Positions 1 through 20,311 of a stretch of 20,311 nucleotides of DNA are shown here, piece after piece (positions within the stretch are counted from its first letter, which is position 1; each line of letters opens with the position of its first letter). A model generated the notes under the pieces. It was not told the origin of the DNA and ran no database searches. It saw nothing but the letters and a program-made list of their open reading frames with translations. The translations under genes were made by a program, and so were the position numbers. The stretch lies in assembly GCF_003334335.1 (NCBI RefSeq), contig NZ_QOWQ01000053.1, one strand, 5' to 3'. The DNA comes from Escherichia coli (GTDB lineage: Bacteria > Pseudomonadota > Gammaproteobacteria > Enterobacterales > Enterobacteriaceae).

Positions 1-2352
1 AGTTATCGTGAGAGTAATTCATCGGCACGTTAAATCATATCAGGCGTAATACCACAACCCTTAAGTTAGCGCTTATGAGTAGTCTCCCCTCCCTGGCTTT
101 CGAAAAAGAAAAAATCGCCGATTCCGGTGCTGGATTTAGCGCCATTAGGCATTGAGCCAATCTGTTATCTGACAGAAGAAATCAGTAATCAACTTTTGGC
201 GAAATATATCTGGTATTCAAAACACATCACGGTTAGCCATGAAGAAAGTACTACCAACCTGTTGGCAAGGATGGGTTTTCAACGACGGATCGCTGGTACA
301 TGTATTAAAGCTCCCGAAGCGGTAGTTGAGGCATGGCTAAATGAAGATTATTCAACCTTACTAAGTGAATTTAAGGTGTTTCATTCACCTACCGGGCATT
401 ATTGGCAGTTGGGGATTTTGACAACATTGCCGCTGGAGAAAGCAGTAAAAGCATGGAATGCCCTTACCCTATCTCCACATACCGATACCGAATACGCCAT
501 GTTACATTTTGGACTCAAAGGGTTACCTGGGTTAGTAAACTCACTTGCACGCTATCCACAAGAAGCCTTGCCCATCACGAATTACTTCGCAGCGAGTGAG
601 CTGGCTCCTGCCGTCGCCCGTGCCTTCAACAAACTGAAAACGCTACGCGAAAACGCCCGTAGCTGGCTGTTGAAATACCCGGAACATGCCCTTACCGGCC
701 TGCTGCCTGCGGCGCTCGGCAAAGCCGGTGAAGCACAGGATAACGCCCGCGCTGCCTTGCGTATGCTTACCGAAAACGGTCATCAGCCATTACTGCAAGA
801 AATCGCCCGACGTTATAACCAGCCGGAAGTAACCGATGCGGTGAACGCTCTGCTTGCGCTCGATCCCTTAGATAATCACCCGACAAAAATCCCCACTCTT
901 CCGGCCTTTTATCAGCCATCGCTCTGGACGCGCCCGGTATTAAAAGCAAATGCCCAATCACTGCCAGATAGCGCCCTCCTCCACCTCGGTGAAATGCTCC
1001 GCTTCCCTCAGGAAGAGGCTCTGTATCCGGGATTATTGCAGGTGAAAGACGTCTGTTCCGCCGACTCACTGGCGGGATTTGCCTGGGATCTGTTTACCGC
1101 CTGGCAGACCGCTGGCGCGCCGTCGAAAGAGAGTTGGGCGTTCACTGCGTTAGGCGTTCTCGGTAACGATGACACCGCCCGCAAACTGACGCCATTAATA
1201 CGCGCCTGGCCTGGTGAATCCCAGCATAAACGCGCCACCGTTGGGTTGGATATTCTCGCTGCTATCGGTAGTGATATCGCCCTTATGCAGCTTAACGGCA
1301 TCGCCCAGAAACTGAAATTCAAAGCATTACAGGAGCGGGCAAAAGAAAAAATTGCCGACATTGCCGAGAGCCGCGAACTCACGGTGGCGGAGCTTGAAGA
1401 TCGGTTAGCACCGGATCTCGGTCTGGATGATAACGGTTCGCTGCTGCTGGATTTTGGCCCACGGCAGTTCACCGTCAGCTTTGATGAAACCTTAAAACCG
1501 TTTGTGCGTGATGTTTCCGGCAGCCGCCTGAAAGACCTGCCCAAACCGAACAAAAGCGATGATGAAACGCGGGCGAACGATGCGGTTAACCGCTACAAAT
1601 TGCTGAAAAAAGATGCGCGTACCATCGCCGCCCAGCAGGTAGCAAGGCTGGAATCCGCCATGTGCCTGCGCCGCCGCTGGTCGCTGGAAAACTTCCAGCT
1701 CTTCCTGGTTGAGCATCCGCTGGTTCGTCACTTAACCCGCCGTCTGATTTGGGGCGTTTATAGCGCCGAAAACCAGCTACTGGCTTGCTTTCGCGTAGCA
1801 GAAGATAACAGCTACAGCACCGCTGACGATGATCTTTTCACCCTGCCGGAAGGCGATATCTCTATCGGCACTCCTCACGTTCTGGAAATATCACCAACGG
1901 ATGCTGCCGCCTTTGGTCAGCTTTTTGCCGACTACGAACTGCTACCACCGTTCCGCCAGCTCGACCGTAACAGCTACGCCCTGACAGAAGCCGAGCGCAA
2001 TGCCAGTGAACTGACCCGCTGGGCAGGCAGAAAATGCCCGAGTGGTCGGGTCATGGGGCTGGCGAATAAAGGCTGGATAAAGGGCGAACCACAGGATGGA
2101 GGCTGGATCGGATGGATGATCAAACCTTTGGGTCGCTGGTCGTTAATCATGGAAATCGACGAAGGTTTTGCGGTGGGTATGTCACCAGCCGAACTTAGCG
2201 CTGAGCAGCTCTTAAGCAAGCTGTGGTTATGGGAAGGCAAAGCGGAAAGCTATGGCTGGGGGAGTAATTCAACACAGGAAGCGCAGTTCTCCGTACTCGA
2301 TGCCATCACCGCCAGCGAGCTAATTAACGATATTGAAGCCCTGTTTGAATAA
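1..2352 (+). pseudogene. molR: Disrupted DUF4132-type giant protein gene, tandem paralogue of yehI (molR/yehH locus). The residual ORF is 127..2352 (GTG, 741 aa) and the gene begins upstream of the window.
   Basis: The 741-aa ORF aligns end to end with YehI residues ~447-1207 (FAWDLFTAWQ.AGAP, DFGPRQFTV.FDE, RRWSL..F..F..HP, QLFADYE..PPFRQL). An identical 14-mer tttgcctgggatct occurs at 1078-1091 and 4774-4787. Homology continues 5' of the GTG: 79-126 reads VVSPPWLSKKKKSPIP against YehI LVSPPWRSKKKMTAPR, and nt 11-28 match yehI 3578-3595 at 15/18. The same frame has stops at 31-33 (TAA), 67-69 (TAG) and 76-78 (TGA). There is no SD before GTG127. From memory, K-12 annotates this locus as the molR pseudogene. 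Confidence 0.75.
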
Positions 2353-2361
2353 GGAAAGAGC

Positions 2362-5300
2362 ATGGACAAGGAATTACCGTGGCTGGCGGATAACGCCCAA
2401 CTGGAACTGAAATATAAAAAAGGCAAAACACCACTCAGTCATCGCAAATGGCCGGGCGAACCGGTGCCTGTTATCACTGAAAGCATCATTCAGACACTGG
2501 GTGATAAATTGCTACAAAAAGCTGAGAAGAAAAAAAACATTGTCTGGCGTTATGAAAATTTTTCACTGGAGTGGCAGTCCGCCATCACGCAGGCCATCAA
2601 CTTGATCGGCGAACACAAACCCTCAATCCCGGCCCGGACAATGGCGGCGCTAGTCTGTATCGCGCAAAATGACAGCCAACAGTTGCTCGACGAAATCGTC
2701 CAACAAGAGGGACTGGAATATGCGACTGAGGTGGTGATTGCACGCCAGTTTATTACACGATGTTATGAGAGTGATCCTCTGCTAGTGACATTGCAGTATC
2801 AGGACGAGGATTATGGCTATGGTTATCGCTCAGAAACCTATAACGAATTCGATCTCCGACTGCGTAAGCATCTCTCTCTGGCAGAGGAAAGCAGCTGGCA
2901 GCGTTGCGCCGACAAACTCATTGCCGCACTGCCAGGAATACCCAAAATTCGCCGTCCTTTTATTGCACTACTCCTCCCGGAAAAACCTGAAATAGCCAAT
3001 GAACTCGCCAGTCTTGAAAGCTCCCGGTCAAGTCTCCATTCAAAGGAGTGGTTAAAGGTCATTGCTACTGATAATACGGCGGTAAAAAAACTCGAACGAT
3101 ACTGGGGCCTGGACGTATTTAGCGATCGCGAAGCCAGCTACATGTCACAAGAAAACCGCTTCGGCTACGCGGCCTGCGCCTCCCTTTTGCGCGAACAAGG
3201 ACTGGCAGCCGTTCCGCGCCTGGCAATGTATGCCCATAAAGAAGATTGCGGCAGTCTGCTGGTACAAATTAACCATCCGCAAGTCATCCGCACCTTGCTA
3301 CTGGTGGCTGATAAAAACAAACCCAGCCTGCAACGTGTGGCTAAATACAGTAAAAACTTCCCCCACGCGACGCTCGCCGCACTGGCAGAACTGCTGGCGT
3401 TAAAAGAACCACCAGCCCGCCCAGGTTATCCAATCATCGAAGACAAAAAGCTGCCTGCACAGCAAAAAGCACGCGATGAATACTGGCGTACGCTGTTACA
3501 AACGCTGATGGCATCGCAGCCACAACTGGCAGCAGAAGTGATGCCGTGGTTAAGTACTCAAGCCAGGGCAGTGCTGAATAGTTATTTATCGGCACCGCCA
3601 AAACCGGTTATTGATAGCACCGATAACAGCAGTCTGCCTGAAATGCTCGTTTCACCACCGTGGCGTAGTAAGAAAAAAATGACAGCTCCACGTCTTGATT
3701 TGGCACCGCTCGAATTAACTCCGCAAATTTACTGGCAACCAGGCGAACAAGAGAGGCTTGCCGCCACTGAATCTGCCCGTTATTTCAGCACGGAATCTCT
3801 TGCGGAACGCATGGAACAAAAAAGTGGACGAGTTGTATTACAGGAACTGGGTTTTGGGGATGATGTATGGCTGTTTCTGAATTATATACTCCCCGGAAAA
3901 CTGGATGCTGCACGCAATTCACTCATTGTTCAGTGGCATTACTACCAGGGGCGGGTTGAAGAGATCCTGAATGGCTGGAACTCCCCGCAAGCACAATTAG
4001 CAGAACAGGCGCTCCGCAGCGGTCACATAGAAGCGTTAATTAACATATGGGAAAATGACAACTTCTCACGTTATCGTCCGGAAAAGAGTGTCTGGAACCT
4101 GTATTTATTGGCACAGTTGCCGCGTGAGATGGCTTTGACCTTCTGGCTGCGTATCATTGAGAAAAAGCATCTGTTCGCGGGTGAGGACTATTTTCTCAGT
4201 ATCCTCGGATTGGATGCGCTACCAGGTCTGCTGTTGGCTTTTTCACATCGTCCAAAAGAAACATTTCCGTTAATTTTAAATTTTGGCGCAACAGAACTGG
4301 CGCTGCCTGTTGCCCGCGTCTGGCGACGTTTCGCGGCGCAGCGTGATCTGGCTCGCCAGTGGATTTTACAATGGCCGGAACATACGGCTAGTGCACTTAT
4401 CCCTCTTGTCTTTACCAAACCCAGCGATAATAGCGAAGCCGCATTACTTGCCCTGCGTTTACTGTACGAACAGGGACATGGCGAATTGCTACAAACCGTG
4501 GCAAACCGCTGGCAGCGTACAGATGTATGGTCTGCCCTGGAGCAGTTGCTTAAACAGGGTCCAATGGACATTTACCCGGCACGCATTCCAAAAGCCCCTG
4601 ATTTCTGGCATCCGGCAATGTGGTCCAGGCCTCGACTTATCACTAATAATCAGCCTGTTACCGGTGACGCTCTGGAAATTATCGGCGAAATGCTGCGCTT
4701 TACCCAGGGGGGACGTTTTTATAGCGGGCTGGAACAACTGAAAACGTTCTGCCAGCCACAAACGCTGGCAGCTTTTGCCTGGGATCTCTTCACTGCGTGG
4801 CAACAAGCTGGTGCCCCCGCAAAAGACAACTGGGCATTTCTGGCGTTAAGTCTCTTTGGTGACGAAAGCACGGCACGGGATCTGACGACACAGATCCTCG
4901 CCTGGCCACAAGAAGGCAAATCTGCCCGTGCTGTCAGCGGCCTGAACATCCTTACCCTGATGAATAATGATATGGCGCTGATACAGCTGCATCATATATC
5001 GCAACGGGCTAAATCCCGCCCCTTACGTGATAACGCGGCGGAATTTCTTCAGGTGGTCGCAGAAAATCGCGGGCTAAGCCAGGAAGAGCTAGCGGACAGA
5101 TTAGTCCCAACCCTGGGCCTTGATGATCCGCAGGCGTTGAGTTTTGATTTTGGTCCCCGGCAGTTTACCGTTCGCTTCGATGAAAACCTCAACCCGGTTA
5201 TCTTTGATCAGCAAAACGTTCGCCAGAAAAGCGTTCCCCGGTTGCGCGCCGATGACGATCAACTGAAAGCGCCCGAGGCACTGGCCCGACTAAAAGGGCT

Positions 5301-5985
5301 AAAAAAAGATGCTACTCAGGTGAGCAAAAACCTGCTCCCGCGTCTTGAAGCTGCCCTACGTACCACCCGACGCTGGTCGCTGGCAGATTTTCATTCTCTG
5401 TTTGTTAATCATCCCTTTACCCGTCTGGTTACCCAGCGATTAATATGGGTGGTTTATCCGGCAAATGAACCGCGTTGTTTACTCAAAGCCTTTCGTGTGG
5501 CCGCAGAGGGGGAGTTCTGCAATGCGCAAGATGAGCCAATTGACCTGCCTGCGGACGCTCTGATTGGCATTGCCCACCCGTTAGAAATGACAGTAGAAAT
5601 GCGCAGTGAATTTGCACAGCTTTTTGCCGATTACGAAATTATGCCGCCTTTTCGCCAGTTGTCGCGCCGCACGGTGCTGCTCACACCTGACGAGTCAACC
5701 AGTAACAGCCTGACTCGCTGGGAAGGTAAATCCGCTACCGTTGGGCAGCTTATGGGAATGCGATACAAAGGCTGGGAGTCAGGCTATGAGGACGCATTTG
5801 TGGGCGAGTACCGGCTGGTCCTTAAGTTTTCACCCGGTTTTAACCACTACAATGTTGATAGCAAAGCGTTAATGAGCTTCCGTTCTCTTCGAGTGTACCG
5901 TGACAATAAATCCGTCACTTTTGCCGAACTTGATGTGTTTGATTTGAGTGAGGTGTTAAGCGCACCTGACGTCATTTTCCATTAA
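2362..5985 (+). CDS. yehI: YehI, 1207-aa DUF4132-family protein of unknown function
   Basis: A long uninterrupted ORF. ATG 2362 lies 9 nt after the upstream stop and is preceded by AAGGAAAGAG. Length and sequence match my memory of E. coli YehI (~1210 aa). The C-terminal two thirds are paralogous to the ORF at 127..2352. Confidence 0.93.
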   Translation: MDKELPWLADNAQLELKYKKGKTPLSHRKWPGEPVPVITESIIQTLGDKLLQKAEKKKNIVWRYENFSLEWQSAITQAINLIGEHKPSIPARTMAALVCIAQNDSQQLLDEIVQQEGLEYATEVVIARQFITRCYESDPLLVTLQYQDEDYGYGYRSETYNEFDLRLRKHLSLAEESSWQRCADKLIAALPGIPKIRRPFIALLLPEKPEIANELASLESSRSSLHSKEWLKVIATDNTAVKKLERYWGLDVFSDREASYMSQENRFGYAACASLLREQGLAAVPRLAMYAHKEDCGSLLVQINHPQVIRTLLLVADKNKPSLQRVAKYSKNFPHATLAALAELLALKEPPARPGYPIIEDKKLPAQQKARDEYWRTLLQTLMASQPQLAAEVMPWLSTQARAVLNSYLSAPPKPVIDSTDNSSLPEMLVSPPWRSKKKMTAPRLDLAPLELTPQIYWQPGEQERLAATESARYFSTESLAERMEQKSGRVVLQELGFGDDVWLFLNYILPGKLDAARNSLIVQWHYYQGRVEEILNGWNSPQAQLAEQALRSGHIEALINIWENDNFSRYRPEKSVWNLYLLAQLPREMALTFWLRIIEKKHLFAGEDYFLSILGLDALPGLLLAFSHRPKETFPLILNFGATELALPVARVWRRFAAQRDLARQWILQWPEHTASALIPLVFTKPSDNSEAALLALRLLYEQGHGELLQTVANRWQRTDVWSALEQLLKQGPMDIYPARIPKAPDFWHPAMWSRPRLITNNQPVTGDALEIIGEMLRFTQGGRFYSGLEQLKTFCQPQTLAAFAWDLFTAWQQAGAPAKDNWAFLALSLFGDESTARDLTTQILAWPQEGKSARAVSGLNILTLMNNDMALIQLHHISQRAKSRPLRDNAAEFLQVVAENRGLSQEELADRLVPTLGLDDPQALSFDFGPRQFTVRFDENLNPVIFDQQNVRQKSVPRLRADDDQLKAPEALARLKGLKKDATQVSKNLLPRLEAALRTTRRWSLADFHSLFVNHPFTRLVTQRLIWVVYPANEPRCLLKAFRVAAEGEFCNAQDEPIDLPADALIGIAHPLEMTVEMRSEFAQLFADYEIMPPFRQLSRRTVLLTPDESTSNSLTRWEGKSATVGQLMGMRYKGWESGYEDAFVGEYRLVLKFSPGFNHYNVDSKALMSFRSLRVYRDNKSVTFAELDVFDLSEVLSAPDVIFH

Positions 5986-5991
5986 AAACAC

Positions 5992-6017
5992 AGCGGGCAG
6001 TGATGCAACTGCCCGTT
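5992..6017 (+). other. Intergenic stem-loop between yehI and yehK
   Basis: cgggcagt (5994-6001) pairs perfectly with actgcccg (6008-6015) around a 6-nt loop gatgca, and is extendable by A-T/G-T pairs. Only a weak T-tract follows (ttatcaac), so it is at best a partial terminator or an RNA-stability element. Confidence 0.35.
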
Positions 6018-6046
6018 ATCAACACGACTTACCAGCGGGGAAAGCG

Positions 6047-6364
6047 ATGATCGTGCAAAAAGAGCTGGTTGCTATTTACGATTATGAGGTCCCTGTACCT
6101 GAAAATCCGTTTTCCTTCAGACTTGAGATCAATAAATGCTCTGAATTATTTACAGGTTCCGTCTATCGACTGGAGCGATTCCGGCTACGTCCAACATTTC
6201 ATCAACGTGATCGAGAAGATGCTGACCCGCTAATAAATGATGCGTTGATTTATATAAGAGATGAGTGTATTGATGAGCGGAAATTACGAGGTGAATCACC
6301 TGAAACTGTAATAGCAATTTTTAATCGTGAACTACAGAATATATTCAACCAAGAAATAGAATAA
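6047..6364 (+). CDS. yehK: YehK, 105-aa protein of unknown function
   Basis: ATG 6047 is preceded by GGGGAAAG. The 105-aa length matches E. coli YehK as I remember it. The gene is visibly AT-richer than its neighbours. Confidence 0.85.
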   Translation: MIVQKELVAIYDYEVPVPENPFSFRLEINKCSELFTGSVYRLERFRLRPTFHQRDREDADPLINDALIYIRDECIDERKLRGESPETVIAIFNRELQNIFNQEIE

Positions 6365-6441
6365 TATACTCTAAATAATTCAAATTGGTCCGATCCGGCG
6401 CAACGTCCCAATGGCCTGGATTATAAATCTCATTATCTTAA

Positions 6442-6470
6442 TTGCAACGGGGTCCAGCCGTGGTTATAAT
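6442..6470 (+). promoter_or_regulatory. Near-consensus sigma70 promoter (TTGCAA-17 nt-TATAAT)
   Basis: -35 ttgcaa at 6442-6447, an exact 17-nt spacer at 6448-6464, and a perfect -10 tataat at 6465-6470. It lies in the yehK-yehL intergenic region. Predicted TSS is about 6477. Confidence 0.45.
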
Positions 6471-6476
6471 TCGTTC

Positions 6477-6559
6477 GTTGGAACACGATGTTGCACAGGC
6501 TGCGGTGTTGGGCCTGAAAATAGTAAATAAAAGAACCTGCCTCACCAGCAGGTTTTTTT
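6477..6559 (+). ncRNA. Candidate ~80-nt small RNA, or terminated leader of the yehL operon
   Basis: Bounded by the promoter at 6442-6470 and the intrinsic terminator at 6534-6559. It contains a stem-loop caggc/gcctg (6496-6516), then an A/U-rich stretch aaaatagtaaataaaag, then the terminator with a U7 tail. It holds no ORF beyond 9 codons. Confidence 0.3.
6534..6559 (+). terminator. Rho-independent terminator
   Basis: aacctgc (6534-6540), loop ctcacca, gcaggtt (6548-6554), running into T7 (6553-6559). An A-rich tract upstream (aaataaaag) makes it potentially bidirectional. Confidence 0.75.
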
Positions 6560-6670
6560 ATTTACTGTGATCTGCTTTCCAGATATTTTCCGCTCAAACA
6601 ACTAATGCGCCAAACATTTATTGCGCGTAAAATATCGTTTATTTCATTAATACATTTCAGGGATGAATAT

Positions 6671-7759
6671 ATGTCACCGCAGAATAATCATCTGCAGCGT
6701 CCGCCTGCTGCTGTGTTATACGCCGATGAACTGGCAAAATTAAAACAAAATGATAACGCACCTTGCCCGCCCGGTTGGCAGTTAAGTTTGCCTGCGGCCC
6801 GTGCTTTTATCCTTGGCGATAGCGCGCAAAATATTAGCCGTAAAGTGGTGATTAGTCCCTCCGCTGTCGAACGCATGTTAGTCACTCTTGCCACCGGGCG
6901 CGGTTTGATGTTGGTGGGGGAACCTGGCACCGCAAAATCTCTCCTGTCTGAATTACTGGCAACCGCTATTAGCGGCGATGCCGGGTTAACCATCCAGGGC
7001 GGCGCATCTACTACCGAAGATCAAATCAAGTACGGCTGGAACTACGCCCTGCTTATCAATCATGGTCCATCAACGGAAGCGCTGGTCCCTGCCCCGCTTT
7101 ACCAGGGAATGCGCGACGGCAAAATCGTCCGTTTTGAAGAGATAACGCGTACACCGCTGGAAGTGCAAGACTGTCTGTTAGGTATGCTTTCTGACAGGGT
7201 GATGACGGTGCCGGAACTCACTGGTGAAGCCAGTCAGCTCTATGCGCGAGAAGGCTTTAATATTATTGCCACTGCCAATACCCGCGATCGCGGCGTCAAT
7301 GAAATGAGTGCTGCGCTAAAGCGTCGCTTCGATTTTGAAACTGTCTTTCCGATTATGGATTTCGCCCAGGAGCTGGAGCTTGTCGCCAGTGCTTCGGCGC
7401 GTTTGCTGGCCCATAGCGGTATTCCGCATAAAGTGCCTGACGCGGTACTGGAGTTACTGGTCCGCACCTTCCGCGATCTGCGTGCCAACGGCGAAAAGAA
7501 AACGTCAATGGATACACTAACAGCGATTATGTCCACCGCTGAAGCCGTGAACGTGGCCCACGCCGTAGGCGTCCGCGCCTGGTTTTTAGCGAATCGCGCA
7601 GGTGAGCCAGCCGACCTGGTGGACTGCATTGCCGGAACCATCGTCAAAGATAACGAAGAAGATCGCGCTCGTCTGCGCCGTTACTTCGAACAACGAGTCG
7701 CCACACATAAAGAAGCTCACTGGCAGGCTTATTATCAAGCCCGCCACCGCCTGCCGTGA
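6671..7759 (+). CDS. yehL: YehL, MoxR-class AAA+ ATPase (362 aa)
   Basis: ATG 6671 with AGGGA upstream gives the 362 aa I remember for K-12 YehL, whereas the track ORF starts at 6605. Walker A GEPGTAKS is at 6917-6940 and a Walker-B-like VRFEEI lies downstream. Size and layout fit a single-AAA MoxR protein. Confidence 0.93.
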   Translation: MSPQNNHLQRPPAAVLYADELAKLKQNDNAPCPPGWQLSLPAARAFILGDSAQNISRKVVISPSAVERMLVTLATGRGLMLVGEPGTAKSLLSELLATAISGDAGLTIQGGASTTEDQIKYGWNYALLINHGPSTEALVPAPLYQGMRDGKIVRFEEITRTPLEVQDCLLGMLSDRVMTVPELTGEASQLYAREGFNIIATANTRDRGVNEMSAALKRRFDFETVFPIMDFAQELELVASASARLLAHSGIPHKVPDAVLELLVRTFRDLRANGEKKTSMDTLTAIMSTAEAVNVAHAVGVRAWFLANRAGEPADLVDCIAGTIVKDNEEDRARLRRYFEQRVATHKEAHWQAYYQARHRLP

Positions 7760-7769
7760 GGAAAGATGC

Positions 7770-10049
7770 ATGAGCGAGCCGTTAATTGTCGGCATCCGGC
7801 ATCATAGTCCGGCCTGCGCCCGGCTGGTGAAATCGTTAATCGAAAGCCAGCGGCCACGATACGTATTGATTGAAGGCCCGGCTGATTTTAATGACCGGGT
7901 AGACGAACTGTTTTTAGCCCACCAGCTTCCGGTAGCTATTTACAGTTATTGCCAGTATCAGGACGGTGCAGCCCCCGGGCGTGGTGCCTGGACGCCATTT
8001 GCTGAATTTTCGCCGGAGTGGCAGGCGCTACAAGCCGCACGTCGTATTCAGGCACAAACTTACTTCATCGATTTGCCTTGCTGGGCGCAGAGTGAAGAAG
8101 TGGACGATTCGCCTGATACGCAAGAGGAAAGCCAGGCCTTGCTGCTGCGTGCCACCTGCATGGATAACAGCGACACCCTGTGGGATCACTTGTTCGAAGA
8201 TGAAAGCCAGCAAACTGCATTACCCTCTGCACTGGCGCACTATTTTGCCCAACTGCGGGGCGACTCCCCCGGAGATGCTCTCAATCGTCTGCGCGAAGCC
8301 TTTATGGCCCGCTGGATTGGATGGGCGATGCAGCAAAATAATGGCGACGTGTTAGTTGTCTGCGGTGGCTGGCACGCTCCGGTACTGGCAAAAATGTGGC
8401 GCGAATGCCCGCAGGAAATTAACACGCCAGAATTGCCGTCGCTGGCAGATGCCGTTACAGGTTGTTATCTCACCCCCTACAGTGAAAAGCGCCTTGATGT
8501 GCTGGCAGGATACCTTTCCGGAATGCCTGCCCCGGTCTGGCAAAACTGGTGCTGGCAGTGGGGCTTACAGCAGGCGGGAGAACAACTGCTAAAAACGGTT
8601 CTCACCCGTTTGCGCCAGCACAAGTTGCCTGCTTCGACCGCGGATATGGCTGCCGCTCATCTGCATGCGATGGCACTGGCACAGTTGCGCGGTCATACAC
8701 TACCGTTACGCACTGACTGGCTGGATGCCATAGCAGGATCGCTGATTAAAGAAGCCCTGAATGCGCCGTTGCCGTGGAGCTATCGCGGCGTTATTCATCC
8801 CGACACCGATCCGATTCTGCTAACGTTGATAGACACATTAGCGGGTGACGGATTCGGTAAACTTGCCCCTTCTACGCCACAACCTCCTCTGCCAAAAGAT
8901 GTCACCTGCGAACTGGAACGTACCGCAATCTCCCTTCCGGCGGAGCTTACCTTAAATCGCTTTAACCCCAATGGACTAGCGCAAAGTCAGGTGTTACATC
9001 GGCTGGCAATACTGGAGATCCCAGGGATTGTGCGCCAGCAGGGAAGCACACTGACACTTGCAGGCAACGGTGAAGAACACTGGAAATTAACCCGCCCGCT
9101 TAGCCAGCATGCGGCATTGATTGAGGCCGCCTGCTTTGGTGCCACACTCCAGGAAGCCGCACGCCATAAATTAGAAGCCGATATGCTGGACGCGGGTGGA
9201 ATCGGCAGTATCACCACATGTCTTAGCCAGGCGGCGTTAGCGGGTCTGGCGTCCTTCAGTCAACAATTACTGGAGCAACTCACATTATTAATCGCCCAGG
9301 AAAATCAATTTGCCGAAATGGGCCAGGCGCTGGAAGTGCTATATGCCTTATGGCGGCTGGATGAAATTAGCGGTATGCAAGGCGCGCAGATATTACAAAC
9401 GACGTTATGCGCGGCTATCGATCGCACGCTGTGGCTGTGTGAATCTAACGGCAGACCGGATGAAAAGGAGTTTCACGCTCACCTGCATAGCTGGCAAGCG
9501 CTTTGCCATATTCTGCGCGATCTACATAGCGGCGTTAATTTATCCGGCGTTTCGCTTTCTGCGGCGGTAGCCTTACTGGAGCGACGCAGTCAGGCGATTC
9601 ATGCCCCGGCGCTGGATCGCGGCGCGGTTCTTGGCGCACTAATGCGTCTGGAACATCCCAACGCCAGTGCCGAAGCGGCGCTGACGATGCTGGCGCAGTT
9701 ATCCCCGGCACAATCCGGCGAGGCGCTGCACGGTTTGCTGGCATTAGCCCGTCATCAACTGGCCTGTCAGCCGGCATTTATCGCCGGTTTCAGCAGTCAT
9801 TTAAATCAACTAAGTGATGCCGATTTTACCAATGCCCTGCCCGATTTACGCGCGGCAATGGCCTGGCTACCGCCACGAGAACGCGGGACGCTGGCGCATC
9901 AGGTGCTTGAGCATTATCAACTGGCGCAACTTCCCGTTTCGGCACTGCAAATGCCGTTGCATTGTCCACCGCAAGCCATTGCACATCATCAACAACTCGA
10001 ACAGCAGGCACTGGCATCGCTGCAACACTGGGGAGTTTTCCATGTCTGA
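7770..10049 (+). CDS. yehM: YehM, 759-aa protein of unknown function (I believe DUF5682 family)
   Basis: ATG 7770 lies 10 nt after the yehL stop and is preceded by GAGGAAAG. It yields 759 aa, matching K-12 YehM from memory. The upstream extension to 7602 lies inside yehL. I cannot name a catalytic motif. The C-terminal half is Ala/Leu-rich and looks helical. Confidence 0.92.
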   Translation: MSEPLIVGIRHHSPACARLVKSLIESQRPRYVLIEGPADFNDRVDELFLAHQLPVAIYSYCQYQDGAAPGRGAWTPFAEFSPEWQALQAARRIQAQTYFIDLPCWAQSEEVDDSPDTQEESQALLLRATCMDNSDTLWDHLFEDESQQTALPSALAHYFAQLRGDSPGDALNRLREAFMARWIGWAMQQNNGDVLVVCGGWHAPVLAKMWRECPQEINTPELPSLADAVTGCYLTPYSEKRLDVLAGYLSGMPAPVWQNWCWQWGLQQAGEQLLKTVLTRLRQHKLPASTADMAAAHLHAMALAQLRGHTLPLRTDWLDAIAGSLIKEALNAPLPWSYRGVIHPDTDPILLTLIDTLAGDGFGKLAPSTPQPPLPKDVTCELERTAISLPAELTLNRFNPNGLAQSQVLHRLAILEIPGIVRQQGSTLTLAGNGEEHWKLTRPLSQHAALIEAACFGATLQEAARHKLEADMLDAGGIGSITTCLSQAALAGLASFSQQLLEQLTLLIAQENQFAEMGQALEVLYALWRLDEISGMQGAQILQTTLCAAIDRTLWLCESNGRPDEKEFHAHLHSWQALCHILRDLHSGVNLSGVSLSAAVALLERRSQAIHAPALDRGAVLGALMRLEHPNASAEAALTMLAQLSPAQSGEALHGLLALARHQLACQPAFIAGFSSHLNQLSDADFTNALPDLRAAMAWLPPRERGTLAHQVLEHYQLAQLPVSALQMPLHCPPQAIAHHQQLEQQALASLQHWGVFHV

Positions 10050-11178
10050 ACTGAACGATCTTCTGACCACCCGTGAGCTACAACGCTGGCGATTAATTCT
10101 TGGCGAAGCGGCAGAAACGACGCTTTGTGGGCTGGATGACAACGCCCGGCAGATAGACCACGCGCTGGAGTGGCTGTATGGGCGCGATCCTGAACGGCTC
10201 CAGCGTGGTGAACGCTCCGGTGGATTAGGTGGCTCAAATCTCACCACCCCTGAGTGGATCAACAGTATTCACACGCTGTTTCCGCAACAGGTGATTGAGC
10301 GGCTGGAAAGCGATGCCGTACTGCGCTACGGCATTGAAGATGTGGTGACAAATCTCGACGTGCTGGAACGTATGCAGCCTTCCGAAAGCCTGCTACGCGC
10401 CGTTTTGCACACCAAACATCTGATGAATCCCGAAGTACTGGCTGCCGCCCGCCAGATAGTGCGCCAGGTTGTTGAAGAAATTATGGCGCGACTGGCAAAG
10501 GAAGTTCGCCAGGCTTTTTCTGGTGTCCGCGATCGCCGTCGCCGTTCATTTATTCCACTGGCGCGAAACTTTGATTTCAAAAGTACTCTGCGCGCCAACC
10601 TGCAACACTGGCACCCGCAACACGGCAAGTTGTATATCGAATCCCCCCGCTTTAACAGCCGCATTAAACGCCAAAGCGAACAATGGCAACTGGTCTTACT
10701 GGTTGATCAAAGCGGATCGATGGTCAATTCGGTGATCCACTCTGCGGTGATGGCGGCCTGTTTGTGGCAGTTACCCGGCATTCGTACCCATCTGGTGGCG
10801 TTTGACACAAGCGTCGTTGATCTCACGGCAGACGTTGCCGATCCGGTAGAGTTATTAATGAAAGTACAGTTGGGCGGCGGGACCAATATCGCCAGTGCCG
10901 TGGAGTATGGTCGGCAACTTATTGAACAACCAGCGAAAAGCGTCATTATCCTCGTGAGCGATTTTTACGAAGGGGGTTCATCATCATTACTGACGCATCA
11001 GGTGAAAAAGTGTGTCCAGAGCGGCATCAAAGTGCTGGGACTGGCAGCGCTCGATAGCACCGCAACACCTTGCTATGACCGCGATACGGCCCAGGCGCTG
11101 GTTAATGTCGGCGCACAAATAGCCGCCATGACGCCGGGCGAGCTGGCATCATGGCTTGCGGAGAATCTTCAGTCATGA
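10042..11178 (+). CDS. yehP: YehP, von Willebrand factor A (VWA) domain protein (378 aa)
   Basis: ATG 10042 overlaps the yehM stop by 8 nt (ATGTCTGA). 378 aa matches K-12 YehP from memory. The MIDAS signature DxSxS = DQSGS is at 10705-10719, followed by GGGTN and SDFYEG. Confidence 0.93.
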   Translation: MSELNDLLTTRELQRWRLILGEAAETTLCGLDDNARQIDHALEWLYGRDPERLQRGERSGGLGGSNLTTPEWINSIHTLFPQQVIERLESDAVLRYGIEDVVTNLDVLERMQPSESLLRAVLHTKHLMNPEVLAAARQIVRQVVEEIMARLAKEVRQAFSGVRDRRRRSFIPLARNFDFKSTLRANLQHWHPQHGKLYIESPRFNSRIKRQSEQWQLVLLVDQSGSMVNSVIHSAVMAACLWQLPGIRTHLVAFDTSVVDLTADVADPVELLMKVQLGGGTNIASAVEYGRQLIEQPAKSVIILVSDFYEGGSSSLLTHQVKKCVQSGIKVLGLAALDSTATPCYDRDTAQALVNVGAQIAAMTPGELASWLAENLQS

Positions 11179-13178
11179 ATTCACTACGTCCGGAATTATT
11201 AGAACTGACACCACAGGCCCTGACGGCGTTAAGCAATGCCGGTTTTGTTAAGCGCAGTCTTAAGGAACTGGAAAATGGCAACGTCCCGGAGATCAGCCAT
11301 GAGAACGACGCTTTAATCGCCACCTTCAGTGACGGTGTCCGTACCCAGCTGGCGAACGGCCAGGCACTGAAAGAGGCTCAGTGCAGTTGCGGGGCCAACG
11401 GTATGTGCCGTCATCGCGTGATGCTGGTGTTAAGTTATCAACGACTTTGTGCCACCACTCAGTCTACGGAAAAAGAAGAAGAGTGGGATCCGGCAATCTG
11501 GCTGGAAGAACTGGCTACCCTTCCCGATGCTACCCGCAAACGCGCACAGGCACTGGTCGCTAAAGGCATCACCATTGAGTTGTTCTGTACGCCGGGCGAA
11601 ATTCCCTCTGCCCGCTTACCGATGAGCGATGTGCGTTTTTATTCCCGTAGCAGCATTCGTTTCGCCCGTTGTGATTGTATTGAAGGCACACTTTGCGAAC
11701 ATGTCGTACTGGCAGTACAGGCCTTTGTCCAGGCAAAAGCGCAGCAAGCGGAATTGACTCATTTAATCTGGCAGATGCGCAGCGAACACGTCACATCATC
11801 TGACGATCTGTTTGCCAGCGAAGAAGGCAAAACGTGTCGTCAATATGTTCAGCAACTAAGCCAGGCATTATGGCTGGGCGGCATCAGCCAGCCGCTTATT
11901 CACTACGAGGCCGCTTTCAGCCGCGCGCAGCAAGCAGCGGAACGCTGCAACTGGCGATGGGTGAGTGAATCGCTACGGCAACTGCGCGCCAGCGTTGATG
12001 CCTTCCACGCCCGCGCCAGCCACTATCATGCCGGAGAATGCTTACGTCAGCTTGCGGCATTAAACAGTCGATTAAATTGCGCACAAGAGATGGCGCGGCG
12101 CGACAGTGTTGGTGAAGTTCCTCCTGTGCCGTGGCGCACGGTCGTTGGCTCTGGCATTGCCGGAGAAGCAAAGCTTGATCATCTGCGGCTGGTGTCTTTA
12201 GGTATGCGTTGCTGGCAGGATATTGAGCATTATGGTTTACGCATCTGGTTTACCGATCCCGACACCGGCAGTATTTTGCACCTTTCGCGCAGTTGGCCGC
12301 GAAGTGAACAGGAAAACTCACCGGCAGCTACGCGTCGGCTGTTTAGTTTTCAGGCTGGCGCACTGGCGGGTGGGCAAATTGTTTCACAAGCAGCAAAACG
12401 CAGTGCCGATGGCGAGCTGCTGTTAGCTACCCGCAACCGCTTAAGCAGCGTTGTGCCGCTGTCGCCTGATGCCTGGCAAATGTTGAGCGCGCCGTTACGC
12501 CAGTCGGGCATTGTGGCTTTGCGGGAATATTTACGCCAGCGTCCCCCCTCCTGCATACGGCCTCTTAATCAGGTCGATAACTTATTTATTCTGCCGGTCG
12601 CTGAGTGTATTTCGCTCGGTTGGGATAGCAGCCGCCAGACGCTGGATGCGCAGGTAATCAGCGGCGAAGGTGAAGATAATCTGCTGACGTTATCACTGCC
12701 AGCCTCAGCCAGCGCGCCTTATGCCATTGAACGCATGGCGGCGCTTTTGCAACAAACAGACGACCCCGTGTGTCTGGTTTCTGGCTTTGTCAGTTTTGTT
12801 GATGGGCAATTGACACTGGAACCACAGGTAATGATGACAAAGACTCGTGCCTGGGCGCTGGACGCAGAAACTGCGCCTGTGGTGGCATCACTACCTTCTG
12901 TCAGCGTTCTGCCTGTGCCGTCTACTGCTCATCAGTTGCTGATGCGCTGCCAGGCATTACTTATTCAACTGCTCCATAACGGCTGGCGCTATCAGGAACA
13001 GAGTGCTATTGGTCAGGCAGAGTTGCTGGCGAATGACCTCACCGCGGTGGGTTTTTATCGGCTGGCACATGTATTGGGACAATTTCGTAATACAGAAAGC
13101 GAGGCACGGGTAGAAGCAATGAATAACTGCGTTTTGCTGTGCGAACAATTATTCCCCATGCTTCAGCAACAAGGATGA
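11175..13178 (+). CDS. yehQ: YehQ, SWIM zinc-finger protein (667 aa from the coupled start)
   Basis: ATG 11175 overlaps the yehP stop as ATGA (11175-11178). There are two CxCx5CxH motifs: CSCGANGMCRH (about 11382-11414) and CDCIEGTLCEH (11670-11702). An alternative in-frame ATG at 11151 lies inside yehP. I am unsure of the reference length of YehQ. Confidence 0.85.
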   Translation: MNSLRPELLELTPQALTALSNAGFVKRSLKELENGNVPEISHENDALIATFSDGVRTQLANGQALKEAQCSCGANGMCRHRVMLVLSYQRLCATTQSTEKEEEWDPAIWLEELATLPDATRKRAQALVAKGITIELFCTPGEIPSARLPMSDVRFYSRSSIRFARCDCIEGTLCEHVVLAVQAFVQAKAQQAELTHLIWQMRSEHVTSSDDLFASEEGKTCRQYVQQLSQALWLGGISQPLIHYEAAFSRAQQAAERCNWRWVSESLRQLRASVDAFHARASHYHAGECLRQLAALNSRLNCAQEMARRDSVGEVPPVPWRTVVGSGIAGEAKLDHLRLVSLGMRCWQDIEHYGLRIWFTDPDTGSILHLSRSWPRSEQENSPAATRRLFSFQAGALAGGQIVSQAAKRSADGELLLATRNRLSSVVPLSPDAWQMLSAPLRQSGIVALREYLRQRPPSCIRPLNQVDNLFILPVAECISLGWDSSRQTLDAQVISGEGEDNLLTLSLPASASAPYAIERMAALLQQTDDPVCLVSGFVSFVDGQLTLEPQVMMTKTRAWALDAETAPVVASLPSVSVLPVPSTAHQLLMRCQALLIQLLHNGWRYQEQSAIGQAELLANDLTAVGFYRLAHVLGQFRNTESEARVEAMNNCVLLCEQLFPMLQQQG

Positions 13179-13256
13179 AATAGTGCTTTTTACTAAGAGT
13201 TCTACTCCAGTTCCGGACTGCTCACACCACGGTATTAGGCATATCCTATATAGCCC

Positions 13257-13273
13257 CTGGTGAGAGTCACCAG
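13257..13273 (+). other. Perfect 7-bp hairpin/palindrome in the yehQ-yehR spacer
   Basis: ctggtga-gag-tcaccag, followed by ttccttgatt. It could be a weak operon-end terminator or a protein-binding palindrome 30 nt upstream of the yehR start. Confidence 0.3.
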
Positions 13274-13302
13274 TTCCTTGATTAAATAAAATGGAGTTTT
13301 AC

Positions 13303-13764
13303 ATGAAGGCTTTCAATAAGCTGTTTTCCCTTGTTGTTGCATCTGTTCTGGTTTTCTCTCTTGCTGGCTGCGGTGACAAAGAAGAATCGAAGAAATTCAG
13401 CGCCAATCTGAACGGCACTGAAATTGCCATTACCTATGTCTACAAAGGTGACAAGGTGCTTAAGCAATCTTCAGAAACCAAAATTCAATTTGCCTCTATT
13501 GGTGCAACCACCAAAGAAGACGCTGCCAAGACACTTGAGCCGTTAAGCGCCAAATACAAAAACATCGCGGGTGTTGAAGAAAAATTAACCTATACCGATA
13601 CCTACGCGCAGGAAAACGTGACTATCGATATGGAAAAAGTGGATTTTAAAGCCCTGCAGGGTATTTCAGGAATCAACGTTTCTGCTGAAGATGCCAAAAA
13701 AGGTATCACTATGGCGCAAATGGAACTGGTGATGAAAGCCGCTGGTTTTAAAGAAGTGAAATAA
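13303..13764 (+). CDS. yehR: YehR, predicted lipoprotein (153 aa)
   Basis: ATG 13303 with GGAG 6 nt upstream. The signal peptide ends in the lipobox LAGC (Cys23). 153 aa matches K-12 YehR from memory. Confidence 0.92.
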   Translation: MKAFNKLFSLVVASVLVFSLAGCGDKEESKKFSANLNGTEIAITYVYKGDKVLKQSSETKIQFASIGATTKEDAAKTLEPLSAKYKNIAGVEEKLTYTDTYAQENVTIDMEKVDFKALQGISGINVSAEDAKKGITMAQMELVMKAAGFKEVK

Positions 13765-13770
13765 TCTGTC

Positions 13771-13795
13771 GGCGGCCATGTTTCGCATGGCCGCC
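13771..13795. terminator. GC-rich hairpin between convergent yehR and yehS
   Basis: ggcggccatg (13771-13780) pairs with catggccgcc (13786-13795) around a 5-nt loop. It sits between two convergent stop codons (13764 and 13805). There is no clean U-tract on either strand. Confidence 0.55.
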
Positions 13796-13804
13796 ATACC
13801 CGTC

Positions 13805-14275
13805 TTAGCTTTTCTTCACATGCTGGCGCGCTGCCAGTCCACGCAGAAAATAACGTAAAAATTGATCGCCGCATTCGCGGAAGTTTTTATGATCCGGTGC
13901 ACGCATCATCGCCGTAATTTCCGGCATCGAAACGCGGAACTGCTGTTCGGTGAGGATCGCCAGAATGTCATCGGTTTTCAGCGAAAACGCGATGCGTAAT
14001 TTTTTTAGCACGATGTTGTTATTAATGCGACGTTCCGGCTCCAGTGCCGGAGCAGACTCATCCTTGCCGCGTTTTTCATAAATCAGGCCATTGAGGAATG
14101 ACGACAAAACAATGTCCGGACAACGCTGAAAACCCTCTTCGTCTTCTTTACGTAGCCAGACGGCGATCTGTTCCGCGGTGGCTTCGACATTACCCAGCGC
14201 CAGAATACGCACCAGGTCATTATTATTGGCTTTCAAAATGTAGCGCACGCTGCGCAGAATATCGTTACTTAGCAT
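13805..14275 (-). CDS. yehS: YehS, DUF1456-type protein (156 aa)
   Basis: The internal ATG at 14275 (MLSNDILRSV...) has AAGG upstream and gives the 156 aa remembered for K-12 YehS. The gene lies 46 nt downstream of btsR on the same strand. From memory, YehS is reported as a connector of the BtsSR and YpdAB systems. Confidence 0.9.
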   Translation of the reverse strand: MLSNDILRSVRYILKANNNDLVRILALGNVEATAEQIAVWLRKEDEEGFQRCPDIVLSSFLNGLIYEKRGKDESAPALEPERRINNNIVLKKLRIAFSLKTDDILAILTEQQFRVSMPEITAMMRAPDHKNFRECGDQFLRYFLRGLAARQHVKKS

Positions 14276-14321
14276 GAGGCCTTCAGGTGTTGATGAGGCA
14301 AAAAGCCATTTTAGCAGTCTT

Positions 14322-15041
14322 TTACAGGCCAATCGCCTCTTTTAAGCTTTTCAGATAACGGCGGCTGACCGGCACGGTTAAGCCATTACGCAAAATCAAC
14401 TCGGCCTGGCCGTTATCTTCCAGACGAATCTCCTGTAAATGCGCGAGGTTAACCAGATACTGACGATGGCAGCGCAGTAGTGGTGTACGACTTTCCAGGG
14501 TACGTAATGTCAATTCGGTAAAGCCCTCTTTCCCTTCGTGGCTGGTAACGTAGACACCGCTCATCCGACTGCTGACAAATGCCACATCTTTCATTTGCAG
14601 CAAATAAATCCGACTATGCCCAGTACAAGGGATAAATTTCAGCGCCTGTTGATTTTCTGGTAACAGCGAAACATCCTGCTTGCTGCGTTCCTGCCGCAAA
14701 CGCGCCAGCGTTTTCTCCAGTCGCGCTTCATCAATTGGCTTCAGCAGATAATCAAAGGCGTGTTCTTCAAAGGCTTTAATGGCGTATTCGTCAAACGCGG
14801 TGAGAAAAACAATATACGGACGATGTTCCGGGTCGAGCATCCCCACCATTTCCAGACCACTGATGCGCGGCATCTGGATATCGAGAAACAGCACATCCGG
14901 GCGCAGTTTATGCACCGCGCCGATCCCTTCCACGGCGTTTGAACACTCACCAACGATTTCAATATCGCTCTGCTCCTGCAAAAATACGCGCAGGTTCTCC
15001 CGTGCTAACGGTTCATCATCGACAATTAAGACTTTAATCAT
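14322..15041 (-). CDS. btsR: BtsR (YehT), LytTR-family response regulator (239 aa)
   Basis: The receiver domain starts [14 protein letters not shown], with the phospho-acceptor context LFLDIQMP, and the C-terminal domain is LytTR-type. The start ATG overlaps the btsS stop as ATGA (15038-15041). Confidence 0.95.
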
Positions 15042-16723
15042 GCCTCGTCCCTCCATGGTAGTCGTAACGTTATTCGGGTGTAACTATCAGGCTCACAGGC
15101 GACGCTTATCCCATAGTCATCGCCAAACCGTTCACGTAAACGCTTATCCACCAGATTCATCCCCAGCCCACTGGCATTGGTTACCGGTTGATACAAACCG
15201 GCATTGTCTTCGATCTCCAGCATCAAATGTTGCCCCTCACGTCGGGCGCTGATTGCCACTCGCCCTGTATCCAGCAGTTGTGATGTCCCATGTTTAATGG
15301 CGTTTTCCACTATCGGTTGCAGGGTAAACGCGGGCAATTGCTGCTGGGATAATTCTTGCGGAATAGCAATGTTGACCTGCAACCGCGACTGGAAGCGCGC
15401 CTTTTCAATTTGCAGATAAGCGTTCACATGTTCAATTTCGTCGGCGAGAGTAACAAACTCCGAAGGCCGCTTTAAGTTTTTGCGGAAAAAAGTGGAAAGA
15501 TACTGCACCAGCTGGCTGGCCTGTTCGCTGTCGCGACGGATCACCGCTTTAATGGTGTTAAGCGCATTAAACAAAAAATGGGGGTTCACCTGGGCGTGAA
15601 GCAGTTTGATCTCTGACTGGGTGAGCATCGCTTTTTGCCGCTCATATTGCCCGGCGAGGATCTGCGCCGAAAGCAGTTGCGCAATCCCCTCGCCCAGCGT
15701 GCGGTTGATTGAACTGAATAAACGGTTTTTGGCTTCATACAATTTGATGGTGCCCATCACCCGCTGATTTTCACCACGCAACGGAATTACCAGCGTCGAC
15801 CCCAGTTTGCATTGCGGATGCAAAGAGCAACGATAAGGTACTTCGTTGCCATCAGCGTAGACCACTTCACCGGTTTCAATCGCTTTTAAGGTGTAAGTCG
15901 AAGATATCGGTTTGCCGGGTAAATGGTGGTCGTCACCAATTCCGGTAAAGGCCAGCAATTTCTCTCGATCGGTAATCGCGACTGCACCAATATCCAGCTC
16001 CTGATACAGCACCTGTGCCACTTTCATGCTGTTCACTTCGTTAAACCCCTGGCGCAAAATGCCTTCCGTCGAGGCAGCCACTTTCAGCGCAGTGGCAGAA
16101 AAAGCCGAAGTGTATTTTTCAAACATCGCGCGTTTATCGAGCAATATACGCATAAACAGCGCCGCGCCGACGGTATTGGTGACCATCATTGGCGCAGCAA
16201 TATTACTCACCAGACGCACCGCATCTTCATAAGGTCGGGCGATCGCCAGGATGATCAACATTTGCACCATTTCAGCGACGAACGTGACGGCACCGGCGGT
16301 AATGGGGTTAAAGACTTTATCAGTGCGCCCGCGACGGATCAGGATGCTGTGTACCAGGCCGCCGAGCAATCCTTCAACGATGGTCGAGATCATGCAACTT
16401 AGCGCGGTCATGCCCCCCATCGAATATCGATGTAACCCGCCGGTCAGGCCAACCAGCCCACCGACGACCGGACCGCCGAGTAAGCCGCCCATTACCGCGC
16501 CTATCGCACGGGTATTGGCAATAGAATCGTCAATGTGCAACCCAAACCAGGTGCCCATGATGCAGAAGATGGAAAAGACGATGTAGCAGAGAAATTTATG
16601 CGGCAGACGAACCGTGACCTGCATTAACGGTATGAATAATGGCGTTTTACTCATTAACCATGCAATGACTAAAAAAACGCACATCTGCTGAAGCAGCAGC
16701 AACACCAGATTAAAATCGTACAT
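15038..16723 (-). CDS. btsS: BtsS (YehU), LytS-type sensor histidine kinase (561 aa), pyruvate sensing
   Basis: Start [10 protein letters not shown] at 16723 gives 561 aa. The N-terminus is polytopic and Gly-rich, the central part is GAF-like, and the C-terminal kinase carries [16 protein letters not shown] and an HATPase region. It matches K-12 YehU/BtsS from memory. Confidence 0.95.
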
Positions 16724-16944
16724 ACCCGCAAACCACACTTCCCTTTAAAACGCGTAACATACATTGCCTGCGTTTAACTTTCTTTGAACTCTTGCAGAAA
16801 AATGAGAATTCGTGAGTACGATCACTCAAAATCGCCTGGCAAAAATAAAATCACCCTATAAATGCACAAAAAACGGGCAAAACTACCTGGTTCGCAAAAC
16901 TGCGTCTAAAGTTAAACCGGGACCTCGCGAGCAAGGGTGAGACG

Positions 16945-17013
16945 ATGGCGCTTTACACAATTGGTGAAGTGGCGTTGCTTTGTGATATTAACCCTGTCAC
17001 GTTACGCGCGTGA
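16945..17013 (+). pseudogene. mlrA: 5' fragment of mlrA (yehV), the MerR-family activator of csgD, truncated after codon 22
   Basis: It reads MALYTIGEVALLCDINPVTLRA then TGA, whereas MlrA continues WQRRYGLLKPQ. Nothing downstream in any frame continues MlrA. The truncation falls inside the N-terminal HTH. Confidence 0.85.
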
Positions 17014-17030
17014 CGCAACATTTTTAAAAA

Positions 17031-17110
17031 TCGACGAAGATCGTCCAGGAGCGCCGTTTTTCAAGGGTTGGATAGATGATTCGTTTACCATGTCGACGAA
17101 CTTCGACGAA
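17031..17110. repeat. Three copies of TCGACGAA, two of them 10 bp apart
   Basis: tcgacgaa occurs at 17031-17038, 17093-17100 and 17103-17110, followed by a degenerate ttcgccga. gacga/tcgtc forms a small inverted repeat at 17033-17045. The palindrome T5A5 at 17021-17030 lies just after the junction. Confidence 0.6.
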
Positions 17111-17136
17111 TTTCGCCGATAAAAAGTGTCCCATAC

Positions 17137-17156
17137 ATGCCCCATTGATGCCCCAT
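17137..17156. repeat. Tandem ATGCCCCAT x2 with 11-bp register
   Basis: atgccccat occurs at 17137-17145 and 17148-17156. Confidence 0.6.
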
Positions 17157-17171
17157 AAACAATATCAGGAA

Positions 17172-17201
17172 TTGACACTGGTTATCCATACAGACAAAAA
17201 T
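17172..17201 (+). promoter_or_regulatory. Candidate promoter of the dinI-like gene (TTGACA-18 nt-AAAAAT)
   Basis: A perfect -35 ttgaca at 17172-17177 and a weak -10 aaaaat at 17196-17201. The predicted TSS falls inside the LexA box. Confidence 0.35.
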
Positions 17202-17206
17202 AACAC

Positions 17207-17222
17207 CTGTACATAACCACAG
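17207..17222 (+). promoter_or_regulatory. LexA (SOS) box CTG-N10-CAG
   Basis: acCTGtacataaccaCAGtt has the CTGT-N8-ACAG core. It lies 16 nt upstream of the dinI-like ATG and resembles the chromosomal dinI operator as I remember it (ACCTGTATAAATAACCAGTA). Confidence 0.6.
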
Positions 17223-17237
17223 TTACAGGAGGGTGTT

Positions 17238-17486
17238 ATGCGTGTTGAGATCTGTATCGCTAAAGAAAAAATCAGCAAAATGCCAAAAGGTTCTGTTTCT
17301 GCCCTGCAGCAAGAAATGCTTCGACGTGTCAGTAAACGTTATGACGATGTGGACGTGATTGTCAGAGCCGCCAACAATGACAGTCTCACCATTTTAAGAG
17401 CTGTAGATAAAGAATCCGCGCACGAATTTGTTCAGGAAACACTGCAGGAAGCCTGGGAAACCGCTGACGACTGGTTTATTCGGTAA
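17238..17486 (+). CDS. DinI-family protein (82 aa), prophage-encoded
   Basis: AGGAGGG lies 5 nt upstream of the ATG. It aligns with E. coli DinI (MR.E..IAK at the N-terminus; [12 protein letters not shown] against LQETWESADDWF at the C-terminus). Confidence 0.88.
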
Positions 17487-17497
17487 ATCTTCTTTAC

Positions 17498-17524
17498 GGG
17501 GAGTTAACTTACTCCCCATTTTTT
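17498..17524 (+). terminator. Rho-independent terminator of the dinI-like gene
   Basis: ggggagt (17498-17504), loop taactt, actcccc (17511-17517), then A+T6. The T-tract overlaps the stop codon of the convergent small ORF. Confidence 0.8.
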
Positions 17525-17651
17525 ATTGCATGATAATTGCAGCAACGGCACAGAGTGTCACCACACCACCCAGCCACACAAACAGCATGAAGCACATTGC
17601 TCCCGCTGTATAACGTTTTCTCCCGTACATACGGCATTTGTCTTTATTCAT
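17523..17651 (-). CDS. Candidate 42-aa single-pass membrane peptide
   Basis: MNKDKCRMYGRKRYTAGAMCFMLFVWLGGVVTLCAVAAIIMQ has a basic N-terminus followed by a ~24-residue hydrophobic helix. AGGGG lies 6 nt upstream of this ATG, and a second ATG sits one codon upstream at 17654. The ORF lies 46 nt downstream of the LuxR-type gene on the same strand. I recognise no family. Confidence 0.3.
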   Translation of the reverse strand: MNKDKCRMYGRKRYTAGAMCFMLFVWLGGVVTLCAVAAIIMQ

Positions 17652-17700
17652 CATCTGCCCCTGAATCACATGAAGACGCTGCAGGTCCGGTAACACTGAA

Positions 17701-18174
17701 TCACTCCGCACACGCAAGATGTTTCACGCTCACACCATACAGCCCGTTTTTCGCCATTCCCGTATACAGAAAGGTATTCACCGTCTTCGTGTGAATGCCC
17801 ATTTCACTGGCAAGGCGACAGGGTCTCGACTGGCGGTAGACGTAGCCAAACATCACCACCATCTCTGACATCGTCAGCGGACGGGCAACGCTGTTATACG
17901 TCCATACACCATTGCGTATGGCATCACTTATCTGCTCACCATCACGGAGTGATTCCGCACCCAGTTGCAGAAAATGCCGTCCCTGGAACATGCAGCGCAT
18001 CAGTCTGCCCAGCAACGTATCACAGATTATCAGCCAGGATTCGTCAAAGTCCGGGATATAACGGCGGTTCTCCGGCAGGAAAAACTCCCTCGCCAGTATC
18101 ACACTGTGTTCCTTCAGTAACGCCTGCAGACCATACTCCAGATAGCGATTCCTGGTAGCCAGAATCACCTTCAT
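17701..18174 (-). CDS. Small LuxR/GerE-type HTH regulator with a degenerate receiver-like N-terminus (157 aa)
   Basis: The C-terminus LTMSEMVVMF...RLASEMGIHTKTVNTFLYTGMAKNGL fits the LuxR/FixJ HTH pattern (LT..E..V......iA.elgIs.kTV..h...i..KLg.). The N-terminus MKVILATRNRY lacks the acidic DD pocket. ATG 18174 has GGAAGG 7 nt upstream, whereas the track start at 18204 has no SD. Confidence 0.75.
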   Translation of the reverse strand: MKVILATRNRYLEYGLQALLKEHSVILAREFFLPENRRYIPDFDESWLIICDTLLGRLMRCMFQGRHFLQLGAESLRDGEQISDAIRNGVWTYNSVARPLTMSEMVVMFGYVYRQSRPCRLASEMGIHTKTVNTFLYTGMAKNGLYGVSVKHLACAE

Positions 18175-18209
18175 CGCAGCACCTTCCTGTTTTTTATGCC
18201 CCATGAAAA

Positions 18210-18238
18210 ACGGCAGACCAGAGTCCTGCGCCTGCCGT
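18210..18238 (-). terminator. Weak terminator/attenuator after the adhesin gene
   Basis: On the - strand acggcag (18238-18232) pairs with ctgccgt (18216-18210) around a 15-nt loop, followed by only TTTT. It sits directly upstream of the LuxR-type gene, so read-through is likely. Confidence 0.35.
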
Positions 18239-18262
18239 CATGCTTCATGTCACTGTCAGCAA

Positions 18263-19336
18263 TTAAAACTCGAAGTTCACACCTACGTTGTAGGAAACAT
18301 CACCGTCGCTGGCCGCAATACCTGCTTTGGCTGCGGTCTGCTCGTTGAAGCGGTAACCCACACCAACAGCCACAGCCTGTTTGTCACTGTAACCACCCAG
18401 GGCTGCCGTGGCGTTGAATTTACCCACACTGTACGGCTGGAACAGACCGGACAGCGCCGCACTCTGTGCTGCCGCACGTTTCATTTCTTCGTGGTTTTCA
18501 CGAATCTGGCGCTGCTGGCTGTTCAGGCGTGCGTTATGCTCCTGCAGCTGGCGGGAGTGATTCTGGATAGCCTGGGTGTTACTGCGGGTTCTGTTGTCGA
18601 GGCTGACAACAGCATCATTCACACGAACGTTGCCCGGTGCGCTCTGGTCAAGTGTATAGCTGCCATCTTTATTCTGATAAATTGTTGTATCTGCTTTCAC
18701 ACCCGCAACAACGCTCTTCACAGATACACTTTCAACACCCTGTCCATCAGTAATTTCACCATTCTCATCAAGGGCAAATGTAGTGGCATTTTTCAGGTCA
18801 TTTACATTTGTGCCGAGACGGTTGAACTCATTCAGTAACCCACCTGTCGAATCCTGTTTAACAGCAGCCAGAGCTGACTCAACACTAACACCGTTGTTAA
18901 TGGCTGTGTTATAAGCCCTTGCTGTTTTTGTTGTAATGGTTTCTGAAACAATATCGATGGTTTCTTTTAGTTTATTTAGTTTTTCCTCTGTTATATTTCC
19001 AATGTTTTCTTTTTTTAGTTCTGGTGCATCAATAGTGTAACGAACAGACTCCAGAAGTGATTGAACCTTATCCTTGTTTTTTATATCATTTACATTTATA
19101 CCATTTACTTTTTTCTTCCACTCATCTCTATTAAACGTTGTAATAGTTCCTGTGACCGTGTTAGCAATAATTCCTTCGCCATTTTTATTTACAATTTTAG
19201 CCATATCACCGTTATTATAAAACTCAACTCTGAAATCACCTCTTGTAAAATTCTCCTGCGCTATAGCACCACCACTCACCAACAACAGACCGGCAACAGC
19301 AGATGAAAGAATAGTCTTTGTAAATTTCTTGCTCAT
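18263..19336 (-). CDS. Trimeric autotransporter adhesin with YadA-type C-terminal anchor, Eib-like (357 aa)
   Basis: The Sec signal peptide [26 protein letters not shown]|QE is followed by a Q/N/R-rich coiled-coil stalk ([37 protein letters not shown]). The C-terminal 4-strand anchor is [63 protein letters not shown], ending in aromatic F. From memory this anchor is very close to the prophage-borne Eib proteins. Confidence 0.9.
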
Positions 19337-19353
19337 GTGGTATACCCTATAAA

Positions 19354-19382
19354 ATTATCTGTATACAAATAAAACAGTTCAA
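19354..19382 (-). promoter_or_regulatory. Candidate sigma70 promoter of the adhesin gene (TTGAAC-17 nt-GATAAT)
   Basis: On the - strand the -35 is ttgaac (19382-19377), the spacer is 17 nt, and the -10 is gataat (19359-19354). The palindrome TGTATACA (19360-19367) lies in the spacer. The ATG is about 18-25 nt downstream of the predicted TSS. Confidence 0.45.
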
Positions 19383-19439
19383 CATCGGATATATAAAGAA
19401 AATCTGATGTCTCGCCGCTCTCATGAGCTTACTCCTGAA

Positions 19440-19477
19440 GAAATTCCGAATTTTAATATGAAGTTTTTCGGAATTTC
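19440..19477. repeat. Perfect 11-bp inverted repeat GAAATTCCGAA / TTCGGAATTTC with a 16-nt spacer
   Basis: The arms are at 19440-19450 and 19467-19477. The repeat lies about 60-100 bp upstream of the adhesin promoter candidate. Confidence 0.75.
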
Positions 19478-19712
19478 CTTACTATAACGTCGGTGATATC
19501 ACGTCCGCGAAGGGGTATCCGCATTACGACTGGCCTGCCACTTATGCTGTCTCTTTATTCATCAACAATTTGTATACGGTTACATCTTTAATTGTGAAGT
19601 TAGTCACAAAAAGAAGAAAGTCAAATAATCAAATTGTGCTTAACTGTTTACATCAGCACAATCTGATAACCATTGAAGGACGCACTAAATTATTTTCAGC
19701 AATCCCTCAGCC

Positions 19713-19729
19713 TACGAAAATTCTGTATT
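19713..19729. repeat. Copy 1 of the exact 17-mer TACGAAAATTCTGTATT
   Basis: It is identical to 19889-19905, which lies 176 bp away. Confidence 0.85.
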
Positions 19730-19882
19730 TGATGATTGTTTTATTTGCTCTCTTTTTATGCAGCCATTCTGTTGCTTATAAAAAAGCACCACTATCTCAT
19801 GTATAATTTCTGGGTCTGTCGTCTCCCCGTTTTTCACTTACAGATGCCGGGCAACATTCAGTTGCCGGAATCAGCAGTTACC

Positions 19883-19909
19883 ATGCAATACGAAAATTCT
19901 GTATTGCAT
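19883..19909. repeat. Copy 2 of the 17-mer, embedded in the perfect 9-bp inverted repeat ATGCAATAC / GTATTGCAT
   Basis: The 17-mer is at 19889-19905. The inverted-repeat arms are at 19883-19891 and 19901-19909 around a 9-nt loop gaaaattct. Confidence 0.85.
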
Positions 19910-19977
19910 CCACGCCCTCATCTCAATATCTTTGTCGCCGGATAAAAATAACTATCAACCACAAGTATCATGCTCTC

Positions 19978-20003
19978 GGGGAGCACGCACTCCCCAGTTT
20001 TTT
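19978..20003 (+). terminator. Rho-independent terminator, + orientation
   Basis: ggggag (19978-19983), loop cacgca, ctcccc (19990-19995), then ag and T6 (19998-20003). On the - strand no T-tract follows the hairpin. Confidence 0.75.
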
Positions 20004-20106
20004 ATCTTTGACAGGGGTGAAGGAGGCCGTTGCATCTCCTTTAATTATCATTGCCAGATTATTTCCTCGACCTGAGTATTCTTTATTTAGCCATAGTTTT
20101 GTAGCA

Positions 20107-20132
20107 AGGGGCTGGAGCGCCCCTCTTTTTTT
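20107..20132 (+). terminator. Rho-independent terminator, + orientation, abutting the stop of the convergent phage gene
   Basis: aggggc (20107-20112), loop tggagc, gcccct (20119-20124), then c and T7 (20126-20132). The last T is part of the - strand stop codon (20132-20134). Confidence 0.7.
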
Positions 20133-20311
20133 CACCTGTCAGCCATGCCGACCTTATACGCCAGTATAGCTTCCGCATCACCCAGCGCTTCAATCTCTTT
20201 TTTCATCGTGCGCTGTCTGACATGAATTTCCAGACCTTTGGTAAACATCGCCTGCTCTGCAGCAGCACTCAGAGCAATCAGTGTTTCAGCGTCCATCGGT
20301 ACGTCATTATT
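20132..20311 (-). CDS. 3' end (59 codons) of a phage gene truncated by the window edge, possibly a tail-fibre-region protein with a DUF4376-like C-terminus
   Basis: The - strand frame is open to the window edge: ...NNDVPMDAETLIALSAAAEQAMFTKGLEIHVRQRTMKKEIEALGDAEAILAYKVGMADR*. The pattern resembles C-terminal domains I associate with phage tail-fibre accessory proteins. That assignment is from memory only. Confidence 0.55.
   Translation of the reverse strand, partial: NNDVPMDAETLIALSAAAEQAMFTKGLEIHVRQRTMKKEIEALGDAEAILAYKVGMADR

Follow-up and report, generated by a model that had tools for sequence, protein, structure and literature searches.

The Escherichia coli yeh locus as the copy of a widely conserved five-gene MoxR-VWA module

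The Escherichia coli DNA analysed here (the window) is 20,311 nucleotides long, and its positions 79-13178 are filled by yehH', yehI, yehK and yehLMPQ, all on the plus strand. The end of an IS421 (IS4-like) element occupies 1-78 on the minus strand, with the start of the transposase coding sequence at 1-22, and truncates yehH (molR). What remains of yehH (79/127-2352) are the C-terminal 741-757 codons of a WGR-HEAT-DUF4132 protein. It is followed by yehI (2362-5985), encoding 1207 aa with HEAT-like repeats and a DUF4132 domain at residues 954-1138 (nt 5221-5775). Pfam recovered DUF4132 in both products (9.1e-51 for yehH' and 3.3e-47 for YehI), as the sequence-only reading had proposed for the two ORFs upstream of yehL. 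The 105-aa ORF yehK (6047-6364) has no Pfam match, was seen only in Escherichia among the loci compared and stands outside the conserved module. Within the yehK-yehL spacer lies an OrzO-P-type antitoxin sRNA gene (6484-6559; Rfam RF02083, 101 bits, full length) with a consensus-like promoter at 6442-6470 (TTGCAA-17-TATAAT). A ZorO toxin ORF (for OrzO-P/ZorO see PMC2887945) was not found in the window, and locus L002 has one at 8382-8471; the sRNA gene is a passenger of the spacer.

Downstream follow yehL (6671-7759; MoxR-class AAA+ ATPase), yehM (7770-10049; DUF5682), yehP (10042-11178; CoxE-type VWA protein) and yehQ (11175-13178; 667 aa, double SWIM). We refer to these four as L, M, P and Q and to WGR-HEAT-DUF4132 genes as D. 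The junctions are those described before: 10 nt separate yehL from yehM (GGAAAGATGC), the ends of yehM and yehP overlap by 8 nt (ATGTCTGA) and those of yehP and yehQ by 4 nt (ATGA). Likewise, the Walker A motif of yehL, the MIDAS of yehP and both SWIM fingers of yehQ were found again and could be placed (coordinates below).

The left edge of the window had been taken to be free of mobile DNA and yehH' to be a decaying paralogue, and neither view holds. In strain G6/7 the IS421 transposase lies at 4910-6022 of locus L001, in which the window begins at 6001, and strains without the element align with the window only from base 78 onward. The yehH' frame contains in-frame stops up to codon 26 and thereafter an open 741-codon C-terminal fragment, which IS421 has severed from the N-terminal ~520 aa with the WGR domain and from the SOS-box promoter. 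Full-length yehH orthologues have 1249-1264 aa and bear WGR. Against the single D gene that other phyla have, yehH' reaches 39-55% identity and YehI, in which Pfam did not detect a WGR domain, 31-38%. By profile the D proteins combine WGR with alphaRep-type HEAT repeats, and an AF2 model of yehH' (pLDDT 94.7) gave HEAT/TOG matches and a TBP-like domain. By these comparisons yehH (MolR) is the ancestral WGR-bearing D orthologue, not a spare duplicate, and YehI is a divergent copy. To see here a duplication with subsequent decay of the largest component is a misreading: the disrupted copy is the conserved WGR-bearing orthologue that is intact in most E. coli. In this window IS421 knocks out the canonical WGR partner, and the WGR-less YehI is the sole usable D partner.

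The D partner does behave as a diversified component. It is present as 1-3 tandem copies, and in E. coli the D genes show deeply divergent allele and paralogue classes over the N-terminal ~700 aa, with 95-100% identity in the C-terminal part. The hypervariable part of yehH' (127-726; residues 1-~200, extending upstream into the missing N-terminal part) is 41-66% identical to the other E. coli allele class against 93-100% in the remainder, and the type found in the window occurs in 3383/5426 genomes. YehI carries a positionally homologous cassette (3562-4221; residues ~401-620) that begins after an invariant PPW motif. Its Escherichia alleles of type A and type B are 32-33% identical between flanks of 94-99%, with saturated dS and dN/dS < 1; type A is found in 5263 of the 5426 E. 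coli genomes. A third D paralogue is polymorphic for presence, in about 30% of E. coli genomes. Tandem expansion, allele classes restricted to the N-terminal part and this present/absent paralogue all speak for an NTP-dependent conflict or anti-phage system, with the variable WGR-DUF4132 proteins as invader sensors, YehL-YehP as a threshold-setting switch and a TIKI-type YehM protease as the effector that would cause abortive infection or target cleavage. So does the binding of H-NS to the yehL promoter, together with the increased expression of yehL and yehM in hns/stpA mutants (PMC3686432). We nevertheless consider such a conflict function rather unlikely, for the reasons given below.

That the first D gene of the E. 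coli array seems to be under SOS control would suit a conflict role as well as the damage-linked reading favored below. The LexA-box-like sequence CTGGATAAAATTACAG sits 10 nt upstream of this gene (L001, L084, L086), and molR figures in a list of LexA-regulon genes whose SOS box is known (PMC6590174). Deinococcus DRA0166 (DUF4132) and DR2173 (WGR) are induced by mitomycin C via IrrE/DdrO (PMC8533742). Among the loci scanned the box was limited to Escherichia, with a possibly similar one in a single Klebsiella MAG, and the other loci showed no LexA-like box ahead of their D gene. SOS control is therefore not general to the module.

A colinear D-L-M-P-Q module was found in at least four phyla. 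The 80 YehM-seeded loci, drawn from Gamma- and Betaproteobacteria, Myxococcota, Actinomycetota, Acidobacteriota and Desulfuromonadaceae, are arranged as D(1-3)-L-M-P-Q or L-M-P-Q-D on a single strand, and in 9/10 diverse loci the D gene carries WGR. Confinement of the genes to Enterobacteria had been named first among the findings that would speak against the earlier proposal, and they co-occur far outside that group. Cross-phylum identities are 61-77% for L, 53-70% for P, 37-48% for M, 28-39% for Q and 31-55% for D; the spread across phyla and the high identity of the ATPase suggest horizontal spread and count in favor of a conflict system. Against it stands the selection on the genes, with dN/dS of 0.015-0.18 across the module, yehI lying at 0.16-0.18, and no window of any gene above 1 (maximum 0.57 among 80-codon windows); all genes are under purifying selection. 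Unlike patchy defence genes, yehLMPQ occupies one fixed site, in a single copy, in 5355/5426 E. coli genomes (98.7%). Matches are nearly absent from plasmids (38 of 72,556 records, the majority being chromids or wrongly labelled chromosomes) and phages (one weak match among 50,697 records). The flanks of 36 diverse loci hold heterogeneous, unrelated housekeeping genes: their 112 ORFs gave 147 Pfam families, none recurring in more than 4 loci, and PADLOC returned generic matches only, each in at most 3 loci. None of the 8 window proteins matched a PADLOC model. The published conflict systems built around MoxR-vWA dyads (PMC7159879) offer a precedent, but no VMAP, iSTAND or beta-propeller component is present here, the vWA protein has no effector fusion, and that eLife 2020 paper mentions neither this system nor YehL, WGR or SWIM; the placement of the locus with the Aravind-group systems is not borne out.

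Thus, of the conflict machine suggested by the sequence-only reading, the multi-component MoxR-VWA assembly that fits no characterised E. coli pathway, its co-occurrence and the diversified D partner stand, while PADLOC, flanks, near-universal single copy, rarity on mobile elements and dN/dS tell against it. The five genes constitute a self-contained, widely conserved module, of which yeh is the E. coli copy.

The motor pair is nearly frozen in sequence. YehL, the type member that gives its name to one of seven MoxR subfamilies (PMC3893208), matches AAA_5 (1.6e-34, Pfam) and has a dN/dS of 0.015-0.03. Its Walker A GEPGTAKS (6917-6940) and the Walker B position VRFEE are both at least 95% conserved in 75 sequences. 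The acidic pair of Walker B is E-E, not D-E, an observation that counts against the ATP-driven mechanism proposed below. YehP matches VWA_CoxE across the whole model (3.6e-72), and its helical N-terminal region is conserved. The MIDAS is complete (DQSGS at 10705-10719, T281 and D307), each element at least 95% conserved in 74 homologues, and the gene holds a published +1 frameshift cassette at 10900-10915 (PMC2790909). The best sequence relatives of YehL among solved structures are midasin AAA modules (E 3e-10 to 9e-9, values summed over six weak repeats with no single stretch above threshold), ahead of 2r44 (6.5e-4), the sole bacterial MoxR detected; RavA, CbbQ and NorQ were undetected by sequence at E <= 1e-3. 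This ranking, together with the HEAT solenoids and the MIDAS domain of the module, would fit a split midasin-like layout of AAA_5 ring, helical linker and MIDAS that strips the ribosome or another large ribonucleoprotein of its assembly factors and in which SWIM and WGR serve to bind RNA as adaptors. We regard this as highly improbable: the E-values have the composite nature just described, the flanks of 36 loci contain no ribosomal or RNA-processing genes, and the module is missing from most bacteria and therefore no general assembly factor.

YehM had been said to lack any nameable motif, yet it has a recognisable domain structure. Its N-terminal domain (7770-8519; residues ~1-250) is alpha/beta with a parallel sheet core, and invariant residues lie at the ends of the parallel strands (G8-x-R10-H11, E35, C198-G-G-x-H202). 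Matches to Pfam Tiki-superfamily models were coherent and sub-threshold (best E 0.06), none to a TIKI member family being significant. The domain is probably of TIKI/TraB/ChaN/erythromycin-esterase-like fold and a putative, protease-like hydrolase. The C-terminal two thirds (8520-10049), the remainder of DUF5682, form a HEAT/ARM-like alpha-solenoid. The TIKI-fold proteins RRSP, HopBA1 and PMT are toxins or effectors, a further point for the conflict function. YehQ matches SWIM (9.3e-08, Pfam) with two CxC..CxH fingers, retained in 65/67 (finger 1, 11382-11414) and 55/67 homologues (finger 2, 11670-11702); its C-terminal ~480 aa have no assigned fold, and its profile found no sequence relative in the PDB.

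Alternatively, a ChaN-like YehM domain could bind haem or metal, which the machine would load into a client encoded elsewhere, or remove; yeh would then be a dedicated chaperone for maturation or cofactor insertion, akin to CoxD-CoxE, NorQ-NorD, CbbQ-CbbO or the chelatases. The end-to-end CoxE match of YehP and the core, housekeeping-like, chromosomal nature of the module in E. coli favor this, as does the role of characterised MoxR-VWA pairs in metal insertion or enzyme reactivation. In cox, nor and cbb operons the MoxR-VWA pair stays beside its client, and no client enzyme gene is conserved beside the module in the 36 or more loci examined. In its invariant His/Glu/Arg set YehM follows the catalytically active members of the TIKI superfamily rather than ChaN, and WGR, SWIM and the hypervariable partner are left without a role. 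We therefore judge a chaperone of this kind improbable.

Tentatively, and by analogy, we favor an ATP-driven remodelling machine that gates the TIKI-type hydrolase via variable nucleic-acid or damage-linked adaptors, a reading we hold to be possible rather than probable. The YehL ring would use ATP to pull or twist YehP, as in characterised MoxR-VWA pairs (PMC13036017, PMC9976466), and the YehP MIDAS would grip an acidic residue of a partner on an alpha-solenoid scaffold (YehM C-terminus, DUF4132 proteins). YehH/YehI may dock to the core through their constant C-terminal HEAT-DUF4132 half, and the variable WGR-containing N-terminal half, with the SWIM protein, may select or sense the ligand, for which nucleic acid or a nucleoprotein linked to DNA damage is the most plausible candidate. 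The ATP-driven rearrangement would then open or position the putative YehM hydrolase, and a client protein or ester would be cut. Against this reading, the papers searched attribute to none of the Yeh proteins a phenotype, a physical interaction, or an activity as ATPase or hydrolase. The variable, DNA-damage-controlled partner and the putative protease-like enzyme make the module experimentally testable.

Like CoxD-CoxE, NorQ-NorD, CbbQ-CbbO and RavA-ViaA, yeh has an AAA_5 MoxR gene adjoining a VWA gene with intact MIDAS; it differs in three additional conserved subunits (TIKI-HEAT, double SWIM, WGR-HEAT-DUF4132), in lacking an adjacent client enzyme gene and in the E-E of Walker B. With the vWA-MoxR ternary conflict systems (VMAP, iSTAND, bpMoxR; Kaur, Burroughs, Iyer and Aravind, eLife 2020, PMC7159879) it shares a MoxR-vWA dyad of CoxD-CoxE stock whose vWA protein has a CoxE-like helical N-terminal region, additional large subunits with superstructure-forming repeats and a variable sensor-like component. 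In contrast to them, yeh lacks VMAP, iSTAND, a beta-propeller protein and a vWA effector fusion (the bpMoxR match reached 18.6 bits against a cut-off of 27), is not enriched beside defence genes and is core in a unicellular species. YehM resembles the TIKI superfamily (Tiki1/2, TraB/PrgY, RRSP, erythromycin esterases, ChaN, HopBA1, PMT C1-C2) in its alpha/beta fold with parallel sheet core and in its invariant His, Glu and Arg at strand ends, comparable to the 2His/2Glu site. Its first motif is G-x-R-H-H rather than E-x-H, and the domain, a predicted hydrolase, is joined to a 500-aa HEAT solenoid in a MoxR-VWA operon. Midasin/Rea1 likewise combines AAA_5 ATPase, helical linker and MIDAS domain acting together, whereas in yeh each part is a small protein of its own, only one AAA module is found in each chain, no link to ribosome biogenesis is known and the sequence evidence is weak. 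Mg- and Co-chelatases (BchI-BchD-BchH, CobS-CobT-CobN) have nothing equivalent to the SWIM, WGR and TIKI parts, and a profile search gave no CobN or BchH homology in any Yeh protein. The MoxR subfamily of YehL was already known; the new findings include the five-part D-L-M-P-Q composition and the WGR-bearing MolR as its ancestral partner.

YehM relatives were scanned in one genome per species, which gave at least 583 loci. We analysed the best 80 of these more than 583 loci, those with the closest YehM relatives, using ORFs that were called mechanically (six-frame, searched with the window proteins). These loci span Gamma- and Betaproteobacteria, Myxococcota, Actinomycetota, Acidobacteriota and one Desulfuromonadaceae MAG, and almost everywhere among them the genes lie on one strand in the same order. 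With D for the WGR-HEAT-DUF4132 proteins (YehH/MolR and YehI) and L, M, P and Q for YehL, YehM, YehP and YehQ, the order D-L-M-P-Q was found in 37 of the best 80 loci, D2-3-L-M-P-Q in at least 17 and L-M-P-Q-D in a few; partial sets in this sample were mostly at contig ends. Gene calls labelled with Pfam confirmed the set in Burkholderia (L-M-P-Q-D) and Serratia (D-L-M-P-Q), where the 4-nt overlap of yehP and yehQ is also kept. The placing of yehP two genes downstream of yehL, with overlapping junctions, is kept in all complete loci. Of 10 diverse loci, 9 have a D gene that opens with WGR, and the ancestral unit is therefore [WGR-HEAT-DUF4132] + MoxR + DUF5682 + VWA + SWIM; yehK and yehR were added in Escherichia or the enterobacteria. 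The sequence-only reading had made its grouping depend on co-occurrence outside Enterobacteria. The genes proved colinear in several phyla, so that the grouping is real, and a five-gene unit that stays fixed across four or more phyla shows one machine and not a chance neighbourhood. Two loci, E. coli ECGI0523 (L003) and Shigella flexneri SFBU0723 (L048), have the whole yehH-yehQ region split into many short ORFs; the cause is either large-scale gene decay, which is plausible for Shigella, or assemblies rich in indels. Apparent YehM+YehP and YehM+YehL fusion proteins were single-contig singletons 95-99% identical to E. coli and were set aside as sequencing read-through.

The window runs from the metG side to the btsSR side of the E. 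coli chromosome. All 5426 complete E. coli genomes match part of it, the best whole-window matches being ~97% identical; this and the other megablast genome counts measure DNA similarity, not gene intactness. On the plus strand lie yehH' (79/127-2352), yehI (2362-5985), yehK (6047-6364), yehL (6671-7759), yehM (7770-10049), yehP (10042-11178), yehQ (11175-13178) and yehR (13291-13764). The junctions from yehL through yehQ had been read exactly from the sequence: a gap of 10 nt between yehL and yehM, an overlap of 8 nt between yehM and yehP and one of 4 nt (ATGA) between yehP and yehQ. The same reading saw no mobile flank on the left. Nucleotides 1-78 are, however, the end of an IS421 (IS4-like) element that cuts yehH, and a mobile flank is therefore visible; the junction is annotated identically in strain G6/7, and IS-free strains match only from base 78. 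What had been described as decay of a large DUF4132 copy is thus truncation by the IS, and the 741 codons that are left form an otherwise open frame. The D region is a recurrent insertion site, with IS421 here and IS1 in other strains, and in ST131 it has received the resistance transposon TnMB1860 (PMC9334617).

Several features lie beside the module. The spacer between yehK and yehL carries a full-length OrzO-P type I antitoxin sRNA (6484-6559, plus strand; Rfam, 101 bits) with a promoter-like site at 6442-6470. A 29-aa ZorO toxin ORF was not found in the window; in Escherichia sp. E1V33 it is present (MDTLTQKLTVLIAVLELLVALLRLIDLLK, minus strand, 8382-8471 of locus L002). Of the zorO-orzO type I toxin-antitoxin locus the window holds the sRNA half, the toxin half is missing, and the strain hence seems to keep an orphan antitoxin. 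YehK and YehR each match, along the whole protein, a PHROG family with no known function (phrog_36295, 1e-69, and phrog_26217, 1e-101); rather than phage genes, they are probably chromosomal genes that prophage predictions have taken in. After btsS, the stretch from ~16900 to 20311 is prophage-like and AT-rich (GC 0.37-0.40) and replaces mlrA-yohO-yehW of strain GDSC2BY4G. It carries a DinI-like gene (17238-17486; phrog_189, 1e-25), an adhesin- or tail-like ORF (18263-19336, minus strand) and phage ORFs with no known function. Directly upstream of the DinI-like gene, the corresponding G6/7 locus has a LexA-box-like sequence, CTGTACATAACCACAG (L001, 23222-23237).

Both large proteins of the window matched DUF4132 in Pfam (YehH' 9.1e-51, YehI 3.3e-47), and neither window ORF contains WGR: IS421 removed it from YehH', and YehI never had it. 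Intact YehH orthologues possess WGR. The single D gene of other phyla shares 39-55% identity with YehH' but only 31-38% with YehI. Full-length YehH (1249-1264 aa, WGR + DUF4132) survives intact in very large clusters of E. coli sequences and in the strain that matches yehLMPQ of the window at 100%. The copy broken in the window is therefore the canonical WGR-bearing partner and not a redundant duplicate; by these comparisons it is YehI that is the WGR-less divergent duplicate. In K-12, yehH is broken as well, there as the molR pseudogene. A third homologue search, with YehH', gave sequences from Escherichia alone, and the alignment for structure prediction was therefore built from representative-library matches. 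YehH and YehI do not differ simply as alleles, a description that we rejected: with three tandem copies in some E. coli, part of the difference is paralogy. Such tandem triplets of WGR/DUF4132 genes were seen in some E. coli, cryptic Escherichia clades, Klebsiella and Massilia (loci L004, L005 and L013, among others); in E. coli R10 the array spans 2380-13596 of its locus (L086). The copy number of the D partner thus varies within E. coli.

The remaining genes behave differently. yehLMPQ are present in 5355 of 5426 genomes, single-copy and at one locus; of the 5357 records that match, 5323 share 95-99% identity with the window. The window block of YehH occurs in 3383 of the 5426 complete genomes (62%), with yehH matched somewhere in 5411, the YehH N-terminal part of the R10 type in 667, and the third tandem paralogue (D1 of strain R10) in 1644 (30%), in three identity classes. 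Each D protein is a mosaic. YehI residues ~401-620 are 32-33% identical between Escherichia allele types, with flanks at 94-99%, and the N-terminal ~700 aa of YehH, which include a block homologous to that of YehI, fall to 41-78%, with the C-terminal ~560 aa at 95-100%. When the window genes were compared with two other Escherichia clades, all module genes were under purifying selection, with dN/dS of 0.015-0.03 for yehL, 0.06-0.09 for yehP, 0.09-0.14 for yehM, 0.09-0.11 for yehQ and 0.13-0.18 for yehH' and yehI (0.006-0.03 for the comparison neighbours btsSR). No positive selection was detected gene-wide or in any 80-codon window, where dN/dS stayed below 1. The variable blocks of the D genes combine saturated dS with dN/dS below 1; they are old haplotypes shuffled by recombination, and recent positive selection on them was not detectable. 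The pattern is that of a frozen motor with a polymorphic adaptor.

The Walker A, the MIDAS and the two SWIM fingers that had been noticed in the window are indeed there, and they are conserved in 67-75 homologues from other genera. YehL matched AAA_5 (1.6e-34, Pfam). Its Walker A GEPGTAKS is at least 95% conserved in 75 sequences and contains the GxPGxAKS/T signature of MoxR. The Walker B position (residues 147-159, window 7109-7147) reads IVRFEE, with E-E in place of the D-E of hhhhDE; it is at least 95% conserved across phyla, and this E-E variant is probably functional. Between E. coli and actinobacteria, myxobacteria and acidobacteria, YehL is 61-77% and YehP 53-70% identical. YehP matched VWA_CoxE over the full model (3.6e-72, positions 1-222 of 222, Pfam), and its MIDAS is intact (DQSGS...T281...D307), with D222, S224, S226, T281 and D307 conserved. 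In domain content the two proteins are a typical MoxR-VWA motor-adaptor pair. A C-terminal effector domain is absent from YehP, whose 378 aa are covered by the VWA model to residue 372, and its sequence profile gave no match in the PDB. Within yehP, GTGGAGTATGGTCGGC (10900-10915, plus strand) exactly matches the +1 ribosomal frameshift cassette of this gene published in the FSscan paper (PMC2790909); the predicted frameshift product would lack the last 75 aa, including the region beyond MIDAS D307. Among solved structures the nearest relatives of YehL by sequence are the AAA modules of midasin, not bacterial MoxR proteins, with a score summed over six weak repeats; RavA, CbbQ and NorQ were not detected in this search. 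That the module is a midasin-like RNP remodeller we consider very improbable.

YehM, in which no nameable motif had been recognized, matched DUF5682 (8.4e-98, Pfam) and has a TIKI-type N-domain with invariant residues. This domain has an alpha/beta fold with a parallel beta-sheet core as in the TIKI/TraB/ChaN/erythromycin-esterase superfamily, EreC and PMT being lower-ranking matches, and the C-terminal two thirds of the protein match a HEAT/ARM solenoid. The TIKI superfamily is defined by a parallel sheet core, a 2His/2Glu site and a conserved basic residue, and its members include PMT, HopBA1, Bcr135, ChaN and the Ras-cleaving endopeptidase RRSP (PMC6254334). Invariant in YehM are H11, H202, E35, E83, E143, E176, R10, R163 and R175, and the motifs G8-x-R10-H11, E35 and C198-G-G-x-H202 directly follow strands 5-9, 31-37 and 194-199. 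The invariant residues are thus placed exactly as would be expected for a putative active TIKI-type site. Among 49 YehM homologues the commonest non-self Pfam matches were ChaN (5), Ere (2) and TraB (1), three Tiki-superfamily models, though these matches were weak (best E 0.06). Foldseek of the YehM model against the PDB gave non-significant helical-repeat matches only, and the sequence profile gave no PDB match. We assign the fold to the TIKI superfamily and infer a putative hydrolase activity. In YehQ, the fingers CSCGANGMCRH and CDCIEGTLCEH conform to CxCxnCxH (Pfam SWIM, 9.3e-08), the first being kept in 65 and the second in 55 of 67 homologues; the remaining ~480 aa had no Pfam match and no PDB sequence relative by profile.

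The surroundings of the module bear on two rival explanations. In 36 diverse loci, 112 flanking ORFs gave 147 Pfam families, with at most four loci for any one of them (SDRs, MFS and ABC transporters), and the flanks, which are housekeeping genes, differ in every genus. When we looked for client metalloenzyme genes beside the module, no enzyme family occurred in more than four of the 36 loci. A chaperone for cofactor or enzyme maturation would agree with the CoxE-type VWA and the ChaN-like domain, but it lacks a conserved client gene and is improbable. A conflict or defence system, which the sequence-only reading had put forward as a candidate, can draw on the variable partner array, the H-NS silencing, a spread that looks horizontal and the toxins among the relatives of the TIKI fold. 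The genomic context, the core status in E. coli and the lack of any known defence signature speak against it, and we regard it as unlikely, if less so than the chaperone. A search of the eight proteins against PADLOC-DB 2.0 (E <= 0.01) returned no family, and the flanking ORFs gave generic ATPase-type matches only. Of 72,556 plasmid records, 38 had a YehM relative, and most of these 38 are chromids, megaplasmids or chromosomes under a wrong label; 50,697 phage records gave one weak match. In one of the 36 flanking sets an ADP-ribosylglycohydrolase (PF03747, 5e-72) adjoins the module, which is curious given the PARP-type WGR of the partner.

Expression of the locus in E. coli is linked to two regulators. 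In hns/stpA mutants yehL and yehM are upregulated, and H-NS is bound in the intergenic region (PMC3686432); molR is among the genes of the LexA regulon with a known SOS box (PMC6590174). In each of the three E. coli loci that cover this region, we found CTGGATAAAATTACAG, a LexA-box-like sequence, 10 nt upstream of whichever D paralogue comes first after metG. The window has lost the promoter with this box to IS421. Outside Escherichia and Klebsiella, LexA- or Cheo-type boxes were absent upstream of the D gene in the loci scanned, and we therefore rejected SOS control as a general property of the module. Deinococcus responds to mitomycin C, through IrrE/DdrO, by inducing the DUF4132 protein DRA0166 and the WGR protein DR2173 (PMC8533742).

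The composition and order of the module, its conservation gradient, folds and polymorphism and its regulation in E. coli form the established part of this picture. The best explanation has four steps and is held tentatively, at somewhat below even chances: a motor-gated TIKI-type hydrolase with a variable partner that selects the ligand. Other MoxR-VWA pairs cooperate in target remodelling and metal insertion, according to two reports (PMC13036017, PMC9976466). By analogy, the YehL ring would drive YehP, whose MIDAS may grip an acidic residue of a partner. Alpha-solenoids, namely the YehM C-terminus and the constant HEAT-DUF4132 half of YehH/YehI, would form the scaffold, and the variable WGR-containing half would choose the ligand together with the SWIM protein. 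Given WGR, SWIM and SOS/RDR regulation, this ligand would most plausibly be nucleic acid or a damage-linked nucleoprotein. The ATP-driven change would then gate the putative TIKI-type hydrolase of YehM.

A bolder interpretation, to which we give as little credence as to the maturation chaperone, is that of an SOS-linked surveillance machine of a new kind, or of a chromosomally fixed immune sensor reading DNA damage. Interchangeable WGR adaptors, present as several deep allele or paralogue classes per species, would act with the SWIM protein to recognize DNA lesions, DNA-protein adducts or foreign nucleoprotein, and the MoxR-VWA motor would license the putative TIKI-family protease to cut the bound protein. 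If true, bacteria would possess a functional counterpart of the eukaryotic route in which an AAA+ ATPase (p97) and a protease deal with DNA-bound proteins. On the preferred account of a gated hydrolase, control by an AAA+/VWA pair would, if true, be a new type of output for MoxR systems. E. coli has only two MoxR ATPases, of which YehL is one, and the five or six module proteins are all without an assigned function. With a putative TIKI-type subunit, a WGR partner preceded by an SOS box and a polymorphic input half set against a frozen motor, these y-genes become experimentally addressable.

YehL gives its name to one MoxR subfamily (PMC3893208), and the genes were already annotated, so the locus is not a discovery as such. 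Literature searched on the yeh genes, DUF numbers and operon gave incidental mentions only and essentially no paper on DUF4132 or DUF5682; an assignment by the Aravind group, to which the sequence-only reading had referred, was not found there. The five-gene architecture with the WGR-DUF4132 partner, the TIKI-fold domain in DUF5682 and the pattern of frozen motor and polymorphic adaptor all appear to be absent from that literature. The yeh module belongs to the MoxR-VWA kind. In the vWA-MoxR ternary conflict systems (Kaur, Burroughs, Iyer and Aravind, eLife 2020; PMC7159879) the third component is VMAP, iSTAND or a beta-propeller, and a variable effector is fused to the vWA C-terminus. The yeh module has neither: the bpMoxR match of YehL is sub-threshold (18.6 bits vs a cut-off of 27), the other proteins contain no VMAP, iSTAND or beta-propeller domain, and YehP carries no such fusion. 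Known or candidate defence systems of the PADLOC type would be expected in defence islands or on mobile elements and to be patchy within a species; the yeh genes occupy one locus in 5355 of 5426 genomes. CoxD-CoxE-type operons have client metalloenzyme genes adjacent, unlike the yeh module, but their CoxE-type VWA with an intact MIDAS is shared by YehP.

Follow-up and report, generated by a model that had tools for sequence, protein, structure and literature searches.

What is the short promoter-terminator unit located between yehK and yehL in this Escherichia coli strain, and does it regulate the genes downstream of it? We analyzed a stretch of 20,311 nucleotides (hereafter the window), in which yehK (ORF 6047..6364, + strand) and yehL (ORF 6672..7759, + strand) are separated by a spacer of 307 bp (6365-6671). 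The original prediction, made from the sequence, offered two readings of the unit within this spacer. According to the first one, it is a free-standing small RNA gene with the architecture usual for Hfq-dependent RNAs; according to the second one, it is a transcription-attenuating leader of the yehLMPQ operon. Under either reading the unit was expected to be the regulatory input to an uncharacterized system.

The window shares 97.6% identity with MG1655 over 17 kb and thus represents a non-K-12 strain. The homology to MG1655 ends 68 nt into mlrA (yehV), and the final 3.3 kb of the window (17013-20311) match the end of Escherichia phage PhiR5_1 with 100% identity. This segment includes a DinI-like ORF (17238-17486, + strand) and a YadA-anchor, Eib-like ORF (18263-19336, - strand). 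The segment appears to belong to a lambdoid prophage inserted into mlrA.

The promoter of the unit, TTGCAA-17-TATAAT (6442..6470, + strand), matches the sigma-70 consensus at 10 of 12 positions in our promoter scan. This is the joint top score across the first 20 kb; just two other sites reach it, one being its mirror-image counterpart on the - strand and the other lying within the prophage segment. The description of this promoter as near-consensus and among the best in the window was therefore accurate. As a class, sigma-70-like sites show no enrichment in the window (11 observed vs 19 expected from shuffled sequences), and thus the hexamers alone are not beyond chance. Both hexamers are unchanged in all eight aligned copies of orz, the gene family described below, which come from three Escherichia species. 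We infer a transcription start near 6477 from the promoter geometry (the spacing from the -10 hexamer), from the RNA size of about 85 nt and from the position at which complementarity to zorP begins.

The RNA that would start at about 6477 is predicted to fold into a weak 5' hairpin, stem-loop 1, an unpaired A/U-rich stretch and a terminator hairpin. Stem-loop 1 (6496..6516, + strand) has a 6-bp stem, CAGGCU / GGCCUG, and a 9-nt loop. It is followed by an A/U-rich single-stranded linker (6517..6533, + strand), which is nearly invariant across the family. The stem-loop and the A/U-rich stretch had both been proposed originally, and both appear in the MFE and centroid folds. The 85-nt RNA as a whole is more stable than its shuffled versions (z = -2.5; four of 200 shuffles were equally stable).

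The intrinsic terminator occupies positions 6529..6560 (+ strand). Its core stem (6534-6554) is AACCUGC/GCAGGUU, i.e., 6534-6540 paired with 6548-6554 around a 7-nt loop; the flanking A-U pairs lengthen the stem to 12-13 bp, and the U7 tract covers 6553-6559. The hairpin folds at -13.8 kcal/mol with a pairing probability of 1.0 and is unchanged in the eight aligned copies. The strong terminator that had been described at 6534-6559, with a 7-bp GC stem and seven U residues, is present. The yehL start codon was found at 6672, at the predicted distance of 112 nt 3' of position 6559. Being a palindrome flanked by A and U tracts, the element resembles a terminator in either direction; its - strand version folds at -22.2 kcal/mol. 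Our terminator scan reports the 6534-6554 hairpin on the - strand only. In our reading, the scan misses the + strand version because greedy extension of the stem swallows the U tract.

Three elements by which transcription attenuators are commonly recognized were also considered and rejected. When the nascent RNA was folded up to, but not including, the 3' arm of the terminator, the 5' arm remained unpaired and no competing antiterminator structure appeared. A candidate leader peptide, encoded by a 9-codon ORF starting at 6488, is not conserved, as it becomes 36 codons in orzO. Known Rfam leader families scored far below their cut-offs, with 26.3 vs 55 bits for Thr_leader and 21.7 vs 41 bits for the Trp leader; the Phe and Leu leaders were also far under.

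The identity of the unit follows from a different Rfam family. A scan of the region 5900-6900 produced a single match above threshold, to RF02083 (OrzO-P antitoxin) at 6484-6559 on the + strand. The match scores 101.3 bits (E 2e-17), with a gathering score of 60 bits, and extends over model positions 1-76 of 76. This full-length match puts the promoter-terminator unit far beyond chance. The sub-threshold Rfam matches in the same region involve the terminator alone.

OrzO and OrzP are small RNA antitoxins of the tandem zorO-orzO and zorP-orzP pairs of E. coli O157:H7, located between yehI/yehK and yehL (Fozo 2010; Wen 2013). The 5' end of OrzO pairs with a region of the zorO 5' UTR called “exposed after processing” (EAP), which is needed for robust translation, and OrzO is able to inhibit zorO translation. 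Repression of zorO by OrzO requires RNase III and is equally effective in an hfq deletion strain (Wen 2013). OrzP represses zorO only after its V1 triplet has been swapped (Wen 2013).

The RNA encoded in the window has the features of OrzP rather than OrzO. Its antisense seed (6477..6496, + strand) is identical at 19 of 20 positions to the + strand DNA of the O157 zorP 5' UTR (L001 2930-2949; L001 is the O157:H7 sequence used here). As zorP lies on the opposite strand, the OrzP RNA is complementary to zorP mRNA. The pairing site is situated about 83-102 nt (+83 to +102) from the zorP mRNA start, which is the published pairing region. The specificity triplet V1, as defined by Wen 2013, belongs to the seed; it is ACG in the window (6485-6487), which is the OrzP type, vs GAA in OrzO. 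The score above the family threshold, the seed complementarity including V1 and the position between yehK and yehL, divergent from a zor promoter, all characterize a member of RF02083. We conclude that the unit upstream of yehL is very probably orzP, the RNA antitoxin gene of the ZorP/OrzP type I pair, in an orphan (“orz-only”) state. The predicted OrzP RNA is about 84 nt long (6477..6560, + strand) and is of the “OrzPmg” type known from MG1655, from which it differs in two loop bases; this assignment draws on RF02083, the northern signal of about 85 nt in O157 and the MG1655 Term-seq data. Both the family and the orphan configuration have been described previously, so the feature is already known.

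The orphan state is evident from the alignment with O157:H7. The yehK-yehL spacer of O157:H7 (L001) is 1240 bp long vs 307 bp in the window. It includes two RF02083 matches, orzO (2494-2567) and orzP (3103-3178), and, on the opposite strand, two 29-codon ORFs, ZorO (2159-2248) and ZorP (2768-2857). The window follows O157 from yehK to L001 position 2068 and picks up again at 2998; about 930 bp, with zorO, orzO and zorP, are gone. The deletion junction (6379..6383) has a microhomology of a few bases, with five bases common to both alignments. No ZorO or ZorP toxin ORF was detected in the whole window (tblastn, best E 0.1), and a search of both strands of the window with up to three mismatches revealed no second copy of the OrzP seed sequence. 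Since the pairing site sits within the deleted segment, OrzP has no cognate target in cis. Thus the locus is not a complete type I toxin-antitoxin system: the window has neither the ORF of the 29-aa hydrophobic toxin nor the target site of the antitoxin.

The zorP promoter has survived the deletion. This promoter, TTGCAA-16-TATAAT (6420..6447, - strand, 10/12 in the promoter scan), is intact and aligns to the zorP promoter of O157. Downstream of it there is a remnant of the zorP 5' UTR of about 30 nt (6381..6412, - strand, start near 6412), which includes neither the site for pairing with Orz nor the toxin ORF. Its length agrees with the 27-29 nt of zor 5' UTR that are kept in published orz-only strains (PMC11264685). 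Counted from the inferred zorP start, the deletion ends after about 29-34 nt, near the published processing site at which the zorO 5' UTR is shortened by its first 28 nt; this closeness may be a coincidence. The -35 hexamer TTGCAA (6442-6447) reads the same on both strands, and in all eight aligned copies the orzP promoter and the divergent zorP promoter share it. The common -35 hexamer suggests that the two promoters compete for RNA polymerase. The surviving zorP promoter, if active, would direct antisense transcription through yehK (6364-6047) up to a terminator-like hairpin of the - strand at 6015-5994. No Term-seq 3' end for such antisense yehK RNA is listed nearby in MG1655.

Evidence for the transcript comes from two other strains. 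Orz RNAs of about 85 nt were detected on northern blots of O157:H7 EDL933 (Fozo 2010). MG1655 was said in earlier papers, including Fozo 2010, to be without the zor-orz locus. Its orphan copy, OrzPmg, is northern-blot positive, and the signal is lost in a deletion strain (mSystems 9:e01204-23, PMC11264685); the deletion takes out the promoter. A possible transcript at the OrzPmg site was also noted in published dRNA-seq data (PMC11264685).

The Term-seq data of Adams et al. 2021 (eLife, PMC7815308) contain three + strand 3' ends of MG1655 here, all of the “orphan” class. The MG1655 coordinate equals the window coordinate plus 2,197,925. The ends are 2204485 (window 6560; LB, OD 2.0), 2204446 (window 6521; LB, OD 0.4) and 2204445 (window 6520; M63 glucose). 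The assignment to LB at OD 0.4 is firm, as this is the sole sheet with Rho scores, and the other two conditions were taken from the sheet order in the caption. Position 6560 is the base right after the U7 tract, so that the 3' end anticipated near 6559 does exist in MG1655; positions 6520 and 6521 are just past stem-loop 1, within the A/U-rich linker. The 6521 end was scored as not Rho-dependent. The read counts of the 3' ends are low (about 1000-2300), and the read coverage flanking the site is very low (20 and 37 reads in the Term-seq tables of PMC7815308). No other Term-seq 3' ends are listed for MG1655 within several hundred bases on either strand. The end at the terminator, 6560, is listed for OD 2.0 only, and the ends from growing cells (LB at OD 0.4 and M63) are those at 6520/6521. 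Growing MG1655 may contain OrzP mainly as a 5' fragment of about 44 nt that includes the seed. By analogy with EDL933 and MG1655, strains other than that of the window, from which the blots and 3' ends were obtained, OrzP is probably expressed here as an RNA of about 85 nt. With RF02083 and the Term-seq and northern data of MG1655, the first of the two predicted readings proves right: the independent small RNA of about 80 nt, bounded by a promoter and a terminator of its own, is the product of the OrzP gene.

The closest described relative is OrzPmg of MG1655 (PMC11264685). It has the same yehK-yehL spacer (306-307 bp) with the same deletion junction, promoters, seed, linker and terminator. 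The two spacers are identical at 304 of 307 positions: at the equivalents of 6503 and 6510 MG1655 has T and A vs C and G in the window, and one further base differs, at 6590. OrzP of O157:H7 EDL933 likewise has a full RF02083 match, an identical seed with ACG as V1, divergent promoters with a common -35 hexamer and yehL as a neighbor. Unlike the window, EDL933 has zorP, the pairing site and the zorO-orzO pair, all of which the window has lost. Judging from the literature, an intact zor-orz pair has the same design as the type I pairs IstR-1/tisB and OhsC/shoB: the small RNA is divergent from the toxin gene, and about 20 nt of it are complementary to the long 5' UTR of the toxin mRNA. Unlike the orphan OrzP, these antitoxins are normally found beside their toxins: two antitoxin-only strains are known for shoB/ohsC vs about 30% for orz (PMC11264685).

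The orphan state is common in the species. The 84-nt OrzP sequence was matched in 5223 of 5426 complete E. coli genomes. The orphan deletion junction, searched with a 90-nt query across the junction at full coverage, was found in 1853 of the same 5426 genomes (34%). According to the published survey, about 30% of 2212 E. coli assemblies are orz-only, and the copy is orzP-like in 96% of those (PMC11264685). We also found complete zor-orz pairs in two other Escherichia lineages. E. whittamii (L006 4957-5980) has two pairs between yehK and yehL; Escherichia sp. MOD1-EC7003 (L005 125-538) has one pair beside yehK at the contig end, with yehL beyond view. The presence of the pairs in these two lineages suggests that the two-pair state is older and that the orphan was derived from it by deletion. 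These pairs lie outside E. coli, in contrast to Wen 2013, where the zor-orz locus is limited to E. coli and Shigella; E. fergusonii had already been noted earlier (Fozo 2010). E. coli WP2-S18-ESBL-08 (L007 4001-4807) has an IS1 68 bp after yehK, with yehR directly next to it; both orz and the whole yehLMPQ operon are absent from it.

The small RNA is missing from the annotation of the genome records listed in our searches. The RefSeq record of MG1655 has no feature between yehK and yehL (L002 9291-9596). The listed E. coli records that match the 84-nt query have no annotated feature beneath the match, and those that match the whole spacer have only yehL or a hypothetical protein. The RNA is present in Rfam and in the literature and is unannotated in these records, which is presumably why the unit looked new from its sequence alone.

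Allelic variation of the RNA is small. The loop of stem-loop 1 has C6503 and G6510 in the window vs T and A in both MG1655 and O157. The C/G combination is also found in copy 2 of E. whittamii, and Escherichia sp. MOD1 has the intermediate T/G. The substitutions are energetically neutral: all four base combinations fold alike. A compensatory change at these positions was considered and rejected, as both bases are in the predicted loop, the variants fold alike and the T/G intermediate exists; there is no covariation signal. Among eight orz-only haplotypes, a small sample with little power, three sites vary in the 84-nt RNA vs seven in 223 nt of flank. The seed, the promoter hexamers and the linker are unchanged in the same eight haplotypes. 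The orphan copy of the E. coli B strain C3029 (L010) has the substitution G6552T, by which the terminator stem loses the pair C6536-G6552.

The identification as orzP leaves the question of what an antitoxin without its toxin could do. The broadest answer is that OrzP has a toxin-independent role, either acting on other mRNAs via its intact 20-nt seed or supplying the yehLMPQ operon with low transcription limited by read-through. We regard such a role as unlikely. Constitutive read-through from orzP or yehK could add to the very low transcription of yehL. This contribution is possible because the region 6561-6671, ahead of the yehL start codon, has no sigma-70-like promoter better than 8/12.

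A more specific version, in which orphan OrzP is an Hfq-dependent trans-acting small RNA that has gained, or always had, further mRNA targets, possibly yehL, appears improbable. The terminator has a long U tail behind an A/U-rich stretch, the gene is kept without the toxin in about a third of E. coli and is expressed in MG1655, and the authors of the 2024 study raised a toxin-independent role themselves (PMC11264685). The architecture noted in the original prediction is thus real in that the U tail and the A/U-rich site are present; they are not specific to Hfq, and the proposed dependence on Hfq is not supported, given that OrzO works in an hfq deletion strain and is independent of Hfq (Wen 2013). 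Pairing of the seed with the yehL leader also argues against a target there. The best duplex has an energy of -18.4 kcal/mol, equaled or exceeded by 55 of 300 shuffles, i.e., there is no excess complementarity. When the seed was compared with all 171-nt tiles of the window, nothing rose above the shuffles except the antisense strand of the seed itself. yehK and yehL are unmentioned in the supplements of a paper predicting small RNAs from RIL-seq data, and we found no RIL-seq or ProQ evidence for OrzP in the published supplements searched. Among the eight orz-only haplotypes, the RNA is no more conserved than the sequence on either side of it, and the terminator-stem mismatch G6552T of E. coli B points in the same direction.

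About equally improbable is an immunity (“anti-addiction”) function, for which the orphan would be kept to silence a zorP arriving by recombination or on a plasmid. It is in line with this idea that OrzP of zorP-bearing strains has exactly this seed and that a few plasmid-borne zor/orz copies exist: four plasmid places are among the matches of our spacer search, and one plasmid-borne copy has been reported (PMC11264685). Plasmid copies are, however, very rare, and the sequences of the eight orphan haplotypes bear no sign of selection.

Still less probable is that the hairpin mainly terminates, or insulates from, the yehI-yehK transcript and that the promoter match is incidental. Between the stop codon of yehK (6364) and position 6534 the + strand has no further terminator-like site, and Term-seq 3' ends are silent on where a transcript began. 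Against this, the promoter hexamers are unchanged in all orz copies of the three Escherichia species, and northern blots show a discrete RNA of about 85 nt, which disappears when MG1655 carries a deletion that takes out the promoter. An insulator role is compatible with the small RNA gene and is no replacement for it.

The attenuating leader, in which the promoter at 6442 would drive yehLMPQ and the terminator would be a regulated premature stop setting operon expression, is the least credible reading: the best sigma-70 match between the terminator and the yehL ATG is just 8/12 and Adams et al. place 3' ends 111-151 nt upstream of yehL as candidate 5'-UTR ends (PMC7815308), but there is no alternative to a terminator that pairs with probability 1.0, no conserved leader peptide, no leader motif, very few reads on both sides of the site (the 20 and 37 given above) and no constant link to the downstream gene. 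The last point comes from the orzO unit, which shares the promoter hexamers with orzP and is identical to it in the 3' half and the terminator, and which precedes the opposite-strand zorP rather than yehL in both O157:H7 and E. whittamii. The proposed attenuation of yehLMPQ is therefore not supported. The same applies to the more general claim of a regulatory input to this operon, as shuffled sequences are matched by the seed about as well as the yehL leader and no antiterminator fold was found.

Returning to orphan OrzP, we suggest the following picture. The strain of the window would make the RNA from the promoter at 6442-6470, with a start near 6477 and a 3' end formed by the terminator at about 6560. 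It is likely that this strain also has the shorter RNA of growing MG1655, with its 3' end near 6520. OrzP would have no cognate target in cis; the window displays 20 kb of the genome, and a zor copy or another target may be present elsewhere. Most likely OrzP is a still-expressed relic of the deletion. This is favored by the numbers of variable sites (3/84 vs 7/223, a comparison of low power) and by the stem mismatch in E. coli B. At most, OrzP could silence a re-acquired zorP, and it is probably not a dedicated regulator of yehLMPQ.

The promoter-terminator unit thus drops out as a candidate regulatory input to the uncharacterized yehLMPQ system and belongs to a known family. The question of the orphan antitoxin, with one third of E. 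coli having lost the toxin, has already been posed in print by the group that described it (PMC11264685).

Follow-up and report, generated by a model that had tools for sequence, protein, structure and literature searches.

Close gene junctions in the Escherichia coli yehLMPQ genes are consistent with a translationally coupled operon for a proposed MoxR ATPase-VWA machine

Analysis of a 20,311-nucleotide stretch of Escherichia coli DNA (contig NZ_QOWQ01000053.1 of assembly GCF_003334335.1; hereafter the window) indicates that yehL, yehM, yehP and yehQ probably form one operon, coupled by translation termination and re-initiation, that encodes a MoxR ATPase-VWA machine. As part of the same reading, the differing numbers at the three E. 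coli junctions probably carry no special meaning. The four products very probably act together, and from the observed junction anatomy, conservation and domain content we infer re-initiation, complex formation and a division of labour among the subunits. The window corresponds to the yeh region of E. coli, in which the following features were placed:

127-2352, plus strand: 3' part of a yehH/molR-like DUF4132 gene, cut by the left window edge
2362-5985, plus strand: yehI, encoding a 1207-aa DUF4132 protein (Pfam DUF4132, E 3e-47), the fifth conserved member of the module
6047-6364, plus strand: yehK, a small gene between yehI and yehL with homologues confined to Escherichia loci
6520-6568, plus strand: intrinsic terminator between yehK and yehL, a strong hairpin with A- and T-tracts on its flanks
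6569-6670, plus strand: AT-rich intergenic leader/promoter region of yehL, a reported H-NS-bound region
6671-7759, plus strand: yehL, encoding a 362-aa MoxR-type AAA+ ATPase (Pfam AAA_5, E 1.6e-34)
7770-10049, plus strand: yehM, encoding a 759-aa DUF5682 protein
10042-11178, plus strand: yehP, encoding a 378-aa CoxE-like VWA protein whose MIDAS motif is intact (Pfam VWA_CoxE, E 3.6e-72)
11175-13178, plus strand: yehQ, encoding a 667-aa double-SWIM zinc-finger protein (Pfam SWIM match at residues 56-88)

The yehH/molR-like gene is annotated as "DUF4132 protein" in a 100%-identical genome. A preliminary description of this DNA had omitted the DUF4132 gene yehI. The small gene yehK has a GC content of 40% compared to ~54% in its neighbours, and its product matched no family among Pfam and NCBIfam profiles. 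The hairpin downstream of yehK has a folding energy of -26 kcal/mol (z -8.55) and was also terminator-like in our scan. Other junctions in the window were -4 for btsS/btsR, -8 for yehY/yehX, +4 for yehX/yehW and +9 for yehH/yehI, where 9 nt separate the end of the first gene from the second.

The junction distances given in the preliminary description were exact. The yehL stop codon (TGA, 7757-7759) is separated from the yehM ATG at 7770 by a 10-nt spacer (7760-7769), yehM and yehP overlap by 8 nt at ATGTCTGA (10042-10049; yehP ATG at 10042, yehM TGA at 10047-10049), and yehP and yehQ overlap by the 4 nt ATGA (11175-11178; yehQ ATG at 11175, yehP TGA at 11176-11178). The elements around these junctions are:

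7716-7760, plus strand: predicted mRNA hairpin, with the stop codon of yehL and the beginning of the yehM Shine-Dalgarno motif in its 3' arm
7758-7769, plus strand: yehL/yehM junction, in which GAGGAAAG at 7758-7765 begins within the yehL stop codon
10030-10035, plus strand: Shine-Dalgarno-like GGGGAG of yehP, within yehM, ending 6 nt ahead of the ATG
11160-11163, plus strand: Shine-Dalgarno-like GGAG of yehQ, within yehP, ending 11 nt ahead of the ATG

The yehM gene has a Shine-Dalgarno-like GAGG 8 nt ahead of its ATG. The GGAG of yehQ is embedded in conserved A-E-K/N codons of the YehP C-terminus, and its 11-nt spacing is long. Starts of yehM, yehP and yehQ agree with those annotated by RefSeq/PGAP on an E. 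coli chromosome of 100% identity and are kept in relatives. An alternative yehQ ATG at 11151 is absent from other clades of Escherichia, in contrast to the universally retained ATG at -4. The hairpin at 7716-7760 has a folding z of -2.3, and its inner stem is conserved in Enterobacterales with G-U changes only and none compensatory; since covariation is lacking and the stem lies in conserved coding sequence, the hairpin is not established and is kept as a possibility.

Junctions of these types are ordinary, and those of yehLMPQ are not beyond chance for E. coli operons. Among 2,987 co-directional E. coli pairs, 707 lie at -8 to +6 and 203 at +9 to +12, a recognised small peak, and ~27% fall within -8 to +10 (Huber et al. 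2023, PMC10666635). The same study ranks -4, -1 and -8, in that order, as the commonest overlaps in E. coli, and these three are also the commonest in all prokaryotes. By itself the yehLMPQ pattern matters little, being a standard E. coli operon signature made of three classes already described genome-wide. The proposal that overlaps of this kind normally enforce fixed stoichiometry within one complex was overstated, as ~30% of E. coli pairs at -8 to +10 are known complex subunits, a 4.5-fold enrichment, and ~70% are not (PMC10666635). Within the window itself, btsS and btsR share a 4-nt overlap yet form no obligate complex.

Some value lies in comparison between genomes. We compared 80 loci from Pseudomonadota, Myxococcota, Desulfuromonadaceae, Actinomycetota and Acidobacteriota, of which 69 carried all four genes yehL-M-P-Q in the same order. 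A YehI-like gene was present in 67 of the 80, mostly directly upstream of yehL, giving the module order DUF4132 (YehI-like)-YehL-YehM-YehP-YehQ across five phyla. With each start assigned as the one nearest the upstream stop, a rule that favours tight junctions, the yehM/yehP junction was -4 in 54/77 loci and -1 in 11/77 (-4, -1 or -8 in 69/77), the yehP/yehQ junction was -4 in 54/68 (-4 or -1 in 59/68), and the yehL/yehM junction was -4, -1 or 0 to +12 in 63/77. Conserved N-terminal residues begin a few codons from the upstream stop and alternative starts are few. The same rule applied to the yehI/yehL junction gave -4 in only 4/56 loci, with a gap in most, so the rule does not force overlaps. 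A yehP start codon seemingly absent in Glycomyces was a filter artefact, and these loci show TGATG and ATGA overlaps.

The exact form of each junction varied by lineage. Loci with the -8 form of yehM/yehP were those of Escherichia (L001-L003) plus a single one from a myxobacterium (L064). A yehL/yehM gap of +9 to +12 occurred in all Enterobacterales loci, and -4 or -1 was found in other lineages, in 31/77 loci. Klebsiella showed +10, -1 and then -1 or -4 across the three junctions, Serratia had -1 at yehM/yehP, and most other lineages were -4/-4/-4. In Burkholderia and some Comamonadaceae the gaps ran from 50 to 400 nt, so coupling is not obligatory.

Judged by sequence comparison, the five-gene module, carried by at least 586 genomes, is deeply conserved and horizontally spread. 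YehL and YehP form the most conserved pair across phyla, with 63-76% identity to E. coli for YehL, a range that holds for actinobacteria and myxobacteria, and 55-70% for YehP, followed by YehM (37-48%), YehQ (30-38%) and YehI (29-36%). Gene content, gene order and -4 overlaps kept across five phyla outdo the junction geometry that had been put forward as the strongest in-sequence argument for joint action. The proposal that the four products act together stands on the tight co-directional unit and the conserved gene set, but not on junction geometry alone.

No sixth conserved gene emerged, as downstream neighbours are unrelated between genomes and upstream extras are additional DUF4132 paralogues; genes flanking the module encode a sigma factor, a TonB receptor, FtsK, a pseudouridine synthase and an ion exchanger. 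Fusions of YehM-YehP, YehL-YehM and YehP-YehQ were considered as "Rosetta stone" proteins and rejected, since they are 94-99% identical to E. coli and have few cluster members. They resemble alleles with a 1-nt indel at the overlap, or assembly errors there, rather than evolved fusions.

Native overlapping gene pairs that have been tested in E. coli are translationally coupled, and coupling decays with distance (PMC10666635). The yehM/yehP (-8) and yehP/yehQ (-4) junctions fall within the coupling-class spacing of -8 to +6, while yehL/yehM at +10 lies outside it in the +9 to +12 class. At the two overlaps, a terminating ribosome would already sit on the downstream start and would most likely re-initiate there, helped by the internal GGAG motifs. 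The 10-nt spacer with its GAGG would allow either short-range re-initiation or ordinary fresh initiation at yehM, and the latter may be aided by a terminating ribosome that melts the stop-codon/Shine-Dalgarno hairpin. All four proteins would then be made in a co-ordinated way, with amounts that probably fall from the first gene of the operon to the last. As every downstream gene is preceded by a Shine-Dalgarno-like motif of its own, independent initiation may also occur.

The closest precedents are the E. coli pairs hyfH-hyfI, ydbH-ynbE and menD-menH (Huber et al. 2019/2023), which resemble the yeh genes in their co-directional stop/start overlaps, in a Shine-Dalgarno-like motif within the upstream gene and, as read from the sequence, in leaving no room for a promoter. 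These tested pairs are -1 overlaps, whereas the yeh overlaps, with their predicted coupling, are -8 and -4. The +10 distance of yehL/yehM belongs to a separate "+10/11" class for which independent initiation is considered likely (PMC10666635). A literature search by gene names returned nothing that directly reports expression, Ribo-seq densities or interactions of YehL, YehM, YehP or YehQ and no transcript map of the genes, and the supplements of one E. coli Ribo-seq paper did not list the genes.

The same junctions could instead be by-products of operon packing, in which a lost start or stop is replaced by the next available codon, and ATGA and ATGNNTGA persist as they are hard to undo, each gene is served by its own Shine-Dalgarno motif, and the junction sets no stoichiometry. 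Neutral origins of overlap lengths are argued for in the abstract of PMC3887535, and this account fits the prevalence of -4, -1 and -8 among all prokaryotes, the ~70% of close E. coli pairs that are not known subunits, the GAGG or GGAG present at every yeh junction, and the drift of the yehM/yehP overlap from -8 in Escherichia to -1 in Klebsiella and Serratia and -4 elsewhere. Conservation of ATGA need not reflect selection for coupling, since every mutation in it abolishes the start or the stop codon and the overlap is "locked". However, coupling was seen in the native overlapping pairs that have been tested in E. coli, and yehM/yehP and yehP/yehQ stay overlapped in five phyla, whereas most of these loci have a gap at yehI/yehL. 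A neutral origin and functional coupling are also not mutually exclusive, and we regard packing as an unlikely explanation next to termination-reinitiation coupling.

A further proposal is that the three differing E. coli junctions are a designed, Escherichia-specific gradient that tunes unequal stoichiometry, with flux to yehQ lowered further by frameshifting at a site in yehP:

10900-10915, plus strand: +1 ribosomal frameshift-prone cassette, GTGGAGTATGGTCGGC, at yehP codons 287-291 (PMC2790909)

Reinitiation efficiency does vary with gene pair and distance, the cassette gave +1 frameshifting in reporters with the shifted peptide seen by mass spectrometry, and RavA and ViaA, the other MoxR-VWA pair of E. 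coli, have unequal levels, with ~350 molecules of RavA and ~90 of ViaA in each cell according to the abstract of PMC3893208. Against a gradient, the frameshift evidence came from over-expressed fusion constructs, and the cassette is confined to Escherichia, for which reason we rejected it as a conserved programmed event. The junction series is equally Escherichia-specific and consists of just three values (+10, -8, -4) that are not monotonic, so the description of coupling as "progressively tighter" along the operon did not hold up. We consider a designed gradient very improbable, and coupling in which the individual junction numbers have no special meaning is preferred.

Coupling presupposes a shared transcript, and yehL-M-P-Q would be a single transcription unit that in Escherichia begins downstream of the terminator behind yehK and is subject to H-NS silencing. 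Up-regulation of yehL and yehM has been reported in hns/stpA mutants, with H-NS binding described as "intergenic" (PMC3686432), and 194 of 201 characterised E. coli pairs at +9 to +12 are on polycistronic transcripts (PMC10666635). The opposite arrangement, in which independent internal promoters express the four genes separately and tight spacing is irrelevant to expression, has next to no probability given these polycistronic pairs and overlapping coding sequences that offer no intergenic room. A sigma-70-like consensus scan of 8 kb, which is insensitive to non-sigma-70 or weak promoters, found no promoter-like site inside yehLMPQ, on the plus strand from 6700 to 13178. The same scan found none in the yehL leader (6569-6670), and the whole 8 kb held two sites, both near 6440, versus 7.2 expected from shuffles. 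Terminator-like matches (15, compared to 10.1 +/- 3.2 in shuffles) were not above expectation.

The domain content points to what such an operon would make. In PMC3893208, YehL is the type member and name-giver of the YehL subfamily of MoxR ATPases. Its Walker A sequence, GEPGTAKS, and its RFEEI motif do not vary among 77 sequences; ATAN and RRF are invariant too, and the Walker B position reads E-E instead of D-E. The MIDAS residues of YehP (D222-x-S224-x-S226, T281 and D306) are conserved in 76 sequences, and the two genes are linked in all loci of sufficient extent. The engine parts of YehL and YehP thus look intact, and by analogy with other MoxR-VWA pairs, a YehL ring and the YehP MIDAS domain may act together as an ATP-driven remodelling engine. 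Among solved structures, the closest sequence relative of YehL is the AAA ring of midasin; a sequence search against solved structures returned none for YehM, YehP, YehQ or YehI, and the NCBIfam matches, to GvpN, MadB and cobaltochelatase, all fell below threshold.

The yeh genes share with RavA-ViaA, CoxD-CoxE, NorQ-NorD and CbbQ-CbbO, and with eukaryotic midasin, which has both modules in one chain, the combination of a MoxR AAA_5 ATPase and a VWA protein, here encoded in one operon. Unlike other MoxR-VWA pairs, YehL and YehP are interleaved with YehM and YehQ and linked to a DUF4132 protein. Unlike cox-, nor-, cbb- or nuo-linked pairs, they adjoin no client enzyme genes, and yeh neighbours vary between genomes. 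A CO-dehydrogenase maturation system of the CoxD/CoxE/CoxF type does not fit, as the VWA_CoxE domain alone matches and no cox structural genes adjoin.

In YehM, a TraB/ChaN/EreA-like domain at the N-terminus leads into a HEAT-like helical solenoid of ~500 residues, a fusion that sets it apart from the TraB/ChaN/EreA/TIKI-like superfamily whose fold the N-domain shares. In Pfam, DUF5682 alone matched YehM, with no TraB/ChaN/EreA/TIKI family match even at E 5. GxRH and GGxH motifs are invariant in YehM and may correspond to the superfamily motifs. By analogy, YehM may be a scaffold or an enzyme. In YehQ, a second CxC..CxH motif is invariant (C166, C168, C174 and H176), and the segment from residue 91 gave a weak SWIM match. 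Its AF2 model is weak (pLDDT 65.8, pTM 0.38), and Foldseek against the PDB found nothing at E < 0.01, with faint OB-fold-containing matches only, to which we attach no significance. YehI/MolR-like DUF4132 proteins often contain a WGR domain, and the fast-evolving YehQ and YehI may be the target- or signal-binding parts.

Among publications retrieved by gene name, those on H-NS silencing, MoxR classification and the yehP frameshift alone were relevant, and three of the five module proteins have no function, solved structure or literature. One speculative and rather doubtful idea is that the module is an ATP-driven system for sensing or conflict of a kind not described so far, directed for instance at phages or other foreign nucleic acid. 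PADLOC-DB 2.0 defence models gave no match at E <= 0.01 for YehI, YehK, YehL, YehM, YehP or YehQ. If this idea were true, the conserved YehL/YehP engine would be coupled to YehQ and YehI as fast-evolving recognition subunits, and through the conserved -4 overlaps all parts would be synthesised together, ready for co-translational assembly. The gene set has received little study, and its conserved overlaps offer a simple, testable handle on the question of assembly into a single MoxR-VWA machine. The module is also patchily distributed and H-NS-silenced.

The region at 6400-13400 matches several E. coli chromosomes at 100% identity and was found in 5,416 of 5,426 complete E. coli genomes. Gene coordinates were taken from the RefSeq annotation of an identical genome (locus L001, numbered as window position + 601), with Pfam support for AAA_5, DUF5682, VWA_CoxE, SWIM and DUF4132.

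Genes of the yeh region (window positions)
yehH/molR-like: up to 2352, DUF4132
yehI: 2362-5985, DUF4132
yehK: 6047-6364, no family
yehL: 6671-7759, AAA ATPase
yehM: 7770-10049, DUF5682
yehP: 10042-11178, VWA
yehQ: 11175-13178, SWIM
yehR: next after yehQ, YehR lipoprotein

Direct reading of the sequence bore out each junction coordinate in the preliminary description of yehL-M-P-Q. A 10-nt spacer separates the yehL TGA, which ends at 7759, from the yehM ATG, which begins at 7770, and GAGGAAAG lies at 7758-7765. The yehP start and yehM stop both fall within ATGTCTGA (10042-10049), and the yehQ start and yehP stop within ATGA (11175-11178). The starts of yehM, yehP and yehQ agree with PGAP and with the starts kept in relatives. 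The yehP start is preceded by GGGGAG (10030-10035) and that of yehQ by GGAG (11160-11163); the main rival explanation has every gene translated from its own Shine-Dalgarno site, with the overlaps as neutral by-products that are mutationally locked. Overlapping E. coli pairs have been found experimentally to be coupled, with coupling variably lowered at +2 and +14 nt and largely gone at +38 nt (PMC10666635).

These junctions are of ordinary types that genome-wide surveys have already described. In the 2023 survey by Huber et al. of every co-directional gene pair in E. coli (2,987), the commonest configuration is -4, then -1, then -8; 707 pairs have a spacing of -8 to +6, and another 203 form a small peak of their own at +9 to +12, where 194 of 201 characterised pairs are polycistronic (PMC10666635). 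The three yeh junctions are thus one case each of three standard classes, and their pattern is not beyond chance for an E. coli operon. Elsewhere in the window, btsS/btsR overlap by 4 nt (15038-15041) and yehY/yehX by 8 nt (19479-19486), and gaps of 4 and 9 nt separate yehX/yehW and yehH/yehI (2353-2361). Known heteromeric-complex subunits make up 30.4% of pairs at -8 to +10 versus 6.8% at >20 nt, a real 4.5-fold enrichment, but most such close pairs are therefore not known complexes (PMC10666635).

Diverse YehM homologues were aligned and 80 loci were taken from species-representative genomes, among at least 586 candidate stretches encoding a relative. They span Enterobacterales, Burkholderiales, Xanthomonadales, Moraxellaceae, Desulfuromonadaceae, Myxococcota, Actinomycetota and Acidobacteriota. 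The five genes were assigned by BLASTP of stop-to-stop ORFs, and every candidate start was listed per junction.

Junction classes, in number of loci (negative, overlap in nt; positive, gap in nt; counts use the start nearest the upstream stop, and [A/G/T]TGA before a TGA stop is not in itself rare)
Classes in order: -4; -1; -8; other overlap; 0 to +12; +13 to +30; > +30
yehM/yehP (77 loci): 54; 11; 4; 1; 1; 1; 5
yehP/yehQ (68 loci): 54; 5; 0; 0; 5; 2; 2
yehL/yehM (77 loci): 27; 4; 0; 0; 32; 4; 10
yehI/yehL (56 loci): 4; 0; 0; 0; 12; 9; 31

The counts carry weight because, in the downstream proteins, conserved N-terminal residues are already present within a few codons of the upstream stop and few or no other starts exist, and because the same rule yields mostly gaps at yehI/yehL. 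The -8 overlap at yehM/yehP occurs in four loci, three Escherichia (including the window's own) and one myxobacterial (L064). Klebsiella has +10/-1/-1 or -4, Serratia +12/-1/-4, and Oxalobacteraceae, Xanthomonadales and many Actinomycetota -4/-4/-4. The +10 spacer is therefore enterobacterial and the -8 overlap an Escherichia peculiarity, not a designed gradient. Coupling had been described as progressively tighter along the operon, an idea that is not supported: overlap length does not change monotonically in the series +10, -8, -4, and the series is lost on comparison with other lineages. The general reading of one operon with linked products is reasonable. In Burkholderia, gaps of 50-170 nt occur at yehL/yehM and yehM/yehP, and insertions of ~1.5 kb and ~0.76 kb part yehM from yehP in an Azoarcus MAG (L081) and in Xenophilus (L036).

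A lesser rival would be a gradient tuned specifically in Escherichia, which would also involve a +1 frameshift-prone site in yehP. The cassette GTGGAGTATGGTCGGC, published in the FSscan paper (PMC2790909), lies at 10900-10915 (yehP codons 287-291) and is restricted to Escherichia, with other codons in Klebsiella and all more distant homologues; a +1 frameshift there would terminate 15 codons on, well short of the yehP/yehQ overlap.

The remaining interest is a widely conserved, uncharacterised module. yehL, yehM, yehP and yehQ occur in this order in 69 of 80 loci, most of the eleven exceptions stopping at a contig edge; YehQ was not detectable in three full-length myxobacterial loci among the 80. 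A YehI-like DUF4132 gene is present in 67, usually directly upstream of yehL, or downstream of yehQ in Burkholderia and some Myxococcota (L029, L068, L070, L071, L064). Extra genes on the upstream side are more DUF4132 paralogues, and one YehI-like ORF starts with a WGR domain. Comparison of flanks found no relation between downstream neighbours of different genomes. Five genes thus make up the conserved unit. In Shigella flexneri (L048) the operon has decayed. The blaCTX-M-15 transposon TnMB1860 is reported to sit in the metG/DUF4132/yeh region of a large ST131 sublineage (PMC9334617), and loss of the DUF4132 region (window 1-5985) is therefore tolerated.

Across phyla, identity to E. coli is 63-76% for YehL, 55-70% for YehP, 37-48% for YehM, 30-38% for YehQ and 29-36% for YehI, a pattern that would fit a conserved engine with variable partners. 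The YehL and YehP values are very high for the distances to Actinomycetota, Myxococcota and Acidobacteriota (loci L013-L080), and together with the patchy distribution they suggest that the whole module spread by horizontal transfer.

The DUF4132 gene lies right next to yehL in almost every other lineage, whereas in Escherichia yehI and yehL are parted (6047-6568) by yehK, a low-GC gene (about 40%) confined to Escherichia loci, and a very strong A-tract/hairpin/T-tract terminator (6520-6568, z -8.55). This arrangement suggests that an ancestral five-gene operon was split in Escherichia. A stretch of about 100 nt directly before yehL is AT-rich; in published ChIP data H-NS sits on the intergenic region close to yehL and yehM, and transcriptome data show both genes up-regulated in hns/stpA mutants (PMC3686432). 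BglJ-RcsB activates the upstream yehH (molR) promoter (PMC3950696). A promoter-site scan found no sigma-70-like site within yehLMPQ.

We propose that a single mRNA would start upstream of yehL, and that ribosomes ending yehM and yehP would re-initiate on the overlapped ATGs. Initiation of yehM at GAGG-ATG might occur by re-initiation across 10 nt or afresh; no covariation supports the hairpin (z -2.3) predicted to span the stop of yehL and the Shine-Dalgarno sequence. Made together, the products would probably come together in, or work as, a single MoxR-VWA machine. The literature yielded no expression or interaction measurements for these four proteins, DUF5682 and DUF4132 are essentially absent from the literature searched, and PADLOC defence models matched no module protein.

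In PMC3893208, YehL is the type member of its own subfamily (YehL) of MoxR AAA+ ATPases. Among proteins of solved structure, the midasin AAA ring is its closest relative. Walker A is invariant, as are other motifs, and the Walker B position (7120-7140, residues ~153-158) reads R-F-E-E-I, with Glu-Glu versus the usual Asp-Glu in 77 of 77 sequences. The YehP MIDAS motif is complete and conserved. YehQ carries two invariant SWIM-type CxC...CxH zinc-finger motifs (residues 70-80 and 166-176); the remainder is poorly modelled, and the model gave no significant structural match. YehQ is unusually variable within E. coli (length variants of about 605 to 709 aa, 87-97% identity), in comparisons where YehL is about 99% identical. 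Some E. coli assemblies or records hold fused YehM-YehP, YehL-YehM or YehP-YehQ ORFs at 94-99% identity (protein records P0001, P0003, P0009, P0012, P0128, P0189, P0190, P0195, P0215). These are most likely 1-nt indels or assembly errors at overlapping junctions, though P0189 and P0190 (892 aa, together with 7 cluster members) could be genuine alleles.

Follow-up and report, generated by a model that had tools for sequence, protein, structure and literature searches.

An integrase-distal prophage junction interrupts mlrA (yehV) after codon 22 in Escherichia coli

The regulatory gene mlrA (yehV) breaks off after its 22nd codon in a stretch of 20,311 nucleotides of Escherichia coli DNA (assembly GCF_003334335.1, contig NZ_QOWQ01000053.1; the whole stretch is called the window in what follows), and the break almost certainly marks where a lambda-like, essentially PhiR5_1 prophage residing in mlrA ends on its integrase-distal side, the attR of lambda nomenclature. 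MlrA activates csgD (curli, cellulose). The integration of lambdoid phages in mlrA/yehV is an already known and documented arrangement, and the window shows this known event in another backbone and with an apparently non-Stx lambda-like phage.

Results

The 5′ end of mlrA and the chromosome to its left

The features of the chromosomal side and of the break are the following:

15038–16723, minus strand: btsS (yehU), sensor kinase, left neighbour of mlrA (open reading frame list; btsS has 1686 nt in STEC2018-553 and K-12, matching in position)
16724–16944: unchanged btsS–mlrA intergenic region, with the promoter and 5′ UTR native to mlrA (identity to PS10-3 and K-12)
16945–17013, plus strand: 5′ stub of mlrA (yehV), codons 1–22 and then TGA (translation and alignments with intact mlrA)
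16992–17012: 21-bp att core CCCTGTCACGTTACGCGCGTG, common to attB, the window junction and the integrase-side junction (alignment with the PEC1009 attB and with SW070917)

The stub opens with an ATG at 16945, encodes 22 residues (MALYTIGEVALLCDINPVTLRA) and is closed by a TGA at 17011–17013. These residues are identical to residues 1–22 of K-12 MlrA, in which residue 23 is Trp, and the stub is no chance open reading frame. A previous sequence-only reading of the window had described precisely this arrangement, MlrA 1–22 followed by TGA in place of Trp23, and was borne out at 16945–17013; the end coordinate that it gave, 17030, extends 17 bases into the phage arm. DNA alignments with the intact genes of K-12 and PEC1009 showed agreement through 17012 and unrelated sequence from 17013 on, this first phage-specific base being the one that converts the TGG of codon 23 to TGA. 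When the full MlrA protein was compared with the whole window by tblastn, residues 1–22 were the sole match (E = 3.8e-10), and no further pieces of MlrA were detected in the window, all other matches having E > 1. Similarly, nt 1–68 of the gene were the sole match by blastn, and no frame continuing MlrA was found anywhere in the window. An intact continuation of mlrA immediately to the right, which the sequence-only reading had named as the observation that would count against it, was thus found by neither program over the whole window.

According to Pfam, MlrA comprises a MerR_1 domain at residues 4–72 (MerR at residues 5–42) and helical and C-terminal domains at residues 81–238. The break after residue 22 falls inside the MerR-type helix-turn-helix (HTH), as had been proposed, and only residues 1–22 of the full polypeptide with its HTH, helical and C-terminal domains are encoded in the window. 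The mlrA of the window is a gene fragment and not a functional MlrA member.

The DNA to the left of the junction corresponds to normal chromosome, with the yehH to yehS cluster, btsR and btsS. Positions 1–16990 are 99.9% identical to several E. coli genomes, and positions 16700–17012 are 100% identical to PS10-3 and 99.4% identical to K-12, with mlrA annotated under the match in both. An unoccupied attB was found in a close relative of the host, PEC1009, whose backbone is 99.9% identical and whose intact mlrA (732 nt) shows no difference from the window through 17012. Since the backbone is 99.9% identical to that of strains with an intact mlrA, the insertion took place in a normal locus. The G+C content is 44.6% in the phage part versus 51.6% in the chromosomal part. 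No complete genome uniting this backbone with this phage end was found in the collection searched, the best matches to the whole window covering 96% of it at about 97.6% identity. At the other extreme of the window, many otherwise collinear genomes match only from base 78 and not over positions 1–77; this left end, which lies before a 741-aa DUF4132 gene or where that gene begins, varies between strains.

The attachment core and the phage arm

Alignment with an uninterrupted mlrA, the check suggested in the sequence-only reading, and with the integrase-side junction of SW070917 defined the 21-bp att core CCCTGTCACGTTACGCGCGTG at 16992–17012, which falls in mlrA codons 16–23. In the VT1-Sakai record (AP000400.1), 20 bp of it (window 16993–17012) are annotated as “attachment site of Enterobacteria phage VT1-Sakai” next to a likewise annotated truncated yehV′. 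The 21 bp of the core are annotated as attR in JLK-2012 and as “direct repeat due to prophage insertion” in YYZ-2008. The junction therefore lies at the known mlrA/yehV att core, identical to that annotated in these three phages, and the VT1-Sakai annotation agrees with the earlier statement that lambdoid phages including Stx1 phages use yehV/mlrA as their attachment site. The elements recognized around the core and in the adjoining arm are:

16996–17014: inverted repeat GTCACG-TTACGCG-CGTGAC, candidate core-type Int sites (sequence reading and palindrome search)
17013–17237: phage att arm of the integrase-distal side, corresponding to the P arm of the lambda attR (identity to yehV phages and PhiR5_1)
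17031–17115: three copies of TCGACGAAnnTCG, at 17031, 17093 and 17103 (direct repeat search and motif scan)
17127–17159: three tandem 11-bp repeats TG(T/C)CCCATnnA, at 17127, 17138 and 17149 (motif scan)

By analogy with lambda-type att cores, the half-sites at 16996–17014 may be bound by Int as core-type sites flanking a 7-bp overlap region, TTACGCG (17002–17008), in which strand exchange probably takes place; if so, the last few codons of the stub may physically be phage DNA. The hairpin that these bases could form (16995–17015) was also considered as an intrinsic terminator insulating the phage from the mlrA promoter. This function was not supported, as the fold energy of −9.8 kcal/mol (z = −1.56) was equalled or bettered by 13 of 200 shuffled sequences and is not above chance, and the hairpin is better read as the inverted repeat of the core.

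The segment comprising the junction and the arm (16985–17240, 256 nt) showed a mean column identity of 97% to VT1-Sakai, JLK-2012, YYZ-2008 and Stx2_EH2201, and positions 17012–17700 were 100% identical to PhiR5_1. The TG(T/C)CCCATnnA repeats, which also occur twice and with equal spacing in the integrase-side arm of the related genome SW070917, are plausible candidates for arm-type Int binding sites given the arm DNA-binding domain (PF12167) of the PhiR5_1 integrase, and the copies of TCGACGAAnnTCG may be possible sites for accessory proteins. Conservation across the yehV phages is uninformative for the candidate arm-type sites, given that the whole arm is about 97% conserved and no motif stands out. 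The arm was also observed in the Stx2a phage Stx2_EH2201 (LC567829.1), whose positions 332–588 correspond to window 16985–17240 from TGACGCAAC onward. The core of this phage, GCCCGTCACTTTAACTGCATG, is similar but different, so the phage sits in a different attB, and the att arm appears to be a module common to phages with different integration sites.

Prophage genes to the right of the junction

To the right of the core, matches to DinI, phrog and DUF4376 families support the phage content, and the following features were found:

17205–17224: LexA (SOS) box, CTGT-N8-ACAG (sequence reading; aligns with the “putative SOS box” of VT1-Sakai)
17238–17486, plus strand: dinI-like gene, 82 aa (Pfam DinI, 4.5e-16; phrog_189, 1.3e-25; DinI-like in relatives)
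17523–17717, minus strand: small phage open reading frame of no known function, 174 nt in relatives (phrog_9340, 7e-24; hypothetical in STEC2018-553 and PhiR5_1)
17701–18204, minus strand: phage open reading frame of no known function, 157 aa in relatives (phrog_6585, 9.4e-97)
18263–19336, minus strand: cargo gene for a 357-aa YadA-anchor protein, trimeric autotransporter adhesin-like (Pfam YadA_anchor, 9.8e-16)
20132–20311, minus strand: DUF4376 tail-fibre assembly gene, of which the window contains the 3′ end (Pfam DUF4376, 4e-06; tail fiber assembly in PhiR5_1)

The sequence-only reading had placed the tail and cargo end of the phage at the junction, and the order dinI-like gene, two open reading frames, YadA-anchor gene and DUF4376 gene conforms to this. 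The LexA box precedes the dinI-like gene, the first one inside the prophage end, by 14 bp and matches the annotated box of VT1-Sakai, so the gene is probably SOS-induced. No Pfam domain was found in the open reading frames at 17523–17717 and 17701–18204, which are conserved and lie downstream of the adhesin-like gene.

In the cargo protein, the YadA_anchor domain occupies residues 299–357. As judged from the sequence, this C-terminal YadA-type anchor would be preceded by a coiled-coil stalk; among the PDB entries, YadA (2lme, 1.7e-18) and the stalk of EibD (2xzr, 7e-08, a weak relation to Eib) were matched. The counterpart of the gene in PhiR5_1 is annotated as “putative adhesin/invasin”. The length of the protein varies among related prophages, with 357 aa in the window and 420 aa in STEC2018-553, and the gene is preceded by a 795-bp spacer (19337–20131) with 39% G+C and no annotated gene.

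Identity of the phage

When the phage part of the window (17013–20311) was compared with the end of PhiR5_1 (PV340545.1), 3299 of 3299 nt were aligned with one mismatch (99.97% identity), a comparison that covers the 3.3 kb visible in the window, the terminal 6.5% of the phage genome. PhiR5_1 (50,981 bp) is lambda-like, with int, xis, exo/bet/gam, cI/cro/cII, O/P, Q, lysis genes, Nu1 to J, lom and tail fibre genes. Its gene order at the matching end is that of the window, and int and xis are located at the opposite end. The integrase contains Arm-DNA-bind_2 (PF12167) and Phage_integrase (PF00589) domains, and the adjacent xis matches DUF1233, a putative excisionase family. The phage, for which a literature search returned no relevant paper, was deposited as a complete genome and had been propagated on E. 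coli C. As the record is cut inside the core and has no host flanks, we infer from the match with the window and from the integrase that its integration site would be the mlrA core.

No Shiga toxin gene was present among the 77 features listed for bases 1–50000 of PhiR5_1 or in the remaining end. The prophage of the window may lack stx as well, the identity with PhiR5_1 on which this rests covering its last 3.3 kb. PhiR5_1 also carries a HipA-like toxin and antitoxin pair beside cI (7915–9488), which would lie outside the window if the window prophage is PhiR5_1.

The far junction and its frequency

The sequence-only reading had predicted that the integrase end and the 3′ part of mlrA lie beyond the window. 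This agrees with the far ends of PhiR5_1 (int and xis) and of the prophage in SW070917 (NZ_CM129862.1), where the 3′ part of mlrA is present in addition. The phage end of SW070917 is 99.6% identical to the window, and its far prophage end contains xis followed by int, after which mlrA resumes at codon 16, 20 bp past the int stop. The integrase adjoining this distal mlrA is 99% identical to that of PhiR5_1. At the integrase-side junction the same 21-bp core CCCTGTCACGTTACGCGCGTG was found, from which mlrA continues (distal mlrA sequence after the core, GCAGAGGCGTTACGG). From these relatives, the far junction would be expected in the window strain too.

In SW070917 the 22-codon stub is annotated as an incomplete hypothetical protein. 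The distal part (ACVF33_RS08830, 7504–8205 of the extracted segment) is annotated by PGAP as “HTH-type transcriptional regulator MlrA”, a protein of 233 aa with an ATT start and no pseudogene flag. However, this fragment matches MlrA only from codon 16, and both helix 1 of the HTH and positions 1–15 of the MerR_1 profile are missing from it. A replacement N-terminus for MlrA supplied by the phage was rejected, as the frame opens right after a TAA and offers no ATG, GTG or TTG. Because the distal frame has no canonical start and lacks the first 15 MerR_1 positions, the phage does not rebuild mlrA. Two further observations were made on the SW070917 prophage: a complete Mu-like prophage has inserted into its tail-gene region, and an ompC-like porin gene is found with its tail genes.

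The frequency of the arrangement was determined in 5426 complete E. coli genomes. The att region was unsplit in 4944 of them; the dinI-side junction, as in the window, was present in 462 and the integrase-side junction in 457. About 9% of the complete genomes are thus occupied, and the similar counts indicate that nearly always both standard ends are present.

Comparison with known systems

The O157:H7 Stx1 prophage VT1-Sakai (Sp15)/CP-933V has the same attB, core and truncated yehV′ stub as the window. Its arm is homologous to that of the window, including the SOS box and the dinI-like first gene, with about 97% identity over 16985–17240; beyond the arm both diverge, and the identity over window positions 16992–17486 falls to 86.9% overall. 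After dinI, VT1-Sakai carries H0002–H0004 and a tail fibre, and the window carries the YadA-anchor cargo gene instead. Next to the phage, the host backbone of the window does not resemble O157:H7, whose junction is about 95% identical, and the phage end of the window matches the non-Stx, lambda-like PhiR5_1.

Lambda, which integrates at the gal-bio attB, likewise employs an arm-binding tyrosine integrase and an excisionase, and has inverted half-sites around a 7-bp spacer, to which the elements of the window may be compared by analogy. The order of the window-type prophage would also be lambda-like (int-xis ... J-lom-stf-tfa-attR), with candidate arm-type repeats in both arms. Nevertheless, the attB of lambda is intergenic and its occupation harmless, whereas that of the window lies inside mlrA codons 16–23, so that lysogeny inactivates a host gene. 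In the active lysogeny of Listeria, the phi10403S prophage splits comK. Both there and in mlrA a regulatory gene is split, and precise excision can regenerate it. Excision from mlrA is not known to be a programmed non-lytic switch, and reported excisants are rare (PMC5931665).

Discussion

The arrangement would arise when the arm-binding tyrosine integrase of the phage recombines attP with the attB that spans mlrA codons 16–23, a reaction expected to duplicate the 21-bp core at both prophage ends. The native mlrA promoter now drives only the 22-codon stub, terminated by the TGA that the phage makes, and the remaining 221 codons would be found about 51 kb away, just downstream of int, without promoter or canonical start codon. 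The split takes helix 1, together with half of the recognition helix, off the MerR-type HTH. With the break after residue 22 inside the HTH, no DNA-binding MlrA can therefore be made, and MlrA-dependent activation of csgD is expected to disappear or to fall sharply for as long as the prophage stays in place.

Other origins of the truncated gene were weighed against this one. The stop falls exactly at the position of Trp23, one base away from TGG, as a simple TGG to TGA nonsense mutation in codon 23 of an otherwise contiguous mlrA would have it. This explanation can be dismissed, since past 17012 there is no likeness to mlrA in DNA or protein and the sequence is that of a phage, 99.97% identical to PhiR5_1; the claim of the sequence-only reading that the break is an insertion junction rather than a point nonsense mutation is therefore upheld. 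An assembly artefact, in which the end of a chromosomal contig and a prophage contig were joined at a short common repeat, could be suspected on the grounds that the join sits at a 21-bp sequence present twice in a lysogen. It is extremely unlikely, however, given that 462 genomes finished independently of one another have the identical join, as do curated phage records, and that it is the expected biological product.

It is also very improbable that the window belongs to a decayed prophage remnant in which the integrase end, the 3′ part of mlrA or both have been deleted, making the split irreversible. Only one prophage end is seen in the window, and in the genome sample about 480 genomes lack an unsplit site versus 457–462 with each standard junction, so that a few tens may carry altered ends; moreover, Shaikh & Tarr 2003, which PMC5931665 cites along with Brown 2001 and Uhlich 2013 and 2016, deals with truncated yehV prophages. 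Against this, the visible 3.3 kb differ by one base from the complete PhiR5_1, which argues for a recent, undecayed prophage, and the near-equal junction counts (462 versus 457) suggest that nearly all carriers have both ends. An integrase-distal junction of a PhiR5_1-like prophage is thus the reading followed here.

Regarding the phenotype, prophage insertions in mlrA were present in 53 of 55 O157:H7 strains, in which they have been described as a major limitation of curli and biofilm, and in 4 of 19 non-O157 STEC strains; curli returned in O103 and O113 strains given mlrA in trans, whereas two non-motile O145 strains were not rescued (PMC3874044). RpoS-dependent csgD expression is enhanced by MlrA, as summarized in PMC5931665, where it is also stated, citing Uhlich 2016, that excision regenerates the native mlrA in the O157:H7 strain PA20 and that excisants are rare. 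SOS or prophage induction in PA20 leads to strong transcription of the distal mlrA fragment, and with recombinant versions of such fragments Congo-red affinity came back in part, whereas biofilm formation did not (PMC5931665). The correlation between an occupied mlrA and the loss of curli and biofilm, named in the sequence-only reading, is accordingly a published one (PMC3874044, PMC5931665). The wording of that reading that the prophage removes the activator is slightly too strong, as distal fragments have partial effects (PMC5931665). A curli-low phenotype would be expected for the window strain, in a strain-dependent manner, since mlrA did not restore curli in every strain (PMC3874044).

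A more far-reaching proposal is that the distal fragment serves as a phage-controlled decoy for the partners of MlrA, the phage re-wiring surface and biofilm properties reversibly and contributing a YadA-type adhesin of its own. It is suggested by the fact that the helical and C-terminal domains are retained in this fragment, which follows int directly and is SOS-transcribed in PA20 (PMC5931665), and we regard the proposal as quite unlikely.

The occupation of mlrA is a recognised reason for low curli and biofilm formation in many pathogenic E. coli, above all O157:H7, and serves as a typing marker by means of yehV junction PCRs. Gene-presence screens based on annotation could miss the disruption, given that a 233-aa distal “MlrA” is scored as present. 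For the annotation of the strain analysed here, mlrA is to be called disrupted and a curli-low phenotype predicted.

Follow-up and report, generated by a model that had tools for sequence, protein, structure and literature searches.

Does the trimeric autotransporter adhesin (TAA) gene at positions 18263 to 19336 (minus strand) of an E. coli DNA stretch of 20,311 nucleotides (the window) record a single fusion between a conserved export module and a foreign head, or does it represent the ordinary state of its family? A sequence-only reading had described the gene as a short trimeric autotransporter in which a GC-rich anchor and stalk were joined to an AT-rich, newly acquired head. The evidence presented here points to a different explanation, in which the locus is an accessory ("moron") gene, still intact, that belongs to a PhiR5_1-like lambdoid prophage and encodes a short TAA of the Eib-related group with a mosaic structure and a swappable head. 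We consider this explanation likely.

The gene is located in the right-hand end (positions 17013 to 20311) of a lambda-like prophage that extends past the window edge and was recognized by its match to Escherichia phage PhiR5_1. This segment and the final 3.3 kb of the phage genome (PV340545) agreed at 3298 of 3299 nt (~99.97%), and the match ended one base short of the end of the record. The TAA gene was 100% identical to a PhiR5_1 gene annotated as "putative adhesin/invasin" and to the entry WP_114494374.1 ("YadA C-terminal domain-containing protein") of E. coli SW070917. The gene order in PhiR5_1 was gpJ, lom, tail fibre, tail-fibre assembly (DUF4376), TAA, a gene encoding a 157-aa protein, and dinI (17238-17486, plus strand; Pfam E 4.5e-16), and the genes upstream of the TAA in SW070917 were likewise gpJ, lom, tail fibre, and the DUF4376 tail-fibre assembly gene. 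The recorded host of PhiR5_1 is E. coli C, and a literature search on this phage returned only a passing mention within a panel of temperate lambda relatives. In line with the earlier remark that the phage has knocked out curli regulation, the prophage splits mlrA, which is broken after 22 codons. A 5' remnant (16946-17011, plus strand) that translates to MALYTIGEVALLCDINPVTLRA followed by a stop codon is present at the prophage junction, and in every prophage-free genome listed, homology to intact mlrA ends at window position 17012. In SW070917, the other part of mlrA, beginning at Pro17, adjoins the phage integrase and has no start or promoter of its own.

The complete CDS in the ORF list encodes 357 aa and terminates with a stop codon at 18263-18265. 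Its product showed a full-length profile match to PHROG 9547 (E 1.5e-150, 503 bits), which is a phage protein family with no assigned function. The protein consists, in order, of a signal peptide, a head of ~160 aa, a saddle, a nine-heptad stalk, and a YadA-type anchor. The Sec signal peptide (codons 1-25; 19262-19336, minus strand) was predicted by inspection of the sequence, which begins with MSKKFTK and contains KK in the n-region, a hydrophobic core, and A-I-A ahead of the predicted cleavage between AIA and Q (before QE). It is followed by the AT-rich variable head (codons 26-183; 18788-19261, minus strand), which comprises a predicted five-strand beta unit at residues ~30-68, a hypervariable linker at residues 70-100, and predicted short helices thereafter. 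The saddle region (codons 184-250; 18587-18787, minus strand) comprises a weak saddle-like unit at residues 184-212 and then a clear Eib-type saddle at residues 213-250. The latter aligned with the EibD saddle without gaps (score 69 vs. 21.8 ± 4.4 for shuffled sequences, z = 10.7), and residues 181-214 aligned with the same saddle more weakly (z = 3.2-3.8). The saddle module was also found joined to a YadA-type head in the protein P0173.

The left-handed coiled-coil stalk (codons 251-298; 18443-18586, minus strand) was assigned from homology to the EibD stalk, heptad periodicity, and predicted helix. Its heptad run opens inside the saddle, at residue 243, and continues for nine heptads with no break, with hydrophobic residues at position a (V, T, I, L, L, I, M, S, F) and polar residues at position d (L, N, H, H, Q, N, A, L). 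A hydrophobic position a combined with polar N, H, or Q at position d is the usual pattern of TAA stalks. Residues 243-289 matched the EibD stalk in PDB entry 2xzr (phmmer, E 7e-8). The YadA-type beta-barrel membrane anchor (codons 299-357; 18266-18442, minus strand), with four strands per monomer, corresponded to the only Pfam match in the protein (YadA_anchor, residues 299-357, E 1e-15) and matched YadA (2lme, E 1.7e-18) among PDB sequences. The description as a short trimeric autotransporter is therefore borne out by the signal peptide, the EibD-type stalk, and the YadA_anchor. The Pfam scan detected no YadA head or stalk repeats (PF05658, PF05662) at E <= 0.1, and the NCBIfam YadA model, whose cutoff is 750, gave only 64.7 bits. 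The head matched nothing in Pfam or the PDB, and the head part of EibD (2xqh) was also without a match; the earlier statement that the head lacks YadA head repeats thus agrees with both databases. The head peptide quoted in that reading is present in the ORF translation.

An AlphaFold2 model was calculated for the TAA monomer from an alignment of 54 sequences (model numbering equals protein numbering minus 1). The mean pLDDT was 69.5 for what is an obligate trimer modeled as a monomer. In model numbering, five beta strands were predicted at 29-67, followed by short helices up to 183 (pLDDT ~80-87), saddle hairpins at 186-196 and 217-237, a single long helix at 238-297, and four anchor strands. 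A fold search with this model returned anchor matches only and none for the head, which, like the predicted head fold, is weak evidence because a single monomer of a trimer was modeled, and at this pLDDT. An antisense ORF of 211 aa (18203-18838), which lies inside the GC-rich 3' part of the gene, was taken as spurious.

The contrast in base composition within the gene was confirmed. GC content in 150-bp windows was 0.57-0.59 at 18300-18650 and 0.28-0.32 at 18900-19250. Five of the six lowest-GC 150-bp windows of the 20-kb stretch (50-bp step) were located in the 5' half of the TAA gene, and its 3' windows were near the 95th GC percentile of the same stretch. GC and GC3 were 0.348 and 0.278 in the head (codons 26-183), 0.463 and 0.373 in the saddle (codons 184-250), and 0.567 and 0.626 in the stalk plus anchor (codons 251-357). 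The head and the C-terminus differed in GC at all positions (chi2 = 36, p = 1.6e-9) and also when only third positions were counted (chi2 = 30, p = 3.8e-8), so the contrast does not merely reflect the amino acid composition of a Lys-, Asn-, and Ile-rich head. The boundary at about 18700 given in the sequence-only reading was not retained, as the sharp GC3 step was situated slightly more 3', at about codon 240-250 (~18590-18620).

However, this GC shift should not be read as the trace left by one recent fusion. In the sample compared at the DNA level (18 full-length relatives, comprising 17 loci from viral contigs and L002), the same gradient was found in 18 of 18, with GC of 0.29-0.39 and GC3 of 0.14-0.34 in the head, and GC of 0.53-0.57 and GC3 of 0.51-0.63 in the last 115 codons. 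Eib-type genes with other heads showed the same gradient in a milder form. Within the TAA gene, GC3 followed conservation (Spearman 0.67, p = 7e-4). An AT-rich head and a GC-rich 3' end are thus a standing trait of the whole family. The head may stay AT-rich, even though its alleles have diverged to synonymous saturation, through selection (e.g., for silencing by H-NS), a mutational bias, or repeated import.

The head itself was also found to be widely shared within E. coli. A search against 5.8 billion proteins yielded 1903 matches, including dozens of full-length matches (350-430 aa, 50-99% identity), all of which were E. coli proteins annotated either as "YadA C-terminal domain-containing protein" or as "hypothetical." The same head plan, aligned end to end, was present in at least 73 full-length E. 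coli proteins, which contradicts the description of the head as newly acquired. Across the 73 full-length relatives, mean identity to the TAA was 89% in the signal peptide, 21-54% in residues 21-130, at least 74% from residue 170, and over 96% in residues 250-357. Despite this variability, the head aligned across relatives with few gaps and a clear consensus (IGDxYxIxF..NG..AKIV ... INTxTGTITTxN ... RYxIDxPSLKxENI ... ITSKTAxAYNxAI.NG). When the head alone was searched against 1.84 billion cluster representatives, 26 matches were returned, and all those inspected belonged to the TAA family except P0164, a eukaryotic kinase with SH3 repeats that was rejected because it shared only a short motif (YNNG..KNGEG) whose score was inflated by six repeats. 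The names returned for cluster members of the family were generic only. In a one-genome-per-species scan, which was seeded with anchor patterns and would therefore miss heads carried on other anchors, matches in species other than E. coli covered only the distal stalk and anchor, over the last ~75-120 residues. Such TAA genes occurred in ~1% of complete E. coli genomes, and the carriers had 1-6 copies. A literature search found no paper on TAAs with such a head. The head class is therefore uncharacterised, yet common to its whole family.

Comparison among relatives further revealed how the gene was assembled. Identity to the TAA flipped abruptly between identical blocks and blocks of 10-50% identity, and the switches were located at residues ~15-20, 60, 90-100, 170, and 220, differing by relative. 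Codons 241-357 showed a dS of 0.00 against L005-L008, and codons 101-170 a dS of 0.02 against L004, with dS >1 on both flanks. Synonymous divergence between heads was saturated (dS 1.3 to over 4, dN 0.6-0.8), which indicates that the head lineage is old within the TAA family. The AT-rich upstream intergenic region (19337-20131, minus strand; GC 0.39) constitutes the 5' arm of a head cassette. Up to 864 bp of upstream sequence plus the signal-peptide codons were 92-99% identical in loci with unrelated heads, in which conservation at the DNA level reached about codon 20-25. These loci included L005, L006, L008, and L015, as well as L025, L026, and L030 (392-396 aa; 92-98% identity upstream), which we take to be EibA-like from their length and their N-terminus rather than from an accession. 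The 3' arm extended from about codon 252 through the downstream gene, with 79-94% identity in loci with unrelated heads. Sequence comparison therefore indicates that the TAA gene is a recombinational mosaic in which the head region is a replaceable cassette between conserved arms, with additional breakpoints inside the head. As carrier genomes hold up to six copies, partners for exchange would be available.

These observations bear directly on the possibility of a single recent fusion, in which a GC-rich export and trimerisation module would have gained a newly acquired, foreign AT-rich head and with it a new ligand specificity. The GC3 step from 0.28 to 0.63 near codon 240-250 is real and sharp, the head matches no Pfam or PDB entry, and the 3' block is common to genes with other heads, all of which speak for such an event. 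Nevertheless, every full-length relative examined has both the head plan and the GC gradient, the head alleles have reached synonymous saturation, and an identical gene is already present on phage PhiR5_1 and in strain SW070917. We therefore regard a single recent fusion as very unlikely. The term "chimeric" fits the whole family, not one event in the TAA gene. An ancient chimeric origin of the family ancestor is possible, but would not be particular to this gene. Regarding what would count against the earlier interpretation, the GC shift does lie within the norm of the gene family, whereas the full-length protein does not resemble a characterised Eib evenly along its length.

The C-terminal part of the TAA is closely related to the Eib proteins, as the sequence-only reading had noted for the anchor. 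Over the last 40-50% of the gene at the 3' side, DNA identity to longer Eib-like genes was 89-99%, and residues 213-357 were 60-74% identical to Eib-like loci; the match to 2xzr and the gapless saddle alignment likewise identify an Eib-type module. The defining phenotype of Eib proteins is non-immune binding of IgG or IgA. It could be asked whether the TAA is a true immunoglobulin-binding Eib, a short protein like EibA with the ability to bind the Fc of IgG or IgA without immune specificity. The TAA resembles EibD and EibG, which are chain-forming TAAs that bind IgG and IgA, in its homologous saddle, left-handed stalk, anchor, and prophage context. Its prophage position and downstream gene are shared with EibA-like loci and with loci that encode an Eib region plus a YadA head, and the flanks of loci with Eib-type heads are the same as those of the TAA gene. 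Furthermore, EibA itself needs no YadA head (PMC7568254). On the other hand, the TAA lacks the left-handed beta-roll YadA-like head, the neck, and the right-handed coiled coil of EibD and EibG, and its stalk is three heptads shorter. Alignments showed that the TAA does not have the 14 residues that follow the saddle in EibD (DRIDYAVGAIDGRV), nor the single heptad SIEKNSK. By comparison, the longer relatives (416-463 aa) have an additional saddle together with GRTDRIDAAVGGIDTRVTK, a segment that matches EibD in 2xqh, and some of them have the exact EibD-type stalk.

The missing residues are relevant to immunoglobulin binding. A post-saddle segment with Asp and Tyr has been implicated in Fc binding, and EibG D391 is needed for binding of IgG Fc, as the D391A substitution abolishes it (Kotaka et al. 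2026, PMC13534694). We infer from the sequence that D391, beside A392, is located in RIDAAVG. This IgG-Fc contact segment after the saddle (RID[YA]AVG...) is not present in the TAA; hence, Eib-style binding of IgG Fc is not expected, and binding by the TAA in the Eib mode appears unlikely from its sequence. In addition, the alignment of the head profile with the profile of the N-terminal "Eib region" was weak (hhalign probability 9%, E 0.0036, 65 columns). These results suggest that the TAA is rather improbable as a true immunoglobulin-binding Eib, although it belongs to the Eib-related group.

Among characterised proteins, the immunoglobulin-binding EibA of the E. coli ECOR-9 prophage (392 aa) is similar to the TAA in being short, prophage-borne, and devoid of a YadA-like head or neck (PMC7568254). 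The EibA-like loci have in common with the TAA gene the MSKKFTK signal peptide, the upstream arm, the block of saddle, stalk, and anchor, and the regulator-like gene downstream. However, their heads showed no BLASTP similarity to the TAA head, they retain the post-saddle segment RIDAAVGAIDGRV and SIEKNSK, both of which the TAA lacks, and the alignment covered only residues 213-357 (60% identity). EibA was therefore rejected as a member of the TAA head family. The ClaA, ClaB, and Yal lineages consist of EibG-like TAAs of E. coli that do not bind IgG but confer adhesion and serum resistance, and Cla-type replacement at the EibG Fc site abolishes binding while chain-like adhesion remains (PMC13534694). 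The Cla proteins are described as lollipop-like and as occurring in genomic contexts distinct from Eib (PMC13534694), whereas the TAA gene is found in an Eib-type context. JNEC-KY strains of Kotaka et al. (PMC13534694) carry relatives of the TAA gene. One relative of 423 aa with the same head was considered as ClaB but rejected on distribution, because a full-length copy was present in just 9 of the 5426 complete genomes and in only one of the JNEC genomes listed, compared with a claB prevalence of ~96% (PMC13534694). The TAA head type is thus taken as distinct from ClaB on the basis of its distribution. The TAA resembles YadA of Yersinia in its anchor (~47% identity) and in general type Vc export, but lacks the head repeats and the collagen-binding head.

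The downstream gene (17701-18174, minus strand) encodes a 157-aa atypical NarL/FixJ-like protein with a predicted receiver-like domain and a LuxR/GerE-type helix-turn-helix. In 25 of the 26 loci with enough sequence, whatever the head type, it followed the TAA gene at a distance of ~88 bp, and an AGGAAGG ribosome-binding site precedes its ATG at 18174. The protein belongs to PHROG 6585, its matches were seen only in E. coli, and it had no match in Pfam or NCBIfam. A profile search against the PDB returned only LuxR/GerE helix-turn-helix proteins, with weak support (E 0.13). The AlphaFold2 model (pLDDT 85, pTM 0.78) had NarL/FixJ response regulators as all of its top 40 Foldseek matches, and these were also weak (E ~1e-3 to 6e-2, TM 0.3-0.5). 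The protein has no Asp-Asp pair following beta1 but retains Asp52. Model-based comparison makes it plausible that this protein is an atypical regulator, and it is a candidate for a dedicated regulator of the TAA.

Regulatory elements were also searched for in the surrounding DNA. A consensus scan identified a promoter-like candidate (TTGAAC-17-GATAAT; 19354-19382, minus strand) 18 nt upstream of the TAA ATG, with a weak AGGG ribosome-binding site following it; sites in this region were no more numerous than in shuffles. A pattern scan identified a weak terminator-like hairpin as a candidate (18213-18229, minus strand) between the TAA and regulator genes. Both the promoter and the terminator calls are no better than chance. 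An Rfam search of positions 16700-20311 returned no match.

The genomic position of the TAA gene raises the question of whether its product is a structural or adsorption protein of the phage, such as a tail-associated "adhesin," instead of a bacterial surface protein. PHROG 17426 and 26246 are categorised as "tail," the gene is on the same strand as the tail-fibre and tail-fibre-assembly genes and directly follows them, and the hypervariable tip with cassette exchange recalls the evolution of receptor-binding proteins. However, the predicted Sec signal peptide and beta-barrel anchor place the TAA in the bacterial outer membrane, and an AT-rich gap of ~800 bp with its own promoter-like candidate separates it from the tail genes. 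The TAA cassette, as a pair with the 157-aa gene, was also found in an ICE-like, non-phage context, and the characterised relatives Eib and Cla are bacterial surface adhesins. A phage tail protein is accordingly the least credible explanation, and we consider it extremely unlikely.

Taken as a prophage-borne surface adhesin, the TAA would be delivered to the periplasm by its Sec signal peptide, and the C-terminal four-strand units of three monomers would build a 12-strand barrel. The passenger would then be exported and would fold into a nine-heptad coiled coil with a polar core, the Eib-type saddle, and the ~160-residue head. The ORF is intact, the dN/dS of the head is below 1, and an identical gene occurs in a deposited phage genome; hence, the TAA is likely still functional, and its sequence indicates that the gene probably functions. 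By analogy with EibA, EibD, EibG, and Cla, display of the TAA on lysogens would drive autoaggregation or adhesion to surfaces, would probably give complement resistance, and would probably have its self-association specificity set by the head sequence. EibA has no YadA head and still autoaggregates and forms biofilm, and coaggregation of TAAs follows sequence similarity (PMC7568254); EibG, ClaA, and ClaB cause chain-like adhesion and serum resistance (PMC13534694). A more far-reaching proposal is that the head alleles are self-recognition determinants with a previously unseen fold, so that lysogens of the same allele would aggregate homotypically and swaps of head and regulator would define "kin" groups. 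Allele-exclusive homotypic aggregation has been reported for EibA versus EibD (PMC7568254), but the proposal as a whole is speculative and we consider it doubtful.

The TAA gene adds an uncharacterised head class to the Eib and Cla prophage adhesins, which in E. coli influence how cells aggregate, colonise under flow, and resist complement. The gene also indicates that this group evolves through head cassettes that are swapped between conserved arms, and that a GC step within a gene is unsafe as evidence of a unique fusion, since here it is a stable family trait. Furthermore, the conserved and undescribed regulator-like partner gene could account for the poorly understood control of Eib expression.

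The TAA gene of the window, which encodes an Eib-related trimeric autotransporter adhesin, was followed downstream by a gene for a 157-aa protein (17701-18174, minus strand). This gene was found after the Eib-like TAA gene in 25 of the 26 loci. Pfam contained no family for the 157-aa protein, and its predicted fold resembled that of the NarL/FixJ response regulators, including a receiver-like domain and a LuxR-type helix-turn-helix. Asp52 was present, and the acidic pair after beta1 was absent. This gene may encode an undescribed regulator of eib-type genes. Antisense to the TAA gene, within its GC-rich 3' part, was an ORF of 211 aa (18203-18838, plus strand); this ORF was unsupported and probably arises from the base composition of the region.

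The prophage region of the window (17013-20311) matched the right end of Escherichia phage PhiR5_1 (PV340545; host recorded as E. coli C) at 99.97% identity; therefore, the window prophage is the counterpart of a deposited phage genome. The prophage interrupted mlrA after codon 22, with a core overlap of PVTLRA, and the 5' part of mlrA was retained at the junction (16946-17012). A short inverted repeat, CGTTACGCGCGTGACG (17000-17015, plus strand), was located exactly at the mlrA/prophage junction and could belong to the attachment core. In E. coli SW070917, which carries an identical TAA protein, the remaining mlrA (L067, 8504-9205) adjoined the integrase, approximately 92 kb away. Although still annotated as a 233-aa MlrA, this remainder had no promoter of its own, and helix 1 of the DNA-binding domain was missing. 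In the same strain (L001, 1-10822; L066, 38553-39716), the tail genes of the same lambdoid prophage harbored an inserted Mu-like prophage, and an ompC-like porin gene was also present between the tail genes.

A related gene pair, consisting of a 357-aa TAA relative with the same head plan and a regulator homologue, was identified in assembly GCA_902838015.1 (L064, 4001-5692). This pair adjoined ICE-type conjugation genes (DUF2895, DUF3487, DUF2976, DUF3262, and RAQPRD) rather than phage tail genes, thus indicating that the two-gene TAA/regulator cassette crosses between kinds of mobile elements. In another relative, of 349 aa (L027, 2335-3384), the post-saddle unit (GRTDKIDAAVG.IDGRVTNNTQSIGENSKTIASVN.GL.KL), the segment that follows the Eib saddle, was present three times in tandem. 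If the post-saddle unit is the Fc-binding site, this 349-aa protein would have multiple copies of the site.

Follow-up and report, generated by a model that had tools for sequence, protein, structure and literature searches.

Conserved terminator sequences face the late genes in the tfa-eib spacer of an Eib-type lambdoid prophage

Why should a spacer of about 0.8 kb with no credible gene of its own carry two intrinsic terminators that point towards the late genes of the prophage in which it lies? The question arises from a 20,311-nt stretch of Escherichia coli DNA (contig NZ_QOWQ01000053.1, hereafter the window), for which an initial annotation saw terminators with nothing to terminate and proposed a prophage small RNA locus. 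The spacer occupies window positions 19337-20131 and is AT-rich (GC 33-46%). It lies where the late operon ends, with tfa on one side and, on the other, an eib moron that adjoins attR:

18263..19336, - strand: Eib/YadA-type trimeric autotransporter adhesin gene (357 aa), a moron 3' of the tail genes
20132..20311, - strand: 3' end of the tail-fibre assembly gene (tfa, DUF4376 family), the last gene of the late operon, which extends past the window end

Our analysis indicates that the region is most likely largely ordinary, an adhesin control region plus boundary terminators. What stands of the initial proposal is a non-coding region with genuine, maintained + strand terminators; its specific model of small RNA genes is not supported.

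The spacer is the tfa-to-eib junction of an Eib-type lambdoid prophage, as found in P-EibA and PhiR5_1. It is 99.9% identical to PhiR5_1 and matches the eibA upstream region of P-EibA (GenBank AF151091; Sandt and Hill 2000) at 97% identity across 86% of its length. Homology is accompanied by synteny, with tfa/orf-191A, spacer, eib and orf-156A in identical order and orf-60A also common to both; the orf-156A homologue of the window is at 17701-18204. The adhesin gene, recognised by the Pfam YadA_anchor domain (E = 1e-15) and by RefSeq homologues annotated as YadA C-terminal domain proteins, takes the position of eibA, and the window allele is shorter than the 392 aa of its counterpart. AF151091 also differs in being without the 111 nt equivalent to window 19797-19907 and in leaving both terminators unannotated; it does annotate a stem-loop just downstream of eibA. 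This prophage family, described in 2000, is rare, being present in 27-32 of 5426 complete E. coli genomes. As in the lambdoid moron architecture (Juhala et al. 2000, as cited in PMC4104026), eib is an extra, autonomously expressed unit 3' of the tail genes. In contrast to what would be expected of a moron's own terminator, however, both terminators are oriented against the moron, and thus neither can be assigned to it. The elements concerned are:

19978..20003 (stem 19978-19995), + strand: T1, intrinsic terminator GGGGAG-CACGCA-CTCCCC followed by AGTTTTTTAT
20018..20043, + strand: H3, conserved hairpin (AAGGAG / CTCCTT arms) in the interval from T1 to T2, a weak candidate for a third terminator
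20107..20132 (stem 20107-20124), + strand: T2, intrinsic terminator AGGGGC-TGGAGC-GCCCCT followed by CTTTTTTTCA

T1 consists of a 6-bp GC-rich stem, a 6-nt loop and a T6 run. In T2, the T7 run (20126-20132) overlaps the tfa stop codon (complement 20132-20134) by one base, so the earlier remark that its U-tract reaches the stop codon of the convergent gene is correct. A terminator scan called both elements on the + strand only, the one strand on which their GC-rich hairpins are immediately followed by a U-tract. Under strict criteria (6 bp or more of perfect stem, with 5 or more GC pairs, and 6 or more T in the following 9 nt), the spacer holds two terminators, both on the + strand, the - strand having no such site, and at least one was obtained in only 1 of 3000 dinucleotide shuffles. 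Two strict terminators in this spacer are far beyond chance, which bears out the initial call of two canonical, + only terminators at 19978-20003 and 20107-20132. They share with canonical intrinsic terminators the 6-bp GC-rich stem, the 6-nt loop and the 6-7 T on the 3' side, and with boundary terminators their strand-specificity and their tandem arrangement, as at many operon ends. They differ in that no gene or defined transcript lies upstream of them on the + strand, and in that they face the 3' end of a co-directional pair, tfa then eib, closing no gene of their own.

Both terminators are conserved among the 61 distinct copies of the spacer on which conservation was judged. Of 60 copies, 59 preserve the T2 stem, those of class D among them, despite a replaced loop and diverged flanks. 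The T1 stem is intact in 48 of 60 copies and carries an uncompensated G-to-T mismatch in the other 12, so T1 is less constrained than T2; in 10 of these 12 copies, the base of the stem gains a C-G pair and a G.U wobble through a downstream A-to-G change. Similarly, class D copies of H3 have a replaced loop and a longer stem (GAAGGAGGC / GCCUCCUU, then AAAUUUUUAUU), with arms unchanged between flanks that are about 25% different. The T2 and H3 stems together are changed at 0 of 24 positions in class D, against differences of about 25% at other positions (Fisher one-sided p ~0.001, for a post hoc comparison of a single lineage). Pairwise alignment was used for these stems, as loop indels shift the register in MAFFT columns. 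Two possible origins of T1 were rejected. It is not a duplicated tfa-end junction, since local alignment of 19940-20106 with 20100-20311 was no better than shuffles, and the T1 region gave no significant match to other tfa junctions. Nor is it related to the DinI terminator, with which it has the stem GGGGAG/CTCCCC in common, the flanks being unrelated.

Comparison with other prophages places T2 in a wider context. We surveyed 67 loci downstream of DUF4376 tfa genes, representing 17 unrelated junction sequence clusters. In nine of these clusters (53 loci), a hairpin lies 7-13 nt from the tfa stop, with its T-run on the strand opposite tfa, and a tenth cluster, of the eibG type, has the same arrangement by a laxer scan only. 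Sense-oriented calls were confined to two clusters, both bidirectional, and several of the reverse-facing junctions have no adjoining convergent gene. As a predicted terminator, T2 is an instance of a general pattern at tfa 3' ends, found in 10 of 17 unrelated junction types, and the earlier suggestion that it is placed as if against antisense read-in fits this pattern. In the same scan, the lambda tfa/ea47 junction gave no canonical terminator. The recurrence suggests a general design rule of lambdoid late operons, by which the distal end would be insulated against antisense transcription from the moron or b region. Such a rule would be useful for annotating prophage ends and for building phage-based expression constructs.

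On balance we lean, with modest confidence, towards reading the spacer as an adhesin promoter and leader followed by distal + strand terminators that would bound leftward transcription. The tfa-proximal 160 bp or so would then be a tandem + strand cluster, comprising T1, the weaker H3 and T2, that ends leftward transcription directed against the late genes. The RNA could arise within the AT-rich adhesin control region, by read-through from the DinI-like gene or, once the phage has excised as a circle, from the int/pL side by way of attP, and in each case it would be halted at T1, H3 or T2 before running antisense into the tail genes. The PhiR5_1 record follows prophage order: int is encoded at its far end, against the direction of the late genes, and the DinI-like gene is oriented as int is. 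Thus, int-side transcription of the circular phage would run in the + direction of the window, toward T1, H3 and T2. Since N-modified pL transcription would ignore intrinsic terminators, the cluster would act only on unmodified polymerases. We infer from the sequence that T1 and T2 terminate transcription, where + strand transcripts may start, and that the arrangement brings a fitness benefit. Counting against this boundary reading, no + strand promoter stands out from the shuffle null. The leftward transcription of the lambda b region (pL-int-sib/tI) offers a parallel, in that transcription from the int side enters the tfa-att interval against the direction of the late operon. However, sib/tI adjoins att and works via RNase III retroregulation, whereas T1, H3 and T2 are at the boundary with tfa, some 2.7 kb away from att.

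Outside the terminators, conservation of the spacer is uneven:

19337..19505, - strand: probable promoter and 5' leader of the adhesin gene, shared with otherwise unrelated eib-like loci (about 71% identity), as no other part of the spacer is
19506..19716, no strand assigned: family-specific conserved non-coding block, including a 13-bp inverted repeat (19628-19640 / 19655-19667)
19713..19729, + strand: first copy of a 17-nt perfect direct repeat, TACGAAAATTCTGTATT
19717..19916, no strand assigned: variable, indel-prone patch, holding TATAAT at 19802-19807 and hairpins at 19846-19872 and 19883-19910
19917..19977, + strand: conserved block 5' of T1, near-invariant and containing a CA-rich stretch (19954-19970), with conservation of 19953-19976 partly inflated by metagenome copies retrieved with that 24-mer

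Differences in 19506-19716 amount to no more than about 4% per 20-nt bin, and to no more than about 1% in most bins (about 55 copies); this block and 19917-19996 are far better conserved than the adjoining adhesin gene. The patch between them reaches 24% substitutions and 32% gaps per 20-nt bin. The 111-nt deletion (19797-19907) is found in P-EibA and many other copies, the second copy of the 17-nt repeat lies inside the patch at 19889-19905, and one locus (L024) is missing exactly the 176 nt between the two repeats. The middle of the spacer, 19717-19916, is best explained as dispensable filler that would be free to mutate and to be deleted.

The neutral-like character of this patch, which has indels and two divergent alleles and has recombined through the 17-nt repeats, is also consistent with the distal spacer being a relic, in which T1, H3 and T2 would be left over from leftward b-region genes replaced when eib was inserted, functionless and decaying. 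The topology matches lambda, in whose b region tfa is met by the convergent gene ea47; 20% of copies have a damaged T1 stem, and in some copies fragments of frame-shifted ORFs are joined into reading frames of 109-138 aa. However, the fragments have no protein or DNA homologue outside the spacer's own family (the 138-aa fused ORF of locus L007 matched only the same family in tblastn), and their translations are low-complexity. Moreover, the T2 and H3 stems have been retained while adjoining bases diverged by about 25%, and 19506-19716 and 19917-19996 are not decaying when set against the adhesin gene. We consider a relic unlikely.

The initial annotation instead proposed + strand transcripts of about 190 and 130 nt. 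More generally, one or two + strand non-coding RNAs ending at T1 and/or T2 could be regulatory sRNAs, which may bind Hfq via the T1 hairpin and U-tail, act in trans, or serve as cis-antisense to tfa->eib read-through; we find this quite improbable. T1 and T2 are genuine and conserved, and transcripts ending at T1 would carry the hairpin and poly-U module of Hfq-dependent sRNAs. In addition, the 60 nt upstream of T1 are conserved, A-rich and predicted to be mostly unpaired, 19800-20005 folds at z = -3.9, and the three stable hairpins originally noted are present (19846-19872, -13.4 kcal/mol; 19883-19910, -10.2 kcal/mol; 20018-20043, -9.5 kcal/mol), as is the perfect TATAAT at 19802-19807. However, TATAAT has no usable -35 element, and its promoter score of 6.4 falls below the shuffle-null maximum of 9.9 +/- 1.6 and so is not above chance; the hexamer at 19802 reads TATAAT in only 13 of 58 copies and TATGAC in 26, and in 18 it is deleted along with the whole 5' part of the proposed RNA. 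The 190-nt RNA would have its promoter and 5' two-thirds in the only poorly conserved part of the spacer, which about one-third of the copies delete, and in classes B, C and D the two upstream hairpins are disrupted with no compensatory change. Scoring for sigma-70 promoters on both strands of the spacer gave nothing above the shuffle null. Between T1 and T2, where the 130-nt RNA would have to start, it gave no convincing promoter, a perfect TTGACA at 20008 being without a -10 element, and 20004-20134 folds no better than shuffles (z = +0.2). Unlike in a conserved sRNA gene, the terminator is conserved and the promoter is not, and the structure shows no compensatory change. Since T2-type elements occur at many tfa ends, an sRNA is not needed to explain T2.

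A narrower version, in which Eib-type prophages make a family-specific + strand non-coding RNA that ends at T1 with T2 as a back-up, strikes us as more doubtful still. The start of this RNA would lie somewhere within 19506-19716, which is conserved, or at promoters of the variable patch that differ from class to class; the unpaired A/CA-rich 60 nt, the T1 hairpin and the U-tail would together form an Hfq-binding regulatory module. If this were true, the RNA could act in lysogens on the adhesin or on targets of the host, and a + strand RNA, if found, would be an sRNA that only a rare prophage family possesses.

A resemblance to the anti-sRNA AgvB had also been suggested. AgvB and AsxR are borne by lambdoid prophages of EHEC, are non-coding and end at an intrinsic terminator, and AgvB has a CA-rich 5' end, reminiscent of the stretch correctly noted at 19954-19970. 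They are, however, RNAs of 51-60 nt, against about 190 and 130 nt proposed here, and their genes occupy the moron site beyond Q, on the 3' side of PR' (PMC4104026). They form convergent pairs with a common conserved 3' region of about 42 nt, and AgvB carries CACAACA (Tree et al. 2014, PMC4104026). The spacer is not at the PR' site and contains neither this 3' region nor CACAACA. Word-11 blastn of the spacer against the Sakai genome, which encodes AgvB1/2, AsxR and EcOnc03, returned nothing, and neither EHEC Sakai nor EPEC E2348/69, the strains of the published Hfq-CRAC and Pas catalogues recommended for comparison, has a spacer homologue. Pairing of the CA-rich stretch with GcvB, another part of the suggestion, finds no support in its predicted duplex with GcvB R1, at -12.9 kcal/mol against a window mean of -15.1 +/- 4.1 (38-mers); 70% of window segments pair with R1 at least as well.

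The view that the spacer has no credible ORF is upheld. No ORF in 19337-20131 is kept across variant classes on either strand, and searches against PHROG and Pfam gave nothing significant (best E = 0.011, for a 26-aa ORF). Candidate small proteins (ORFs of 78, 69, 47, 53, 55, 41 and 26 aa) were rejected as not conserved across classes, the frames being broken by an 11-nt duplication, 4-nt and 2+1-nt indels, a class D stop codon and the 111-nt deletion. A type I toxin, in the form of a hydrophobic 24-aa ORF (19732-19806), was rejected on account of an in-frame stop in class C, the commonest class, in an alignment read by eye.

At the other end of the spacer, the 170 bp or so beside the adhesin start codon are best read as the adhesin promoter and leader region. 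Distant BLAST matches are confined to query positions 2-169, and the alignment with eib-like loci contains the conserved blocks GATATCACCGAC, ATCAGATTTTCTTTA and TTTGTATACA. An eibG deletion was complemented by an eibG clone with only 168 bp of upstream sequence, and claA/claB constructs retained the same 168 bp (PMC13534694). The comparison separates the 170 bp that travel with eib-like adhesin genes from family-specific DNA, a delimitation that should aid studies of Eib and Cla adhesin regulation in LEE-negative STEC. The block also contains a palindrome:

19440..19477, no strand assigned: perfect 11-bp inverted repeat GAAATTCCGAA-N16-TTCGGAATTTC, matching in position the 'stem_loop' of AF151091 upstream of eibA

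Its arms are invariant in the copies examined, almost all changes falling in the loop; in the alignment, it is not conserved in distant eib-like loci.

That the region might prove to be regulatory DNA of the adhesin gene was the alternative raised in the initial annotation itself. This holds for 19337-19505, the eib-like upstream block of about 170 bp, and not for the rest. We regard it as very unlikely that all 0.8 kb serve this - strand gene as an extended regulatory region or 5' UTR. In that case, H-NS might silence the region, its palindromes might be operators for regulators of the IbrAB type or encoded by the phage, and the terminator-like hairpins would act as - strand DNA or RNA structures. 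The DNA is indeed AT-rich with several palindromes, and eib expression reportedly depends on the trans-activators IbrA and IbrB (Sandt, Hopper and Hill 2002). All hairpins tested are somewhat more stable as - strand RNA, 19337-19720 folds at -98 kcal/mol (z = -3.6) on the - strand and at -83 kcal/mol (z = -2.6) on the + strand, and the best - strand promoter-like site, TTGACT-16-TAACTT, would give a leader of about 250 nt from a predicted start at about 19590. However, this site lies within the shuffle null, homology with other eib-like upstream regions ends at about 170 bp, a length the eibG complementation clone did not exceed, and the middle of the spacer is deletable. Moreover, with their T-runs on the + strand, the hairpins do not qualify as - strand terminators.

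The boundary reading leaves the high conservation of 19506-19716 unaccounted for. In its 13-bp inverted repeat (19628-19640 / 19655-19667), one position that is mismatched (A.C) on the + strand can pair (G.U) on the - strand, the energies being -11.3 and -16.8 kcal/mol, respectively. A 10-bp perfect inverted repeat (19361-19370 / 19568-19577) flanks 197 bp (19371-19567); a fimS-like invertible promoter switch was nevertheless rejected, as all of the roughly 50 copies covering the segment are collinear and no dedicated recombinase lies nearby. The RfaH ops element GGCGGTAGNNTG is absent from the spacer, and no tRNA or tmRNA was found. In the Rfam comparison recommended at the outset, no family matched the spacer, as none of the Rfam 15 covariance models reached its gathering threshold and E <= 10 admitted only three chance-level matches of 15-20 bits. 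The sole Rfam match in the window is OrzO-P, at 6484-6559.

At its right end the window contains the distal part of a lambdoid prophage whose integration site adjoins btsS/yehU, and the − strand there carries, in order, J, lom, the tail fibre gene, the tail-fibre assembly gene tfa, a 795-bp spacer (19337-20131), an adhesin gene of the eib family and a 167-aa ORF. With modest confidence, we read the spacer as the control region of the adhesin plus a tandem cluster of backward-facing terminators that closes off the tail operon. Behind this reading we rank, in descending order, a relic, a + strand non-coding RNA and a single 0.8-kb regulatory region or leader.

Features of the prophage end
17238-17486, + strand: DinI-like gene; the host junction comes next
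17701-18204, − strand: 167-aa ORF, PHROG 6585 (function not known), E = 9e-97
18263-19336, − strand: YadA/Eib-type trimeric autotransporter adhesin, 357 aa
19978-19995, + strand: stem of terminator T1, GGGGAG-CACGCA-CTCCCC then AGTTTTTTAT
20107-20124, + strand: stem of terminator T2, AGGGGC-TGGAGC-GCCCCT then CTTTTTTTCA
20132-20134, − strand: stop codon of tfa, DUF4376 tail-fibre assembly

The spacer is 99.9% identical to that of phage PhiR5_1 and, where the two align (86% of its length), 97% identical to that of P-EibA, a prophage of ECOR-9 (AF151091), whose record annotates a stem-loop at the site equivalent to 19440-19477. The element is rare, occurring in 27-32 of 5426 complete E. coli genomes, and multicopy (median of three places per carrier genome). 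Across 61 distinct copies gathered from IMG/VR, metagenomes, RefSeq genomes and phage records, conservation is very uneven: 19337-19716 and 19917-19996 are nearly invariant, the latter partly inflated by the use of a 24-mer at 19953-19976 as retrieval bait, and 19717-19916 is a variable patch with two alleles ~25% apart. About a third of the copies, P-EibA among them, carry a 111-nt deletion (19797-19907). A perfect 17-nt direct repeat, TACGAAAATTCTGTATT, lies at 19713-19729 and 19889-19905, 176 nt apart, and in L024, a metagenomic copy of the spacer, precisely the 176 nt separating the repeats are missing. The second repeat copy lies within a hairpin at 19883-19910, in its loop and 3' arm. 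The repeat may have arisen by duplication, be an insertion footprint or form a binding site.

Strict terminator criteria returned two sites on the + strand of the spacer, T1 and T2, and none on the − strand, and 1 of 3000 dinucleotide shuffles held at least one such site, bearing out the two + strand-specific terminators of the initial annotation. The T-run of T2 overlaps one base of the tfa stop codon. The T2 stem is unbroken in 59 of 60 copies, and H3, a hairpin between the terminators (20018-20043), keeps its arms AAGGAG/CTCCTT in every copy. In class D, one of the sequence variants, the region from T1 to tfa is ~25% diverged and the loops of H3 and T2 are both replaced, with 0 of 24 stem positions of the two hairpins altered (Fisher one-sided p ~0.001, post hoc, from a single lineage comparison). 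Because the class D stem of H3 is lengthened and then followed by AAAUUUUUAUU, H3 looks there like a third + terminator. The T1 stem has an uncompensated G-to-T mismatch in 12 of 60 copies, 10 of which also carry a downstream A-to-G change that extends the stem base by a C-G pair and a G.U wobble; T1 is under less constraint than T2. The terminator of the DinI-like gene (17498-17527, +; GGGGAG-TTAACTTA-CTCCCC-ATTTTTTATT) has a 6-bp stem identical to that of T1; since their flanks are unrelated, a chance or convergent likeness seems likelier than a duplication.

Two further, non-homologous spacer types separate a DUF4376 tfa from an eib-like adhesin gene (the GER2/JNEC-KY202 and eibG types), and both have a hairpin beside the tfa stop whose T-run belongs to the other strand (3949-3979 in L020/L021; 2456-2488 in L072/L073). 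We also surveyed 67 IMG/VR loci (within L074-L153) with relatives of this tfa, whose downstream sequences form 17 unrelated clusters. A reverse-facing GC-rich hairpin with a T-run stands 7-13 nt from the tfa stop in nine of these clusters (53 loci), and the eibG type is a tenth under a laxer scan (10/17 in total); sense-oriented calls were obtained in 2/17, both bidirectional. Several of the surveyed junctions have no adjacent convergent gene. T2 is thus one case of a terminator that recurs at this module boundary and points into the late operon from its 3' end, and the pattern suggests that reverse-facing terminators are general at the ends of lambdoid late operons. The earlier aside that T2 blocks antisense read-in fits these data. 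In the eibG-type spacer, a ~14-nt tandem duplication (AGGAATAGTTCATG twice; L072/L073 2427-2456) immediately precedes the hairpin; it contains an AGGAGG-ATG arrangement that would encode 5 codons only.

From gene order, we infer several sources of + strand RNA. In the PhiR5_1 record, which follows prophage order, int, xis and the recombination genes occupy the far end and are encoded on the other strand from the late genes; the DinI-like gene, at the near end, is oriented as int. Once the phage is excised and circular, transcription from the int side would cross attP and run in the window + direction, through the DinI-like gene (with its own terminator at 17498) and antisense to the adhesin moron into the spacer, meeting T1, H3 and T2 immediately before tfa. 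In the lysogen, likely sources would be transcription reading past the DinI-like gene or initiation within the AT-rich adhesin control region (GC 33-46%). N-modified polymerase would ignore intrinsic terminators such as these.

The initial annotation had instead proposed + strand sRNAs of ~190 and ~130 nt ending at T1 and T2. We consider such an RNA improbable, since T2 is explicable by the recurrent terminators at tfa ends, and no test run supported an sRNA gene. The 'perfect TATAAT' does exist at 19802-19807; it has no −35 element and a position-weight score of 6.4 against 9.9 +/- 1.6 reached in shuffled sequence, which is no better than chance. The same scan found no + strand promoter above the shuffle null in the spacer. 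Of 58 copies, 13 have TATAAT at this hexamer, 26 have TATGAC and 18 have lost it; the proposed promoter, like most of the ~190-nt RNA, lies within the variable patch. The stable hairpins are present as described; that at 19846-19872, at -13.4 kcal/mol, weakens in two classes to -4.5 or -6.4 kcal/mol with no compensation, and that at 19883-19910 is weaker in class D and missing in the deletion class. Apart from the significance given to the TATAAT, which scores within the shuffle range, the earlier description of the spacer was accurate overall.

Pairing of the CA-rich stretch 5' of T1 with the presumed GcvB R1 sequence gave -12.9 kcal/mol, no better than the mean over all window 38-mers (-15.1 +/- 4.1), and the stretch lacks a CACAACA motif. 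AgvB, the suggested analogue, and AsxR measure 51-60 nt and are found as convergent pairs downstream of Q, at the PR' moron site (PMC4104026), differing from the RNAs proposed here in both position and size; the analogy gained no support. Rfam identified no named RNA in the spacer, with none at the gathering threshold and chance-level matches alone at E <= 10, and RefSeq annotations of its homologues list no RNA features. EHEC Sakai and EPEC E2348/69, both in the searched collection, gave no match to the spacer, so the published Hfq-CRAC and Pas catalogues from those strains cannot contain the locus.

The spacer was also said to hold no genes, and this stands: all ORFs of at least 25 aa vary between classes, broken or fused variously by an 11-nt duplication, 4-nt and 2+1-nt indels, a nonsense change and the 111-nt deletion. 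PHROG and Pfam searches of these ORFs gave no significant match, and tblastn with the 138-aa fused ORF of one copy found the same spacer family alone. That the spacer is a functionless relic of former leftward genes seems to us unlikely.

At the adhesin end, 19337-19505 (~170 bp at the start codon) is the sole spacer part common to otherwise unrelated eib-like loci (~71% identity), with conserved blocks GATATCACCGAC, ATCAGATTTTCTTTA and TTTGTATACA. A 2026 study complemented an eibG deletion with a clone that included 168 bp of eibG upstream sequence, and its claA and claB expression constructs retained the same 168 bp (PMC13534694). From this sharing and the eibG clone, we assign 19337-19505 to the adhesin promoter and leader. 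The next block, 19506-19716, is conserved and family-specific, and holds a 13-bp inverted repeat (19628-19667) whose pairing is stronger in − strand RNA. Folding of the proximal half as a whole slightly favours the − strand, with z = -3.6 against -2.6 for the + strand. It is very doubtful that the entire 0.8 kb is a regulatory region or long leader of the adhesin.

Spacer positions 19337-19716 differ by 0.5-3% between copies, against 12-32% for the adhesin passenger domain, many copies of which could not be aligned; swaps of adhesin cassettes could use the conserved tfa end and spacer as a homologous anchor. A perfect 10-bp inverted repeat (19361-19370 / 19568-19577; GTATACAAAT / ATTTGTATAC) surrounds a 197-bp segment directly upstream of the adhesin start. 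Its resemblance to an invertible switch is superficial, as the ~50 copies covering the segment are all collinear and inversion was not seen. Antisense to the adhesin gene, a 211-aa ATG ORF (18203-18838, +) is in all likelihood a shadow ORF rather than a true gene. The 167-aa ORF at 17701-18204 is the positional counterpart of orf-156A in P-EibA and had no Pfam match; by eye, its C-terminus resembles a LuxR/GerE-type helix-turn-helix, which, if the resemblance holds, would make it a candidate local regulator. Finally, a full-length match to the OrzO-P antitoxin sRNA family (RF02083) at 6484-6559 (+; 101 bits, gathering score 60, E = 4e-16) implies that the host part of the window holds a zor-orz type I toxin-antitoxin locus.
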